This document shows, piece after piece, positions 1 through 64,000 of a stretch of 64,000 nt of DNA. Under the pieces are notes generated by a model. It saw only the letters and a program-made list of their open reading frames with translations. It had not been told where the DNA came from and made no database searches. A program made the position numbers and the translations under genes. How positions within the stretch are numbered: position 1 is the stretch's first letter; every line of letters starts with the position of its first letter. The stretch spans positions 192,001 through 256,000 of the forward strand of contig JAWVXD010000001.1 of the NCBI GenBank assembly GCA_033723415.1. The letters are read 5' to 3'. Source of the DNA: Sulfurospirillaceae bacterium (GTDB taxonomy: Bacteria; Campylobacterota; Campylobacteria; Campylobacterales; Sulfurospirillaceae).

Positions 1-1
1 T

Positions 2-85
2 ATAAAACTTATACAACTCTATAAGCTCTTAGATAAAAGTATAAATGCCTTGCTTTTTGCTGAGGTAGATTTTGATGGTGAGTGA
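2..85 (+). CDS. hobA: 3' end of HobA family DnaA-binding replication regulator (partial)
   Basis: Frame 2 reads IKLIQLYKLLDKSINALLFAEVDFDGE*, resembling the HobA C-terminus; hobA-holB-folP-ligA-tlyA-ribF-cmoA order matches C. jejuni. Confidence 0.65.
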   Translation: MKLIQLYKLLDKSINALLFAEVDFDGE

Positions 86-695
86 TGAGGAGCTAAGAAG
101 TCATATACTTATTTGCAAGAATATGCAAAAGGCATATGACTACTTAGAAGAGAAATATGTAAATGAATATCGTAAACTTTTTCTTAGAGAAGATTTTCTC
201 CTAGAAGATGCAAAAAGTGTAGCAAAAGAAGCGTATATAGCTGAAAAAGAAAAAAAATTGCTCATTTTAGGTGCTAAAAATTACAATATATATGCACAAA
301 ATTCTCTTCTTAAGATGTTAGAAGAGCCACCTAGAAATATAATTTTTATACTGGTGTGCGAAACAAAAAATGTTTTTTTGCCGACAATTCGTTCAAGACT
401 TCTTTCAAAGCAGTTAGACTTTAACGAAGATAAGGTAAAAGTCGATTTGGATCTAGCTAGGCTTGATTTAAAGATCATTTATAATTTTGTTCAAGAGAAT
501 TCACGAATCAGTAAAAATGAACTAAAATCACTGATGCAGGCAATCGTAGCTGACGCTATTATGAAATTCAACATACACTTTACCACAAAAGAGATGGAAC
601 ACTTTGAAAAATTATTTCAATTGAGCGAGATGAATGCAAGACCAAACAATATACTTGTCTCATTACTTTTAACAATTTACCTGAAAAAGAATTAA
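72..695 (+). CDS. holB: DNA polymerase III subunit delta'
   Basis: AQNSLLKMLEEPP and LPTIRSR clamp-loader motifs; short epsilon-type form; start may be ATG at 75. Confidence 0.85.
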   Translation: MMVSDEELRSHILICKNMQKAYDYLEEKYVNEYRKLFLREDFLLEDAKSVAKEAYIAEKEKKLLILGAKNYNIYAQNSLLKMLEEPPRNIIFILVCETKNVFLPTIRSRLLSKQLDFNEDKVKVDLDLARLDLKIIYNFVQENSRISKNELKSLMQAIVADAIMKFNIHFTTKEMEHFEKLFQLSEMNARPNNILVSLLLTIYLKKN

Positions 696-696
696 C

Positions 697-1839
697 ATGA
701 AACTACATAAAATCTCAAATGATGTTGACCTTGAAAAACTTTTTTATGATTTAGATGTGACAAAAGAAGGTGCAAAGATTTTGTTAAAAAAAGCAAATAT
801 CCATCTGATATACATAAAAAATCTAAGATCACCAGCAGCAAATATTTTAAAACAAGATGCACTATCTATAGGCGGTGACCTTGCAGTGCCTAAAAATAGC
901 GTAACGTGTAAAGATGAGTATGTTGATGCAGTTTTGATTGCAAATACAAATCAAATTCTTCAATTATCTAAAAAAGAAAAAATTCAGCCTTTTGGTTTAA
1001 AAGAACTAGCTGAAAAATTACCTGAATTTTTACAGAACAATAACCAAAAAACAGAGATTATGGGTGTTTTAAATGCAAATGATGATAGTTTTTATTCAAA
1101 TAGTAGATTTACACAAAAAGATGCTCATAGAAGAATAGAAGATATGATTAGTGAAGGTGCAGATATAATCGACATTGGCGGACTCTCAAGCAGGCCTGGC
1201 AGCATTCCTATAAGCGAAGAAGAAGAGTTATTACGGATAAAAGATATCATAGATATTATATATAAAAATCGATTTTTTGAAAAAGTAAAGTTTTCTCTTG
1301 ATAGCTACAGTCCAATTTGTTTAACCTATGCGATGGATCGTGGATTTACAATCATAAATGACATAACGGCATTAGAAAATGATGAGGTCGCTAAAATTGC
1401 TGCAAGCTATGAGGCAACTATCGTTTTGATGCATAAACTTGGTTCTACGGTCAACATGCAAAATAATCCACAATACGACAATGTGATTTTTGATGTAGAC
1501 GATTTTTTTACGCAAAGAATCAAAAAAGCAAAAGAGTTTGGTATAAATAAAATTGTTTTAGATGTTGGTATAGGTTTTGGGAAAAATCTAGATCACAATC
1601 TATCTCTTTTACAAAATCATGAGCATTTTTTACATTTTGGTTATCCTCTATTGATAGGGGCAAGTAGAAAATCTATGATTAACATGATAACAAACAGTAG
1701 GGAAGAAGATAGATTACCTGGAACGTTGGCTATACATTTAGAAGCTGTTAGGAAAGGTGCTTCTATGGTAAGAGTGCATGACGTAAAAGAACACTTCCAA
1801 GCATTAAGAGTCCAAAAAGCTATATTGAGAGCCAAATAA
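697..1839 (+). CDS. folP: Dihydropteroate synthase
   Basis: IMGVLNANDDSF, DIGGLSSRPG, DVGIGFGK, GASRKS, VRVHDV motifs; epsilon-type N-terminal extension. Confidence 0.95.
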   Translation: MKLHKISNDVDLEKLFYDLDVTKEGAKILLKKANIHLIYIKNLRSPAANILKQDALSIGGDLAVPKNSVTCKDEYVDAVLIANTNQILQLSKKEKIQPFGLKELAEKLPEFLQNNNQKTEIMGVLNANDDSFYSNSRFTQKDAHRRIEDMISEGADIIDIGGLSSRPGSIPISEEEELLRIKDIIDIIYKNRFFEKVKFSLDSYSPICLTYAMDRGFTIINDITALENDEVAKIAASYEATIVLMHKLGSTVNMQNNPQYDNVIFDVDDFFTQRIKKAKEFGINKIVLDVGIGFGKNLDHNLSLLQNHEHFLHFGYPLLIGASRKSMINMITNSREEDRLPGTLAIHLEAVRKGASMVRVHDVKEHFQALRVQKAILRAK

Positions 1840-2601
1840 GTGGAGTTTGAATTTTATTATTATGTGATATTTCTGGCTGCAGGATTTTTAGGAGGCTTTG
1901 TTGACTCAATTGCCGGTGGTGGCGGGATCATCACAGTTCCTGTCTTTTTAGCCGCAGGAATGCCTCCTCATATGGCCCTAGCTACAAATAAACTAGGAAG
2001 TTCTTTCGGAAGTTTTACGGCATCTATAAATTTCATACGAAAGGGATTAGTCTCATTTAAGGAAGTTTATCTAGGGGTGATATTTACTTTTATAGGGGCA
2101 GTTATCGGCGCAAAAACCATATTGTTAGTAGATGCTAGTATTTTAAATAAAATAATACCGGTTATGTTGGTTGCTATCTTTTTGTACACTCTTTTGAACC
2201 CAGCATTTGGTCATTTAGATAAAGCAAATAGGCTAAAAAAACCTGTTTTTTTTCTAATTTTTGGTATCTTGATCGGTTTTTATGATGGTTTTTTTGGACC
2301 TGGGACTGGAAATTTCTGGACAATAGCATTGGTCGGTTTAATGGGATTGAATCTAAAAAAAGCTACAGCAACGACAAAGATTATGAATTTTACAAGTAAT
2401 ATTGTTTCTTTGTACGTATTTATAATGAGTGCAAATGTTCTCTTCTTTGTCGGAATTTTGATGGGAATGGGACAGATTTTAGGAGCATTTGTAGGCTCAT
2501 CCATGGTTATAAAAAAAGAGATAACTTTTATAAGAACATTTTTTCTTTTTGTCGTTGGCGTGACAATCTTAAAATTAATTTACGATAGTTGGTTGAAATG
2601 A
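1840..2601 (+). CDS. TSUP (TauE/SafE, YfcA-like) membrane transporter
   Basis: GFVDSIAGGGG, ALATNK and GFYDGFFGPGTG motifs; hydrophobic helices. Confidence 0.85.
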   Translation: MEFEFYYYVIFLAAGFLGGFVDSIAGGGGIITVPVFLAAGMPPHMALATNKLGSSFGSFTASINFIRKGLVSFKEVYLGVIFTFIGAVIGAKTILLVDASILNKIIPVMLVAIFLYTLLNPAFGHLDKANRLKKPVFFLIFGILIGFYDGFFGPGTGNFWTIALVGLMGLNLKKATATTKIMNFTSNIVSLYVFIMSANVLFFVGILMGMGQILGAFVGSSMVIKKEITFIRTFFLFVVGVTILKLIYDSWLK

Positions 2602-4547
2602 ATGAAATAGAATATAAAAAAAATATAGATATATTGAACGCATGGGCTAGGGCATACTATGTAGAGGATGATCCTATTGCCAGTGATGAAGAATATGACA
2701 AGCTTTATCATGAAGTGCTTGAATTTGAGATAAATAACCCAGATAAAGTTGATGAAAATTCACCTACTAAGAGAGTTGGGGGCGTCGTTCAAGAAGGTTT
2801 TTCCAAGGCAAAGCATATTAAAAGAATGTGGAGTATGGAAGATGTATTTGATCTGGAAGAATTAAAGGCTTGGATTAAAAGAGTTGAAAAAACAAATACG
2901 AACTTTAGCTTTTATTGTGAACCGAAGTTTGACGGTGCAAGTTTAAATATTATATATGAAAACGGATATCTAAAACAAGCCATAACGAGAGGTGATGGAT
3001 TTATCGGTGAAGATGTAACTGAAAATATAAAAACTATAAGTTCTATCCCAATAGAGATAGAATATAAAGAATTGATTGAGATCAGAGGTGAGATCATAAT
3101 CAAAAAAAGTGACTTTGAAGCTTTAAATCAAGACAGACTAAATAAAAACGAGCCTTTGTTTGCAAATCCAAGAAATGCTGCAGCAGGTAGTCTAAGACAA
3201 CTTGACACAAAAGTTACTGCAAGCAGAAGATTGATGTTTTATCCTTGGGGCGTAGGTGAAAATAGCTTAGCTTTTTCATCCCTCAGTGAAAAAATAGAAT
3301 TTATATATAAATTAGGATTTGCAAGACCACCTAAGACAATAGTCAGTAAGTCGATTGAAGATGTAATTAGTTTATATGATGAATTGGTAGCATCGCGCGA
3401 TAAAATTCCTATGATGATGGATGGAATGGTAGTTAAGATTGATGAAGTGACATTGCAAGAACAATTAGGCTACACGGTAAAATATCCAAGATGGATGGTT
3501 GCTTTCAAGTTCCCGGCGGTAGAAAAAGTAACAAAGATACTTGATGTCATAGTTCAGGTAGGAAGAACAGGTGTACTTACTCCGGTTGCAGTTTTGTCTC
3601 CTGTAAATATTGAAGGTGCTGTGATTGAACGTGCTACTTTGCACAATTTTGATGAAATTCAAAGAAAAGATATAAAGATAAATGATTTTGTTATCATAAT
3701 AAGAAGTGGAGACGTTATACCTAAAGTAACAAAAGTTTTAATAGATAGAAGAGATGGAACGCAACAGGACATAGCAAGACCGACAAATTGTCCTATATGT
3801 GGCAGTGAAGTCTTGGATGAGGGTATTCTGATCAAATGCCAAAATCTATCGTGCGATGCAAGAGTAGTAAATTCTATCATACATTTTGCATCAAAAAAGT
3901 GCATGAATATTGATGGATTAGGAAATAAAATAGTAGAACTTTTGTATGAAAAAGAACTTTTGAAGAGTGTTGAAGATCTATATGAATTAAAAGCGGATGA
4001 TCTTTTGGAGTTAGAAGGATTCAAGGAAAAAAAAGTTGAAAATCTTATAAATTCAATTGAAAACTCTAAAAATGTTGAGTTGCATAGATTTATAAATTCT
4101 TTGGGAATAGAACATATTGGAGAAGTGGCTGCAAGAAAAATAGCAGAAAGTTTTGCACAAAGATGGATTGATGTAAGCTTTGATGAAATAGTTTCACTTG
4201 AAGGCTTTGGTGAAGAGATGGCAAAAAGCTTGATAGATTTTATTGTTGTAAATAAAAGTAAAATAATTAAACTATCAAATGTATTAAATATATTAAATCC
4301 GATTATATCAGAAAAAATAGATTCAATATTTACATCTAAAACAGTTGTTATTACAGGGAGTATGTCAAAACCAAGAGAGGAAATCAAAGAAATATTGGTA
4401 AAACATGGAGCAAAAGTTACAAATAGTGTATCCAAAAAAACCGACTTTGTGATTTATGGCAAAGATGCCGGAAGTAAATATGATAAAGCACTATCTTTAG
4501 GCGTTAAAACTATGAGTGAAGAGGAGATGCTAAGTGAGATTGGATAA
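2598..4547 (+). CDS. ligA: NAD-dependent DNA ligase
   Basis: EPKFDG adenylation motif, NPRNAAAGSLRQLD, Zn finger, HhH, BRCT; ATG at 2598 overlaps the upstream TGA. Confidence 0.97.
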   Translation: MNEIEYKKNIDILNAWARAYYVEDDPIASDEEYDKLYHEVLEFEINNPDKVDENSPTKRVGGVVQEGFSKAKHIKRMWSMEDVFDLEELKAWIKRVEKTNTNFSFYCEPKFDGASLNIIYENGYLKQAITRGDGFIGEDVTENIKTISSIPIEIEYKELIEIRGEIIIKKSDFEALNQDRLNKNEPLFANPRNAAAGSLRQLDTKVTASRRLMFYPWGVGENSLAFSSLSEKIEFIYKLGFARPPKTIVSKSIEDVISLYDELVASRDKIPMMMDGMVVKIDEVTLQEQLGYTVKYPRWMVAFKFPAVEKVTKILDVIVQVGRTGVLTPVAVLSPVNIEGAVIERATLHNFDEIQRKDIKINDFVIIIRSGDVIPKVTKVLIDRRDGTQQDIARPTNCPICGSEVLDEGILIKCQNLSCDARVVNSIIHFASKKCMNIDGLGNKIVELLYEKELLKSVEDLYELKADDLLELEGFKEKKVENLINSIENSKNVELHRFINSLGIEHIGEVAARKIAESFAQRWIDVSFDEIVSLEGFGEEMAKSLIDFIVVNKSKIIKLSNVLNILNPIISEKIDSIFTSKTVVITGSMSKPREEIKEILVKHGAKVTNSVSKKTDFVIYGKDAGSKYDKALSLGVKTMSEEEMLSEIG

Positions 4548-5244
4548 TTATTTGCATCTTGAAGGATTTGCTCAAAGTAGAAATAAGGCACAAGAGTTGA
4601 TAAAGCAGCAGGAAGTCTTAGTCGATGGTGAAATTGTCTCTAAATCTAGTTTTGAAGTAGACAAAACAAATAACATAAGTATTTTGAATTCAAAACAGTA
4701 CGTTAGCAGAGCAGGGTTTAAGCTAAAGACTTATCTTCAGACACAAAATATAATCTGTGTGAATGGGAAAAATTGTCTAGATATAGGAAGCAGCACCGGT
4801 GGTTTTACACAAGTCTTACTTGAAGAGAGTGCAAAAAAAGTAGTGGCAGTTGATGTAGGTAGTGAACAACTTCACTTAAGTTTGAGAAGTACGACAAATT
4901 TAGAAATATTTGAACAAACTGACATCAGAGATTTTAACTATAATGAAAAATTTGATATTATAACCTGTGATGTATCTTTTATCGGGGTTGAACATATCAT
5001 TGAACATATTGATAGATTGGCAAAAGAGTATATATTGATCTTATTCAAGCCACAATTTGAAGTTGGAAATACTGTAAAGAGAGATAAGAAAGGTGTAGTA
5101 AAGGATAGTTTTGCGATTAATAAAGCAAAAGAGAGATTTGTTGCAAACTGTGTACAACTATGGGATTTGATTGATAACAAAGATTCAAAAATAAAAGGAA
5201 AAGAGGGAAGTGTTGAAACATTCTACTGCTTTAAAAAAAGATGA
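4534..5244 (+). CDS. tlyA: TlyA family rRNA 2'-O-methyltransferase
   Basis: N-terminal S4 domain (MRLD..SR), YVSRAGFKL, DIGSSTGGFT, DVSFI, KPQFE. Confidence 0.93.
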   Translation: MRLDNYLHLEGFAQSRNKAQELIKQQEVLVDGEIVSKSSFEVDKTNNISILNSKQYVSRAGFKLKTYLQTQNIICVNGKNCLDIGSSTGGFTQVLLEESAKKVVAVDVGSEQLHLSLRSTTNLEIFEQTDIRDFNYNEKFDIITCDVSFIGVEHIIEHIDRLAKEYILILFKPQFEVGNTVKRDKKGVVKDSFAINKAKERFVANCVQLWDLIDNKDSKIKGKEGSVETFYCFKKR

Positions 5245-6064
5245 AATAGACTCTATTGCAATCGGAACATTTGATGGTTTGCATTTAGGTCATCAACAAT
5301 TAATAAAAAAACTGACTCCAAAAGGAGCCTTATTTATAATTGATAAAGAAAAAGCAAATCTCACTCCAGGTGAAAAAAGAAGTGAATATACAAAATTCCC
5401 TTGTTTTTATTATAAGTTTGATCAAATAAAAAACTTTGATTGCAATGGATTTACATCGTTTTTAAAAAAAGAATTTCCTAATCTAAAGAATATCATCATA
5501 GGATATGATTTTAAATTCGGTGCAGCCAGATCATGTGACATATATGATTTAAAAAATCTTTTCAGCGGTCAGATTACTATTGTTGATGAATTTTTTCTAG
5601 ATGGAATTTCAGTTCATTCTTCTAAGGTTAGAGAATTTATACAAAATGGAGAAATAAAAAAAGCAAATAAATTAGTCGGACGTGAATATTGTATTAGTGG
5701 AAAGCATATCAGAGGACAAGGGCTCGGTAAAAAAGAGCTTGTTCCAACTATAAATTTGGAAGTAGGAAAATATATCTTACCAAAAAATGGAGTATATGCT
5801 ACATTTACAAAAATAGACAATCATATTTATCCGTCTGTCACATTTATAGGAGTGAGAGAAAGTTCTGATGGTAAGTTCTCTCTCGAAACACATATTATCG
5901 GTCAAGAGATAGAAGTCTCAAAAGTTGAAACAATAGATGTTTGCTTTATAGACTTTATAAGAGAGAATAGGAAATTTGATTCTTTTACTGAGTTGAAGTT
6001 ACAAATTTTTAAAGATATTAAGAGCGCAAAAAAAATTGTTGATGAGAATAAAATTGATGGATAA
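5210..6064 (+). CDS. ribF: Bifunctional riboflavin kinase/FAD synthetase
   Basis: GTFDGLHLGH, GYDFKFG, PTIN, GVY, ETH and FIRENRKF motifs. Confidence 0.93.
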   Translation: MLKHSTALKKDEIDSIAIGTFDGLHLGHQQLIKKLTPKGALFIIDKEKANLTPGEKRSEYTKFPCFYYKFDQIKNFDCNGFTSFLKKEFPNLKNIIIGYDFKFGAARSCDIYDLKNLFSGQITIVDEFFLDGISVHSSKVREFIQNGEIKKANKLVGREYCISGKHIRGQGLGKKELVPTINLEVGKYILPKNGVYATFTKIDNHIYPSVTFIGVRESSDGKFSLETHIIGQEIEVSKVETIDVCFIDFIRENRKFDSFTELKLQIFKDIKSAKKIVDENKIDG

Positions 6065-6761
6065 GATCTTTATGCAACCAATTGAAAAGCAGTTTGAATT
6101 TGATGAAAATGTTGCTAGTGTTTTTGATGATATGTTAGAGAGATCTATTCCTTTTTATAAAGACGTAATATCTCTTATATGCAGTGTTGTTATCTCCTCT
6201 GCAAAAGAGAATTCAAGAGTATTGGATCTTGGTTGTTCTACGGCCAATACCCTTTTATCCATTTACAAGAAAAGTAATAAAAAACTTGATTTGATCGGAT
6301 TTGATAATTCTGAAGCTATGCTTCATCAAGCCAAAAATAAGATAAAAGCATATGGTGCGAATATCGACTTAAAATTAGTTGATATTTTAGAAGCAGAATT
6401 GCCAAAAAGCGATGTGGTCATAGCAAACTATATGCTACAATTCATTAGACCTATAAGTAGATCTCCTTTTTTAAAAACAATATATAATGCGATCAATGAC
6501 GATGGAATCTTCATATTTAGTGAAAAAATTGTATATGAAGATAAAAAATTTAACAAAGATATTATTGATATTTATTACGAATTTAAAAAAACACAAGGTT
6601 ACAGTGAATTTGAAATTTCACAAAAAAGAGAAGCTTTGGAAAATATCTTGATCCCATATACTGAAGATGAAAACAAAACGATGATCCTGGAAGTAGGTTT
6701 TAAAAAGGTTGAGACAATTTTCAAATGGGGAAACTTTGTAACTTTTGTGGCTTTAAAATAA
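6057..6761 (+). CDS. cmoA: Carboxy-S-adenosyl-L-methionine synthase
   Basis: FEFDENVASVFDDMLERSIPFY, DLGCS, GYSEFEISQKREALEN; start uncertain (6042 or 6057). Confidence 0.92.
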   Translation: MDKIFMQPIEKQFEFDENVASVFDDMLERSIPFYKDVISLICSVVISSAKENSRVLDLGCSTANTLLSIYKKSNKKLDLIGFDNSEAMLHQAKNKIKAYGANIDLKLVDILEAELPKSDVVIANYMLQFIRPISRSPFLKTIYNAINDDGIFIFSEKIVYEDKKFNKDIIDIYYEFKKTQGYSEFEISQKREALENILIPYTEDENKTMILEVGFKKVETIFKWGNFVTFVALK

Positions 6762-6774
6762 TCGTAAAGATTTT

Positions 6775-8433
6775 CTAGACTTCTTGGAAGTTATTACTTA
6801 CATATTCTAATTCATATATATTTTCTGCTATATACTCTATGTCGTCTATTGCTTGGGTTGATGCTGCGAACAATATCTTGTCATCAAGTTTAATTTGCAT
6901 ATTTTCATCAGGTAGTAGATAGAATTTATCTTTTCTCTGAAGTAGCAGTATCATTACGTTATTTTTTAGATTTCTGTTATCTCTTCTCTTTAAAAAATTT
7001 CCTATAACTATAGTTTTATTCTCATTTAGTGCGATTGTTACGGCATATGCCTTATTGGTATTGATAAATAATTCATAAATTTGTGGATTCTCTCCTATAT
7101 TATCTAGTAGGTCCCATATAAGATTAGCTCCAAAATCTTCATTTTGTTCCTTGAGAAGATTTAAGAATTTGTCTGACATTGGATTAATAAGAGCATTAAC
7201 TGTTTTATGGATAAGGATTTTTGATAGCATGTAGACATAGTCTATTTTGGAATACTGAAAGATAGAATAGTTCTCTAATTCATTTTCTCTAGCAATTGTT
7301 ATAATATTTTTATTTAATTTTTTTGCTGTTGACAATAAAGATAAATTGGTCGTATCATCATCGGTACCTGCAATTATGACTGCAGCATCTTGTATACCTT
7401 GACTTTTGAGCAAATCTTTGTCATCTGCATCAGCTATTACGACACCTTTTGTTTTCAAATTTTGTAGCTGTTTTTCATCTATCTCTATAAAAGTTGCTTC
7501 AATGTTGTTGTCTTCTAATATCCTATATATCTCCTTACCCATTCTTCCATATCCGCAAACTATATATTTTCCTCGTGGTAATTTGATAGTGCTATTTGAT
7601 AGAACATCTATATTATAGACCCATTTTTCTATCTGATAAATGGATGGAGAATTAAGACTCAAATTTATATGATTTGATATTATGCTAAAAGGATTTTCTA
7701 CTATTTCAACTCCAACATCCAATAGATTTTCTGTTAAATTGTCAGTGGTAGATTTAATTGCCAACGGAACATTTGGATTGGTCAGTTTACTGGTTATAGC
7801 TATTCTAAGATTTAAGTTGTCATCTTCAAACAAAGATACTAGTCCTTTGCAGTATTTTGATTTAATACCTGATATTTCTAAAGCGATCGGATCATATATA
7901 TCTGCTTGAATTACAGGAATAATAGGAGTGTTCCCTTCTAGTAACAATTCATTTACACGTTCTTCCTCTTTTTCTATAACTACAACTCTAAAGCCTTTTT
8001 TCATGGATTTTTCAATAATTTTTTTGGTTGTGCTGTTAAAACCTAGAATAATAAAAAAGTCCTCTTTTAAATTTTTTATTTGTTTTTTAAATTTTGCACG
8101 TGATAGTTCTTTTAGTAATACTTTATCTTGAACTAGGGATATAATAGTACCAATGCTGTAAAACCAGCCGATAACCGTAAGATAGATTAACATAGATACC
8201 CAGATTCTTTGTGGGTATGTAAAGGTGTAAGGAGTTTCTCCAAAACCTATTGTGGTAGCTGTGTAAGTAACAAAATAAAAAGCATCAAAAATACTCATAT
8301 GATAAGGCTCACCGCTACTTGTTACTCCGCTTATAGAGACAAGACCCACTATTGAGATAGTGTAAGCTATAATAAGTACGATAAAGGGTATTCTCATCTT
8401 TTGTAAGATGAGAAACAAAGAACTGTTTTTCAT
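6775..8433 (-). CDS. Potassium channel family protein with two TrkA-N/RCK domains
   Basis: Two TM helices around a TATTIGFGE pore motif; Rossmann motifs ILGF and VCGYGRMG. Confidence 0.85.
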   Translation of the reverse strand: MKNSSLFLILQKMRIPFIVLIIAYTISIVGLVSISGVTSSGEPYHMSIFDAFYFVTYTATTIGFGETPYTFTYPQRIWVSMLIYLTVIGWFYSIGTIISLVQDKVLLKELSRAKFKKQIKNLKEDFFIILGFNSTTKKIIEKSMKKGFRVVVIEKEEERVNELLLEGNTPIIPVIQADIYDPIALEISGIKSKYCKGLVSLFEDDNLNLRIAITSKLTNPNVPLAIKSTTDNLTENLLDVGVEIVENPFSIISNHINLSLNSPSIYQIEKWVYNIDVLSNSTIKLPRGKYIVCGYGRMGKEIYRILEDNNIEATFIEIDEKQLQNLKTKGVVIADADDKDLLKSQGIQDAAVIIAGTDDDTTNLSLLSTAKKLNKNIITIARENELENYSIFQYSKIDYVYMLSKILIHKTVNALINPMSDKFLNLLKEQNEDFGANLIWDLLDNIGENPQIYELFINTNKAYAVTIALNENKTIVIGNFLKRRDNRNLKNNVMILLLQRKDKFYLLPDENMQIKLDDKILFAASTQAIDDIEYIAENIYELEYVSNNFQEV

Positions 8434-8449
8434 TCTAAATCCCTATCAT

Positions 8450-8827
8450 CTATCTTTTAGATTTAACGGTATCACCTACATATAATATAACAGAAGTGAT
8501 ATTTGCTAGTAAGGCACCTCCTGATAGAGAAACAATTATAACCACAATACTTGGATTCATAGAGCTTGTATAAGCTGCTATGGTCCAAATGGTAGCAGCA
8601 GCAATTAATTGAATATCTGCTACTAACGATGTAGCAAGCAATACAGAGCCCATCTGTGTTCTATCACCGAGCTTTAATATTGTTGCTATCAGGTTAATCA
8701 CAATTGCTGCTAAGAGTTCATATTTGTCATGTTGCTCAATTAGCCCGATGTCTCCATAAAAAAAGCCAAAATTTAATGTCATGGCAAGTATTATAAAAAA
8801 ACCTGCTCTTACTTTTTCTAAATTCAT
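8450..8827 (-). CDS. Small four-helix membrane protein (DUF6394-like)
   Basis: LAMTLNFGFFYG, INLIATILKLGD and LATSLVADIQLI motifs; directly upstream of the K+ channel. Confidence 0.65.
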   Translation of the reverse strand: MNLEKVRAGFFIILAMTLNFGFFYGDIGLIEQHDKYELLAAIVINLIATILKLGDRTQMGSVLLATSLVADIQLIAAATIWTIAAYTSSMNPSIVVIIVSLSGGALLANITSVILYVGDTVKSKR

Positions 8828-8873
8828 ATTCTATCCTTACGTTTACATAGGATTTGGTTGCAAAATTGTTTTT

Positions 8874-9122
8874 TTACTTAAATAGCCTCGGATGTGATTT
8901 TTTAATATGTTCGATGATCGTAATTATCTCTTCTATACCCATTTCTCCGTCATCATCATCTTTGAAAACTTCATCTATAGCATTTACATACGCATCTACT
9001 GCTTCTTCCAATTTATCTTTTTTTACACCGGCAAAGTATAATGCAACATGTAACATATCTGTCAGTTGCATCGCCAATTCTTCAATTTCCAGTTCTATCT
9101 CGTTAATTTCATTGTCTAACAT
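8874..9122 (-). CDS. Acidic hypothetical protein
   Basis: 82-aa ORF with GGAGG SD; overlaps the end of the DHH gene. Confidence 0.7.
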   Translation of the reverse strand: MLDNEINEIELEIEELAMQLTDMLHVALYFAGVKKDKLEEAVDAYVNAIDEVFKDDDDGEMGIEEIITIIEHIKKSHPRLFK

Positions 9123-10155
9123 TTTTCCCTCCTGTTTTTTTTGCCATTAAGTTTATAATCTGGTTTTTTATATCTTCATATATAAAACCATCTTTAAAAC
9201 TTCCCATCAAACCTCCACTTGCATTTGGATGACCACCGCCATTAGCTATCTTTGCAGCTACTTTACTTACGTCTATTTTGCCGTTTGCTCTAAAACTTAC
9301 AGTCTTTCTTGATGTTACATCCATAAAAAAATCGAAATTTGGATTTTCTTTGAGAAAATCATTCCCGATAACGGATACATTTCCTATATTATATGTTAAG
9401 ATCCCAAGATATCCATCATATTCTATTTTCATGGATTCTTGATTTTCACTTAACATTTTAACATTATATTTGGAGATTAAATTACTTAGAGTGTCATCTT
9501 GATCAAAAGTCAGTATCTCTTTTTTGATTTTATGCATATTATTATCAAGTGCGATGTGTGGATCCTTATAATCAAAATATGGCTGTATTCTTGTTAATAG
9601 ATCAAACATATACTGACTGTTTTCTTTTGGAAACATAATTCTATTGATCTCTTTAGCTCCACTAACCAAGCCTAAACAAACTTTTCCTAACTCAAATTCC
9701 TCTTTGTCTTCAAGCCAGATATCAACTGCATTGACAACATCAACAAATTTTGATAATTTTTTATCTTCTCCATAGATTGATGAAAAAAAATCATAAGTTA
9801 TCTTGGTCGCACATCTAGCATCATCTAAATAATACCATTCAAACTCTTGGGCGCAATTTTCTCCAGATTTGTGGTGGTCCAACAAAAGAATCATAATATT
9901 TTTATTTGTATTCATGATCTTAGAATCAAATTCTTTAGCTTGTTCCGGTGTTAAATTTAAATCAGTTATTAATATAATATTTTTTTCAAATCCATCATTT
10001 TGAATATCGTTAAATATTTCGTTAAATCTCTCATTTATCTCTTTACCATAATTTGAGTTATAAAATTTTATAGACTCAAAGTATTTGTTTGTGACCATTT
10101 GACATCCATATCCGTCTAGGTCTGTGTGAGACAAATGATATAGCTTATAATCCAT
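9109..10155 (-). CDS. DHH family phosphoesterase (nanoRNase NrnB-like)
   Basis: HTDLDG, ITDL, LDHH and GGGHPNASG motifs. Confidence 0.88.
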   Translation of the reverse strand: MDYKLYHLSHTDLDGYGCQMVTNKYFESIKFYNSNYGKEINERFNEIFNDIQNDGFEKNIILITDLNLTPEQAKEFDSKIMNTNKNIMILLLDHHKSGENCAQEFEWYYLDDARCATKITYDFFSSIYGEDKKLSKFVDVVNAVDIWLEDKEEFELGKVCLGLVSGAKEINRIMFPKENSQYMFDLLTRIQPYFDYKDPHIALDNNMHKIKKEILTFDQDDTLSNLISKYNVKMLSENQESMKIEYDGYLGILTYNIGNVSVIGNDFLKENPNFDFFMDVTSRKTVSFRANGKIDVSKVAAKIANGGGHPNASGGLMGSFKDGFIYEDIKNQIINLMAKKTGGKNVRQ

Positions 10156-10163
10156 GTAATTCC

Positions 10164-12344
10164 TTATAAAGTTTCAATTTCTACTGCTCCTAATACTTCA
10201 AATTTAGCATTTGAGTCTATTTCTGCGTGACTTAGTACAACAACATCTAGGTTAAATTTTTCAAAGATATCGTTTAAAGATTTTCTTAAAAGAGGATCAA
10301 CCACGATTACAACAGGAGCTATGCCTTTTTGCAATACTTTACCGGCTTCATCACTGACAACCTGAACGAGTTTGTTTATTTGCCCTATATTTAGTATAAG
10401 ATCTCTTACTCCATCTCTGTCATGTAATGCATCCAATAGTTTCTGTTCTGTTTGCGCATTAAACGTTAGAAGCTTAATAACACCTTCTTCGTCTTTATAC
10501 AGTTTTGTAATAATCCTTGAAAGTTTTGCTCTTACTTGCTCTACTATTATATCCACATTCCTAGTGATTTCTGCTATATCACTAATCGTTTCCAAAATTG
10601 TTAACATATCCTTTATAGGAATTCGCTCATGTAAAAGTGATTTTAAGACTTTTTGTATCAGACCAATATTTGCAACTTTCAAGCAGTCATCAACTACAAC
10701 TTGGTAATTTTCTTTTGTTTTATCTACAAGTTCTTGAACATCTTGTCTAGTTAATAGTTCTTCAGAGTATTTTTTGATCAGCTCACTAAGATGAGTTGAT
10801 ATAACTGTAGACGGATCTATAGTAGTGTAACCTTTTATTATAGCATCTTCTTTTTTATCTGCATCTATCCAGAGTGCATCTAAGCCAAAAGCAGGTTCTT
10901 TGGTTGGAATTCCTTCTATTTCATCTGCAACCAGACCGCTATCCATAGCTAAAAATTTATCCGGAAATATTTCACCGTTTCCAATTTCTACTCCTTTTAA
11001 GAGCAGTTGATACTGATTAGATTTTAAATGCAAATTATCTCTTATTCTAACCTGTGGAATGATGTACCCATAATCAGTTGCAATCTTCCTTCTCATACTT
11101 TTAATCCTATCCAAAAGGTCTCCGCCTTGGCTAGGATCTGCTAGTTTGATTAGTTGATAACCTAAGTCTAGTTCTAGTATTTCTAACTTCAATATATCAT
11201 TCAGCGCTTTTTCTTCTTCTTCCTTTAACTCTTTTTTAGATTTCTTTGGTACTTCAGAAGAAGCCTTTAGCGAATCATCCTCTTTTTTCTGTTTTATATC
11301 TTTTGCAAACATATTTGCTATAGAAAAACCATCTTCTACAGTTTTTTTCATAATATACCCAAGAGTTAAAAATATGAATCCCACAAGGCTTAATGAGATG
11401 CCGGGAAGGCCTGGGACTAATGCAAACATAACTAATATGAAACCTACGATAAAAAGGGTTTTATAGTCACCAAATAATTGGTCAATTGCTCCTGTTGCAA
11501 AGTTTTTATCATCTTTGTTGGCTCTAGTTATAATAATTCCGGTTGCAGTTGAGCTTATAAGTGCCGGTAATTGAGAGACAAGTCCATCACCAATAGTAAG
11601 GATTGTATAAGTTTTTGCACTTGTAGCAAGATCAAGATTGTACTGAAAAGCACCTATAAGAAAACCGCCTATTATATTTATGATGGTTATGATTATACCG
11701 GCTATTGCATCGCCTTTGACAAACTTGCTCGATCCATCCATCGCCCCGTAAAAGCTTGCTTCTTGAAGTATATCTTCTCTTCTGATTCTTGCTGTTTTTT
11801 CATCTATCAAACCGGCATTTAAATCAGCATCGATTGCCATTTGCTTGCCTGGCATAGCATCTAGTGTAAATCTTGCAGCTACTTCTGCTACTCTGGTTGA
11901 GCCTTTAGTAATGACCATAAAGTTTATCAAAACAAGAATAGAAAATACGATGATTCCAATAACGTAATTACCGCCTACAACAAATTCACCAAAACTTGAG
12001 ATGATCTGGCTTACTGCATCAGGTCCTTTATGACCATTGCTAAGTATCATTCTGGTTGTAGCTATATTTAAAGATAATCTATAGAGAGTGATGATTAAGA
12101 TTAAAGTCGGAAAAGTTGTTAAATCGGTTGGTTTAGGTATATATAACGAAATTAAGATAATAAGAACGGACATTGATAAAGAAATTGTTAAGAAGAAATC
12201 AAGGACAGAACTAGGTAATGGTATGATGATAATCGCCAAAATTGCTATAATAATAACAACCATGGTTAAATCTTTAGCTCTAAGTATTGGTCCTAAAATA
12301 GGACTTAAACTAGTTAAAATCTTGTTTCTATTTTGTTTCAACAA
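10164..12344 (-). CDS. flhA: Flagellar export gate protein FlhA
   Basis: RVAEVAARFTLDAMPGKQMAIDADL and FYGAMDGSSKFVKGDA (FHIPEP). Confidence 0.97.
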   Translation of the reverse strand: MLKQNRNKILTSLSPILGPILRAKDLTMVVIIIAILAIIIIPLPSSVLDFFLTISLSMSVLIILISLYIPKPTDLTTFPTLILIITLYRLSLNIATTRMILSNGHKGPDAVSQIISSFGEFVVGGNYVIGIIVFSILVLINFMVITKGSTRVAEVAARFTLDAMPGKQMAIDADLNAGLIDEKTARIRREDILQEASFYGAMDGSSKFVKGDAIAGIIITIINIIGGFLIGAFQYNLDLATSAKTYTILTIGDGLVSQLPALISSTATGIIITRANKDDKNFATGAIDQLFGDYKTLFIVGFILVMFALVPGLPGISLSLVGFIFLTLGYIMKKTVEDGFSIANMFAKDIKQKKEDDSLKASSEVPKKSKKELKEEEEKALNDILKLEILELDLGYQLIKLADPSQGGDLLDRIKSMRRKIATDYGYIIPQVRIRDNLHLKSNQYQLLLKGVEIGNGEIFPDKFLAMDSGLVADEIEGIPTKEPAFGLDALWIDADKKEDAIIKGYTTIDPSTVISTHLSELIKKYSEELLTRQDVQELVDKTKENYQVVVDDCLKVANIGLIQKVLKSLLHERIPIKDMLTILETISDIAEITRNVDIIVEQVRAKLSRIITKLYKDEEGVIKLLTFNAQTEQKLLDALHDRDGVRDLILNIGQINKLVQVVSDEAGKVLQKGIAPVVIVVDPLLRKSLNDIFEKFNLDVVVLSHAEIDSNAKFEVLGAVEIETL

Positions 12345-12350
12345 TCACCT

Positions 12351-12755
12351 TTAGTTTTCTATTATGTCTTTTAAAGTCAAATCATCTAGAAAAAGATCAA
12401 TTTTATTTTGCAATCTTGACAAGACAGGCAAAATTTTACAAAATTCTTCTTTACCGCTGGGACATTTAGATTCAGGAGTTGAACACTCGAAAACTTTTGT
12501 AGGTCTCTTTTCAGCTGACTCAATAATCGTTTTTAATGTTAAATTTTCTGGCCCTGAAGCCAATAAAAATCCACCCTTTGTCCCTTTAAAAGATTTTAAA
12601 ATTCCATTTTTTGCTAACGATTGTAATATTTTAGCTAAAAAACTTTTAGAAATTGCAAGCTCGGTTGATAATGTTTCTACATCCTGTGGTGAATTTTTCC
12701 TCGCAATTATTATTAAAGATAATAATGCATATTCACTGGCCTTTGTTAATAGCAT
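12351..12755 (-). CDS. Rrf2 family transcriptional regulator
   Basis: SEYAL, FLAKILQSL and SFKGTKGGF wHTH; three C-terminal Cys (possible Fe-S ligands). Confidence 0.9.
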   Translation of the reverse strand: MLLTKASEYALLSLIIIARKNSPQDVETLSTELAISKSFLAKILQSLAKNGILKSFKGTKGGFLLASGPENLTLKTIIESAEKRPTKVFECSTPESKCPSGKEEFCKILPVLSRLQNKIDLFLDDLTLKDIIEN

Positions 12756-12913
12756 ATGATAAACCTTTCTTTTAATTAAGACTAATATTGTACTAAATAT
12801 AAACTAGATTTTACTTTAAGAAAACAATATCAAATATAGTAGTGAATTTTTTTTTAGTTAATTCAAATAAATTTAGAGGATTATGAGAAAATAGTGACTT
12901 TTCTTATTTTTTC

Positions 12914-12922
12914 TGCTATAAT
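12914..12922 (+). promoter_or_regulatory. Extended -10 promoter for rpsO
   Basis: TGcTATAAT about 55 nt upstream of the rpsO start. Confidence 0.65.
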
Positions 12923-12976
12923 TTCTGGCTTAAAAAAATTGAGCAAAAACTCAAAATACCAATCAAGGAGGTCGTA

Positions 12977-13249
12977 ATGGCTTTAGGTTCGGCGGAAAAA
13001 TTAGAAATCGTCAGTAAATTCGGAAGAAAAGAGGGTGACACAGGTTCACCAGAGGTGCAAATAGCTATACTGTCAAAAAGAATATTGGATTTGACAGAAC
13101 ATTTGAAAATCAATAAAAAAGATCATTCATCAAGACTAGGTCTTTTAAAATTGGTAGGACAAAGAAAAAGACTTATGAGATACCTCAAAAAAACTAATTT
13201 TAGTAGATACACTGAGATTCTAAAAGAATTGTCAATAAGAGACAAATAG
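12977..13249 (+). CDS. rpsO: 30S ribosomal protein S15
   Basis: [12 protein letters not shown] and [29 protein letters not shown]. Confidence 0.98.
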
Positions 13250-13253
13250 CATT

Positions 13254-13281
13254 TTGGGCCTATTTCTATTAATAGGCTCAA
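13254..13281 (+). terminator. Stem-loop after rpsO (probable intrinsic terminator)
   Basis: TTGGGCCTATT-tctatt-AATAGGCTCAA, 11-bp stem with one G-U pair; weak U tract. Confidence 0.55.
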
Positions 13282-13500
13282 TACTCCTTATTTTAATTTA
13301 CTCATTAAAAATTTCAAACACATTAATCGTACATCATTCCGTATAAAATATATTAAAAAGTATGTAATTTAGTAATAAATTACATAAAATACACATTAAA
13401 TTTTATATAAATACACAAAAATGAGATATTTTAGATACAATAAGTTATATTTTACATACATTTAGGTGTAATTAATTTTGTCTTAGTTAGAATTGTAACT

Positions 13501-13752
13501 ATGAAAACTAATGATATTTTTAATCTCCTTCATAATGCTGTAGAATCAAAATTTCTGGGAAAAAAGATCAGTCAAAGAGAAATGGCTGAGCGACTAGGAG
13601 TTTCTATGAGAACTTATCAAGATTGGAGACTAGGAAATTCTCAACCTCAAGCTGCAACGGCAATATTTAAAATGCTTGGTGAGCTTGATGATGATGAAAT
13701 TTTGAGAATAACAAAACGTATCCGAACCGGTCTAAAAGAGGAGAATACATGA
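13501..13752 (+). CDS. XRE-like helix-turn-helix protein
   Basis: ISQREMAERLGVSMRTYQDWRLG HTH; no SD, with TAGAAT 7 nt before the ATG (possibly leaderless). Confidence 0.85.
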   Translation: MKTNDIFNLLHNAVESKFLGKKISQREMAERLGVSMRTYQDWRLGNSQPQAATAIFKMLGELDDDEILRITKRIRTGLKEENT

Positions 13753-13913
13753 GCACGTTATCAAAAAAGGAAAAGCAAGCTTTAAATGAATTGTTCCTTT
13801 CATTAGGGGAGCGCAAGAATTTTTTTGATAAATTCAAAAGATTTGTAAATGAATTTATATTACTCGTAAAATATAAATTGAAAAGCAAAAAAGCAAAAAA
13901 TCCTTTCCTATAA
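13749..13913 (+). CDS. Small 54-aa basic protein not in the ORF track
   Basis: GAGGAG SD; ATGA overlap with the HTH gene stop; MSTLSKKEKQALNELFLSLGERKNFFDKFKRFVNEFILLVKYKLKSKKAKNPFL*. Confidence 0.6.
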   Translation: MSTLSKKEKQALNELFLSLGERKNFFDKFKRFVNEFILLVKYKLKSKKAKNPFL

Positions 13914-14013
13914 AATCTACTATTTATATTATAAACCTTTTCCAAATTCCCTAAATTCAACATATTACTACTATCTTTCACTGATATTCATCCGTCGATA
14001 TCATAATTATAAA

Positions 14014-14049
14014 ATATGACTAAAGAAAGTTTAGTCATATAGACTAAAG
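14014..14049. promoter_or_regulatory. HAIR-like (HspR) operator upstream of hrcA
   Basis: GTTTAGT-N7-ACTAAAG at 14029-14049 versus HAIR CTTGAGT-N7-ACTCAAG; overlapping 11-bp IR ATATGACTAAA/TTTAGTCATAT. Confidence 0.65.
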
Positions 14050-14057
14050 AAATATAC

Positions 14058-14087
14058 TTGACAAAATAACACTCAATGTTGTATAAT
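14058..14087 (+). promoter_or_regulatory. Housekeeping-sigma promoter of hrcA-grpE-dnaK
   Basis: TTGACA-N18-TATAAT; a second TGcTATAAT lies at 14133-14141. Confidence 0.7.
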
Positions 14088-14091
14088 TACA

Positions 14092-14118
14092 TCAGCAATT
14101 GAATGTTGAGAGTGACAA
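14092..14118. promoter_or_regulatory. CIRCE-like (HrcA) operator
   Basis: TCAGCAATT-N9-GAGTGACAA versus TTAGCACTC-N9-GAGTGCTAA (13/18), over the predicted +1. Confidence 0.55.
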
Positions 14119-14188
14119 GAGTAGTAAAATTTTGCTATAATCATAAAATATAAGAAATTTTAGATTAGCAAAAAAAAGGATAATAATC

Positions 14189-14983
14189 ATGAAAGTATCC
14201 AAAAGAGATTTAATTTTAGAGTCTATTATAAAAGAATATATAAAATCTAAAACTCCTATTGGTTCAAGTGAATTAAAAGGCAGAATGACTCTGGATATAT
14301 CACCATCAACGATTAGAATATATTTTAAGCAGCTATCTGAAGAAGGAGCATTAATCCAGCTTCATGTAAGTAGCGGTAGAATTCCAACGCAAAGTGCTTT
14401 AAGAGAATATTGGTTAAATAAAATAAATCCGGAAGTACCTATTGCTATCGAAGATATTGAAAAAATGCAAAATTCAATTCGTGATTATGGATTATATTGC
14501 ATAGTTAAAAAAAATAAAAATTCTACATTTAGCGAATTGATGCGGGTTAGTGATAGATTTTTAATTTTAGTTTTTGATGAAGATGAGATCGTTTTAAAAT
14601 ATCATCCAAAAATAGAGAAATTTTTAAATAGTTTTATCGGTTGTAGTATGCAGGATTTAAAAAAAATATCTGCAGCTGTCGGACTTTATGAGCTGAGAAA
14701 TAAACTAGAACAGATTTTTTTGCAAACATCAATCTTAAAAGAAGGAAAAGATGAATTGTATAAGATCGCTCAAGAATTAGATAATGAAGAATTTATTGAA
14801 AAGATTGTCGAACCTGGATTCCTGGATTCATTAAATGTAGGTATGTATTTTGATGATTTTGTGCCAAATGGCTGCATGGCCGTTAAGCATAATGCCAACA
14901 TGAAGGATGATGACTTGCAAATGTTTTGCCTAGGAAAGCTAGACAGCGATTTTGAAAGTTTCTTTAAAAATGCAAAGGAGTAA
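14189..14983 (+). CDS. hrcA: Heat-inducible transcription repressor HrcA
   Basis: PIGSS, SPSTIR and HVSSGRIPT wHTH; upstream of grpE-dnaK. Confidence 0.92.
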   Translation: MKVSKRDLILESIIKEYIKSKTPIGSSELKGRMTLDISPSTIRIYFKQLSEEGALIQLHVSSGRIPTQSALREYWLNKINPEVPIAIEDIEKMQNSIRDYGLYCIVKKNKNSTFSELMRVSDRFLILVFDEDEIVLKYHPKIEKFLNSFIGCSMQDLKKISAAVGLYELRNKLEQIFLQTSILKEGKDELYKIAQELDNEEFIEKIVEPGFLDSLNVGMYFDDFVPNGCMAVKHNANMKDDDLQMFCLGKLDSDFESFFKNAKE

Positions 14984-14985
14984 AT

Positions 14986-15531
14986 ATGGATAATGAAGAA
15001 AACAAACAAGAAGAAATAACTCAAAACGATGAAGAGATTGAGACAACAAATGACTCTGAAGAAGTGGTGTCTGAAGTTGAAAATCTGGAAAACAAGATTA
15101 AAGAGTTAGAAGATAAGTACTTAAGAGCCAATGCGGATTTTAATAATATTAAAAAAAGAATGGAAAAAGAAAAAATGATGGCTATAGCTTATGCTCATGA
15201 GACATTTGCTAGAGATTTATTGCCTATCATTGATGCTTTGGAAATGGCTAAGGATGCAAGTGAAGTTGAGAAAGATCAAGACACTGGAGAGCTATTTAAT
15301 AAAATTAAGGAGGGAATAAATTTAACCATAGAGCAATTTAGAAAGACATTTGAAAAACATGGAATAGAATTGGTTGATATGGGAGGAGAATTTAATCCTA
15401 ATTTTCATGAAGCAGTCATGCAGATTGAGAGCGAAGAAAAACAATCTGGAGAAATCTTAGAGGTGTTTCAAAAGGGATATAAGATAAAAGATAGAGTTTT
15501 AAGACCAGCTATGGTGAGTATAGCAAAATAA
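14986..15531 (+). CDS. grpE: Nucleotide exchange factor GrpE
   Basis: YLRANADFNN, FNPNFHEAV and QKGYKIKDRVLRPAMV. Confidence 0.97.
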   Translation: MDNEENKQEEITQNDEEIETTNDSEEVVSEVENLENKIKELEDKYLRANADFNNIKKRMEKEKMMAIAYAHETFARDLLPIIDALEMAKDASEVEKDQDTGELFNKIKEGINLTIEQFRKTFEKHGIELVDMGGEFNPNFHEAVMQIESEEKQSGEILEVFQKGYKIKDRVLRPAMVSIAK

Positions 15532-15647
15532 AGAAAGCAAAGAAAAATTAAAAAGTTTAGGCGAAAAGTCTTAGCTTTAAGTGATATAAATTTAGTTTTA
15601 ATAGCTTCAAGCTAAAAATATTAAATAAAAACTTGAAAGGATTAGAA

Positions 15648-17537
15648 ATGGGAAAAGTTATAGGAATAGATTTAGGAACAACAAATTCATGTGTTGCAGT
15701 TTTTGAACATGGAGATAGTAAAGTTATACCAAATAAAGAAGGAAAAAATACTACACCTTCAATAGTGGCATTTACTAGTAAAGATGAAGTTTTAGTTGGA
15801 GATACTGCTAAAAGACAGGCCGTGACAAATCCAAAAAGAACGATTTATTCAATCAAAAGAATTATGGGCTTGATGTGTGACGAAGATAAAGCACAAGAAG
15901 CCAAAAAAAGACTACCGTATGAAATTGTTGACAGAAACGGTGCATGTGCTATAGAAGTAGATGGTAAAGTGTATACTCCACAAGAGATAAGTGCCAAGGT
16001 TTTGATGAAGTTAAAAGAGGATGCTGAGGCGTATTTTGGAGAAGAAGTGACAGATGCGGTTATAACGGTGCCGGCATATTTTAATGATTCACAAAGAAAA
16101 GCTACACAAGAAGCCGGAACAATTGCTGGATTAAATGTTCTTAGAATTATAAATGAGCCTACTAGTGCGGCTTTGTCATATGGTTTAGAGAAAAAAGAAG
16201 CAGAAAAAATCGTAGTTTATGATCTTGGTGGTGGTACATTTGACGTAACTGTTCTAGAAACCGGTGATAGTGTCGTAGAAGTTTTATCAACTGGCGGAGA
16301 CGCATTTTTGGGTGGAGATGATTTTGATAACAAATTGATTGACTTTCTTGCAAATGAGTTTAAAAATGAGAATGGCATAGATCTTAAAAACGACGTTATG
16401 GCATTACAAAGATTAAAAGAAGCAGCGGAAAATGCGAAAAAAGAGTTGTCAAGCTCTACTGAGACAGAAGTAAACCTACCTTTTATTACTGCAGATGCTT
16501 CAGGACCAAAGCACTTGGTAAAGAAAGTTACAAGAGCAAAATTTGAGTCTATGATAGAAGATTTAGTGGATGAAACAATCACAAAAATCAAAGAAGTTGT
16601 AAAAGACTCAGGCTTAGATAAGAATGAAATCAAGGAAATCGTATTGGTAGGTGGAAGTACTAGAGTTCCTCTTGTACAAGAAAAAGTAAAAGCATTTTTC
16701 GGTAAAGATTTAAATAAATCTGTAAATCCTGATGAAGTAGTTGCAATTGGTGCTGCTATTCAAGGTGCCGTAATTAGAGGAGATGTAAAAGATGTTCTTT
16801 TACTTGATGTAACCCCATTAAGCCTAGGGATTGAAACATTGGGTGGAGTTATGACAAAGCTTATAGAAAAAGGAACAACAATTCCTGTTAAAAAAGCTCA
16901 AGTATTTTCAACAGCTGAAGATAACCAATCTGCTGTTACAATTCATGCTTTACAAGGAGAGAGAGAATTTGCAAAAGATAACAAATCTTTGGGTCAATTT
17001 AACCTAGAACACATTTCTCCAGCACCTAGAGGCGTACCTCAGATTGAAGTTTCATTTGATATAGATGCAAACGGTATCTTGACTGTAAGTGCAACTGACA
17101 AAGCTACAGGAAAAGCACAAGAGATTAAGATTACAGGAAGCAGCGGACTGGATGAAAAAGAGATAGACAAAATGGTAAAAGATGCAGAACTTCATAAAGA
17201 AGAAGATGCAAAAAGAAAATCAGCAGTTGAAGCAAGAAATCAAGCAGATGCGCTAGCTCATCAAACTGAGAAATCTTTAGGTGAGATGGGTGATTCAGTT
17301 GATGCCGCTGAAAAAGCAAAAATAGAATCTGCTTTAAAAGAACTAAAAGATGTTTTAGCTAATGATTCTGCTACTAAAGAACAAATTGACGAAAAAGTAA
17401 AAGCTTTGACGGAAGTCAGTCACAAATTAGCAGAAGCTATGTACAAGAAAGATGAAGCGTCAAAAGCCGGTGGTGAAAAAGAAGCTGGAAAAAAAGATAA
17501 AAATGATGAAGATGTAATTGACGCAGAAGTCGAATAA
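15648..17537 (+). CDS. dnaK: Chaperone DnaK (Hsp70)
   Basis: [27 protein letters not shown]-terminal IDAEVE; start MGKVIG at 15648. Confidence 0.98.
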
Positions 17538-17541
17538 AATA

Positions 17542-17569
17542 TTTGAGCTGGTCTAATGGCCAGCTCAAA
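17542..17569. terminator. Stem-loop after dnaK
   Basis: TTTGAGCTGG-N8-CCAGCTCAAA perfect 10-bp stem; followed by an A tract rather than a U tract on +. Confidence 0.5.
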
Positions 17570-17588
17570 AAACTTAGGATAAAAAATA

Positions 17589-18068
17589 ATGGATAATGTT
17601 TCTTTTGAAAAAAATAAACTTACTATGTCAATCTTGATGATGCCTGATAAGGCAAATTTCTCAGGCAATGTACATGGCGGAGATTTATTAAAATATTTAG
17701 ACCAAGTTGCTTATGCATGCGCTGCTAGATATTGTGGAGAACGAATTGTAACACTGAGCGTAGATAGTGTTGTCTTTAAGCATCCAATACCTGTCGGGAC
17801 GCTAGTTACATTTTTGGCAAGCGTGAATTATACCGGTAGAACATCTATGGAAGTAGGTATAAAAGTAGTGGCTGAAGATATTCAGCAAGGAATTGTTACA
17901 GATACAAATAGTTGTTTTTTCACTATGGTTGCTGTTGATAAAAACGGCAGACCTACTCCTGTGCCAATGCTTGTTCCAAAGACTGATATAGAAAAAAGAC
18001 GATTTCATGATGGTGAAATACGAAGAAGAATACGATTAAATGGGTTTAGCGACATAAAATCAAATTAA
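17589..18068 (+). CDS. Acyl-CoA thioesterase (hotdog fold, YciA-like)
   Basis: ANFSGNVHGG, TGRTSMEVG and FTMVAVD motifs. Confidence 0.9.
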   Translation: MDNVSFEKNKLTMSILMMPDKANFSGNVHGGDLLKYLDQVAYACAARYCGERIVTLSVDSVVFKHPIPVGTLVTFLASVNYTGRTSMEVGIKVVAEDIQQGIVTDTNSCFFTMVAVDKNGRPTPVPMLVPKTDIEKRRFHDGEIRRRIRLNGFSDIKSN

Positions 18069-18131
18069 GTGTTTATGTAATATTTATATTATTTTGTTAA
18101 AATATCGGAATTTATTCTTAAGGCAAAATAT

Positions 18132-19922
18132 ATGAAATATTTTTCAAGGTTACTTTTAATTTTCCTAATATCTGTAGTGTCTTTATCGGCTATTACTCAA
18201 AGGAAAATACTTTCTCCTGATGAAGCTTTTATCGTCACAGCTCATCGCAATGCAGATAATATTTTAGTAAATTTAAAATTAGGTGAAGATATTTACATTT
18301 ATGCCGATAAACTGAAATTTGATATCACTAAACCTCTAAATGTGTCCATTGACAAAGAGCTTACCAAACCAAAACCTATAAAGCATCAAGAATTTTTAGT
18401 TTTTGAAAAAAATGTCAATATAAATATACCACTTTCAGTAATCAAAAAACATGTTAGTTCAGGAAATTTTACGCTTCAGGTATCTTATCAGGGTTGCTCA
18501 TCACAAGGTGTTTGCTATCAACCTCTTAGTAAAACTTTTTCATTTAATCTAGCTAGCGGAAATACAAATATAAAAAAACAAGATACAACTCAAAGTAGCA
18601 CTGCAAAGGCAAATATTTCAGAAGAGGGTAAGATAGCGCAAAGCTTTTCTAAGAAGAGTATATGGCTTGTTCTAATAACTTTCTTTGGTTTTGGTCTTTT
18701 GCTCTCGCTCACTCCCTGTGTTTTTCCAATGATACCGATATTGTCTTCTGTAATTGTTTCTCAATCCTCGAAAAGCATGAACACCAAAAAAGCATTTTTC
18801 CTTTCTTTGATATATGTTTTGGCTATGTCTGTTGCATATACTATTGCAGGAATACTTGCTGGATTGTTTGGAGCCAATATACAAGTAGCTCTTCAAAATC
18901 CATGGGTAATATCAATTTTTAGTTTGATCTTTGTGCTTCTGTCTTTTTCTATGTTTGGTTTTTATGAACTGCAAATGCCAAGTTTTATTCAATCAAAACT
19001 ATCAAAAAACAGTGAAAACTCTAGTAAAGGCGGGTTGATAGGTGTTGCAATTATGGGATTTTTATCTGCTCTCATCGTAGGACCTTGTGTTGCCGCACCA
19101 CTTGCCGGAGCTCTTGTTTATATAGGGCAAAGTGGAGATGCCTTGCTCGGCGGTCTAGCGTTGTTTGTTATGAGTTTAGGCATGGGAGTTCCTCTCCTGA
19201 TCGTAGGTGCCGGAGCAGGTAGATTTATGCCTCGCCCGGGTATCTGGATGGATACAATAAAATCAATCTTTGGCGTATTGATGTTGGGTGTTGCTATTTG
19301 GATGATCTCTCGTATTGTCCCTCCGGTATTTACTATGCTTTTATGGATGCTGTTGTTGCTTATATCTTCTGTATATATGGGAGCTTTAGAACCTTTAAAA
19401 GAAAATTGCAGTGGTTGGAAAAAGCTTTTCAAGGGATTAGGTATAGTATTATTTATATATTCTGTAATGTTATTTGTAGGTGCAATGAAAGGATCAGTAA
19501 ATCCACTGGAACCATTATATCAATCAAGTGCTATCATACAACAATCAAACAGTAATACTTCTGCTGAGTCAGCATTTAAAAGGATTAAAACCTTAGATGA
19601 ATTAAATACTGAAATAAAAAACTCCAAGAAACCTGTTTTTATAGATTTTTATGCTGATTGGTGTGTAAGTTGCAAGGAATTTCAGCAATATACGTTTAGT
19701 AATGAAGCAGTAAAAGAAAAAATGAAAAAATTTAACCTAGTTCAGATCGATGTAACAAAAAATACTGCTGATGACAAGGAGATTTTAAGAAGATTTAATA
19801 TTTTTGGACCTCCTGCAATAGTGTTTTTCAAAGACAACAAAGAACTAAAGTCTTATAAAGTTGTCGGCTTTAAAGATGCAAAATATTTTGCTACACATTT
19901 GGATAGAGTTTTAAGTGAATGA
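18132..19922 (+). CDS. dsbD: Protein-disulfide reductase DsbD
   Basis: QGCS..GVCY alpha domain, TPCVFPM/GPC TM domain, WCVSC thioredoxin domain. Confidence 0.95.
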   Translation: MKYFSRLLLIFLISVVSLSAITQRKILSPDEAFIVTAHRNADNILVNLKLGEDIYIYADKLKFDITKPLNVSIDKELTKPKPIKHQEFLVFEKNVNINIPLSVIKKHVSSGNFTLQVSYQGCSSQGVCYQPLSKTFSFNLASGNTNIKKQDTTQSSTAKANISEEGKIAQSFSKKSIWLVLITFFGFGLLLSLTPCVFPMIPILSSVIVSQSSKSMNTKKAFFLSLIYVLAMSVAYTIAGILAGLFGANIQVALQNPWVISIFSLIFVLLSFSMFGFYELQMPSFIQSKLSKNSENSSKGGLIGVAIMGFLSALIVGPCVAAPLAGALVYIGQSGDALLGGLALFVMSLGMGVPLLIVGAGAGRFMPRPGIWMDTIKSIFGVLMLGVAIWMISRIVPPVFTMLLWMLLLLISSVYMGALEPLKENCSGWKKLFKGLGIVLFIYSVMLFVGAMKGSVNPLEPLYQSSAIIQQSNSNTSAESAFKRIKTLDELNTEIKNSKKPVFIDFYADWCVSCKEFQQYTFSNEAVKEKMKKFNLVQIDVTKNTADDKEILRRFNIFGPPAIVFFKDNKELKSYKVVGFKDAKYFATHLDRVLSE

Positions 19923-20209
19923 AAGTAGCATTAGTCGTTGATGTAGAAAATCTAAAAGACAAAGAAGTATTTGAAAAACATCTTTTTAAAGAAGGTTTTT
20001 TCCCTGTCGAAAATGAAAGTTTTGCATATATAGGAGAAGCTACATCTCATATATTTAATACAAGAACATATATACTTGAAGTCGTATCAAAAGGCTTAGA
20101 AAATACACCATTTGATAGATGTAAAATAATTTTCGAAATTGGTGATAATCCAATGGAGATATATATTTTTGATAAAAAGATAAAAGAGTTCATAGAGTTC
20201 AAATCTTAA
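19919..20209 (+). CDS. Hypothetical protein
   Basis: 96-aa ORF coupled (ATGA overlap) to dsbD. Confidence 0.65.
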   Translation: MKVALVVDVENLKDKEVFEKHLFKEGFFPVENESFAYIGEATSHIFNTRTYILEVVSKGLENTPFDRCKIIFEIGDNPMEIYIFDKKIKEFIEFKS

Positions 20210-20210
20210 A

Positions 20211-20226
20211 TGGAACTTTTTTTGCT
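20211..20226 (+). promoter_or_regulatory. Sigma-54 promoter of flgH
   Basis: TGGAACTTTTTTTGCT: GG-N10-GC, Campylobacter-type -24/-12. Confidence 0.8.
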
Positions 20227-20270
20227 TCTATAGAGTTTTAACACACAATAATTTATATATAAGGTAAAAG

Positions 20271-20981
20271 ATGAGACAAATTTTAGTAACTTCCTTTGTT
20301 AGCCTTTTGTTTATCGGATGCACAACTCATCAAGCTGATCCAAAAATCACTATGCAAGCACCAACATACGTAGATCAAACACCATCAAGAGTCAGTGATG
20401 CACCTCAATCAAATGAAGGTAGCCTTTTTGGGCAAGGAGATAATCCACTTTTCTCTGATTTAAAAGCCATGCATGTAAATGATATCGTAACAGTTACTAT
20501 AAGTGAAAATATAGCTCAAAGCTCACAAGCCAAAAAATCACTGTCTAAAAATTCCCAAGATTCACTAGGAGGCGGTGTTGTTACAAACGGAAGCTCGAAT
20601 GGAGCTTTAAAAAGTGTTACAAATGCGATAAATAGTGTATCAAATATAGGTTTTCAATCCGGTTCTACAGATTCATTCACAGGTTCAGGGAGTAACACCA
20701 GAGATGAGAAATTTGCTACAACTATTTCGGCTAGAATAATAAAGATATTAAATAACGGAAATTATTTTATCGAAGGTAGTAGAGAACTCTTGCTTAATGG
20801 AGAAAAGCAGATTATTCAAATTAGTGGGGTTATCAGGCCTTATGACATAGATCAAACAAATACAATTGACTCCAAGTATATTGCTGATGCAAAAATTTTA
20901 TATAAAACACAAGGCGATATGGATAAGAGTACTTCAAAACCTTGGGGAACAAAGTTGATAGAATCTGTTTGGCCGTTTTAA
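20271..20981 (+). CDS. flgH: Flagellar L-ring protein FlgH
   Basis: Lipobox FIGC, LFSDLKA..VNDIVTV, SGVIRPYDI, C-terminal WPF. Confidence 0.95.
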   Translation: MRQILVTSFVSLLFIGCTTHQADPKITMQAPTYVDQTPSRVSDAPQSNEGSLFGQGDNPLFSDLKAMHVNDIVTVTISENIAQSSQAKKSLSKNSQDSLGGGVVTNGSSNGALKSVTNAINSVSNIGFQSGSTDSFTGSGSNTRDEKFATTISARIIKILNNGNYFIEGSRELLLNGEKQIIQISGVIRPYDIDQTNTIDSKYIADAKILYKTQGDMDKSTSKPWGTKLIESVWPF

Positions 20982-21006
20982 CAGCCAAACAATTTAATTT
21001 TTTAAA

Positions 21007-22248
21007 TCAGTTCTTAACGGCTTTTGCTAGATCCCACATTGGCATAAATATACCAAGGGCCATAAGAAGAACCATAGCAGCTATAAATCCCAATAAAATA
21101 GGTTCAATATAGCTTGATATATTGTCTATAAGTTCATTAAATCTTGATTTGAAATAATTTGTCACTTTATCTAGCATTTTATCTAGAGTTCCACTTCTCT
21201 CTCCTGCATGAATCATTTGAATCAGCATACCTTCGAAAAGTCCGGTTTCTCTAAACGCTTCTGTTAGTGAGATACCTCTTTGTACAGAAGTATTTACTGA
21301 ACTTAGCTTGTGTTTTAAATGCATATTCTCAAGTGTCAATAATGATGTTTCTAAAGCATCGGCAATAGGTATACCTGAGCGTATTAATTCTGTAAAAACT
21401 AGTGTAAATCTTGACATAGTAGCATAAAAGGTGATACTTCCTATAAGATATACTTTCAAAATGTATTTATCAAAATCGTATTTGAATTTTTCATTGTTTG
21501 CAAGCATATATTTTGTAAATATGATGACTACAAAAATAAAACCCAACAGATAAAATCCATAATTATGAATAACATTTTCTAGAAAAAGCAGTATTTTAGT
21601 AGGTAACGGGAGTTCTGTTTTAAACTTAGAAAATATTTCTTTGAATTTTGGCACAACATAAACCATAAGAATTGTAAATGCTATGGCAATTGCAACCATA
21701 ACAGTTATAGGATATCTCATTGCTTTTTTGAATTTTTGTCTATTTTCTTCAATTTCTTCTAGGATTTCAGCCAATTTTTCTAAAGATTCTGCCATATTTC
21801 CTGTATTCTCTCCAAGTTCAATCATGGCAATGGTAACGTCACCAAGTTCTTTTCTATATGGCATCATGGCCTGTGTAAGACTAAGCCCGGAGTTTAGATC
21901 ATCATTTAATTCTGAGAATATAGATTTCAATGATTTGTCAACACTGGCTTCGGTTACTTCTTTTATGCTGTCATGTATGGAAATGCCTGCATCTGTCATA
22001 ACTGCCAGTTGTCTAATCGCAGCTATCAATGATTTTGCATTGATCTTCTTTTTTATAACAGATTTAAAAAATTTTTCTTTAAACTCTGCAAATTGGTCTT
22101 CTATAGGGGCTGAAGTCACTTGAATATTTAGCAAGATGCCTGGAATTTTAGTTTTGGCTATAGTTATAGCATCTTTTTTATTTGGCGCTTTGATAGTCTT
22201 TATCTCTTTTTTACCTTTAAATAATGAGGTTACTTCATAATAATTCAT
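21007..22248 (-). CDS. ctsF: Type II secretion/T4P inner-membrane platform (GspF/PilC; CtsF-like)
   Basis: Two T2SSF repeats (GENTG, AMRYP, GERSGTLD, IEP). Confidence 0.88.
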   Translation of the reverse strand: MNYYEVTSLFKGKKEIKTIKAPNKKDAITIAKTKIPGILLNIQVTSAPIEDQFAEFKEKFFKSVIKKKINAKSLIAAIRQLAVMTDAGISIHDSIKEVTEASVDKSLKSIFSELNDDLNSGLSLTQAMMPYRKELGDVTIAMIELGENTGNMAESLEKLAEILEEIEENRQKFKKAMRYPITVMVAIAIAFTILMVYVVPKFKEIFSKFKTELPLPTKILLFLENVIHNYGFYLLGFIFVVIIFTKYMLANNEKFKYDFDKYILKVYLIGSITFYATMSRFTLVFTELIRSGIPIADALETSLLTLENMHLKHKLSSVNTSVQRGISLTEAFRETGLFEGMLIQMIHAGERSGTLDKMLDKVTNYFKSRFNELIDNISSYIEPILLGFIAAMVLLMALGIFMPMWDLAKAVKN

Positions 22249-23993
22249 CCTTTTGCCACCCTTACAACTTCATCGAGAGTTGTCACACCGCTTGCAGCTC
22301 TTAGTATGCCATCTCTGTACATATTGATAAAACCTTCATCTAATGCTTGTTTCTTTATATCTTCTTTGCTTCTCCCTTGTGCAATCATACTAGATACTGT
22401 TTCGCTAACAACAAGTATTTCTGAAAGCATTTCTCTTCCCATATAACCTGTTTGCGAGCATTTTTCGCAACCGTTGTGCTTATAAAACTGATACTCTTTA
22501 GGCAAAAATTCATTTATTTCATCATGAGCAGTTTTGGGTAATGTAATTTTTGTTTTACAATAAGGACAAAGTTTTCTGACTAGTCTTTGAGCTTCTATGG
22601 CAACAAGTGAACCGCTAAGAAGATATGGCTCTATTCCCATATCCATAACTCTTGTTACGGCACTTATCGCATCGTTTGTATGCAGGGTTGAGAAAACAAG
22701 ATGTCCTGTAAGTGCAGCTTGCACAGCTATTCTCAATGTCTCTTGGTCTCTTACCTCTCCAATCATTATAATATCCGGATCTTGTCGAAGGATTGATCTC
22801 AAAGCGCCGGCAAAATTTAGATGTGCCTTTTCGTTGACTTGAACTTGCTGTATAAGATTGAGTTGATACTCAACAGGGTCCTCAACCGTGATTATTTTAG
22901 TTTCAACACTTTTTATAGCATTTAAGGCAGCATATAAAGTAGTGGTTTTCCCGCTTCCGGTAGGGCCTGTTACAAAAATTATGCCATATGGAGCTCTCAT
23001 AGAAGAGTTGAATTTATCAAAGTTGTCTTTATGCATACCTAATTCTTCAAGTCTTATCATGACCTTTGATTTGTCCAAAATACGCATAACTATTGATTCA
23101 CCGTTTAATATCGGCAAGGCAGATATCCTAAAGTCAAATTCTCTGCTAAGTATTGTTGCTGAAAATCTTCCATCTTGCGGTTTTCTTTTTTCAGCTATGT
23201 CCATATTTGAAAGAAGCTTTAGTCTAGAGGCTAGAGGAGGGTATATGTCTTTATCAAATATGAAAGTTTCGGTTAAGATACCATCTATCCTACTTCTGAC
23301 GACACAATTATTGACGGTTGGTTCCACATGAATATCACTTGCTCTTGATAAGATAGAAGTTTTCAAAATAACTTCTATGAGCTTCATGATGCCGGACAAT
23401 TCTTGAGGATTGTCGCTTGCACTTGAAGAGATTTCTTTTCTAATATCCGATATTAGATCTTTTATACTGTCGCCAAGTTCAATTTTATTTAGATATTTTT
23501 CAATCAAAGATGGCTCGCTGATTACAGTTTTGACAAGTTTTCTTGGGAATATTCTTTGAATTCCCTCTTGTGCATTAATATCAATCGGATCCTTAAATGC
23601 AACATATATATTTATTTCATCTTCTTTTATAGGAAGCGCTTGAAATTTTCTTAACTGAGCAAAAGGTAGTTTATTTACCATTCTATGGTTAATATCTATA
23701 GAATCTAAATCAATATATGTTGCGTTTAAGTTCTTCGCCAAAGCTTGTAGAAATTCTTCTATTTGAACAGCAAAATATTTGTTGATGTCCTCAAGTTCTA
23801 TATTGCCTTTTTTATAAAATTCAATGATCAACGTTATTAGATCTTGTTTCTCAAAAAGATTTCTATCTATAAGTATTTCAAATATATTTTTATTTTTTTC
23901 TTCAGATTCTTTTTTGATTATTTCCGCAGTATTATCATCAATAATTCTATTACCGATTAGATAATCTGCAAAGTTATTTAGTATGTCTTCCAT
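22245..23993 (-). CDS. ctsE: GspE/PilB family assembly ATPase (CtsE-like)
   Basis: ASDIHVEP, GPTGSGKTTTLY, LRQDPD, TGHLVFSTLHTN; CxxC Zn pairs. Confidence 0.9.
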   Translation of the reverse strand: MEDILNNFADYLIGNRIIDDNTAEIIKKESEEKNKNIFEILIDRNLFEKQDLITLIIEFYKKGNIELEDINKYFAVQIEEFLQALAKNLNATYIDLDSIDINHRMVNKLPFAQLRKFQALPIKEDEINIYVAFKDPIDINAQEGIQRIFPRKLVKTVISEPSLIEKYLNKIELGDSIKDLISDIRKEISSSASDNPQELSGIMKLIEVILKTSILSRASDIHVEPTVNNCVVRSRIDGILTETFIFDKDIYPPLASRLKLLSNMDIAEKRKPQDGRFSATILSREFDFRISALPILNGESIVMRILDKSKVMIRLEELGMHKDNFDKFNSSMRAPYGIIFVTGPTGSGKTTTLYAALNAIKSVETKIITVEDPVEYQLNLIQQVQVNEKAHLNFAGALRSILRQDPDIIMIGEVRDQETLRIAVQAALTGHLVFSTLHTNDAISAVTRVMDMGIEPYLLSGSLVAIEAQRLVRKLCPYCKTKITLPKTAHDEINEFLPKEYQFYKHNGCEKCSQTGYMGREMLSEILVVSETVSSMIAQGRSKEDIKKQALDEGFINMYRDGILRAASGVTTLDEVVRVAKG

Positions 23994-23997
23994 ATTA

Positions 23998-24549
23998 TTA
24001 CCAATATACTCTAGTTTTAATTACGGTATCGTTTTTTAAAGTTCTAAGATATATTTTTTTAACACCGTTTTTTTCTTCTACAGATAGCTTGTATTTTAGA
24101 TTTTTATCTTTATCATCATTGAACCAGTATGAATTTTCTTTTTGCGTATATTTACCCTTTACATATTTATCAAATATTATTGAAAGGATATAATTTGTTT
24201 TTGGAAGATTTACGTATGAAATATCAACATGATCAATAAGAGCATAATAAAGTAACTTTTTTTCATAGAGAACAGTTGCAAAATAAGCAGCATTTTCTCT
24301 ATTTTCTTTTGTTTTATATAACTTTATTATAGGGACCATCATTTTATTTATCATATCTGAATTCAAACAAGAAACTGCAAATATATTTAAAAAACTATCG
24401 TCATGTTTGTATTTTGTATATAAAACAACTGATTTTGAGCAAACTTGAGCGTATTGTTTGTTTAAAAATTGAGTTTTTAAATCATTTAGATCATCAGCAG
24501 AAAGAAATGTCGACAATAATAGAATAATTAATAAAATATTTTTAGTCAT
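23998..24549 (-). CDS. Secreted hypothetical protein in the pilus cluster
   Basis: Signal peptide MTKNILLIILLLSTFLSA; GGAG SD before ATG 24549. Confidence 0.7.
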   Translation of the reverse strand: MTKNILLIILLLSTFLSADDLNDLKTQFLNKQYAQVCSKSVVLYTKYKHDDSFLNIFAVSCLNSDMINKMMVPIIKLYKTKENRENAAYFATVLYEKKLLYYALIDHVDISYVNLPKTNYILSIIFDKYVKGKYTQKENSYWFNDDKDKNLKYKLSVEEKNGVKKIYLRTLKNDTVIKTRVYW

Positions 24550-25507
24550 ACAATTCTCCATTTATAATATCATGCAAAAGAGATCTAATGCTATCAGAAT
24601 TATTCGTATTTAAATATGCCTTTAAAGCTTTGATAGCATCATCTTTATGATTTAATCTATATTTTGATTTTGCAAACCAAATCCAGCTTCTCTCATTTGT
24701 GTTATCAATGTCATTTGCAATTATTGACCACTTCAGAGAATCAATAAAATCTTTTTTTTGATAATATTCTTTGCAAAGCATTAATGCAAATATGATACTG
24801 TGATTTTCATTAAATTTGTCTTTTAGGTATTTGATAGCATCTATCTTTTTCATTTCTATTTTAATACCATCACTGTGATTAGCATCAGGTGCATCAGTTT
24901 GAGCTATTTTATTTGTGCTTTGCATAGTGATATTTTCTTTAGCTTTCTTTGTTGATTCTTTAACTTTTTTTTCTTCTACCTTTTTTTCTTTTTTGATTTT
25001 GATCTCCGGTATTTTGAGGATCAAACTGCTGCTAGGAAGTTCTTTTACTTTAGGATTTGATGAACTTTCTAAATGAAAAGATTTGGTTTCATTCTTTGCT
25101 AAAGTCGTATTGTTTTCAACCTGCTGTGTAGTATTTACAGGTATAGCAAGACTTAATTTTTTCTTCTCCTCTTGTCTTATCTTTGGAACAGTTGTGGCAT
25201 TTGCGCTATTTGATACTTTTGGCATGATTGCAACAGCTATATGCTTAGAACTATTCGTTTCATTTTTCTCTTCTTTCGCACTAACAACCATTTTTATCTG
25301 TGGTTCAGGAGATTTAGAGATATTGGATATATTATTGATTTTTGATTGCATGAGTGAGAGTATACTTTTTTTCTCCCAAAAAAAATAAAACACCAAGGAT
25401 ATAATTATCAGAGAAGAAAATAATATAAAAGAAAATTTAACTATTTTTTTCTTCATATATGTAGAATATTTTTTTTCTAATTCTGCTATGTCGCCGGGAC
25501 TATACAT
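24542..25507 (-). CDS. Membrane-anchored TPR-like protein (CtsX-like)
   Basis: N-terminal TM, low-complexity linker, C-terminal TPR-like helices; position between ctsP-like and ctsE-like genes. Confidence 0.65.
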   Translation of the reverse strand: MYSPGDIAELEKKYSTYMKKKIVKFSFILFSSLIIISLVFYFFWEKKSILSLMQSKINNISNISKSPEPQIKMVVSAKEEKNETNSSKHIAVAIMPKVSNSANATTVPKIRQEEKKKLSLAIPVNTTQQVENNTTLAKNETKSFHLESSSNPKVKELPSSSLILKIPEIKIKKEKKVEEKKVKESTKKAKENITMQSTNKIAQTDAPDANHSDGIKIEMKKIDAIKYLKDKFNENHSIIFALMLCKEYYQKKDFIDSLKWSIIANDIDNTNERSWIWFAKSKYRLNHKDDAIKALKAYLNTNNSDSIRSLLHDIINGELYD

Positions 25508-26312
25508 CTATCATTCCTTGAGCTATCCCTGCCATTGTTATATATTTTATCTTGAGGGCTTTTGAACTTATTTTTGATGGACTGTACGTATCGTAATATT
25601 CAAGTATTTCAAAAAGCTTAAAGAGCAATTTATTTATAGTCCTTAAGTTCCCATCAGTTAATTTTGTAATAATCTTAAAATGTTTTTCATTGAATAATCT
25701 CAAAAATTCAAATTTATTGTGAAAGATCAATTTCTTTTCAATGTAAGTCTGAATTTCTTTATAGGAAAGATTTTTAAGTTCAATACTTTCCCATATCCTG
25801 GTTTGAAAATAGTCTTTTGCAAGGACATCTTCTTCATCAGTTTTATGAACTGTAAAAAGAAATTTAAACTTCCTAGAATCAGCCATAAGTCTAATTTTTT
25901 CTATTAATTCATTTGGGTACAGTTGAGACTCGTCAATTAGAACAGTTATAGCATCTTCTTTTGGATCAAGTTTTTCAACAACAGTATTTAAAAATTGGTC
26001 ATATCCACTAAATTCAGGAGAAGTTTCATTAAAAATTTTCTCATATAATGCTTTAATAAATTCTATTTCATTAAAGTATGGTCTTGGGAAAAAAATTATC
26101 TTCTTTTTCTTTTTAAAATCATTATAGATCTTTTGCAGTAAAAAAGTTTTTCCTGTGCCTGGTCTTCCATAAAACAATATCAGTTTTAGTGGTTTGTCTA
26201 TTGCTTGCACAAGTTTTTCATATGCAAAAGTAGATTTATCAAGATTTATATAATCAAATAAACCACCGTCAAGAAATATGTTTTTTAGGTATAAATATTC
26301 ACTTTTACTCAT
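25500..26312 (-). CDS. ctsP: ExeA/MshM-like AAA ATPase (CtsP-like)
   Basis: GRPGTGKT Walker A, VLIDESQ Walker B, TDGNLRTINKL. Confidence 0.75.
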   Translation of the reverse strand: MSKSEYLYLKNIFLDGGLFDYINLDKSTFAYEKLVQAIDKPLKLILFYGRPGTGKTFLLQKIYNDFKKKKKIIFFPRPYFNEIEFIKALYEKIFNETSPEFSGYDQFLNTVVEKLDPKEDAITVLIDESQLYPNELIEKIRLMADSRKFKFLFTVHKTDEEDVLAKDYFQTRIWESIELKNLSYKEIQTYIEKKLIFHNKFEFLRLFNEKHFKIITKLTDGNLRTINKLLFKLFEILEYYDTYSPSKISSKALKIKYITMAGIAQGMIDV

Positions 26313-27789
26313 ACAATCTCTTGGAAAATCCTAATTCTCTAAGGGATGTTTTAGTAACTCCTTTAGCGCCTATAATTTTTGGTGTTATTACAAAAATCAA
26401 CTCTTGAGAAGTCAAGCTATTGCCAGTATGTCTAAATGCACTTCCAAGAAGAGGAATATCACTTAGAACCGGAACATTAGAATCGCTTGCACCTTTAGAA
26501 TTTGTTATCAATCCACCTAGAATTATTGTACTTCCATCTTTTACTCTAACTACTGTTGATAATTTTTTTTCAGAGGTATCAGGTGCGATTTCTCTAGGAG
26601 TTGTCTGCTTCCCGTCATCTTGTGTATATTTAAAATTGCTAACTGAAGGGTTGATCCTTAAAATTATTTCATTATTATCAGAAATCTCAGGGGTAATATT
26701 CAATAAAACTCCGATGAAGATAGAGTAATTAGTGTATGTTGTAGTTGTAGTTGTTGTTGCAGTTGCATTATTTGTTGTATCTTGTGGGACTCTATAGTTT
26801 ATATTGTCACCAACAGTTATAAGAGCTTGTTGATTGTTTAGAGTCAATACTTTTGGACTTGATACTACCTTTGTATCTCCATTTGTCGCTAAAAAGTCCA
26901 TGAGTCCAGACATTGTAAAAAGTGCATCACTTACAACAGTATAAGAATTTGTAAAATCTGATTTTCTGATAGGTAGATTGGCGCTCGCATTAGATTGTAC
27001 ATTTGCAGTATTGCTTAAAGACAGATTGAATGCACTCCAGTCAATACCGGTTGAGCTTTTGTTTTCAAGATCTACAGAAATGATCTTTACATTGATCAAA
27101 ACTTGTTTTGTTAATCTTTCTTTTAATATATCAATGTACTGCGCAACTCTATCTAATTGTTTTTTCGTAGCTGTAATCGTAATAATACCGGCATTTTCGT
27201 TTATGATTGGTTTTTCAGCTTTATACTCATCTGCTCCGGTATTTAAAACAGACATAAGTTCATTGGAAATTTTTGCCCAAAAGTTAAATGTTTCAGTAGA
27301 TTTGATTGAATTGTCTCCGCTTACGGTTTTTGTTGCTCCTTCAGCCGTAGGTGTAGCATCTACAGAAGCATTTAATACAGAAGTTCCATTTCTCACTGAT
27401 GTTATATAATCAATCCTAAAAGTCTTAGTATTTAGCGCATAAATCTTCAAAATATTTTTGTCAAATTTATAGTAGAGGTCGTTATCGCTTATTAATACAC
27501 CAAATAACTCATCTAAAGTAAGGTTATTGATATTGACACTATTTAGTTTATCTCTAAGCGTTTTTTTTGCAATATCATCTTGAACGACAATAGTAAAGTT
27601 ACAGGTATCGGCTATTTGAGTCAATAGATCAATATTAGAAACTTTGTTGCTTGCTTTTATATTAAATGTTCTAAATTCACATGACTTATTGCTATCTAAA
27701 GCATACAGCTGAGTTATAGAAAAAAATATTAAAAAAAACAGTACCGATAATTTTTTATTATTTTGATGAAAATTTAATTTGAGACCCAT
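26305..27789 (-). CDS. ctsD: Secretin, MshL/CtsD type
   Basis: QVLINVKI, GIDWS, SSPKVLTLNNQQA, VPVLSDIPLLG and ELIFVITPKII. Confidence 0.88.
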   Translation of the reverse strand: MGLKLNFHQNNKKLSVLFFLIFFSITQLYALDSNKSCEFRTFNIKASNKVSNIDLLTQIADTCNFTIVVQDDIAKKTLRDKLNSVNINNLTLDELFGVLISDNDLYYKFDKNILKIYALNTKTFRIDYITSVRNGTSVLNASVDATPTAEGATKTVSGDNSIKSTETFNFWAKISNELMSVLNTGADEYKAEKPIINENAGIITITATKKQLDRVAQYIDILKERLTKQVLINVKIISVDLENKSSTGIDWSAFNLSLSNTANVQSNASANLPIRKSDFTNSYTVVSDALFTMSGLMDFLATNGDTKVVSSPKVLTLNNQQALITVGDNINYRVPQDTTNNATATTTTTTTYTNYSIFIGVLLNITPEISDNNEIILRINPSVSNFKYTQDDGKQTTPREIAPDTSEKKLSTVVRVKDGSTIILGGLITNSKGASDSNVPVLSDIPLLGSAFRHTGNSLTSQELIFVITPKIIGAKGVTKTSLRELGFSKRLYE

Positions 27790-28189
27790 TGTTTTTCCTT
27801 ATAAAAATTTCTCTTGTATTATTTGAACTTTTAAGCAATACACTGCTTTTTTTGATTTTTACCAACTTGTATACTCCGATTTTTTTATATAACTTAATCC
27901 ATCTTCCATTGATTTTGGCTCTATTGTCAAATATGGCGTCTAGCCTCAAATAAACTCTTCTTCTCCCCGTGGCTCTTCTTTGCTCTACACTTCTGCTTGT
28001 AACTACAAAAGGATTACGAGTTTGATTTAATTCTTTTTGACTTATGCCTATTCTGGTTTCACTAACTTTATCAAAGATTTTATCATATTTCTGCATCTCA
28101 TTTGTCAATGAGTCTGAGTTTGATGCATACAAAAAATTTACAGATAAAATCAAAAATATAAATATTTTGTAAAAATTTAACTTTTTCAA
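27758..28189 (-). CDS. Pilus cluster periplasmic protein (PilP/CtsR-like)
   Basis: Signal peptide, RNPF, AKINGRW; probable TTG start overlapping the upstream stop. Confidence 0.55.
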   Translation of the reverse strand: MKKLNFYKIFIFLILSVNFLYASNSDSLTNEMQKYDKIFDKVSETRIGISQKELNQTRNPFVVTSRSVEQRRATGRRRVYLRLDAIFDNRAKINGRWIKLYKKIGVYKLVKIKKSSVLLKSSNNTREIFIRKNNGSQIKFSSK

Positions 28190-28833
28190 TATTTCATCCC
28201 CCAAACCGCTATATTTACATAACCATCAATTCCTGCTGCACCTTTTAAATTTAAATCGTAAATATCAACAACTAATTTGCTCTCTTCTATAGAATTAATA
28301 AATTTCATAACATTTTTAAAATTGCCGTTAAACTTAACAGTCAGAGTCAATATTTGTTCAATTTTTTGTAAATTTGGTTTATTTATTTTATTTTGAATTA
28401 TTTTTATATGCACATTGTTCTTTTGCGCAAGTAAACTTATTGAATCAAGGAATTTTGCCCAGTTTTGGTTGTTGAAAAGTAAATATGACAGATTTTTTAG
28501 CTTGTTGTCTATGTACGTGTTCATATATGTTGTATCTTCTAATCTACTTTTTGCATCTTCTAAATCTTTTTTAGATTTCTTTATGAAGTATGTGTCATCT
28601 CCGTTTCTAGTGACTGATCTTAGATAGTTCTGTTCATTTATAACTTTTTTATCCATAAATGATAGATTTCTCTTTGTGTGCTTTAATTTTTTCTCACTTA
28701 TTGGGAATACATAAGCATAAGAGATAAATCCTATAAAAACAAATAGCATCAATAAAATCAGTGAAATTTCACTACTTTTTTTATTGGAAAGTGCTATATC
28801 TATTTTTTCAAATATATTTTTAGAACTATTCAT
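28186..28833 (-). CDS. PilO-like pilus alignment protein
   Basis: TM, coiled coil, then GNFKNVMKFINSIEESKLVV ferredoxin-like domain. Confidence 0.7.
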   Translation of the reverse strand: MNSSKNIFEKIDIALSNKKSSEISLILLMLFVFIGFISYAYVFPISEKKLKHTKRNLSFMDKKVINEQNYLRSVTRNGDDTYFIKKSKKDLEDAKSRLEDTTYMNTYIDNKLKNLSYLLFNNQNWAKFLDSISLLAQKNNVHIKIIQNKINKPNLQKIEQILTLTVKFNGNFKNVMKFINSIEESKLVVDIYDLNLKGAAGIDGYVNIAVWGMKY

Positions 28834-30346
28834 TATTTAATCCTATTGAAACTTTAGACAAATAAATATTTTTCTTTTCATCTTTTACTATTTTGTCCGT
28901 ATTTATCTTATATTTTTTTAAATCAGTTAACTTTTTGATAAATTCTGTGATTTTTTTATCACTTACGTTTTGAATATCGAATGTAAATATATTTTTTTTA
29001 AATTCTACATCTTGAATTTTTGAATCGGTTTTATTTGTTATATTAAAAAGTTCCGTCAAAATGATTGCTTTCATTGGATATGAAATTTTCTTTGCATAAA
29101 TCTCACGTAAAAGTTTTTTTCTGAAATTTAATTTATTACTTTCTTTATCTAAGAGTGTATTTACTTTATCTTTCTCGCTTTTTATTGCCGCAAGTTGATT
29201 TTTTATATTATTGGTTTTTTTATTTAATACTCTAAACTCTTGAGATTTTTGATTGAGTTGCATATTGAGAATATAATCAAATCCCAGCTGGTAAACAGGA
29301 TATGCCATAGATATTATGATACTTGCTGCTATTGTTGCTATGACTTTACCAAGAGGTCTTTTAAATAATGGAGGAGGTCTTTTAAAAGGAGAAAAGTTCA
29401 GAGCATCGTCTTTTTCTTCAAAATATGATTGCGCCGATAAGATCATAAGTATATGAATTTGATCAATATACCACTCTTTTGAGTTTATTGCTATATTAAA
29501 ATTGAATTGATGCGATTCTAAACCTAAGTAGCTTTGAGCATATTCTTCAATTCCTAAGAGATCTCCTATTTCAGAGCCTATATATATTTTATTGATTGCC
29601 TCTAATGCGTAAGATCTTTTTGCATAGACTAAAACATCATTTATGTATAAAAATATCTCTCCAAAAAGCTTCATAAGATGTTTTTGATAGTCTAGATTAC
29701 TGCCTTTTAATCCATCATTCGTCAGTAGGTCATTAAAGTCTTTTTCGTCAACTCTTTCTCCAACTAACTCACAAAACTTTTCATTTATTTGCGTTAAAGA
29801 ATAGTGCAGGGATTTTGAGTATAAATATTCGCCGTCTCTGTAAATTGCTAGAAATGCATCTTCTTTTTGAAAATATATAAAACAATATACGCCATCAGGC
29901 TCTAAAAAATTTTTCTTATATAAAGATTGTAATAAAAAAGGTGCGCCGGTTGCATAATCAATATATTTTGTATATTTTTTTATAGCGCCTAATCTCTCAT
30001 CTACTAAAAGAGAATCCATTACAAAAACATTGTATGTTCTATTCTTTGTATCATTGGTTTCTGTTTCAAGGTAAGTTATAGAGTAATTGACAGCTGAATC
30101 AAGTCCTAATTCATCATAAACCTTAACTTCTATAGCATCTTTTAAATCTTCATCAGAAATATTTCTGCTCATCTCAATTGTGGCATTGATTATATCTTTT
30201 GATGGAATATATGAAGTGAAAAAAGAGTCTCTTTTACTTTTTTCTATTTTGTTTATTTTTATTTCATTCTTGCTATATTCATATGATGTAAGCGTTATCG
30301 GGTCAACAGAAACTATATTTGTGTAGTTATTTTGCTTTGATGCCAT
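28826..30346 (-). CDS. PilM/PilN-like (GspL-like) fused alignment protein
   Basis: Cytoplasmic N-terminal domain, single TM, coiled coil and PilN-like C-terminus; first gene of the cluster. Confidence 0.55.
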   Translation of the reverse strand: MASKQNNYTNIVSVDPITLTSYEYSKNEIKINKIEKSKRDSFFTSYIPSKDIINATIEMSRNISDEDLKDAIEVKVYDELGLDSAVNYSITYLETETNDTKNRTYNVFVMDSLLVDERLGAIKKYTKYIDYATGAPFLLQSLYKKNFLEPDGVYCFIYFQKEDAFLAIYRDGEYLYSKSLHYSLTQINEKFCELVGERVDEKDFNDLLTNDGLKGSNLDYQKHLMKLFGEIFLYINDVLVYAKRSYALEAINKIYIGSEIGDLLGIEEYAQSYLGLESHQFNFNIAINSKEWYIDQIHILMILSAQSYFEEKDDALNFSPFKRPPPLFKRPLGKVIATIAASIIISMAYPVYQLGFDYILNMQLNQKSQEFRVLNKKTNNIKNQLAAIKSEKDKVNTLLDKESNKLNFRKKLLREIYAKKISYPMKAIILTELFNITNKTDSKIQDVEFKKNIFTFDIQNVSDKKITEFIKKLTDLKKYKINTDKIVKDEKKNIYLSKVSIGLNNE

Positions 30347-30391
30347 TGTTGATAACTCCTATTCTAGGGCGAGATATTGATTTGAACTTAA

Positions 30392-30400
30392 ATTGTACCA
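30392..30400 (-). promoter_or_regulatory. Extended -10 promoter of the pilus/competence operon
   Basis: TGgTACAAT on the minus strand about 45 nt before the start at 30346. Confidence 0.55.
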
Positions 30401-30413
30401 TAAAATTTAATAA

Positions 30414-31313
30414 TTATTCCAAATCATAACCTAATTTCTTTAAAATATCTTTATTTTGGCTCCATCCAGGTTTTACTGTGACATATAACTTTAGGTAAAC
30501 TTTCTTGTTTGCAATCTTTTCTATTTGATTTCTCGCAAAGCTGCCTATTCTCCTTAGAGTTTGCCCATCTTTACCTATTAGAACACCTTTCTGACTCTTC
30601 TTTTCTACTATAATACTAGCATTGATAATTTCAATATCTTCTCTTTCTTCTACCTTTTCAACAACAACATCGGCGAAATATGGAATTTCTTCACTTGTAT
30701 TGTTGAAAATCGATTCTCTTATATATTCTTTGTATATATCTCTCATATTTTCTGTAGTTAATATATCAGGATCATATAAGTAAGGATGTACAGGAAGATA
30801 TTTTGATATCTCCTCTAAAATATACTCTTGTTTGACTCCTTTTTTGATAGAAACCGGGATTAAAGAAGAGAATTTATCCTGGTATTTACTAAATTCTTCA
30901 ATTTTTTTCAAAACTTGGGCATTACTCACATTGTCTACTTTTGTTAAGAGTACAAAATGAGGAATTTCTTTTTTATTCTTTTCTAGAAAATCGACATAAT
31001 AATCAAGTTTGTCCGTAACAGGAGATAAAAACAAGATCAGGTCGCAATCTCCCATAGCTTTTAATGCTTCGTCCATCATAAATTTGTTCAAGAGTCTTTC
31101 TTTCTCATGTAAACCAGGAGTATCAATAAATATGATCTGTGAATTTTCATGCAAAGCTATTATTTTAGATCTTCTTCTCGTGGCGTTAGCTTTGTGAGAG
31201 ACCAATGCAATTTTTTCTCCCACAAGCCAATTTAGAAGTGAGCTTTTCCCGGCGTTTGGTCTTCCTATTACCGAAACAAAGCCAGATCTTGTTTCTGTTG
31301 TATTTTTAGGCAT
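30414..31313 (-). CDS. era: GTPase Era
   Basis: GRPNAGKS, DTPG, TKVD, EEIPY and KH domain (LIGKDG). Confidence 0.96.
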   Translation of the reverse strand: MPKNTTETRSGFVSVIGRPNAGKSSLLNWLVGEKIALVSHKANATRRRSKIIALHENSQIIFIDTPGLHEKERLLNKFMMDEALKAMGDCDLILFLSPVTDKLDYYVDFLEKNKKEIPHFVLLTKVDNVSNAQVLKKIEEFSKYQDKFSSLIPVSIKKGVKQEYILEEISKYLPVHPYLYDPDILTTENMRDIYKEYIRESIFNNTSEEIPYFADVVVEKVEEREDIEIINASIIVEKKSQKGVLIGKDGQTLRRIGSFARNQIEKIANKKVYLKLYVTVKPGWSQNKDILKKLGYDLE

Positions 31314-32638
31314 TATAGAATATACCTGCTACTATCTTCATCCTCAACTATCGCGTCAAGTTTTTCATGAACCAATGAAGCAGTAACTATTATCTCTTGA
31401 CCAGCAAATTCATCTGCACTGTAGCTAATGTCTTCTATGACTTTTTCTACTACCGTATGTAGTCTTCTAGCTCCAATATCTTCTGTTTTTTCGTTTGTAA
31501 TTTGTGAAATTTTTGCTATTGCTTTTATTGCATCATCTTCAAATGTCAACTTAACACCTTCTGTATTTAACAATTCTTGATACTGCTTTAATAGAGAATT
31601 CTTAGGCTGAGTCAATATTTTATAAAGGATATCTTCGCTTAAAGAGTTTAGCTCGACTCTTAGAGGAAATCTTCCTTGAAGTTCCGGAATTAAATCGCTA
31701 GGTTTACTTAGATGAAAAGCGCCTGCTGCTATGAAAAGTATGTGGTCTGTTTTGATCGTTCCATATTTTGTATTTACGTCGCTTCCCTCTACGATTGGCA
31801 GTAAATCTCGTTGCACACCTTCTTTACTAGGATCACTTCTATTTGAAGAATGTGAACTAACGGCAACTTTATCAATTTCATCTACAAAAATAATACCGCC
31901 GTTTTCTGCTCGGTCTTTTGCTTCGACTTTTATAGCTTCAAAATCCAAAAGTTTTTCACTCGCTTCATGCCTGAGTGCTTCTTTTGCATCTTTGACTTTT
32001 ACCGTCTTTTTGATGTTTTTTTGATTTGAACCTAAAATTTTAACAAAAGACTCTTGCACTTTTATGATTTCTGGAGGAAGCGATGAGTCTGACATATCAC
32101 TGCTGCTGTTTGACATTTCAATTTCAATTTCAAGATCATCAAGCTCATTGTCTTTAAATTTTTGGCGCATTTTTTCATAACTTCTTTGATAATCACTTTT
32201 TTTCTCTTCACTAGCACCTTTTGGAAGAGGAGGCAATAATTTTTCTATAATTTCTTTCTCAACATGCAAATCAATATCTTCTTTATTCTTTTCTCTATGT
32301 TGCGCTTTGACAAGGTTATATGAGGCTAACATTAAATCTCTTACCATTGATTCTACATCTCTTCCCACAAATCCAACTTCAGTATATTTACTAGCTTCAA
32401 CTTTTACAAACGGTAAACCCATCATTTTAGCCATTCTTCTTGCTATCTCAGTTTTACCGACTCCTGTTGAACCTATCATCAAAATATTTTTAGGCATTAC
32501 TTCTTCTTGCATCTCTTTGCCTAGCTGAAGTCTTCTATATCTATTTCTTAGAGCTATTGCTATGGATTTTTTAGCTTCAAATTGTCCTATAATATATTCA
32601 TCAAGATAATTGACTATCTCTTTTGGTTTTAAATTCAT
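31313..32638 (-). CDS. hslU: ATP-dependent protease ATPase subunit HslU
   Basis: PKNILMIGSTGVGKTEIARR, DEIDK, GARRLHT; start MNLKPKEIV at 32638. Confidence 0.97.
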   Translation of the reverse strand: MNLKPKEIVNYLDEYIIGQFEAKKSIAIALRNRYRRLQLGKEMQEEVMPKNILMIGSTGVGKTEIARRMAKMMGLPFVKVEASKYTEVGFVGRDVESMVRDLMLASYNLVKAQHREKNKEDIDLHVEKEIIEKLLPPLPKGASEEKKSDYQRSYEKMRQKFKDNELDDLEIEIEMSNSSSDMSDSSLPPEIIKVQESFVKILGSNQKNIKKTVKVKDAKEALRHEASEKLLDFEAIKVEAKDRAENGGIIFVDEIDKVAVSSHSSNRSDPSKEGVQRDLLPIVEGSDVNTKYGTIKTDHILFIAAGAFHLSKPSDLIPELQGRFPLRVELNSLSEDILYKILTQPKNSLLKQYQELLNTEGVKLTFEDDAIKAIAKISQITNEKTEDIGARRLHTVVEKVIEDISYSADEFAGQEIIVTASLVHEKLDAIVEDEDSSRYIL

Positions 32639-32640
32639 CT

Positions 32641-33180
32641 TTATTCGTCCTCTAGCGAAAATATTTTTATGTTTGAATTTGTATAAATACAAAGTTCTCC
32701 TGCGATCTTCAAGCTTTCTTTTACTAGTGCTTCTTCATCAAGATCAGAGTGTTTATTCAGTGCTCTTGCAGCCGATATTGCAAAATTACCGCCACTACCT
32801 ATTGCGGCGATTTTTCCGTCTTCTGGTTCAACTACATCTCCTGTGCCTGTCAATATAAATATATGTTTAGTGTTAAGCACTATCATCATGGCTTCCAATC
32901 TACGAAGCATCTTGTCTTTTCTCCACTCTTTTGAAAATTCTATGACAGATTTATATAAATCGCCTTTTTTCTGTTCAAGAATTCCCTCAAACATATCAAA
33001 AAGATTAAAAGCATCAGCGGTACTTCCTGCAAAACCGGCAAGAACTTTACCATTGTGTAATTTTCTAATTTTTGTTGCATTGCTTTTAAGTACACTGTTT
33101 CCAAATGTTACTTGTCCATCACCGCCTATGACTGCTTTTTTGTCTCCACGACATGCTAATATGGTAGTTGCTTCAAACAT
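32641..33180 (-). CDS. hslV: ATP-dependent protease subunit HslV
   Basis: ATTI N-terminal nucleophile, GDGQVT, AIGSGG. Confidence 0.97.
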
Positions 33181-33189
33181 TTTATCTGC

Positions 33190-33636
33190 TTACTCCCCGA
33201 TAATTTCTAAAGTTAAATTTGCATGTATCCCATGACCTAGTTTTGCTGAAATTGAAAATTCGCCTGTAGCTTTTATGGCTTTGTCTATCTCAATATGTTT
33301 TTTGTCTATTTCTATGTTAAATTGGCTTAACAGTTCATGAGATATTTCATCTTTTGTGACTGCCCCGAAAAGGCTTCCGTTTGCGCCGAGTTTCCTAGTT
33401 ATGACTAGTTTTGTATCCGCTAATTCTTTTTCGAGTTTTTTTAGATTTTTAATTTCTTCAATTTCTTCTTCTTCTTTTCTCTTCTTATCAGCTTCATATT
33501 TTCTCAATACTTCGTTTGTAGCATGAAGAGCCAATCCTTTTCCAATTAAAAAATTTCTTCCGTAACCGTCTTTTACTTCTTTTATCTCACCTTTTTTACC
33601 AAGTGATTTTACATCTTTTATCAATAAGACTTTCAT
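33190..33636 (-). CDS. rplI: 50S ribosomal protein L9
   Basis: [36 protein letters not shown]. Confidence 0.97.
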
Positions 33637-33663
33637 ATAGTTTCTCCTTAATATTATGTTATT

Positions 33664-34059
33664 TTATAATTTATTCGGTATCCTTGCATTTCTGCTTGTA
33701 TCACCTCTATAAGAGTATATACCATCACTTAAATGTGCTATTTTTGTAAAGCCCATTTGTTGCTTTAAAACACCTAATACATATGATGTTCTACTGCCTG
33801 TTCTGCAATACAAAACGATATGCTTGTCTTTTAACTTTTCCAACTCATCTATATGCTGATTCAGTGTTGTTGTAGGAAACAATAGATCCGTGCCATTTAT
33901 ACTTTGGTCAGTGTACTCAAATATTTCTCTTATATCTATCAATAAAAAATCAAATTCATTATTTTTTCTAAATTCCAAAAGTTCTTTTAAATCTTCACTG
34001 CTAGCTTCTGACGAGGAAAATACTCTTTCCTTTATTGATTCTAAATTACTTGTTTTCAT
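33664..34059 (-). CDS. Rhodanese-like domain protein
   Basis: LIDIRE..EY and LYCRTGSR active-site loop. Confidence 0.85.
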
Positions 34060-35275
34060 GTCTTTTTTTATTCTTTCCGCTTATTATAAATCTTAATGCA
34101 TTTAGTTTTATAAAACCTGCTGCATCTTTTTGATCGTATACTTCGTCTTCTTCAAATGTACAAAACTCTGCATTAAAAAGATTGTCTTTCTCTGAGCTTC
34201 TGCCGATTACTGTGACATTACCTTTATAAAGTTCCAATCTAACTTTTCCATTTACATTCTCTTGAGATTTATCGATCGCTGCTTGCATCATCTCTCTCTC
34301 AGGAGAAAACCAAAATCCATTGTATACTGTTGTAGCATAACGAGGCATTAATTCGTCTTTAAAGTGTGCGGCTTCTCTATCAAGAGTTATACTTTCTATA
34401 GCGCGATGAGCCTTTAGCATTATAGTTCCGCCAGGAGTTTCATAGCAACCTCTACTTTTCATACCTACAAAGCGATTTTCAACTATATCGATTCTACCTA
34501 CACCGTGTTTTCCACCTATTTCATTTAGTGTTGCAAGCATTTTAGCAGGAGTTAATCTTTCTCCGTTTAACGCAACCGGATCACCTTTTTCATAGTCTAT
34601 CTCGATAGTCTCAGCAGTGTCTGGCGCATTTTTTGGGCTGACTGTCCATCTCCACATATCATCTTCAGGTTTTGCATCAGGATCTTCTAAAACTAAGCCT
34701 TCATATGAAATATGCAATAGATTTGCGTCCATTGAATATGGTGATTTATTTCCTTTTTTTTCTATCTGAATATCGTGCTTTCTAGCATATGCCAAAAGTT
34801 TTTCTCTAGAGTTCAAATCCCATTCTCTCCAAGGAGCTATGATAGTTAGATCAGAATTCATACTTAAATATCCAAGTTCAAATCGTACTTGGTCATTTCC
34901 TTTTCCTGTTGCTCCGTGACTGACTGCATCCGCACCGGTTAAACTTGCTATTTGAGCTTGTCTTTTTGCTATAAGAGGTCGGGCTATAGAAGTGCCTAAA
35001 AGGTATTCTCCTTCATAAATAGTATTTGCTCTAAACATTGGAAATACATAATCTCTTACAAATTCTTCTTTTAAATCTTCAATAAAAATATTTTCCGGTT
35101 TTATCCCTAGCTGCAGAGCTTTTTTTCTAGCCGGCTCTAATTCTTCGCCTTGACCGATATCGGCAGTAAAAGTTACGACTTCACAGTTGAATTCGTCTTG
35201 CAGCCATTTTAAAATAATACTGGTATCCAATCCTCCAGAATATGCTAAAACAACTTTCTTGACATCTTTCTTCAT
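34046..35275 (-). CDS. argG: Argininosuccinate synthase
   Basis: [35 protein letters not shown]. Confidence 0.97.
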
Positions 35276-35462
35276 ATTTTTTTCTCCTTTTGTTTGGGGT
35301 TACCCAACCAAAATTCCTCTCACTAAAGCTTGCCATTTTTATGATCTGATTAAGAAAGTCAAGTTCTTTAAATGAGAAAAATTGTTTAATTTTTAAGTAA
35401 GAGAGTATTTTATCGAAAGATATTGAAAAAGTAGCTTATAGGTTAAGATTTACAAATCGGCT

Positions 35463-35478
35463 AGCAAAAAGCGTTCCA
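35463..35478 (-). promoter_or_regulatory. Sigma-54-type promoter facing argG
   Basis: TGGAACGCTTTTTGCT (GG-N10-GC) on the minus strand. Confidence 0.6.
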
Positions 35479-35542
35479 TAAAATGTAAATTTAAAACTTG
35501 TTTTGATACAATTTGTCAGATTAAGCTGTAAGGGCAGATATT

Positions 35543-35791
35543 TTGAGAATAGATAAATTTTTAAATAGTGTAAATATAACCAAAAGAAGAGCAATTTCGG
35601 AAGATATGTGTAAAAGTGGCGTCATAAGCATAAATGACACTGTAGTCAAACCTGCAAAGATAGTCAAAATCGGAGATATTATCAGTATCAAATATCTTGA
35701 TAAAATAGTAAAGTATGAAGTCTTGCAAATTCCACAGACAAAGACCATACCCAAAAGTGCTCAAAGCGAATATGTAAAAATAATAAATTAG
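35543..35791 (+). CDS. S4 domain RNA-binding protein (RqcP/Hsp15-like)
   Basis: MRIDKFL..KRR, VKPAKIVKIGD; TTG start. Confidence 0.85.
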   Translation: MRIDKFLNSVNITKRRAISEDMCKSGVISINDTVVKPAKIVKIGDIISIKYLDKIVKYEVLQIPQTKTIPKSAQSEYVKIIN

Positions 35792-35801
35792 AGGATCAGA
35801 G

Positions 35802-36782
35802 ATGTTTGAGGTAGCCAAAGAGAATTTTCAAAAAATTTTCAAAAATGAGATAAGTCAGGATGAAGCAAGAAAATATTTGATCGAGCTATATAAAAGAGGT
35901 GAAACTGCAGAAGAGATCGCTGCAGCAACCGAAGTCATGAGAGAACATTCGATAAAACTGATTATCTCTGAAGCTTTGAGGGAAAAACTTATTGATATTG
36001 TAGGAACAGGTGGAGATAAAAGTAACAGTTTTAATATCTCAAGCACAGTATCACTTCTTCTCCCTACTTTTGGATGCTCTGTAGCGAAACATGGGAATAG
36101 AGCGATCACAAGTAAATCAGGTAGTGCAGATATGCTTGAAGCTCTTGGAATAAACCTAAATCTAGATACAACAAAGCAGGTTAAAATGTTAGGAGAAAGT
36201 GGCTTTACATTTTTATTTGCAATCAATCATCACCCTGCAATGAAGTATATTATGCCCCTAAGAAAAAGTATAGAACATAGAAGTATATTCAATATATTAG
36301 GTCCGCTTACAAATCCGGCAGGCGCTAGAAAGTACTTGATAGGTGTATTTAGCGATGAATTTCTAAACAGGATTATAGTCGGTTTGAGCATGTTGGATAC
36401 AAAAAGCGCAGTGGCGGTAAGCAGCAGAGACAAGATGGATGAGATAAGTATTTCAGACATAACTTATGCAACCATTTTAAAAGACAATAGAACTAGAGAT
36501 TTTATAATAGATCCGCAAGAATTTGGTATAAAATTGGCTCCCAAAGAAGCTATAATAGGTGGAAGTGCGAAGGATAATGCTAAGATCACATATTCGATTT
36601 TGAAAGGTGAAGAAAAAGGAGCTAAGAGAGATATAGTATTGTTAAATACAGCTATGGCGCTTGTCGTGGATGATAAAGCAAGAGATATCCAAGAAGGCTT
36701 AGAGATGGCTAGAGACTCTATAGAGAGTAAAAAAGCCTTTAAAAAATTAGAAGAGATCATTAAGGTTTCAAACACGATATGA
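35802..36782 (+). CDS. trpD: Anthranilate phosphoribosyltransferase
   Basis: DIVGTGGD, FNISS, KHGNR..SKSGSAD, FNILGPLTNPA. Confidence 0.95.
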   Translation: MFEVAKENFQKIFKNEISQDEARKYLIELYKRGETAEEIAAATEVMREHSIKLIISEALREKLIDIVGTGGDKSNSFNISSTVSLLLPTFGCSVAKHGNRAITSKSGSADMLEALGINLNLDTTKQVKMLGESGFTFLFAINHHPAMKYIMPLRKSIEHRSIFNILGPLTNPAGARKYLIGVFSDEFLNRIIVGLSMLDTKSAVAVSSRDKMDEISISDITYATILKDNRTRDFIIDPQEFGIKLAPKEAIIGGSAKDNAKITYSILKGEEKGAKRDIVLLNTAMALVVDDKARDIQEGLEMARDSIESKKAFKKLEEIIKVSNTI

Positions 36783-37198
36783 AAGTGCTAGAAAAAAGTT
36801 CTTCTTTGAATGATTTAGAAAATTTTGTATCTGAGGTACATGATTTTTTGGGTGGCTGCAGAATTATCCTGTTAAAAGGAGACTTAGCAAGCGGAAAGAC
36901 TACTTTTGTGCAAAAATTTGCACAGCATTTAGGCATAGATGTTGATGTGACTTCTCCAACTTTTTCTGTTCAAAATGAATATGATAAAAAACTATATCAT
37001 TATGATATCTATCAAAATGGAGTTAGTGGATTTATAGCACAGGGACTTTTAGAAGAGTTGGATAAAAACGGTTGGCATATGATAGAGTGGGGGGATGAAA
37101 AAATGGAAAAGATCCTGGATTCTTATTTTATTGATTATGCGATTATTGAGATAACAAAATTAGACCAAAAAACGAGGAAATATAAGTGCATACATTAA
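36779..37198 (+). CDS. tsaE: tRNA t6A biosynthesis ATPase TsaE
   Basis: [22 protein letters not shown]. Confidence 0.93.
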
Positions 37199-37908
37199 AA
37201 GCTGACAAGCTTATAAAATCAGTGAAAAATACAAAAATTATAAATGAAGTATCATTGGAAGTAAAAAGTGGTGAAGTAGTGGGACTTCTAGGACCAAACG
37301 GCGCCGGTAAGACAACGATGTTTTATATGATATGCGGGATTATACCACCGGATAGCGGTGATATTTATCTGGATAACAAAAATATAACAAAAATGCCGAT
37401 GCACAAAAGATCAAAAGAAGGGATAGGCTACCTTCCTCAAGAATCTAGTATCTTCAAAGAACTAAGCGTAGAAGAAAATCTAATGTTGGCAGCAGAGATC
37501 GTCGGAGAAGGGCATGAAGAAATAGAAGAGAGAGTAGAAAAGCTTTTGGAGCTTTTAAATATTGAACCTATCAGAAATAGAAAAGGTATAAGTTTAAGCG
37601 GTGGAGAACGAAGGAGATGTGAAATCGCTAGATCTTTGGCAAATCATCCAAAGTTCTTATTACTTGATGAACCTTTTGCCGGTGTTGATCCTATAGCGGT
37701 GGCTGACATACAAGCGATAGTGAAGGATTTAGTAAAATTTAATATAGGTGTTCTGATAACAGATCACAATGTAAGGGAAACTCTAGGTATCTGCGATCGA
37801 GCTTATGTCATGAAAGACGGTTTACTGCTTGCCAGCGGAAATGCAGAAGATGTTGCAAATAATAAATTGGTCAAGACACATTATCTCGGAGAAGATTTTA
37901 AATTTTAA
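37186..37908 (+). CDS. lptB: LPS export ABC transporter ATPase LptB
   Basis: [45 protein letters not shown]. Confidence 0.95.
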
Positions 37909-37923
37909 AAAAGGCACTTTATA

Positions 37924-39198
37924 GTGAAATTAAGAGCAAAGACTGAACTTTCCACTAAACAAAAACTTTCTTCTACATTAAGAAGTTGGTTGCCAATTCT
38001 ACAATCTGATTTAGAGTCTTTGCAAGAAGTGTTGGAGCCATTTACTAAAGAGAATCCATTCATAGAGATTAAAGCAGGACATGAAAAAACTACAAAAGAG
38101 TATGAGAAAAAAAGTTTTTTTCAGCAAGCCGCAAAAGAATCTGTATCTAGTGTTATAGAAGCTCTGACTGTTGATAAAAAATCTCTTTACGATATTTTAT
38201 ATGAACAGATCAATCCTCCTTTATTCCCAACCTTGAAATCTCAGCAAATAGCTTATGACATTATAGAAAATCTTGATCATGAGGGTTATTTTGAGTCAGA
38301 TTCGATAACTGCTATATCAAAGAAAAACGGTTGTAATATAGATACCATAGAAAAGATCAGAAAAAGATTTGCATATTTGTCTCCATCAGGTGTTGGAGCA
38401 GTGGACTTTAAAGAATCATTCATATTTCAACTGGATGAGCTTGAAACTGATGATAAAACGTATGAGTTGGTTTATAAGATCATAGAAAATTTCGAAGCTG
38501 CAGAATCATTTGCCGGTGAACCTAACTTTAACAATGCACTAAAAATTTTGAAAAAATTTAAAAATCCTCCGGCGATAGAATATCTAGAAGAAAATAAAGT
38601 AATCATTCCAGATATCTTTATCTTTAATATTGGCGGAAATATCGAAGTCAAGTTAAACGATGCATATTATCCGGATATCATCCTAGATACTTCCGGACTT
38701 GATGATAAACAAGAGTTTGTATCAAAAAAGATCAAAGAGGCAAAAGATCTTATAGACGCTCTTGAGATGAGAAAAGCCACACTTTATAAAATTGGTTTGT
38801 TGATAGTTGAGTATCAGTATGATTTCTTTTTCGGAGCAGCAATAAAGCCTATGAAACTTAAAGATTTGGCGACTGAATTAAACAGAAATCAGTCAACGAT
38901 ATCAAGAGCAATATCCGGTAAGTACATATCTTGCGATAGAGGTGTTATCCCTCTTAAACATTTTTTTGCTACTGCCGTTGAAGAAAATCTGTCCAACAGT
39001 GCAATCAAGGATTATATGTGTGAACTTGTCAAATATGAAGATCACAAAAAACCTCTAAGCGATATGAAACTTTTAGAAGCTATAGAAAATAAATTTGGAA
39101 TAAAAATAGTAAGAAGGACGATCACAAAATATAGACAACAATTTAATATCGCAGGTTCATCCGAGCGTAAGAAACTGTATGCTTTAAAATATCTTTGA
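37924..39198 (+). CDS. rpoN: RNA polymerase sigma-54 factor
   Basis: STISRA HTH and RpoN box VRRTITKYR. Confidence 0.95.
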   Translation: MKLRAKTELSTKQKLSSTLRSWLPILQSDLESLQEVLEPFTKENPFIEIKAGHEKTTKEYEKKSFFQQAAKESVSSVIEALTVDKKSLYDILYEQINPPLFPTLKSQQIAYDIIENLDHEGYFESDSITAISKKNGCNIDTIEKIRKRFAYLSPSGVGAVDFKESFIFQLDELETDDKTYELVYKIIENFEAAESFAGEPNFNNALKILKKFKNPPAIEYLEENKVIIPDIFIFNIGGNIEVKLNDAYYPDIILDTSGLDDKQEFVSKKIKEAKDLIDALEMRKATLYKIGLLIVEYQYDFFFGAAIKPMKLKDLATELNRNQSTISRAISGKYISCDRGVIPLKHFFATAVEENLSNSAIKDYMCELVKYEDHKKPLSDMKLLEAIENKFGIKIVRRTITKYRQQFNIAGSSERKKLYALKYL

Positions 39199-39201
39199 TT
39201 C

Positions 39202-40044
39202 CTACGCTACAAAAAGATTCTTTCGTTCATGTTCAAAGTGCATCTTGATGATTTTATAAGCATTTTGAATATTGTAGAATTTTTTTGTATAGCATTTATT
39301 GAGGAAAGTGCTTGTAGAGTTTAGAGTATCGGGATGATATCTTTTTACTAGCTTCAAATATTTTTGTCTGATTGTTTTAAAACTGTCTTTTTTTGTACAA
39401 CCCAAAACCTTGTAATGCTCTTCTAGAATTTGAAACAAGGAGTTATTGATTAGATCATTGTGTTCTTTGTTCTCTAAAAAAACTTTATAACCTTCATATT
39501 GGTTTTTATCATAATTAAATTCTATAAAAGAGCCAAGTAGCTCTTTTTGTTCTAGTAACTTTTCGAGTAACCGAGCAGTTCTTGAAGAGTACGGTTCTAT
39601 ATTTAAAGTTTTATCTTTACTTGAATAGTGCGATATATGATTTTTAAAATAATTTCTCAAATAGCTGATCAAGATCGTATTATTAGTGTCTAATTTAAAT
39701 GTCATTGTGTAGTCATCTTCAATATTTATATCTATGTTGACACATTGTAGTATCTGGTTTGACTTTATCAGAGAGATCTTGATGTTCTTGTCGTAAGAGT
39801 TTTTGATATTTTCAACTTCGCTGTTTTTTGGTTTCTGGCTTTGAGAAGCGTATATCTTGCTAATCAATTTTAAAAAATATCTTCTTTGTACGCTTTCTTC
39901 ATCTTGTTTAAATATAATGATCTTAGATTTTTTGCCTATTTTTTTAGAAAAGTTCTTTTCTGCAAGGTTTTGAAGAAAATAAAAAGTTTTAGCATCTTCT
40001 TCTATATCGATTGTTATTAGTCCATGCGAATATGAGATTTGCAT
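39202..40044 (-). CDS. C-terminal J-domain protein (C. jejuni Cj1034c/FedC-like)
   Basis: C-terminal J domain with YHPD; QRRYFLK motif; ATG at 40044 follows an AAGGAA SD. Confidence 0.75.
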   Translation of the reverse strand: MQISYSHGLITIDIEEDAKTFYFLQNLAEKNFSKKIGKKSKIIIFKQDEESVQRRYFLKLISKIYASQSQKPKNSEVENIKNSYDKNIKISLIKSNQILQCVNIDINIEDDYTMTFKLDTNNTILISYLRNYFKNHISHYSSKDKTLNIEPYSSRTARLLEKLLEQKELLGSFIEFNYDKNQYEGYKVFLENKEHNDLINNSLFQILEEHYKVLGCTKKDSFKTIRQKYLKLVKRYHPDTLNSTSTFLNKCYTKKFYNIQNAYKIIKMHFEHERKNLFVA

Positions 40045-40080
40045 TTGTAGATTCCTTTTTCTTTTTCTTACTCGTTTGTT

Positions 40081-40098
40081 AAGCAATAATTATTCCTA
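40081..40098 (-). promoter_or_regulatory. Sigma-54-type promoter of the J-domain gene
   Basis: TAGGAATAATTATTGCTT (GG-N10-GC) about 40 nt before ATG 40044. Confidence 0.55.
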
Positions 40099-40131
40099 TT
40101 TCATACTTGTTTCATCTTCATCTTTTATAAT
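40099..40131 (+). promoter_or_regulatory. Tandem-repeat regulator box plus -10 (site 1, PepSY-TCS operon)
   Basis: TTTCA-tacttg-TTTCA-N11-TATAAT. Confidence 0.7.
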
Positions 40132-40176
40132 TTCACCAAGCGATAAAAAAATCGCGAATATTAGTAAGGAGATCAC

Positions 40177-40602
40177 ATGAAAAACAATGGATATTTTGTA
40201 AAAAGCATAGTTGCTTTAAGTTTAGTGGGAACATTGGCTATGGCTGAGGGGAATCATGAATCAAACGACTTTAGTGCAAAAGATCTGGGTATAAAAAGTT
40301 CGATTCAAATGAAGAAAGATACTAGCGAAGCTGATGAACGGCAAAGTGCTAAACTTGGCGTAAAAGATGTCATAGGCGCTCTAAATTCTAAATTTTCTGG
40401 TAAGATAACAAATATAAAGCTTGAGAACATTGATGGAAATCTAGTATATACTGCTGAGGTTTTAGGAAATGGTGACACAATCACTAATGTATTCGTAGAT
40501 GCAGGCAATGGGAAGATTTTGACTTCTAAATTAGACAAGAAGGATCATTCTGATGAGCAGGAAAAAAATCAAGAAAATCAACATGAAGATAATGAAGGTT
40601 AG
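40177..40602 (+). CDS. Secreted PepSY domain protein
   Basis: Signal peptide; GKITNIKLEN..LVYTAEV..VFVDAGNGKIL PepSY motif; acidic/His-rich tail. Confidence 0.85.
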   Translation: MKNNGYFVKSIVALSLVGTLAMAEGNHESNDFSAKDLGIKSSIQMKKDTSEADERQSAKLGVKDVIGALNSKFSGKITNIKLENIDGNLVYTAEVLGNGDTITNVFVDAGNGKILTSKLDKKDHSDEQEKNQENQHEDNEG

Positions 40603-40629
40603 ATATTTATATAATCAAGGCAACAGAGC

Positions 40630-41286
40630 ATGAAATTACTCATCATCGAAGATGATTCACATATCCTCTCTTTTTTAAAGAGAGGTTTGCTTGAAGACGG
40701 ATATATAGTGGAGGATTCAATGGATGGAGAAGAAGGGCTGTATATGGCTCTGCATAATAGCTATGATGTTATCGTGCTTGATTGGATGCTACCAGGTAAA
40801 AACGGTATCGAGATCATTGAATCTTTACGTAGTGAAAATATTAAAACTCCTATCATAATGTTGACGGCAAAAGATGATGTCAAAGACCGTGTCAACGGTC
40901 TTAGAAGCGGTGCTGATGATTATCTTCCTAAGCCGTTTTCGTATGAAGAACTTCTTGCACGGATCGAAGCATTACAAAGAAGAAATATTACACAGGGCGG
41001 CAATAACATAGAAGTCGCCGATATTGTGATCAATATAAACACAAAAACAGTCAAAAAAGATGAGAAAATCATAGATTTAACTGCCAAAGAATATGAGTTA
41101 CTGATGTTTTTGATAAAGCATAAAAATTCTACGGTTTCAAACACGATGATAGAAAACGGTCTTTGGGGTAATGAAGAGTATATTAACAGCAATGTGATCC
41201 AAGTGACGGTTTATCATCTTAGAAAAAAAATCGGCAAAAATATTATCAAAAGTTCCAGAGGATTAGGGTATAAAATTGAAATTTAA
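40630..41286 (+). CDS. OmpR-family response regulator
   Basis: IIEDD, VLDWMLP, MLTAKD, GADDYLPKPF; wHTH LTAKEY...RGLGY. Confidence 0.95.
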   Translation: MKLLIIEDDSHILSFLKRGLLEDGYIVEDSMDGEEGLYMALHNSYDVIVLDWMLPGKNGIEIIESLRSENIKTPIIMLTAKDDVKDRVNGLRSGADDYLPKPFSYEELLARIEALQRRNITQGGNNIEVADIVININTKTVKKDEKIIDLTAKEYELLMFLIKHKNSTVSNTMIENGLWGNEEYINSNVIQVTVYHLRKKIGKNIIKSSRGLGYKIEI

Positions 41287-42601
41287 AAGCTTAAAAACAA
41301 GAGTCTTGGTATGGTTTGGAACTATAGTGGCTTTACTATTGATTTTGTTTAGTATCTCTTTTTACTATTTTTACAATAAAAGCATAAATCTCTCTATTGA
41401 AACTAGATTATATAACCAGGCTGTTTATCTTCACGATAAGATACTACCAACTCTTCGTGAGAAGCAATTTATCAAAAATGATAGATTTTCATCGACTCAG
41501 ATCGCTATCATAAAAGATGGTAAAATCGTCAATCAGACACAAGAATTTACTCTTAGCAAATTTGCGAAATATATTGCTTCAAAAAAGTCGTTTATCACAA
41601 TAGACGGTAGTGAACATATAGACGCTGTGTATAACTTCAAATTCAAAGAACCGTATTCCGGAAATATTCTTTTATATCAGATAGGGATAGACGATAAGGC
41701 CGAAAATGTAGTAGATACACTTTTGGTCTTAGATCCTATGTTACTCATTGTTTTACTTCTTCTTGGGAGCAGGTTGATAGACAAGATTCTAGTACCTGTA
41801 AAAAGTGTGACAAATATAGCAAAAGATATCTCAGTTACCAACTTTTCCAAGAAGATACCGCTTCCCAAAGGTGAACATGAGCTAAAAGATCTGGTGGATT
41901 CTTTTAATGCTATGATCGAAAGATTAAAGGATGGATTTGAGAAGATCGACAGATTTAACAGTGATGTCTCACATGAACTAAAAACTCCCCTGACTGTGAT
42001 AAAGGGGGAAATAGAGTTATCCTTAAAACGAACGAGAAAAATCGAATATTACAAACAAAGTATGGGTGCTATTTCGGATGCGGCAAATCAAATACAACAT
42101 ATCATAGATGATCTATTATTCTTAGCAAAATTTTCTAAAGAAAATATCAAGACTACTTATAGGAAATGTGACCTAGATTCAATCCTGCTTAAAATAATAG
42201 ACAAATATGCGCCCTTGGCTAAAAATAAAAATATTAAGATACACATAGACAGATTTGAGCCGACTACTGCTTCTGTAAATCCGCTCTTGATAGAGAGAAT
42301 ATTCTCAAATCTATTAGACAATGCCATAAAATATACACATGACGAGAAGAATATCTATGTATCTCTTTATAAAGATAAAAAAGTGCATTTTATTATCAAA
42401 GACGAAGGTATTGGTATCCCTCAAAAGTTTTTATCAAATATAACCGATAGATTTTTTAGAGTTGATGAATCTCGGAGCAAGAGTGTAGAAGGCTTTGGTA
42501 TAGGTCTTTCCATTGTTGAGAACTGTGTGAATCTTCATGATGGAAAATTGAAAATAACTTCACTAGAAGATGAAGGAACGACTGTAGAAGTTATATTGTA
42601 A
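41276..42601 (+). CDS. Sensor histidine kinase (HAMP, HisKA, HATPase; CusS/CzcS-like)
   Basis: Two TMs, SHELKTPL, NLLDNAIKY, DEGIGI, RFFRVD, GFGIGL. Confidence 0.93.
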   Translation: MKFKSLKTRVLVWFGTIVALLLILFSISFYYFYNKSINLSIETRLYNQAVYLHDKILPTLREKQFIKNDRFSSTQIAIIKDGKIVNQTQEFTLSKFAKYIASKKSFITIDGSEHIDAVYNFKFKEPYSGNILLYQIGIDDKAENVVDTLLVLDPMLLIVLLLLGSRLIDKILVPVKSVTNIAKDISVTNFSKKIPLPKGEHELKDLVDSFNAMIERLKDGFEKIDRFNSDVSHELKTPLTVIKGEIELSLKRTRKIEYYKQSMGAISDAANQIQHIIDDLLFLAKFSKENIKTTYRKCDLDSILLKIIDKYAPLAKNKNIKIHIDRFEPTTASVNPLLIERIFSNLLDNAIKYTHDEKNIYVSLYKDKKVHFIIKDEGIGIPQKFLSNITDRFFRVDESRSKSVEGFGIGLSIVENCVNLHDGKLKITSLEDEGTTVEVIL

Positions 42602-42618
42602 TATTTTATTTTTAATGT

Positions 42619-42651
42619 TTTCATTTTTATTTCACTTTGATTTCTTAAAAT
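42619..42651 (+). promoter_or_regulatory. Tandem-repeat regulator box plus -10 (site 2)
   Basis: TTTCA-ttttta-TTTCA-N11-TAAAAT. Confidence 0.7.
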
Positions 42652-42696
42652 TTCTTCAAGCAAAAAAATGCTGAAATTTTATACAAGGAGATTTCA

Positions 42697-43482
42697 TTGG
42701 AAAATATGAAAAATATTGAAAATATGTTGTTGAGGGTGCCTGAAGTTGCATTATTGTTTTGGATCGTAAAGTCTCTTTCTACAACTGTCGGCGAGACTAC
42801 TTCTGATTTTTTTGTAAATTTAGGACTCGGGATGCCATTAGTCGCAATAATAGTCGCTTTAGCTATGGGTGTATTATTTTATATGCAATTTGGTAAGTAT
42901 AAAAAATATATACCTGTTATTTACTGGACTCTAGTCGTTTTGATGAGTATCGAAGGGACACTAATCACCGATATGTTGGTTGACACTATGGGTGTCAGTT
43001 TGATCACATTAACCATAGTATTTTCTATTGCTATGCTTATAGGATTTGCTCTTTGGCACAAGCGAGAGGGCACTTTGTCTATACATTCGATAAATACAAC
43101 TTCTAGAGAGGCTTATTATTGGGTTGTCATATTGATAGCTTTTGCACTGGGAACGGCTGCAGGCGATTTGATTTCTGAAAAACTCTCACAAGGTTATGGT
43201 GTTGCACTTGCTCTGTTCGCAGGTTTGATAGTGATCATCGCAGTTGCTCATTATTTGTTTAAACTAAACTCTATCCTTGCTTTTTGGTTGGCTTATATAT
43301 TAACAAGACCTCTTGGGGCATCATTGGGAGATTATCTTTCACAATCCCCAAAAGATGGAGGTTTGGGGTTTGGTTTGGGTATGATCAACATCGTATTCTT
43401 TTCTATAATAGTTGGTTCTGTATTTTATATGCATTCTCAAATAAACAAAAATATAGAGAATTTTGCTAAAATACGTCACTAA
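42697..43482 (+). CDS. COG4705 (DUF347 repeat) membrane protein
   Basis: VPEV..FWIVK..STTVGET..D, EGTLSIHSI, FALGTAAGD, FWLAYILTRPLGASLGD; TTG start after AAGGAG. Confidence 0.85.
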   Translation: MENMKNIENMLLRVPEVALLFWIVKSLSTTVGETTSDFFVNLGLGMPLVAIIVALAMGVLFYMQFGKYKKYIPVIYWTLVVLMSIEGTLITDMLVDTMGVSLITLTIVFSIAMLIGFALWHKREGTLSIHSINTTSREAYYWVVILIAFALGTAAGDLISEKLSQGYGVALALFAGLIVIIAVAHYLFKLNSILAFWLAYILTRPLGASLGDYLSQSPKDGGLGFGLGMINIVFFSIIVGSVFYMHSQINKNIENFAKIRH

Positions 43483-43510
43483 AAAATATTGATTAAAATA
43501 ATAGGATGGA

Positions 43511-44617
43511 ATGTATATGTTTGCAAAGTTAAGTATCGGTTTAATATTTGTGTTAATGTCTCAGGGTTTATTTGCCTATAATACAAATAGTATGAAAAAA
43601 AATTATCATGAAGATATAAATCTACCTGATACTATTCTCCATCCTTTAATCCAAGACAAAAAGATTATCAAGATAGAAGCAAAAACAAAACATAAGGCCA
43701 AATATCTAGGGATCAATTCTATCTATGTAAAAGAAAATATAGAGAATTTAGGCAAATATGTCTGGAATAAAAAAAGACAAGCTTATATAAGTCCTTTAAA
43801 TCGAAAAGAGCTTATCTTTGAAGCGAAAAAGATATATTTGATTTCTCAGGCAAAATATGATGATATGAAAACTATTAAGAATGATTTGGCGAAAATAAAC
43901 AAAAAAAATCTCTCAGATCATGAATTGAAAGATCTATTTAGTTCTTATAATCAATTGTCTATAAAAGAAAAAGAGTTAATGTTTTGCAGTGATCTAGTAG
44001 ATACCTTGATAAAAAATAGACTAATTTATTTAAAAAATAAAGAGTACTTTCTTTTGATCGATAAGAACAAGCAAAGAGGATATATATTTTCATTTCATAA
44101 ATCAAACAAAAGTTTAGAATACATAGGAAGCGATCATATCTCTACGGGAAATCCAAGTTTTAACAGTAGAAACGATAGGTATTTTGAGACTCCTATCGGT
44201 ATTATAAATAGAGCTAGATATAGACGAGGTGATTGGATATCTATAAAGAAAAATGCATTTAAATACGGCGAGAGAAAAGATAGGATCTATTATCTTGGAA
44301 AATATCTGATTCCTATAGCTGATAAGTCAAAGTTTAAGAGAGAAGTACATCTGGCTATACACTCTACAACTCCGATTGATGCCATGCTTTTAGGACATAA
44401 AGTTTCAAAAGGATGTATTAGAATTAGTAGAGAGTTAAACAAGATATTAAATAAAAGTGCAATTATAGATGGAAAAAATGGAAAATACGTGATTATTATT
44501 GATTCTAGCTTACCGATAAAAGAAAATTTAAAAAAGCTGGAAAAATTCTCAAAAGAAAAAATTAAACATAAAAGAAACAAATACGCAATGATTTCAGGTA
44601 ACGCTCAGAACGACTAA
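43511..44617 (+). CDS. L,D-transpeptidase (YkuD-like) family protein
   Basis: Signal peptide; ISTG..FETPIG and AIH-x14-SKGCIR catalytic motif. Confidence 0.72.
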   Translation: MYMFAKLSIGLIFVLMSQGLFAYNTNSMKKNYHEDINLPDTILHPLIQDKKIIKIEAKTKHKAKYLGINSIYVKENIENLGKYVWNKKRQAYISPLNRKELIFEAKKIYLISQAKYDDMKTIKNDLAKINKKNLSDHELKDLFSSYNQLSIKEKELMFCSDLVDTLIKNRLIYLKNKEYFLLIDKNKQRGYIFSFHKSNKSLEYIGSDHISTGNPSFNSRNDRYFETPIGIINRARYRRGDWISIKKNAFKYGERKDRIYYLGKYLIPIADKSKFKREVHLAIHSTTPIDAMLLGHKVSKGCIRISRELNKILNKSAIIDGKNGKYVIIIDSSLPIKENLKKLEKFSKEKIKHKRNKYAMISGNAQND

Positions 44618-44752
44618 TACTAACACTTAATCTTATATTGACTTTAGTAAAGTTTGTGATATAATTTGTATGTACTCGCAATTTTGTAGATTTTGAATAT
44701 AATATTTCATTATGAAATATGAAATCTGCAAGAACGTTAAAAAGGATTTGCG

Positions 44753-47095
44753 GTGACAAAAATTATACATAAGCTTGTAGATTATTTTTATATTTTTATC
44801 ATAGCATTTATTTGGGCTGTTGCTATTGTTTCTATACTTTTTATGAGCTATCATAGGCAAAGTAAGAAATTCGATTACTCCGATGACAACATTATAACGC
44901 TAGAAATGGCATATAAAGCCAGTATCAATAAATACTCTTTTCTAGCAAGATATATTTTCCGCCACTCCATAAATAATGAAGAAATCTTATCTATTTTCCA
45001 AAAAGGCACCAAAGCAAAAGGTAGTCTGAAAAAGGTATATAGACAGCAGTTGTATGAGAAACTAAATCCATTATATGAAAAATTGAAAGCAGAAGGTATA
45101 GGCCAGCTACAATTCATTACAAAAGACAATATAAGCTATATCAGATTTCACAAACTTAGCAAAAGCGGCGATGATCTGTCAAAATATAGAGAAACAATAA
45201 AAATAGCGAATAGAGACAATAGGATAGTCAGTGGTTTTGAAGCAGGCAGAATAGTGACAGGGTTTAGAAATGTGTTTCCATTGAATTATCAAAATAAACA
45301 TCTAGGATGTGTAGAGATAGGTGTTACTACTAAAGCTATTATAGGAGCAATCTCCCAATTAGATCCAAGACGAGAATACAGTTTTATATTACGAAAAGAT
45401 GTCGTTTTCCCAAAATTACTTGAAGAAGAAAAACCTTTCTATAAAACGTCAACTATTGATTCAGATTTTGTTTTTGAGGATTATGCAAAAATTTCGCCTA
45501 AGTCTGTAAAAATACAATCAAAAACTACAAATAGAATCAATGAAAAACTGATGGAAGACAAAAAACTTCATGCAGCACTGGAACAAGGAAGAAAATTCTT
45601 TAAATTTGCTAAGGTTGATAATACTTTTTATGATGTTTCCTTTGTCCCTATGCTTGGTGTAAATGCAGATGTAGAAGGTTATCTTGTCGCTTATAAGAAA
45701 AGTGAAAATATACCTATAATCTTGAGTAATTTTTCACTTATTGTGGGCATAATAATATCTCTTATGCTCATACTTACAATCTTAGTCTTACTGCTTAAAA
45801 GCAATTATCATACTATCCAATACCAAAAAAGATGGTTTAAATCTATCAATGATAGCTTAGGTGAGGGCATATATGTTATGGATATTAATGCAAACATAAC
45901 CTATGTAAATCCATTGGCCTGTGAGATATTGGGTTATTCAAAAGATGAATTGATAGGTAAAAATGCCCATTATATATTTCATTCTCATTATTTAAATAAT
46001 AATGTATCACTGCGTGATTGCCCGATTTTAAAAGGTGTTTCAGAAAATATGAAGTTGATAAGTGAAAAAGAGTATTTTACGTGCAAAGACGGGCATATAA
46101 TCCCTGTGCAAATCAACAGCAGACCAACTTTGAAAAATGGTAAAATATTAGAAATAGTAACAGCTTTTAACGACATAAGCGAAAAAAGAAAACTAGAAGA
46201 AAAAAATGATCTATTGCTTAAAGCTTTAGAGGTGAGTTCTGACACTGTAATGATCACAGACTTAGATGCTACAGTACAATGGGTAAATCCTGCTTTTGAA
46301 AAATTAACAGGATACGGTATCAAAGAGATAATTGGCAAAAATCCTAAAGATCTGATCAATTCAGGTAAACAGACAAAAGAGTTTTATGAATCCATGTGGA
46401 ACACTATCTTAGATAAGAAAACATGGAACGGAGAATTAATAAATAGAAGAAAAGACGGCAGTCTGTATTATGAAGAACTTACAATAACTCCTATTTTTGA
46501 CGTTCATGACAACATTAAGCACTTTGTCGCTATAAAGCAAGATATAAGTAAAAGAAAAAAAATAGAAAGCAGTTTACAGCATGTTGCACTTCATGATGTT
46601 TTAACCGGATTACCAAATAGAAGATTTTTAATATTGCATTTGGAAAAAGTTATATCTGGAATGATCGAATTTGATAAATTCATTGCAATACTTTTTTTAG
46701 ATTTAGATGGGTTTAAAACTTTAAATGACAATAATGGACATGATGCAGGTGATGAATTGCTTGTACAAGTATCGCAAAGGCTTCAAGAGAGTATAAGAAA
46801 GCAAGATCTTGTAGCCAGGTTAGGTGGTGACGAGTTTGTGATTGTTTTAGACGGTTTATCAAATGATCTGCAAAAAGCAACAGTAAATGCAAAAGAAATA
46901 GCCGAAAAAATAAGACAAAATATAGCTTTGCCTTTTAAACTGAAAAAGGTAACTTACGAGATAACTGCAAGTATAGGAATATGCCTTTTTAACGACAATA
47001 CAAAAGACGTCAATGAAAGACTGGAAGAAGCTGATAATGCTCTTTATAACTCAAAGGAAAATGGAAAAAATATAATCAGTATTTTTGATGATTAA
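44753..47095 (+). CDS. Diguanylate cyclase (Cache sensor, PAS, PAS, GGDEF)
   Basis: Two TMs around a Cache-like domain; two PAS/PAC; DLDGFK, RKQD I-site, intact GGDEF. Confidence 0.9.
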   Translation: MTKIIHKLVDYFYIFIIAFIWAVAIVSILFMSYHRQSKKFDYSDDNIITLEMAYKASINKYSFLARYIFRHSINNEEILSIFQKGTKAKGSLKKVYRQQLYEKLNPLYEKLKAEGIGQLQFITKDNISYIRFHKLSKSGDDLSKYRETIKIANRDNRIVSGFEAGRIVTGFRNVFPLNYQNKHLGCVEIGVTTKAIIGAISQLDPRREYSFILRKDVVFPKLLEEEKPFYKTSTIDSDFVFEDYAKISPKSVKIQSKTTNRINEKLMEDKKLHAALEQGRKFFKFAKVDNTFYDVSFVPMLGVNADVEGYLVAYKKSENIPIILSNFSLIVGIIISLMLILTILVLLLKSNYHTIQYQKRWFKSINDSLGEGIYVMDINANITYVNPLACEILGYSKDELIGKNAHYIFHSHYLNNNVSLRDCPILKGVSENMKLISEKEYFTCKDGHIIPVQINSRPTLKNGKILEIVTAFNDISEKRKLEEKNDLLLKALEVSSDTVMITDLDATVQWVNPAFEKLTGYGIKEIIGKNPKDLINSGKQTKEFYESMWNTILDKKTWNGELINRRKDGSLYYEELTITPIFDVHDNIKHFVAIKQDISKRKKIESSLQHVALHDVLTGLPNRRFLILHLEKVISGMIEFDKFIAILFLDLDGFKTLNDNNGHDAGDELLVQVSQRLQESIRKQDLVARLGGDEFVIVLDGLSNDLQKATVNAKEIAEKIRQNIALPFKLKKVTYEITASIGICLFNDNTKDVNERLEEADNALYNSKENGKNIISIFDD

Positions 47096-47127
47096 AAAGC
47101 TAATTTATACTTTTCCGATATATTTAC

Positions 47128-47156
47128 TTGACATTAAATAAAATTTTCTTTATAAT
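47128..47156 (+). promoter_or_regulatory. Consensus promoter of metY-Rrf2-cysK
   Basis: TTGACA-N17-TATAAT. Confidence 0.75.
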
Positions 47157-47229
47157 TCTTTTTATATTATAACTAAGAGAAGTAAAATATGTATTATTTT
47201 ACATACACTTAGTTAAAAAAGGAATTTAA

Positions 47230-48492
47230 ATGACACAAGAAACATTAGCTATACATAACGGATATGACAAAAATGATTTTGGAACTATGGCAGTTCCTTT
47301 ATATCAAACTACTGCTTATGATTTTGGCAGTGCAGAGACAGCTGCAAATAGGTTTGCATTGAAAGAATTGGGACCAATATATACAAGATTAAACAATCCT
47401 ACAACTGATATTTTTGAAAGTAGAATGGCTGCACTGGAAGGCGGAGAAGCTTCAATAGCAGCTGCAAGCGGACAAGCTGCTATATTCTTTGCAGTCGCAA
47501 ATCTTGCAGAAGCCGGAGACAATATTATAGTGGCGAAGAAGATTTATGGCGGTGCTACCACATTATTGACGCACACACTAAAAAGATTTGGTATTAGTGC
47601 GAAAACTTTTGATAGTGACAATGCCGATGATCTAGAATCTTTGATAGATGATAAAACAAAAGCAGTATTTTTTGAATCTTTATCAAATCCTCAGATAGCT
47701 ATACCAAATATTGAGAAGATCGTTGAAATAGCTAATAAGCACAATATAGTAACTATTTGTGATAATACTGTCGCAACGCCTATTTTATTTCAACCTATAT
47801 CTTATGGTGTTGATGTTGTCGTTCATAGTGCCAGCAAGTATATTACGGGACAAGGATTGGCCATAGGCGGTGTAGTAGTAGCTAGAAATAATCTCAATGA
47901 AAAGTTGATCGGCAATTCTAGATATCCTCAATTTAATGAACCTGATGAAAGTTATCATGGTCTGGTTTATGCCACTATACCTCTTCCTCTTTTTACTCTG
48001 AGAATCAGACTTTCATTGATAAGAGATATAGGTGCTACTATCGCTCCATTTAACGCTTGGCTTTTGATACAAGGTCTAGAAACATTGTCTGTAAGGATAA
48101 AGCAGCATTCAAAAAATGCACTTGAAGTTGCAAGATATTTGAAATCTCATCCAAAGGTAAAAAGTGTAAATTATCCTGGTTTAGAAGGTGATGTACAAAA
48201 TGAAAAAGCAAATAAATATTTTAAAGAGGGTATGACATCAGGACTTCTTAGCTTTGAAGTCGAAGGTTTGGATTTTGCAAAAAATATATTGAACAACACA
48301 AAAATATTTGCTGTAGTTACAAACATCGGAGATACCAAGTCTATCATCACGCATCCAGCTAGCACTACGCATATGCAAGTACCTGCAGATGAATTAGAAA
48401 AATCGGGAATCAGCCAAGGACTTATCAGACTTAGTGTAGGACTGGAAAGTAGTGAAGATTTAATAGCCGATTTAAAACAAGCCATAGGTTGA
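47230..48492 (+). CDS. metY: O-acetylhomoserine/O-acetylserine sulfhydrylase (MetY)
   Basis: YTRLNNPT, VHSASKY (PLP Lys), NIGDTKS..HPASTTH, IRLSVGLE. Confidence 0.9.
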   Translation: MTQETLAIHNGYDKNDFGTMAVPLYQTTAYDFGSAETAANRFALKELGPIYTRLNNPTTDIFESRMAALEGGEASIAAASGQAAIFFAVANLAEAGDNIIVAKKIYGGATTLLTHTLKRFGISAKTFDSDNADDLESLIDDKTKAVFFESLSNPQIAIPNIEKIVEIANKHNIVTICDNTVATPILFQPISYGVDVVVHSASKYITGQGLAIGGVVVARNNLNEKLIGNSRYPQFNEPDESYHGLVYATIPLPLFTLRIRLSLIRDIGATIAPFNAWLLIQGLETLSVRIKQHSKNALEVARYLKSHPKVKSVNYPGLEGDVQNEKANKYFKEGMTSGLLSFEVEGLDFAKNILNNTKIFAVVTNIGDTKSIITHPASTTHMQVPADELEKSGISQGLIRLSVGLESSEDLIADLKQAIG

Positions 48493-48496
48493 TCTT

Positions 48497-48910
48497 ATGG
48501 CTCTAATATCTACAAAAGGGATGTACGGACTCAGTGCGATGTATGCATTGTCAAATATAGAATCTGATAAACCTACTCAAATCAAAGATATTTCAGAAAA
48601 GGCAGAAGTACCTCAAAACTATCTTGAACAACTTTTGGTTACTTTAAAAAGAGCAAACTTAATCACAAGTGTCAGAGGTGCTCATGGCGGATACTTCTTG
48701 GCTAGAAATGCTGATGATATTTTGATAAAAGATATACTTGTTGCACTTGAAGGAAATTTAAGTATTGTTGAATCAGACATCCAAAATCCTGTTTTGAAAC
48801 TATTTTATGATGAAAGTAACAAAAAATTAGACGATATTTTCAATATCCCTCTCTCAAAGCTTCAAGAATATGAAGAGTTGCTTAGAGGCCAAATACACTA
48901 TATTATATAA
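48497..48910 (+). CDS. Rrf2 family regulator (CymR-like)
   Basis: ISTKGMYGL, YLEQLL, SVRGAHGGY; no Cys residues; located between metY and cysK. Confidence 0.85.
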   Translation: MALISTKGMYGLSAMYALSNIESDKPTQIKDISEKAEVPQNYLEQLLVTLKRANLITSVRGAHGGYFLARNADDILIKDILVALEGNLSIVESDIQNPVLKLFYDESNKKLDDIFNIPLSKLQEYEELLRGQIHYII

Positions 48911-48921
48911 AAGGATATATT

Positions 48922-49842
48922 ATGAATTATGCACAAAATGTAACCGGACTCATAGGAAATACGCCACTTATACGGTTAAATATCCCATCTGAAAAAAGTG
49001 GAACAACGATATTAGGAAAATGTGAATTCTTAAATCCAACACATTCTGTAAAGGATAGAATCGCTTATAACATGATAAAAAAAGCTTTTGAAGATAAATC
49101 GATCACTAATGATTCCGTGATAATTGAACCTACTAGTGGAAATACAGGTATAGGATTAGCTTCAGTTTGTGCAAGTTACGGGTTGAAATTAATACTGACA
49201 ATGCCAAGTTCTATGAGCATAGAGCGAAGAAAACTTTTATCTGCTCTTGGGGCTGAACTTGTTCTTACAGAACCACAGTTTGGGATGCAAGGTGCGATCA
49301 ATAAAGCTGAAGAAATAGCCAAAAATACACCAAACTCTTTTATACCTCAACAATTTGCAAATGACGCAAATCCGCAAATGCATATGAAAACAACAGCACA
49401 AGAAATTTGGAAAGACACAGATGGCAAAGTGGATATATTTGTTGCAGCGGTAGGAACAGGCGGAACCGTTATGGGCGTTGGAACAGCATTAAAAGAAAAG
49501 AATCCAAACATTAAAGTATATGCCGTTGAACCAGATGTTTCACCGGTTCTATCAGGCGGGAAAGCAGGTCCTCACAAGATACAAGGCATAGGAGCAGGGT
49601 TTGTTCCAAAAGTATTGGATACAAATGTATATGATGAAGTTATTAAAGTTAGCTATGAAGATTCGGTAATTGTTTCTAGGGAATTGGCTAAAAATGAAGG
49701 TTTGCTTGTAGGTATAAGTGCAGGTGCCAATGTTTTTGCAACTGAACAAATAGCTTCAAGACCTGAGAATAAGGGAAAAGTCATAGTAACTGTCCTTTGT
49801 GATACAGGAGAGAGATATCTGAGCTCAGGGCTTTACGAATAA
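48922..49842 (+). CDS. cysK: Cysteine synthase A
   Basis: SVKDRIA, EPTSGNTG, GTGGT, HKIQGIGAG, DTGERYLS. Confidence 0.96.
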   Translation: MNYAQNVTGLIGNTPLIRLNIPSEKSGTTILGKCEFLNPTHSVKDRIAYNMIKKAFEDKSITNDSVIIEPTSGNTGIGLASVCASYGLKLILTMPSSMSIERRKLLSALGAELVLTEPQFGMQGAINKAEEIAKNTPNSFIPQQFANDANPQMHMKTTAQEIWKDTDGKVDIFVAAVGTGGTVMGVGTALKEKNPNIKVYAVEPDVSPVLSGGKAGPHKIQGIGAGFVPKVLDTNVYDEVIKVSYEDSVIVSRELAKNEGLLVGISAGANVFATEQIASRPENKGKVIVTVLCDTGERYLSSGLYE

Positions 49843-49855
49843 ATACATATATGAT

Positions 49856-49888
49856 TTTCATTTAAATTTCATTTTCAGACCTTATAAT
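49856..49888 (+). promoter_or_regulatory. Tandem-repeat regulator box plus -10 (site 3, PAP2 operon)
   Basis: TTTCA-tttaaa-TTTCA-N11-TATAAT. Confidence 0.7.
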
Positions 49889-49911
49889 ATTTTAAAAAAA
49901 GTAGGGTCTGA

Positions 49912-50481
49912 ATGGAAAAGCTAAATAAATTTTTATTTTTATATGTCAACCAGTTCGCGGGACATCATCATAATCTAGATCTTTTGATGATAGCTTTTGC
50001 GGAATTTACTCCATATATTTTTATGGTTTTATTGTTATATTTGTGGTTTAAGAACAAAAAAGAAGAAGGCTTATTTGCCGGTTATGCAGCACTCTTGGCT
50101 CTTTCATTAAATCAGATTATAGGCTTATTTTACTTTCATCCACGACCATTCATGGAAAATTTAGGACACAGTCTTATATCTCATAATCCTGATAACTCTT
50201 TTCCTTCCGATCATGTCAGTTTCACTCTAAGTATCGCTTTTGTGTTTTTGACTTTTAAAACAACAAGAACATTGGGTATAATTACTTCGATCTTAGGATT
50301 GATGTGTGGAATTTCAAGAGTTTATAGTGGCGTTCATTGGCCATTTGATGTCATGGGTTCAATTATCATTTCAATCTTTTCGATTTTTGTTATTTATAAG
50401 TTAAATACTCCATTATTATGGTTAAATAGATTTATAATAAACACATACTATAAAATCATAAAGAAGGAATTTTTTGCTTAG
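49912..50481 (+). CDS. PAP2 family undecaprenyl-diphosphate phosphatase (YbjG/BcrC-like)
   Basis: [23 protein letters not shown]. Confidence 0.9.
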
Positions 50482-51082
50482 TGAAATTGTAAATTGGATC
50501 GTAAGTACTGTCGGTACTTTGGGCTATACAGGTATTGTTGTCATGATGTTTTTGGAGAGTTCATTCTTCCCTTTTCCCAGTGAAGTAGTTATGATCCCGG
50601 CTGGTTATTTGGCTTCTCAGGGTGAAATGAGCTTGACTTTGGTTATCTTCTGTGGGATTTTTGGGGCTATACTTGGTTCATTGTTTAATTATTATTTAGC
50701 ATATAAATTCGGAAGAATCGCTATTTTAAAATTTGGAAAATATTTTTTCATGGATGAAAACAGGCTAATGAAAATAGAAGATTATTTTTATAGGCATGGG
50801 CATATATCTACTTTTATAGGAAGACTCATACCAGGAGTGAGGCAGTATATATCCTTACCTGCAGGACTTGGAAAGATGGATTTGAGATTGTTTAGCATCT
50901 TTACTGCACTCGGTGCCGGAATATGGGTTATCGTGTTGGTATTGTTAGGGTATTTTATAGGACAAAATCAGGCACTTATCAAAGAGTATTTACACTTGAT
51001 TATGGCAGTTTTGGCGCTATTATTGTTAATTATTACAATACTTTATGTGAGAAAAGTAAAAAAAGATCATGCTCAAAAATAA
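50474..51082 (+). CDS. DedA family membrane protein
   Basis: [19 protein letters not shown] and [16 protein letters not shown]. Confidence 0.92.
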
Positions 51083-52868
51083 AAAGCTACTTTTTGCTAT
51101 AAGCTCATTAGGTCTAGGTCATGCTACCAGAACTATGGCAGTTGTAAATCACTTTAAAAAAGATAATGAGATAACGATTATATCTTATGGCAATGCTTTG
51201 AATTTTTTAAAAAAAGAATTAAGTGGCGACAATATAGAATTTATACCATTTGTTGATTATCCAAATTTAGAGAGAGGGAAGGGGCTTAGTTTTTATTTTT
51301 ATCTTCTTATTGATCTGATAAAAACAAATTTGATCATCAGAGAAGAGAGAAAATATACAAAAGAGATCGAAAAAAGATTTGATTTTATATTTTCAGACGG
51401 AAGATACGGGATCTTTTCAAAAAAGATACCATCATTTTTGTTAAGTCATCAAATATCATTTATCCCTCCAAATGGATTGTCTGCATTTTCTTTTTTTGCA
51501 GATTTGGGCAATTACCTATATTTTAAAAATTTCAATGAGCTATTTATTCCTGATTTTGAAAATTTTGAAAATTCTTTGGCAGGAAAGTTATCTCATCCAA
51601 AATTTTTAAAGTACCTAAATTATGAATTTATAGGACTTCTATCTTCTTATGATAAAAAAGAGATACCAGAAGATATAGATTATCTTTTTGTTATAAGCGG
51701 GTATTTAAAAGAGCATAAAGACAACTTTATATCAAAGTTGATAGAAAACTCCAAAAAGCTAAAGGGATCTAAAGTTTTTGTATTAGGAGACACCAGTCAT
51801 GATGATATACAAACTCTAGAAGAATATGACATAACGATCTATCCGTCTGTATCTAGTGACATACGAGAAGAATTTTTTGCGAGAGCCAAGGTCATAATTT
51901 CTAGGACAGGGTATACGACTATTATGGATTTGGTGGAATTAGACAAAAAAGCCATCCTTTTTCCGACTCCTAATCAAAGCGAACAAGAGTATTTGGCAAA
52001 ATTTCATATGCATAAGAATAATTTTGTTATCTGCGAAGATAGTCAAAATTTTGACTTGCAGGAGCTGATCTTAAAATTGCCAATCACAAAGCCTTATATA
52101 CCTGAATCTAAAACTAAAGATTCATTAGAAAAGATAGAAAAAAAAGCTGAAGAGTACTTTATCCATAACTTTTTTTCTATTATTATCCCTGCATACAATG
52201 AGGCAAAATACATATCAAAAACTTTAGAAAAACTATCCGTCTTGGAGTACGACAATTTTGAGATTATCATAGTAGAAAATGGCTCTAGCGATAATACCTT
52301 TAAGATCGCTTCATCCTACAAAGAAACAATACCTAAATTGAAAGTGTATCAAAGTCCTAAAGGTGTATCAAAAGCTAAAAATGTTGGATTAAGCAAGGTC
52401 AGTGAAGATTCTAATTGGGTTATTTTTTTAGATGCAGACACTGAACTTGAGAGCAGATTTTTAAAAGATTTAAACAATTATTTAAATAAGAACAAAAACA
52501 ATAATCTCTGTGTCGGCACTTGTGAGATACTGGCATCTGACTCAAAAACTCTATATTCAAAACTATGGTTGAAATTTTATGATCTGGGTCATAAATTGAC
52601 TCAAACTTCATATTCAATGCAAATTGCAAAAACAGATATAGCACAAGGTATAAAATTTGATGAAGAACTTAACTATTCAGAAGATCTGAAATTTATAAGA
52701 AACATGCAAATTTTTGGAGAATTTTTCTTTTTTAATACAAAAGAAGTACTCACTTCTGTGAGAAGATTTGAAAAAGACGGTTATCTTAGAACACTCATAT
52801 ACTGGAATATACAAGCATTTACTCCTGAATTTTTGAAAAAAAATAAAAACTATAAATCTATTAGGTAA
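51069..52868 (+). CDS. Fused glycosyltransferase: N-terminal GT-B (GT28-like) and C-terminal GT2
   Basis: [23 protein letters not shown]; then [26 protein letters not shown]. Confidence 0.82.
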
Positions 52869-52870
52869 TT

Positions 52871-54271
52871 ATGGATTTCTCATTTCTTGATAAACTCATA
52901 AGTTTTTTGATTGATTACAAAGAGATTGCATATACGGTACTGTTCTTTGGTTCAATGTTTGAAACTATCATCGGATTTTCATTTTTTATTTATGGAGAAT
53001 TGTTCTTCTTAGCAGGAAGTATTATGGCAGGTATGGGTATTTTAAATATCTGGGAAGTTATAATAGTCCTGTATGTCGGAGGGATATTAGGAGATAGCAC
53101 AAGCTATTTTTTGGGAGTAAAATATGGACTTAATGTTTACAATAAATTTAAGAATGTTAAATTTTTAAATCGTTTTATAAATGAAAAAAATTATGATAAA
53201 GGTGTGAAGTTTTTTCAAAAAAGAGGTGCTATGAGTCTGTTCTTTGCCAGACTTTTGGGACCTATTTCTTGGATCACTCCATTTATCGCGGGTATTTACA
53301 AACTCGATTATAAAAAATTCTTACTTTACAATATCCCAGGTGTTATCATAGGAATAGGGCAATTTATAATAATAGGCTATTTTTTTGGTAGACATTTCGA
53401 TCTGGTTCTTAAAATTTTCTCAACTTATATCCTGATCGTTGCATTTGTATTGATATGCATCATATTTTTATACTATTACCTCAAGAAGAGAAAGCTTTTA
53501 AGTCAAATAAAACAGATTTTTATAGAAGATCGAAAACGAATTATTAGTTTTATTGCCAAAAATTTCTTCTTGACAAGTGCAGTTTTATTGTTGATCTATC
53601 TACTCTTTTTATTTTTTATTTTTTTCACGGATGCTGATAAAGAAGTGAAACCTATGCATCATCCTTTGCTTATCTCTATGAACATAAATCAATGTAAAAA
53701 TTTCCAACTTTACTATAAAACCGACAAAAAAAATATTATCCAGCCTATCAATGTAATATTGGAGACAAATCTAGGACCTTCTGACATATTTGATAAAAAT
53801 TGGATCAAAAATAAGATATTTGATATCAACGATATATCATTTCTTGAATATATAAGATTGTTAAAAGAAAAAACACCTCCTATAAGTTCTCTTTATTTTG
53901 ATGGATATCCGCAAGATTATGCTTATCAATATAAATCAAATTCTATTCAAAAGAGGCAACACATAAGACTTTGGAGATTTGTAAAAAAGCCTTTTTATTA
54001 CGTCTATTATGCCTCAATAACATACGATGACGGATTGAGTTTTAATTTTTATAATTACTTCTACTCTCCGATTCACAGGATTGATAAAAATATTGACAAG
54101 AGTAGAGATTTCTTTTATAAATATATGCGGCAAAGAAAAGATTTGAATGTAACATGTAGTTATATACAAACACAATGCGCAATAAGCAAGATATTAAATA
54201 ATGATGAGCTTAGTGACGAACAACCGTATTATAGTGACGGGAAAGTATTGTTATGCAAGATTTCTAAATAG
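52871..54271 (+). CDS. DedA domain fused to LssY C-terminal-like domain
   Basis: N-terminal DedA (GE..LAG, LGDSTSY, ARLLGP); C-terminal QPINVI, RQHIRLW, ASITYD, HRIDKNIDKSRD, DGK. Confidence 0.78.
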   Translation: MDFSFLDKLISFLIDYKEIAYTVLFFGSMFETIIGFSFFIYGELFFLAGSIMAGMGILNIWEVIIVLYVGGILGDSTSYFLGVKYGLNVYNKFKNVKFLNRFINEKNYDKGVKFFQKRGAMSLFFARLLGPISWITPFIAGIYKLDYKKFLLYNIPGVIIGIGQFIIIGYFFGRHFDLVLKIFSTYILIVAFVLICIIFLYYYLKKRKLLSQIKQIFIEDRKRIISFIAKNFFLTSAVLLLIYLLFLFFIFFTDADKEVKPMHHPLLISMNINQCKNFQLYYKTDKKNIIQPINVILETNLGPSDIFDKNWIKNKIFDINDISFLEYIRLLKEKTPPISSLYFDGYPQDYAYQYKSNSIQKRQHIRLWRFVKKPFYYVYYASITYDDGLSFNFYNYFYSPIHRIDKNIDKSRDFFYKYMRQRKDLNVTCSYIQTQCAISKILNNDELSDEQPYYSDGKVLLCKISK

Positions 54272-54338
54272 TTTAGAATTTTTATTGTAAATATTTAGTT
54301 ATAATCGAAGGTATTGAAACCTTCTAGAAGGAATCGTC

Positions 54339-54938
54339 ATGAAAGATTTTATTTTAAAAATCACAGCAGCTAAATGGAACTACTATTTTAGCCTTGTTAC
54401 AGATGGCATGACAGGTCTTGTGTTTCTTATATTGAGTTTTCATTTTTCAGAAGACTTGTGGTCCAGTATCGCACTGTTTGTAGTTGGCGTTGTTTGTTTT
54501 ACTTTTATAGAATACGCAGTACACGCTTGGTTATTTCATAAAAATCATTTTCTAAAAGTATTTATAGAAGGACATGCGCATCATCATCAAAACCCTTTCA
54601 GCTATGATGCCATGCCTTTTTTTGTCTCCGCTCTTATGGGGCTCTTAGCAGTTGAATTACTTTCACACGTCATGCCACACCGTGATGCTTTTGCATTTAT
54701 AGGAGGTCTTGCTATGGGGTATTTTAACTATGGCTTAACACATCACATAATGCACAGAAAAGAATTTTCAAGCCCATATTATAAGTATCTACAAAAATTT
54801 CATTTTGTTCATCATAAAAAACCAAAGATGAATCATGGTATTACTACTGATATCTTTGATAGGATATTTGGCACCTATTACCAATGGAGTGAAGAAGACT
54901 TAAAGGGCATGGAAAAGCTCAAAAGAATCAAAAAATAG
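54339..54938 (+). CDS. Fatty acid hydroxylase / sterol desaturase family di-iron enzyme
   Basis: His boxes EYAVHAWLFH, HAHHH, THHIMH, HFVHH; NHGITT..FDRIFGT. Confidence 0.88.
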   Translation: MKDFILKITAAKWNYYFSLVTDGMTGLVFLILSFHFSEDLWSSIALFVVGVVCFTFIEYAVHAWLFHKNHFLKVFIEGHAHHHQNPFSYDAMPFFVSALMGLLAVELLSHVMPHRDAFAFIGGLAMGYFNYGLTHHIMHRKEFSSPYYKYLQKFHFVHHKKPKMNHGITTDIFDRIFGTYYQWSEEDLKGMEKLKRIKK

Positions 54939-54950
54939 CAAAGAAGCATT

Positions 54951-56084
54951 TTGAAAAATATCGATAAAAATATCATATACTTAGGTTGGGTCAGTTTTTT
55001 TACCGATATGGCTTCTAATATGGTTACAACACTTTTACCTATCTTTATCATCTATGTTTTACATGAAGGCGTCGATAAGCTTGGGATCATCATAGCGATA
55101 GCTACTTTCATATCCTATATCTTCAGGATAGTATTTGGTTACCTCAGCGATAGATTTCAGATCGTCAAGCCTTTTGTTGTTGCAGGTTATTTCATCTCTG
55201 CTATAGCTAAACCATTGATGGCATTTTCCGGCACGTATTTGGCAGTAGCAACTCTAAGAGGTGCAGAGAGGATGGGTAAAGCGATCCGTAGTGCCTCAAA
55301 AGATTCACTTATAAGCTCATACGCAAAAGAAAAAGCGGATGGTAAAACGTTTGGTTTTCACAAGATGATGGATATATCAGGAGAGTTATTTGGTGCTTTG
55401 ATCATCTTTGTCATTTTTATGTTCTTTGCAAAAAGCGAAGTTGCCATACGGGATATCTTTGCATTTACCTTGATCCCCGGACTCATGGCCACAATGATAG
55501 CTTATGTCTTAGTAAAAGACACTCCTTATAAACATAAATCCAAAAATATTGTTGTTAACAAAGAAGATTTGAAACTTTTACCGATTCTTTTTATATACTT
55601 TGGTTTTGTTTTCTTTGTGATGAGCGAGCAGTTTTTTATCTTAAAAGCAAAAGAGTTAGGATATGAACTCAGTACTATCTCCCTTTTTATAATGGTCTTT
55701 ACATTCACTCAAGCAGTCGTGAGCTACTACGGTGGAATCTTTAGCGACAAATTTGGGATTTATAAAAGTCTGGTAGCCTCTTTTATGTTTGCAATCTTAT
55801 CAATCATGACATTAGAAATAAATCTTTGGATTTCTTTTATATTTTTAGGTCTTTTTACTGTTATAAGCTTAAATGCCATTCGGGCGGATATATCCAAAAA
55901 TGCTATATCAAAAGGTTTTATTTACGGTATCTTTTACGCAGGCGTAGCTATCTTTAGTTCATTAGGAGCATTAATTGTAGGCTTTATCTGGAAGATCTAC
56001 GGATTTGATACGGTTGTAATATTTAGCGAAGCCGGAATGATTATTATGCTAATATTGTTAATGCTCTCAATAAAGAAAATTTAA
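54951..56084 (+). CDS. MFS transporter
   Basis: LGWVSFFTDMAS, GYLSDRF, ERMGKAIR, FGFHKMMD; multiple TMs. Confidence 0.88.
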   Translation: MKNIDKNIIYLGWVSFFTDMASNMVTTLLPIFIIYVLHEGVDKLGIIIAIATFISYIFRIVFGYLSDRFQIVKPFVVAGYFISAIAKPLMAFSGTYLAVATLRGAERMGKAIRSASKDSLISSYAKEKADGKTFGFHKMMDISGELFGALIIFVIFMFFAKSEVAIRDIFAFTLIPGLMATMIAYVLVKDTPYKHKSKNIVVNKEDLKLLPILFIYFGFVFFVMSEQFFILKAKELGYELSTISLFIMVFTFTQAVVSYYGGIFSDKFGIYKSLVASFMFAILSIMTLEINLWISFIFLGLFTVISLNAIRADISKNAISKGFIYGIFYAGVAIFSSLGALIVGFIWKIYGFDTVVIFSEAGMIIMLILLMLSIKKI

Positions 56085-56116
56085 CATCTTTAATTTTAGT
56101 TTCGATAAAATACACA

Positions 56117-58333
56117 ATGAAAAAAAATTACAGGTATAAAATAGAAGGTATTGTCCAAGGGGTTGGATTTAGACCTTTTGTGTATCAGCTTGCTACTTCT
56201 TATTCTCTTTTCGGATATGTTTTAAATGATGCGATGGGCGTTTTGATAGAAGTTGAGGGAAAAGCAGAAGATTTAGAACTATTTGATGCAGATTTACGCA
56301 CAAAGATACCGCCTCTGGCAAGGATTGACTTTATCAGCCAAGAAGAAAAACCAAACTTCGGATACATACAATTTGAGATAAGAAAAAGCAGTGAAACTTT
56401 TACAAAACAGACACTGGTGTCTCCTGATATGTCGATTTGTGATGATTGTCTCAGAGAACTTAAGGATGAGACTAACTTTAGATATAACTATTTTTTTATA
56501 AATTGTACCAATTGTGGTCCAAGATACTCTATCATCAGAACTGTTCCTTATGACAGGGCCAATACTTCCATGAGCAAGTTTAAGATGTGTCCTGTTTGCG
56601 AGTGCGAGTACAAAGATCCGATGAACCGCAGATACCACGCGCAGCCGATCAGTTGTTCTAAGTGTGGTCCTGGGCTTTTTTTGAAAGATATAAAAGGCAA
56701 TCTATTAGCTAAGAACAATGATGCAATAGCAAAGTTGGCTATTTTAATCAAAGAGGGCAATATCGTTGCTATGAAAGGAATGGGCGGTTTTCACCTTATC
56801 TGTGATGCTACATGTGATGAGACTCTCATAGAACTTAGGAAAAGAAAAAACCGACCGAGTAAACCTTTTGCCGTCATGTTCAAAAATATCCAAGAAGTTG
56901 AAAAATACTGTGATACAACAGAGTTTGAGCGACATGCCATAACATCTCAACAACGACCTATCGTGCTTGTGAAAAAAGTAAAATCAGCAAGTACAGTGAG
57001 TGAACATGTCGCGCCGCATATAGATAGACTTGGAGTGTTTCTACCATATACGCCGCTTCATGTATTGTTACTTGAAAAATTGGATTTTCCTATTGTCGCT
57101 ACTAGTGCGAATAGATCAGGCGAGCCGATACTCACAAATGAGCGCGATTTAAACGATTCACTAAGCGGAGTGATTGATTACTATCTGGATTATAACAGAG
57201 AGATCGTCAATTCAAGTGATGACAGCGTGCTGCAGATGATCGGCGGCAAGCAGCTCATGATGAGAGCATCGCGTGGTTTTACACCGACGAGTTTTAGATA
57301 TAAATCACATGACAAACATATACTAGCAGTAGGAGCGCATCAAAAAAATGCTATAGCGATGTATCTCAACAATCAAGTGATATTCAGCCCTTACATCGGA
57401 GATCTAGAGAGTGTGAAGAGTTGCGAGTTTTTCGAAAGAACGCTTGAGGTGTTCAAGAGACTCTATAACTTCGATCCCACACTCATCATCTGTGATATGC
57501 ATCAAAACTACTTCAGTACACAGTGGGCAAAAAAACAAAACAAAGAAGTCAAACAAGTCCAACACCACTATGCACACATACTCGCTTGTATGTTTGAACA
57601 TGAGCTGGATAGAAAAGTTCTAGGCGTCGCATGGGATGGCACGGGTTATGGCGATGACGGGTCGATCTGGGGCGGAGAGTTTCTATTAAGTGATAGAGCA
57701 GGGTATGAGCGCGTAGCGCATTTTGAGCCATTTTCTCTTTTGGGAGGAGATAAGAGCGTCAAAGACATCAAAAGAGTGGCACTCTCTATGATCTTCGATG
57801 TTTCCAAAGATGAAGCATCGGAAGATTTTGGAGATTTTATAAAACTGTTCTCTAAAAGTGAACTCTCGATACTGCGCCAGATGCATCAAAAGAACATCCA
57901 CGCACCAAAATGCAGCTCAGTCGGCAGGATATTTGACGCAGTCGCCGTCTTTAGCGGAGTTTGCGAGAGTGTCACCTATGATGGAGAGAGCGGTTTGATA
58001 GTAGAGAGCTTATATGATGAGCGTATCAAAGATGCCTATGAGTTTTATCTAGATGATGATGTTATCCGCTACAAGCACATCTTTGCCCAAATGCAAAAAG
58101 ACAAAGATCCAAAAGTCATAGCCACCAAGTTTATCAATGCGTTGGTAGATATATTTTTCAAAGTCTCGGATCGCTATGATCTAGACATAGTCTTAGGGGG
58201 AGGCGTTTTCCAAAACCGAACGCTTTTAGAGAAGATCTTGGAAAAAGCTATAAAAGACAATATCTACTTTCCGAATAAACTCCCTATAAATGATAGTTCC
58301 ATTGCTATAGGTCAGTTGTATGGTTATTTGTAA
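56117..58333 (+). CDS. hypF: Hydrogenase maturation carbamoyltransferase HypF
   Basis: GIVQGVGFRP, CxxC Zn fingers, KGMGGFHL, QHHYAH, DGTGYG, SSVGR, ND..IAIGQ. Confidence 0.96.
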   Translation: MKKNYRYKIEGIVQGVGFRPFVYQLATSYSLFGYVLNDAMGVLIEVEGKAEDLELFDADLRTKIPPLARIDFISQEEKPNFGYIQFEIRKSSETFTKQTLVSPDMSICDDCLRELKDETNFRYNYFFINCTNCGPRYSIIRTVPYDRANTSMSKFKMCPVCECEYKDPMNRRYHAQPISCSKCGPGLFLKDIKGNLLAKNNDAIAKLAILIKEGNIVAMKGMGGFHLICDATCDETLIELRKRKNRPSKPFAVMFKNIQEVEKYCDTTEFERHAITSQQRPIVLVKKVKSASTVSEHVAPHIDRLGVFLPYTPLHVLLLEKLDFPIVATSANRSGEPILTNERDLNDSLSGVIDYYLDYNREIVNSSDDSVLQMIGGKQLMMRASRGFTPTSFRYKSHDKHILAVGAHQKNAIAMYLNNQVIFSPYIGDLESVKSCEFFERTLEVFKRLYNFDPTLIICDMHQNYFSTQWAKKQNKEVKQVQHHYAHILACMFEHELDRKVLGVAWDGTGYGDDGSIWGGEFLLSDRAGYERVAHFEPFSLLGGDKSVKDIKRVALSMIFDVSKDEASEDFGDFIKLFSKSELSILRQMHQKNIHAPKCSSVGRIFDAVAVFSGVCESVTYDGESGLIVESLYDERIKDAYEFYLDDDVIRYKHIFAQMQKDKDPKVIATKFINALVDIFFKVSDRYDLDIVLGGGVFQNRTLLEKILEKAIKDNIYFPNKLPINDSSIAIGQLYGYL

Positions 58334-58365
58334 GTTAATATATAAAAAAGTACAGGAGTCGCGAA

Positions 58366-59019
58366 ATGCAATTTAACAAAAACCTAGTTTTACTAAGTTT
58401 GCTAATCTCATTCATGTTTAGTGGATGTGCAACATTTTTATCAGGAACCTATTCTCAAAAGGTTGATCCAAACTACAAGATCGCTCCACAGGACACGATC
58501 CTAGTGACAACAAATGAGAATGATCTTGACTCGAAATTTTATGTCAATTATGTTGCTAACGCGTTAAAAAATAAAGGTTTTTATAATGTCTATAGGTATA
58601 TCGATACTAAGTTACCACCGATACGGTACACTGTGGTCATACAAGTGTATCAAAAAACAAAAACGTACACATACAATAGCGCTGATTATGGATATAAATG
58701 GGATGGAACGGTTACCACGAAATGTACCAAACATGGAAATACCACGGAGTGTGTTAAAACAAGAAATAAAGTATATGGGATTATTGGTTACTCTAACAAG
58801 ATAGGGCATATAGACGGGCATTACTTTATCATGAATTGGTATGAAAATGTGAGTAAAGAAAAAATATTTTTTGCTGAGGGATCAACTACTCAAACCGATT
58901 GTACCAATGATAAACTATATCAATTTTTGATTGATGAAAGCATCAAAAGGATGAACTTTCAAAAGCCGATGGATGATAAATTTACAGTTCAAATGCCAGA
59001 AGGATATACCTGCCGATAA
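58366..59019 (+). CDS. Hypothetical lipoprotein
   Basis: Lipobox FSGC after a hydrophobic signal; AGGAG SD. Confidence 0.7.
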   Translation: MQFNKNLVLLSLLISFMFSGCATFLSGTYSQKVDPNYKIAPQDTILVTTNENDLDSKFYVNYVANALKNKGFYNVYRYIDTKLPPIRYTVVIQVYQKTKTYTYNSADYGYKWDGTVTTKCTKHGNTTECVKTRNKVYGIIGYSNKIGHIDGHYFIMNWYENVSKEKIFFAEGSTTQTDCTNDKLYQFLIDESIKRMNFQKPMDDKFTVQMPEGYTCR

Positions 59020-59165
59020 AGCAGGTTTTTTATAGAATCCTAAATGAAAAGTTGCGGAAATTGGGCTGTACTTCTACAGGATGTCATTAGTGCTTATATA
59101 AAGAATATGCTATAATAAATATACTATAAAGTACTAAAATATAATGACACCAAAAAGCGAGAAGC

Positions 59166-59981
59166 ATGAAAAGAACCATATCGGTAATAATTTTAATAGC
59201 TATGGCTATACCTATAGGATTTTTTTTCTATAGTCTTTACCAAGAGACGAACACTGCAAAACCAGATATTATATACAAAAAAATTACCAGTTTCAGTGAT
59301 ATTGATTTACTAAAAGGTAAGAGTGTTAAGCCAGTACTCTATACTTCTGTGATACCACTGGTTTCGCTTACTGTAGAAAAAAGAAAAGAGGCTTTTATCT
59401 CAATCATGTTACCTTCGATTTTATTGGCAAAACACAAGATCAAGATGCAGCGTGAGCATGTTGAAAGTATCTTGGCAAAAAGTACTCGAAGTGTTGAAGA
59501 CCAAAAGATCATAGACAAATTCAAAAAAGTTTTTAGCCTAAAAGATGCAACCCTGATTCCCAAGAAACTTGTAACGCACTCAACTAGCATCGTATTGGCT
59601 CAAGCTGCCATAGAAAGCGGCTGGGGAAGCTCAAGATTTTTTTTACAAGCCAATAATATCTTTGGTATGTGGTCGTTTAATCCCAAGGATGACCGTATAG
59701 CAGCAGGTGCCACAAGGGAAGGCAAAACCATCTATCTTAAAAAATATTTGAGTTTAGAGGGTTCTGTGTATGATTATTTTCAAACTCTCTCAAAAGTAGG
59801 CTCTTATGAAAAATTTAGAGAAGCAAGAAGGCAGACCGATAATCCGCTTGAACTCATAAAATACTTAGACAATTACTCGGAGCTTGGCGATGTGTATACG
59901 CAAAATCTTAAAACCGTGATAGAAAAGAATGATTTGCAAAAATATGATGATTACAAGCTGGCACTATCAAATGTACAATAA
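59166..59981 (+). CDS. Glucosaminidase (GH73, Bax-like) domain protein
   Basis: LAQAAIESGWGSSRF, ANNIFG, YSELG; N-terminal TM; TGcTATAAT upstream. Confidence 0.88.
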   Translation: MKRTISVIILIAMAIPIGFFFYSLYQETNTAKPDIIYKKITSFSDIDLLKGKSVKPVLYTSVIPLVSLTVEKRKEAFISIMLPSILLAKHKIKMQREHVESILAKSTRSVEDQKIIDKFKKVFSLKDATLIPKKLVTHSTSIVLAQAAIESGWGSSRFFLQANNIFGMWSFNPKDDRIAAGATREGKTIYLKKYLSLEGSVYDYFQTLSKVGSYEKFREARRQTDNPLELIKYLDNYSELGDVYTQNLKTVIEKNDLQKYDDYKLALSNVQ

Positions 59982-59990
59982 GCTTGACTA

Positions 59991-60659
59991 TTACACATGT
60001 ATCGCAATATAAAGTCTCGCTAATATCTCTTTTTGTTCTTCTTTTGTATAGTTAAACTTAAACTCTATTTCTTTTAGGTAGTAGAAAAAATTCTCAGGTC
60101 TGATGCCTTTGTATTTCGTGATTGAGTCTTCAAAAAATATCCAGAACCTTGTGATGAGGTTGTCGATATTTTGGATCTTGGCGATCTTGTTGAACATCAT
60201 GAACTTTGAGAGTTCTTTGAAGTAGGATTTGTCGGCACCGTCTTCGAGAAAGTCATCTTTGTATTTGTTCAGATTTGGCATGGGCAGATTAAAGACTTTG
60301 TCTTCGTAGTGAAAAGTCAGGAAATTTTGTGCATCAAAGATATTTTTTTCTACTTTTTTTTTGCTTTGCTCAAGGTAGAGATACTCATCGTACTCTACAA
60401 CTTCTTTGTTCAAATACGCATCTTCGGCAAATTTTGCGACAAGCTTTCTAAAGTCATCATATCTGCTTTTGACTGTCATATAATTTACTCCAAGCGCAAT
60501 GCTCGTTTTGTGAGCACTGATTTCATCACAAAAAGATTCTATGATGCTATAATTGAGTTCAAGTTTTTTCGGGCTAAACTTCTTTCCGCATTTCGCACAT
60601 TTGAGTTGAGCGGTTTTGAGTTTGTAAAGTTTGTCGTGGCTGCAAAATATACATTTCAT
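59991..60659 (-). CDS. IS1016/IS1595-like transposase homolog, apparently catalytically defective
   Basis: CxxC..CxxC Zn ribbon, HTH, EYDEY, C-terminal FW..KYKGI..F..YLKEIEFKFN; no flanking terminal IRs seen. Confidence 0.7.
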   Translation of the reverse strand: MKCIFCSHDKLYKLKTAQLKCAKCGKKFSPKKLELNYSIIESFCDEISAHKTSIALGVNYMTVKSRYDDFRKLVAKFAEDAYLNKEVVEYDEYLYLEQSKKKVEKNIFDAQNFLTFHYEDKVFNLPMPNLNKYKDDFLEDGADKSYFKELSKFMMFNKIAKIQNIDNLITRFWIFFEDSITKYKGIRPENFFYYLKEIEFKFNYTKEEQKEILARLYIAIHV

Positions 60660-60762
60660 AAGTGATTTTATCATAATTTGTGCCAAAAACATATAAGAAA
60701 CTGATTTATTAATTATAGTTTTATATAAAAGTTATAGAATTGTGAATAATAATTCACTATCT

Positions 60763-60842
60763 GAGTTTATAACCTGTTCATTTCTTAGAGGATAAATCCT
60801 CCCGATGGTCTGAGCCTCACGAAATGAACAGGTTATAAACTC
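60763..60842. repeat. Perfect 22-bp inverted repeat with 36-nt spacer upstream of nikM/cbiM
   Basis: GAGTTTATAACCTGTTCATTTC / GAAATGAACAGGTTATAAACTC. Confidence 0.9.
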
Positions 60843-60860
60843 TCTTGGGAAAGGAAAAAC

Positions 60861-61502
60861 ATGCATATAGCAGACGGCTATCTCTCTCCTGTGACTGTTA
60901 TCTCTTCATTTGTCATAGCAGTACCTTTTTGGATTTATGCATTTAGAAAACTAAAAGCAAAGATGAACGAAGAGACGATTCCTGTTTTAGGAGCATTAAG
61001 TGCTTTGAGCTTTGTGATCATGATGTTCAACATCCCTATACCTGGTGGCACTAGCGGTCATGCAGTCGGTGCTGCACTTATCGCGATTATCATAGGTCCC
61101 TGGGTATCTTTTATCTCTATTTCTTTGGTCTTGCTGATCCAAGCAGTTGTCTTTGGAGACGGCGGGATTTCTGCTTTAGCCGTAAACTCTTTGAGCATGG
61201 GCTTAGTGGGTTCTTTTGCGGGTTATTATCTGTTTAAATGGTTGAAAAATTATAAATTTGCTCCTTTTTTAGCGGGATATCTGTCTTTATTGATGGCTTC
61301 TGTGATTGTTGCTTTTGTTTTGGGCATCCAGCCGATGTTTTGGACACATAACGGTATTTCATTGTACTTTCCCTTTGGATTGAAAGTAACGCTTCCTATG
61401 ATGATTGGCGGACATTTACTTTTTGGCATAGCAGAGGGAATCTTCACTCAAGTTGTCTATGCTCTTTTGAAAAATGAGAAAGAGTGCGCTTATGAAATCT
61501 AA
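60861..61502 (+). CDS. cbiM: Ni/Co ECF transporter substrate component (NikM/CbiM)
   Basis: MHIADGYL metal-binding N-terminus, GTSGH, QAVVFGDGG. Confidence 0.9.
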   Translation: MHIADGYLSPVTVISSFVIAVPFWIYAFRKLKAKMNEETIPVLGALSALSFVIMMFNIPIPGGTSGHAVGAALIAIIIGPWVSFISISLVLLIQAVVFGDGGISALAVNSLSMGLVGSFAGYYLFKWLKNYKFAPFLAGYLSLLMASVIVAFVLGIQPMFWTHNGISLYFPFGLKVTLPMMIGGHLLFGIAEGIFTQVVYALLKNEKECAYEI

Positions 61503-61791
61503 ACTTTATAAGATATTGGCTGTTTTTGTTTTACTGGTGCCGCTTGGATTACTCACAAGCAATCCTGCTTGGGGCGAATGGGAAAACGAATACTATATCA
61601 AGGTTCTAGGATATCTTCCAAAAGGTATGGCTGAAGCAAGCGCTATTAAACCTCTATTGCCTGATTATTCTGCACAAGGTGGCAATGAAATACTTTGGTA
61701 TTATATCAGCGCAGGGATCGGTATCTTGTTGATTTTCTTGATCATGTATGCTATATCAAAGGTCAGTAAAAAAAATGTTGTTAAATCTTAG
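61492..61791 (+). CDS. NikN-like (PDGLE-type) small membrane component
   Basis: LVPLGLL..AWGEW, LPDYS; two TMs. Confidence 0.75.
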   Translation: MKSKLYKILAVFVLLVPLGLLTSNPAWGEWENEYYIKVLGYLPKGMAEASAIKPLLPDYSAQGGNEILWYYISAGIGILLIFLIMYAISKVSKKNVVKS

Positions 61792-62311
61792 TTTTATTCT
61801 TGTCTTTTTTTTGTTGCTTTGGCTGAAGACACCGCTATATCTAGCTTTTTCAATACTTATTTTAAATGTGATATCTTTAAAAGACATTACAAGGTTAAAC
61901 AAAAGAGTTCTCAAATCCATATTTATCTTCAATCTCGGCGTGAGTATCGGTTATATCGTGATGGCATTGCTTAAAGATATAAATCCTTGGGGTTACATCA
62001 TCTATATCAATCTGAAAGTCTATGCTTTGACATTCTTCGTATTTTGGTTTTTTTCAAAAGTCAGTATTGTCGGTTTTTTCTCTTTTTCAAAAGACCTTAG
62101 CTATCTTTTAAGTATTTCTCTTTCACAAATATATTCTTATCGAAAGACTTTTGAAGACTTTAGACTTGCATATAAAGCAAGGTTCATAAAAAAATACAGA
62201 GAGAGAAAAACAGATTTTATCAGAGTGGTTTTTAGTTTTTTTCTAAAAAAATCTATGAGTGATTCAAAGGAGCGAGTTATGGCGATGCGCGCAAGGGGAT
62301 TTTTTGATTGA
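61775..62311 (+). CDS. ECF transmembrane component (NikQ/CbiQ-like)
   Basis: Hydrophobic; AYKAR and AMRARGF coupling motifs. Confidence 0.75.
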   Translation: MLLNLSFILVFFLLLWLKTPLYLAFSILILNVISLKDITRLNKRVLKSIFIFNLGVSIGYIVMALLKDINPWGYIIYINLKVYALTFFVFWFFSKVSIVGFFSFSKDLSYLLSISLSQIYSYRKTFEDFRLAYKARFIKKYRERKTDFIRVVFSFFLKKSMSDSKERVMAMRARGFFD

Positions 62312-63071
62312 TCTAGAAAACGTAAGTTTTAAATATGAGGATCAAATAGCACTGGATTGTATTGATCTAACAATCGTTGAAAACGAAAAAATCGTTCTAT
62401 TAGGCAATAACGGCAGCGGTAAATCGACACTTTTGAGACTTTTAGCCGGGTTGTATTTTCCTGATAAGGGAACGTACCTTTTTGAAAAAGAGTCTGTTAT
62501 AAAGAAAAATGTGGGCAAAAATTTTAGGAAAAAAGTCGGTGTTCTGTTTCAAAACCCCGAAAGCATGATCTTTAATCCAACCGTTTATGATGAGATCGCT
62601 TTTTCTCTTCGCGAGTTTGATTTTGACAATATCGAAGAGCGAGTGAATCAAATCGCAAAAGAGTTTGGCATCACGCAGCATCTTAAAAAATCGCCCTTAA
62701 GTTTGAGCGGCGGTGAAAAACAAAAGGTCATGTTGGCTTCAATATTGGTGTATGAGCCACAACTTTTACTCTTAGACGAACCCACAGCTGCGATGGATCC
62801 AAGTTCTTCCGGCTGGTTTGTAGATTTTATGATAGATGTGCAAAAGACGGTTGTTTTGGCAACTCATGATCTAAGCCATGCTTATGAGATGAGTAACCGC
62901 GCTGTCGTTATAAACGAAGAACATAAAAAGATATATGACGGAAATATCGATAATTTGTTTGATGATCTTGATTTGTTACAGCGAGCAAATCTGATCCACA
63001 AGCATAAAGTCAAGAAAAATATCTATAATACAAAATACCATTTGCATTTTAAAGGAGAAGGACATGTGTAA
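62304..63071 (+). CDS. ECF ABC ATPase (NikO/CbiO)
   Basis: GNNGSGKS, LFQNPE, LSGGEKQK, LDEPT, ATHD; TTG start after AAGGGG. Confidence 0.88.
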   Translation: MIDLENVSFKYEDQIALDCIDLTIVENEKIVLLGNNGSGKSTLLRLLAGLYFPDKGTYLFEKESVIKKNVGKNFRKKVGVLFQNPESMIFNPTVYDEIAFSLREFDFDNIEERVNQIAKEFGITQHLKKSPLSLSGGEKQKVMLASILVYEPQLLLLDEPTAAMDPSSSGWFVDFMIDVQKTVVLATHDLSHAYEMSNRAVVINEEHKKIYDGNIDNLFDDLDLLQRANLIHKHKVKKNIYNTKYHLHFKGEGHV

Positions 63072-63831
63072 AGATTGCGGTTGCTCTATCACGGATAGCG
63101 CACACGAACACGAACATCACGGGAGTAGTCATGAACACCGACATGCCCATCAACATCTACATGACAACCCACAATTAAATGACAAAAAAACAGTTGAAGT
63201 TATCACAAAGATCTTGGATAAAAACGATCAAGAAGCAGAACATAACAGAGAGCATTTTGAGGCTCACAATGTTTTGTGCATCAATCTCATGAGCTCCCCG
63301 GGAAGTGGCAAAACTACCTTATTGGAAGCTCTAGGTGACGTTGCCGATTTTAAATTTTGTGTGGTAGAAGGTGATTTAGAAACGAACAAAGACGCCGATA
63401 GACTTAAAGCAAAAGGCATCGCTGCACACCAAATACAAACAGGCTCCGCTTGCCATTTAGATGCTTTTATGGTTCATAAAGCACTGCATCATGTTGATAT
63501 GGACAACATAGATGTCTGTTTCATAGAAAATGTCGGAAATCTAGTATGTCCTGCAAGCTATGATGTCGGAAGTCACTTAAACATAGTACTTGTTTCTGTG
63601 CCGGAGGGAGAAGACAAGATCGCAAAGTATCCGGTTATGTTCCGAAAAGCCGATTTGATCCTTTTTACGAAAACCGATCTTTTGCCTTATTTTGAGTATG
63701 ATCTAGAGAGTGAAAAAAGCGTTGCAAGAAAGCTGAAACCAAATGTTGATATCTTAGAAGTCAGTACAAAAGATCCAAAAAGCATCAAAAGAGTTGCCGA
63801 TTGGATCAAGTTCAAAAAAGAGGTGAGATAG
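63064..63831 (+). CDS. hypB: Hydrogenase nickel incorporation GTPase HypB
   Basis: MCKDCGC, His-rich linker, SSPGSGKT, CHLDA, ENVGNLVCP, TKTD. Confidence 0.96.
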   Translation: MCKDCGCSITDSAHEHEHHGSSHEHRHAHQHLHDNPQLNDKKTVEVITKILDKNDQEAEHNREHFEAHNVLCINLMSSPGSGKTTLLEALGDVADFKFCVVEGDLETNKDADRLKAKGIAAHQIQTGSACHLDAFMVHKALHHVDMDNIDVCFIENVGNLVCPASYDVGSHLNIVLVSVPEGEDKIAKYPVMFRKADLILFTKTDLLPYFEYDLESEKSVARKLKPNVDILEVSTKDPKSIKRVADWIKFKKEVR

Positions 63832-64000
63832 ATGTGTCTTTCAATACCGAGCAAAGTGATAGAGATCGATGAAAACAATATGGCTATCGTCGATACGATG
63901 GGGGTCAAACGTTCCGTGACTTTGGATTTGATCGATGAAAAAGTCAATGTTGGGGATTTTGTTTTGATACATGTCGGATTTGCGATGAATAAGATCAGCC
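63832..64000 (+). CDS. hypC: Hydrogenase maturation chaperone HypC (partial, runs off the window)
   Basis: MCLSIPSKV...VGDFVLIHVGFAM; GAGG SD. Confidence 0.92.
   Translation, partial: MCLSIPSKVIEIDENNMAIVDTMGVKRSVTLDLIDEKVNVGDFVLIHVGFAMNKIS

Follow-up and report, generated by a model that had tools for sequence, protein, structure and literature searches.

A direct-repeat promoter element and its link to a PepSY-regulator-kinase locus in Sulfurospirillaceae

The closest known system to the locus analyzed here is DbfQRS of Vibrio cholerae, a PepSY-regulator-kinase module with an autoregulated promoter that is activated by the phosphorylated regulator; its PepSY protein binds the sensor domain, according to the part of the published account available to us (PMC12714742). 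For the promoters, the nearest known kind is the class-II type of PmrA/PhoB. The PHO box, as defined in the accessible portion of its description, consists of two 11-nt units with head-to-tail binding, seven positions of each being conserved and four less so (PMC4415409). The module in our window, a stretch of 64,000 nucleotides from a Sulfurospirillaceae bacterium, has the same gene order as that given for DbfQRS in the available part of the source (PMC12714742). The genes of an earlier note on this DNA (PepSY, OmpR-type regulator, kinase, DUF347/COG4705, YkuD, PAP2, DedA and glycosyltransferase) were all confirmed by Pfam (Table 1).

Table 1. Positions of the promoters and genes discussed in the text; C9 is another contig of the same genome.
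Feature	Position	Strand	Elements or evidence	Unit served or membership
Promoter 1	40099..40131	+	units TTTCATACTTG TTTCATCTTCA, -10 TATAAT 40126-40131	PepSY-regulator-kinase operon
PepSY-domain protein, small, secreted, 141 aa	40177..40602	+	Pfam PF03413	
OmpR/PhoB-family response regulator, 218 aa	40630..41286	+	Pfam; receiver domain, winged helix	
Sensor histidine kinase, 441 aa	41276..42601	+	Pfam; TM1, periplasmic domain, TM2, HAMP, HisKA, HATPase	
Promoter 2	42619..42651	+	units TTTCATTTTTA TTTCACTTTGA, -10 TAAAAT	DUF347-YkuD
DUF347 (COG4705) polytopic membrane protein	42697..43482	+	Pfam PF03988, 155 bits, 4 repeats	
YkuD-type L,D-transpeptidase-like protein, secreted	43511..44617	+	Pfam PF03734, 24.8 bits vs cut-off 23.4	
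Promoter 3	49856..49888	+	units TTTCATTTAAA TTTCATTTTCA, -10 TATAAT	PAP2-DedA-glycosyltransferase operon
Operon 3	49912..56084	+	Pfam, NCBIfam (all NCBIfam scores under equivalog cut-offs)	
PAP2 phosphatase, YbjG-like	49912-50481	+		operon 3
DedA, UptA-like	50474-51082	+		operon 3
GT-B+GT2 fusion glycosyltransferase	51069-52868	+		operon 3
DedA-LssY_C	52871-54271	+		operon 3
Fatty-acid hydroxylase-family protein	54339-54938	+		operon 3, probable member
MFS transporter	54951-56084	+		operon 3, probable member
Promoter 4	C9:55258-55290	+	44 nt before gene	142-aa Haem_bd (PF14376), small haem-binding periplasmic protein

The PepSY protein carries a signal peptide, its C-terminal tail is acidic/His-rich, and by analogy it is a candidate DbfQ-like kinase modulator. 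The best NCBIfam matches of the regulator, which presumably binds the repeats described below, all fall under the cut-offs (heavy-metal subfamily, 202 bits; PmrA, 189.5; PhoB, 181); its PDB matches include DrrD (1.5e-50) and BasR/PmrA (4e-46), and its nearest solved relatives include PmrA/BasR complexes with DNA and RNA polymerase. The recognition helix SNVIQVTVYHLRKK is kept throughout the 15 orthologues compared, whereas the 18 other OmpR-type regulators compared from the same genome, where PF00486 has 27 matches, have a different one. The periplasmic domain of the kinase is alpha/beta and about 80 aa long; an AF2 model of kinase residues 1-175 has a pLDDT of 92.6. Among 1.84 billion representatives the sensor part has only 54 relatives. 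The sensor lacks a conserved His, Cys or Met and its only fold matches are weak PDC-like ones, so that nothing points to a specific ligand.

Among the remaining genes, the DUF347 protein matches only DUF347 clusters in the Atlas; UppP-DUF347 operons of Frankia are lead-induced, as given in the available part of the source (PMC4531530). The YkuD-type protein retains an intact His ... SKGCIRI catalytic motif, and its orthologue in G005 is preceded by a site of 34.9 bits. Genes 1-4 of operon 3 overlap or abut; the hydroxylase-family and MFS genes, after gaps of 67 and 12 nt, probably belong to it as well, and in G029 and G233, too, PAP2-DedA-kinase has an MFS gene linked to it.

The promoter element and its rarity

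A pattern scan for TTTCANNNNNNTTTCANNNNNNNNNNNTAWAAT returned three matches in the window, all on the + strand (promoters 1 to 3), with zero expected and none in 100 dinucleotide-preserving shuffles. The earlier note had placed TTTCA-N6-TTTCA-N11-TAWAAT at these three positions and had noticed it at no other promoter of the window; both statements hold, the pattern occurring nowhere else in it. A genome scan with an estimate of background, which the note had proposed, gave a very low background: there are four exact matches in 2,426,994 bp (17 contigs, 34-35% G+C) against 0.076 expected under a word-frequency model (Poisson P(>=4) = 1.3e-6), and 0.026 expected in the approximately 335 kb of noncoding-like DNA. 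To the three sites of the proposed regulon is added a fourth promoter, outside the window on another contig. The three window sites were the post hoc source of the pattern; independent support comes from this fourth site and the matches in relatives.

With the repeat spacing held at N6, the genome has no match at any other -10 distance from 3 to 21 nt; with N11 held, a single match occurs at repeat spacing 0 and another at 13, the other spacings from 0 to 15 having none. On its own, TTTCA-N6-TTTCA shows no enrichment (36 matches against 34 expected), and only its combination with the -10 box does. The unit is 11 bp long, TTTCATnnnnn, and the consensus in relatives is TTTCATTTTCA TTTCATTTTCA at 10-11 nt from the -10 box. 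A matrix made from 18 sites in relatives, leaving out the genome itself, gives the four sites 32.7-35.2 bits (promoters 1 to 3: 32.7, 35.0 and 35.2), the next-best genome matches being at 21.1 bits, inside a 629-aa ORF, and 20.3 bits; the 22-nt matrix that was also used on other families of the phylum (below) gave only two non-regulon matches above 21 bits on the two strands of this 2.43-Mb genome. These matrix and spacing counts are partly circular, since it was by the exact pattern that many sites were ascertained, and sites of this sort went into the matrix.

Each of the four sites lies in an intergenic gap, on the strand of the gene that follows, and has its -10 box 23-45 nt before the start codon: 45 nt at promoter 1, 23 nt at promoter 3 and, at promoter 2, which begins 18 nt past the kinase stop codon, 45 nt to a TTG start and 54 nt to the next ATG. 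The four promoters are alike only within the motif block. None has a -35 box, whereas neighbouring unregulated genes have canonical promoters (TTGACA-17-TATAAT at 47128, TTGACT-16-TATAAT at 44638).

Conservation in relatives

In 41 relatives the exact pattern has 27-31 matches, in 17 genomes, compared with 4 for the reversed control; it is present in 10 of the 13 other genomes of the genus, and across the family (61 genomes) there are 28 matches against 7 for the control, related genomes not being independent samples. The exact motif is found in 10/15 family genomes with an orthologue of the kinase and 6/46 without one; in one genus the orthologue is absent from all 28 genomes and the motif present in two. 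A site precedes an operon that includes the regulator and the kinase in 12 of 16 orthologous loci (G000, G013, G005, G010, G011, G024, G022, G029 twice, G002, G003 and G008). Orthologous upstream regions, which the earlier note had named as a test, show the motif conserved: in the closest syntenic relative, G013, sites precede PepSY (36.3 bits), DUF347 (28.1) and PAP2 (40.0), and the Haem_bd orthologue in relatives is likewise preceded by it. Each of the note's checks that lends itself to computation favoured its reading. Promoter 1, presumably an autoregulation site, has its orthologous counterpart before PepSY in G005 too, and PAP2 genes are preceded by sites in G001, G002, G003, G005, G008, G010, G011, G013, G300 and G351.

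Elsewhere in the phylum, outside this family, 4/8 loci have sites of 21-30 bits on the flanks of the orthologous pair, and the motif accompanies the pair across at least five families. The layout in G300, from another family, is DUF347 <- site / regulator-kinase - site -> PAP2, so that the site-DUF347 pairing recurs there; PAP2, DedA, DUF347, YkuD, Haem_bd, GT and MFS genes adjoin the pair in varying arrangements. Genes preceded by the repeat in relatives are orthologous or related to those here: PAP2/DedA/UppS lipid-carrier genes, DUF347-YkuD, glycosyltransferases, lipid methyltransferases, phosphoesterases and LtaS-like transferases. By Pfam, these targets comprise PepSY, the regulator itself, PAP2, Haem_bd, UppS, Metallophos and YceI, and further SAM/PEMT methyltransferases, LtaS-like sulfatase-fold proteins, GT2, cytochrome c and an RND pump.

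Four family genomes with an orthologue (G006, G012, G019, G022) lack the exact pattern. Three of them have near-consensus sites near the two-component system, with the first half-site off TTTCA and/or a TACAAT -10 box; in G019 there is no near-consensus site within the 14 kb examined. Six family genomes have the exact pattern with no orthologue found; the matches in G009, G018, G046 and G051 are background-like or have non-regulon neighbours, and in G001 and G004 the orthologue may be unassembled, since these assemblies are fragmented and 90-92% complete. No sites above 15 bits were found near the orthologues in G344, G352, G233 and G028, or near the PepSY copy of G351.

Binding and direction of control

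From the sequence comparisons, the adjacent OmpR/PhoB-family regulator probably binds the repeat and acts as a class-II activator of a four-promoter envelope regulon; the link between regulator and motif is circumstantial, drawn from adjacency and co-occurrence. A chance or compositional by-product of T-rich promoter DNA would suit an AT-rich genome (34-35% G+C), a bare repeat at its expected frequency and a pattern defined after three sites, but we reject it as hardly credible: the full pattern exceeds expectation, does not occur at other spacings to the -10 box, has a fourth site and matches in relatives (4 in the reversed control) that are independent of its definition, and is kept before orthologous genes. 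There is a real but small chance that the motif is a Pho box and the regulon serves phosphate-sparing lipid remodelling. This reading is about the signal and would leave room for the adjacent regulator as the binder, in a second Pho system of a non-classical type such as PhosSR of Campylobacter jejuni, whose PhosR box is GTTTC-N6-GTTTC. The targets include PAP2, Metallophos phosphatases/phosphoesterases, glycosyltransferases, lipid methyltransferases and LtaS-like enzymes, which we take to resemble known phosphate-sparing lipid remodelling. The TTTCATn of the 11-bp unit is also one base off the Escherichia coli PHO core CTGTCAT, as given in the accessible portion of the source (PMC4415409). 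However, contig C8 carries a canonical pstSCAB-phoU-phoB-phoR cluster with a different repeat in its pstS promoter and no TTTCA-type site above 12 bits before pstS; the PhoB model, whose cut-off is 296 bits, gives the regulator 181, and no phosphate transporter or alkaline phosphatase is among the targets examined.

It is unlikely that a real site is bound instead by another OmpR-type regulator or a non-OmpR protein, the adjacent two-component system being merely one target. The 27 PF00486 matches offer other candidates, the closest being a paralogue on contig C11 (51% identical, with a similar recognition helix, SSNIIIVLIHHLRSKISK), and G001 and G004 carry the motif with no kinase orthologue found. 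Yet the motif tracks the orthologous pair through those five or more families, both directly before its operon and in the distant loci, and stays at background level in the genus with 0/28 orthologues; contig C11 has no matrix match above 12 bits, and kinases of the paralogue's tier (approximately 30-33%) also occur in G009 and G017, both without consensus-type sites. Equally improbable is that the adjacent regulator acts mainly as a repressor or dual regulator that occludes the -35 region, the units being on when it is dephosphorylated. The site does cover the -35 position, where a bound protein can also block RNA polymerase, and about 9 of the 46 listed sites have, by eye, an extra TTTCA-like word right after the -10 box that could be a repressing half-site. 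Against this, the -10 distance is fixed at 10-11 nt in 39/46 listed sites, partly by ascertainment; of the 16 sites for which no -10 box had been demanded in the search, eight are at N11 and three at N10, and two more have TATAAT or TAATAT at N11 by eye. Constitutive neighbours have a -35 box and these promoters do not, and a fixed -10 distance with a missing -35 box is the hallmark of class-II activation as by PhoB/PmrA. A precedent is the promoter of DbfQRS, activated by its phosphorylated regulator according to the available part of the account (PMC12714742).

Proposed circuit and known systems

In the activation model that we prefer, the kinase would phosphorylate the regulator, and a head-to-tail dimer would bind the two 11-bp units, which stand in for the -35 box and lie 10-11 nt ahead of a -10 box of the sigma-70 type; the dimer would then recruit RNA polymerase in the manner of PhoB/PmrA. 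The regulon would comprise the PepSY-regulator-kinase operon itself, by positive autoregulation; DUF347 with the YkuD L,D-transpeptidase; PAP2-DedA-glycosyltransferase-DedA/LssY, probably with the hydroxylase and MFS transporter; and, on the other contig, the small haem-binding protein. The secreted PepSY protein, on the model of DbfQ-DbfS in Vibrio cholerae, probably attaches to the periplasmic domain of the kinase and restrains the kinase. Membership appears to vary across relatives around a constant theme, namely supply and recycling of the polyprenyl-phosphate carrier (UppS, PAP2 phosphatase, DedA, YceI) and remodelling of lipid, glycolipid and peptidoglycan. As to the signal, envelope or outer-membrane damage or cationic stress is our tentative first choice; metal cations are possible, lipid-carrier or phosphate limitation is rather doubtful, and some other signal is unlikely. 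The neighbouring sensor-regulator pair most likely switches on envelope-remodelling genes, in a circuit that is well supported but of an ordinary bacterial kind.

The architecture of the motif matches the PHO-box definition in the portion of the source available (PMC4415409), and the pstS promoter of the same genome (TTGTTAC-N4-TTGTTAT, approximately 10 nt, TATAAT) is unlike the TTTCA repeat. The earlier note had taken the system to be undescribed in Campylobacterota; our literature searches found no description of a PepSY-regulator-kinase module in this phylum, but the kind of module was described in 2025 as DbfQRS, as the available part of that account has it (PMC12714742). The module is thus of a known kind, and what is new here is the putative site and its regulon.

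The TTTCA motif and its promoters

The earlier note had described the pattern TTTCA-N6-TTTCA-N11-TAWAAT, two 11-bp repeat units followed by a -10 box, upstream of three transcription units, and had read these as a three-promoter regulon. All three occurrences were recovered on the + strand, each within an intergenic gap and with no further match in the window, and the gene calls made in that note were borne out by Pfam (PepSY, regulator, kinase, DUF347, YkuD, PAP2, DedA and glycosyltransferase). None of 100 dinucleotide-preserving shuffles of the window contained the motif. At sites 1, 2 and 3 the next start codon on the + strand lies 45, 45 and 23 nt beyond the -10 hexamer, the value for promoter 2 being measured to a TTG start (54 nt to the next ATG).

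Coordinates of the features discussed (bare coordinates are window positions; C, contig of the source genome; L, fetched locus)
Feature	Coordinates	Strand	Description
Motif site 1	40099-40131	+	before PepSY, regulator and kinase
PepSY protein	40177-40602		Pfam PF03413, residues 60-116
OmpR-type regulator	40630-41286		Pfam
HAMP-HisKA-HATPase kinase	41276-42601		Pfam
Motif site 2	42619-42651	+	before DUF347 and YkuD
DUF347 protein	42697-43482		Pfam
YkuD protein	43511-44617		Pfam; signal peptide, intact His...SKGCIRI motif
GGDEF gene promoter	44638-44665		TTGACT-16-TATAAT with TG
Diguanylate cyclase	44753-47095		dCache-PAS-PAS-GGDEF
Cys/Met-PLP gene promoter	47128		TTGACA-17-TATAAT
Motif site 3	49856-49888	+	before PAP2 operon
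PAP2 protein	49912-50481		Pfam; YbjG-like, 96 bits, cut-off 229
DedA protein	50474-51082		Pfam; UptA-like, 120 bits, cut-off 250
GT-B+GT2 fusion	51069-52868		Pfam
DedA-LssY_C protein	52871-54271		Pfam
Fatty-acid-hydroxylase-family protein	54339-54938		Pfam
MFS transporter	54951-56084		Pfam
hypF	56117-58333		hydrogenase maturation carbamoyltransferase
Motif site 4	C9:55258-55290 (L001:5259-5291)	+	outside the window, 44 nt before Haem_bd gene
Rejected fifth site	C3:277731-277763 (L062:5732-5764)		20.3 bits, first half-site TATCA
pstSCAB-phoU-phoB-phoR	C8:16401-22736		canonical cluster
pstS promoter repeat	C8:16300-16400		TTGTTAC-N4-TTGTTAT

Across the source genome (2,426,994 bp in 17 contigs, with the window at C1:192001-256000), the exact motif has four matches against 0.076 expected from word frequencies on both strands (0.026 in the approximately 335 kb of noncoding-like DNA; genome-wide Poisson P(>=4) = 1.3e-6). 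The bare repeat TTTCA-N6-TTTCA is not enriched genome-wide (36 observed, 34 expected); the enrichment is specific to the repeat with a -10 box at exactly 11 nt, and when distances of 3-21 nt were scanned across the genome no match was found except at N11. With N11 fixed and the repeat spacing varied from 0 to 15, one match each was seen at spacings 0 and 13, besides those at N6, and none elsewhere. The pattern was defined post hoc from the three window sites, and independent support therefore comes from the fourth site and from the relatives. The fourth site extends the regulon beyond the three promoters of the earlier note; the gene that follows it encodes an exported protein of 142 aa containing a CxxCH motif and a Haem_bd domain (PF14376).

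A 33-nt weight matrix was built from 18 sites in relatives, leaving out the source genome. It scores the four sites at 32.7-35.2 bits, and the next-best matches in the genome reach 21.1 bits (within a 629-aa ORF) and 20.3 bits. In a control with a 22-nt matrix on both strands of the 2.43 Mb genome, six matches exceeded 21 bits, namely the four regulon sites and two others, and the three above 23 bits were all regulon sites. Outside the motif block the four aligned promoters are unlike one another; they are therefore not duplicates of some longer repeat. A candidate fifth site on contig C3 was rejected as probably unrelated; it lies 28 nt before a gene for a 942-aa FAD-oxidase/Fe-S (D-lactate-dehydrogenase-like) protein, after a TRAP transporter and another two-component system.

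The architecture was examined in 46 distinct repeat sites scoring above 21 bits in the fetched loci. Their consensus is TTTCATTTTCATTTCATTTTCA, and most exact-pattern matches in relatives read likewise; positions 1-6 and 12-17 are conserved at 87-100%, positions 7-11 at 57-89%. A -10-like hexamer stands at N11 in 35 of the 46 and at N10 in four (39 combined), the N11 count being inflated because many of these sites were ascertained through the exact pattern. Among 16 sites found without any -10 requirement, eight scored at N11 and three at N10, and by eye a hexamer TATAAT or TAATAT can be seen at N11 in another two. The PHO box is described as two 11-nt units, each with seven conserved and four less conserved positions, bound head-to-tail by effector domains (PMC4415409, in the part available); the sites described here are likewise tandem 11-nt direct repeats with about seven conserved and about four variable positions. 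They occupy the place of the -35 element, separated from a sigma-70 -10 box by a short, constant interval, and no TTGACA-like -35 hexamer was found at the motif promoters. The neighbouring GGDEF and Cys/Met-PLP genes do have -35 hexamers; the organism therefore uses -35 boxes, and the repeats replace them at the motif promoters.

Some promoters carry further features. At window positions 40131-40137 and 42651-42657 an extra TTTCA/TTTCT word begins at the last -10 base (TATAATTTCACCA, TAAAATTTCTTCA), 21 bp downstream of the second repeat; it also occurs in the fetched loci L014, L016, L048, L049 and L010. By eye about nine of the 46 sites have this word, which could be part of the start-site context or an additional low-affinity half-site. 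Promoters 1 and 2 have CAAGC-(A)7 in common in their leaders. In one relative (G011, L051:4612-4644) the -10 box ends merely 6 nt before the regulator ATG, so use of the site would give a leaderless transcript.

Conservation and linkage to the regulator-kinase pair

The motif is conserved in relatives, orthologous loci included, as the regulon proposal had implied: 31 matches were found in 17 of 41 genomes, against four for the reversed pattern in the same set. Of the 13 further genomes in the genus, 10 carry it, and 61 genomes of the family hold 28 exact matches in 16 genomes, against seven control matches; one genus of 28 genomes has only two matches, both unlike the consensus, which is the background level. 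The closest syntenic relative, G013, has sites before PepSY (36.3 bits), PAP2 (40.0 bits) and DUF347 (28.1 bits, first half-site ATTCA).

Pfam was used to type the ORFs that come first after the sites in relatives (22 proteins and 13 more). The site precedes PepSY in G002, G005 and G013; the regulator itself in G010; PAP2 in G001, G005 (twice), G011 and G013; and the Haem_bd orthologue in G013, the Haem_bd gene of G012 lying directly after the kinase. Undecaprenyl-diphosphate synthase, UppS, follows a site in G010 (TIGR00055, 282 bits, above cut-off). Metallophos phosphoesterases follow sites in G008 and G010 and lie within operons of G002 and G029, and YceI proteins follow in G011 and G029. 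The remaining types are SAM methyltransferases resembling phospholipid/ornithine-lipid N-methyltransferases (G002, G005, G010; 78 and 64 bits, below cut-offs), a PEMT/ICMT-type methyltransferase and an ArnC-like GT2 (both G029), LtaS/phosphoglycerol-transferase-like sulfatase-fold proteins (G022, G024), a small cytochrome c (G011) and, after a weaker site, an RND efflux operon (G005). Matches in G004, G028 and G038 and one in G034 resemble background, with unrelated or no neighbours, as do a G003 site 125 nt before a DNA methyltransferase and a G009 site 109 nt before a hydrolase.

Full-length orthologues of the kinase share 36-71% identity and are distinct from a paralogue tier at about 30-33%; a separate search gave three close relatives at 47-48% identity, in MAGs labelled Campylobacterales or Sulfurimonadaceae. 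Fifteen orthologous loci were fetched and scanned, 16 counting the source genome, and a site lies upstream of the operon carrying regulator and kinase in 12 of the 16.

Arrangement of sites and genes at the regulator-kinase pair (G000, source genome; other G numbers, genomes of relatives)
Arrangement	Genomes
site - PepSY - regulator - kinase	G000, G013, G005
site - PAP2 - regulator - kinase	G010
site (spacing N10) - PAP2 - x - DedA - regulator - kinase	G002, G003, G008
site - sulfatase-fold protein - regulator - kinase	G022, G024
site - PEMT-type methyltransferase - regulator - kinase - PAP2 - DedA	G029, first copy
site - YceI - Metallophos - regulator - kinase	G029, second copy
weak 22.3-bit site directly before regulator ATG	G011
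no site before pair; 29.4-bit site before adjoining glycosyltransferase/DedA-LssY/YdjC operon	G006
no site before pair; 29.3-bit site just after Haem_bd gene downstream of kinase	G012
no site before pair; none in 14 kb	G019
no site before pair; 6-kb contig	G028
DUF347 <- site / regulator-kinase - site -> PAP2	G300 (another family)
site - PAP2 - x - DedA - regulator - kinase	G351 (more distant)
sites beside pair	G230, G273 (more distant)

Within the family, 15 genomes have a kinase orthologue (E <= 1e-70) and 10 of them contain the exact motif, against 6 of the 46 that have none; we attach no P value to this co-occurrence because related genomes are non-independent samples. Across the phylum, at least 11 of 301 sampled genomes contain the orthologue, distributed over six families; none was found in the two most sampled families (0 of 90 and 0 of 124), with some orthologues possibly missed because five candidates per genome were scored. 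In the more distant genomes, repeat sites of 21-30 bits adjoin the pair in four of eight fetched loci. The recognition helix of the regulator, SNVIQVTVYHLRKK, hardly varies among the 15 orthologues compared and is different in the 18 other OmpR-type regulators examined from the source genome, which has 27 PF00486 matches in all; the closest paralogue, on contig C11, is 51% identical overall.

Several relatives have two paralogous copies of the pair (G010, on C19 and C125; G029, on C23 and C30; G351, at C1:37575 and 51588). A TTTCA-type site of its own accompanies most of the copies, and the first gene differs from one to the next: PAP2, UppS after the kinase, YceI or a PEMT-type methyltransferase. 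No site above 15 bits was found at the PepSY copy of G351. These duplicated systems seem to share one half-site, and with it comes the question of cross-talk.

The proposed circuit and its output

The PepSY protein, of 141 aa, carries a signal peptide and a single PepSY domain, together with a conserved IKSSIQ motif and a tail of acidic character (Asp/Glu/Asn/His); named homologues are records from Sulfurospirillum, Poseidonibacter and Lebetimonas. Its gene lies directly upstream of regulator and kinase, as in G013, G005, G019 and G351. Across the aligned PepSY homologues the Asp/Glu/Asn/His-rich tails are of low complexity and variable length, some ending in E-x-W-Y-K-F-W, a composition that suggests cation binding. 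A counterpart is found in the DbfQRS system of Vibrio cholerae (VC1637-1639). DbfQRS-like modules, among them PA2659-PA2658-BqsRS of Pseudomonas aeruginosa, are defined by a gene for a small secreted protein with one PepSY domain no more than four genes away from a kinase or regulator, and DbfQ binds the DbfS sensor domain, pushing DbfS towards phosphatase activity (PMC12714742, in the part available). The source genome likewise encodes a small secreted single-PepSY protein beside the pair.

In the predicted fold of kinase residues 1-175 (pLDDT 92.6), TM1 and TM2 flank a small alpha/beta domain (residues 74-139). When the sensor was compared with the PDB by Foldseek, nothing reached E <= 1e-3, and the weak matches to a WalK model (5e-3), CzcS (5gpo, 1e-2) and PhoQ (1yax, 6e-2) point to no more than a generic PDC/PAS-like sensor. 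Among 1.84 billion cluster representatives, the domain has 54 relatives at E <= 1e-3, a narrow family. Among PDB structures the regulator is closest to DrrD (1.5e-50) and BasR/PmrA (4e-46), for which complexes with DNA and RNA polymerase are available (4s04/4s05, 8jo2). Assignment of the regulator as an equivalog of PmrA/BasR (NF007928, 189.5 bits, cut-off 330) or PhoB (TIGR02154, 180.7 bits, cut-off 296.2) was rejected.

Here we infer regulator binding, the direction of regulation, the signal and contact between PepSY protein and kinase. Most likely the phosphorylated adjacent regulator would activate the four promoters in class-II fashion; its predicted site before its own operon, present in the source genome and 11 further orthologous loci, would confer positive autoregulation, and the PepSY protein would be a DbfQ-like periplasmic brake on the kinase. 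The regulon interpretation of the earlier note is thus supported as far as sequence comparison reaches.

The motif might instead be read as a phosphate-starvation (Pho) box. This reading is weakened because the genome has a canonical pst/pho cluster, separate from the pair, with a different repeat at its pstS promoter: TTGTTAC-N4-TTGTTAT has the 11-bp period and lies about 10 nt before TATAAT, and no TTTCA-type site above 12 bits was found before pstS. That repeat is probably the organism's PHO box, sharing the architecture of the TTTCA sites with another half-site. As for a metal-responsive system, the nearest NCBIfam models for regulator and kinase are those of the heavy-metal subfamily (202.1 and 230.7 bits), but membership was rejected at the cut-offs of 279.2 (TIGR01387, regulator) and 292.55 (TIGR01386, kinase), and both proteins also fall below the HprR cut-off. 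In the 15-orthologue alignment of the kinase periplasmic domain there is no conserved His, Cys or Met that could serve as a metal ligand, the sole conserved feature being an acidic patch, D-D-x-x-E-N/D, before TM2. In Frankia three UppP-DUF347 operons are lead-induced, according to the available part of one report (PMC4531530); by analogy with this repeated phosphatase-DUF347 pairing, a metal signal remains a candidate for the adjacent regulator-kinase pair.

The recurring targets UppS, PAP2, DedA and YceI point to the polyprenyl-phosphate carrier cycle, UppS being the maker of undecaprenyl diphosphate and YceI a polyisoprenoid-binding family; the substrates of PAP2 and DedA are predictions, because both proteins score below the equivalog cut-offs. 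The GT-B+GT2 fusion, the DedA-LssY_C protein and the hydroxylase-family protein point to changes in envelope lipids or glycans, as do the lipid N-methyltransferase-like enzymes, the LtaS-like transferases and Metallophos. Through the YkuD protein, peptidoglycan is predicted to be part of the output too. An Atlas search with DUF347 returned DUF347 clusters only and gave no functional lead. Between units 2 and 3 lies a diguanylate cyclase gene, conserved in G013, which falls outside the regulon by motif because it has its own canonical promoter; the V. cholerae DbfRS pathway works through c-di-GMP. Downstream of operon 3's MFS gene, hypF begins after a gap of 32 nt.

A more far-reaching reading, which we think unlikely, is that the motif marks the first-defined direct output of a DbfQRS-like PepSY module: a compact lipid-carrier and envelope-lipid stress regulon that would raise undecaprenyl-phosphate supply and recycling (UppS, PAP2, DedA, YceI), switch cross-linking to the L,D-transpeptidase and alter membrane lipids and glycolipids, with DUF347 as an unrecognised carrier-lipid or cation-phosphate component. 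If such an output were conserved, it would explain why modules respond to outer-membrane damage, polymyxin and metals across phyla.

In the literature we found no description of a PepSY two-component system, of PAP2/DedA control or of the motif in Campylobacterota, and the only two-component regulons of this phylum that we found described belonged to Campylobacter and Helicobacter. The novelty lies in the operator sequence, the compact carrier-lipid and envelope-remodelling regulon and its occurrence in free-living Campylobacterota, for which this is a first predicted envelope-stress circuit; the circuit itself is of the standard class-II OmpR-family kind, changes no concept and is not surprising in principle. 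Its interest lies in the sharp, testable operator and four-promoter regulon that sequence alone yields, and in the recurrence of PAP2, DedA, UppS, DUF347, YkuD, lipid methyltransferases and glycosyltransferases, which suggests that the circuit controls the polyprenyl-phosphate carrier and envelope lipids, and gives a functional context to DUF347, the fused glycosyltransferase and the DedA-LssY proteins. PepSY-regulator-kinase modules are widespread, and envelope-damage sensing has, in the literature available, only just been shown, in one species; the predicted regulon should be useful for experiments on DbfQRS-like systems.

Comparison with known systems

The closest parallel is DbfQRS, likened here by description and not by sequence: both have the order PepSY-regulator-kinase; autoregulation of the promoter is predicted here and shown there, and the output, again predicted here, bears on the envelope in both. 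In V. cholerae the pathway is activated by outer-membrane damage (LPS mutants, polymyxin B, thymol), the dbfQRS operon promoter depends on phosphorylated DbfR, peptidoglycan biosynthesis genes are up-regulated and 540 genes change; such modules are reported across phyla, and the available part of that account defines no DbfR binding site or direct regulon (PMC12714742). The regulon described here, in contrast to those 540 genes, is small (four promoters) and defined by sequence, and the sensor domain belongs to a narrow family of 54 representatives.

As in the PHO box of PhoB and the PmrA box, two head-to-tail 11-bp units stand in the -35 place; the half-site is TTTCAT here and CTGTCAT in PhoB (PMC4415409, in the part available), and, unlike the adjacent pair, the PhoBR system of the source genome is separate, with its own box. 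The likeness to the PmrA regulon extends to predicted targets that modify envelope lipids; unlike PmrA, no arn or eptA genes were found in the regulon of the source genome. PmrA, whose box is YTTAAK, has targets that modify envelope lipids. To the CzcRS/SilRS/CopRS subfamily the pair is likened by its best NCBIfam matches and by CzcS among the weak fold matches; unlike in heavy-metal systems, the targets seen include neither a metal efflux ATPase nor a CDF transporter, and the site of the one RND pump, in G005, is weak. Frankia UppP-DUF347 and PbrB-type phosphatases similarly place an undecaprenyl-diphosphate phosphatase and DUF347 under one control (PMC4531530, in the part available).

Within the same phylum, the DccRS and PhosSR systems of C. 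jejuni also use direct repeats of 11-bp period with a TTC core. Their boxes reportedly read WTTCAC-N6-TTCACW for DccRS and GTTTC-N6-GTTTC for PhosSR, in work attributed to Wosten et al. from 2006 and 2010, and to our knowledge neither operon contains a PepSY gene. The pair is probably a different system, because a search of the two most sampled families of the phylum, with 90 and 124 genomes, yielded no orthologue of its kinase. DccRS and PhosSR are likewise OmpR-type, with small regulons of periplasmic and membrane proteins (PMC9449129, in the part available).

A functional analogy is offered by an envelope-stress regulator that increases a PAP2 undecaprenyl-diphosphate phosphatase together with a DedA-family carrier-lipid flippase, the predicted output here, to which G010 adds UppS. 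In Bacillus subtilis, SigM controls undecaprenyl-phosphate homeostasis (BcrC, UptA); SigM is an ECF sigma factor of a Gram-positive bacterium, whereas the control proposed here is exerted by a two-component system.
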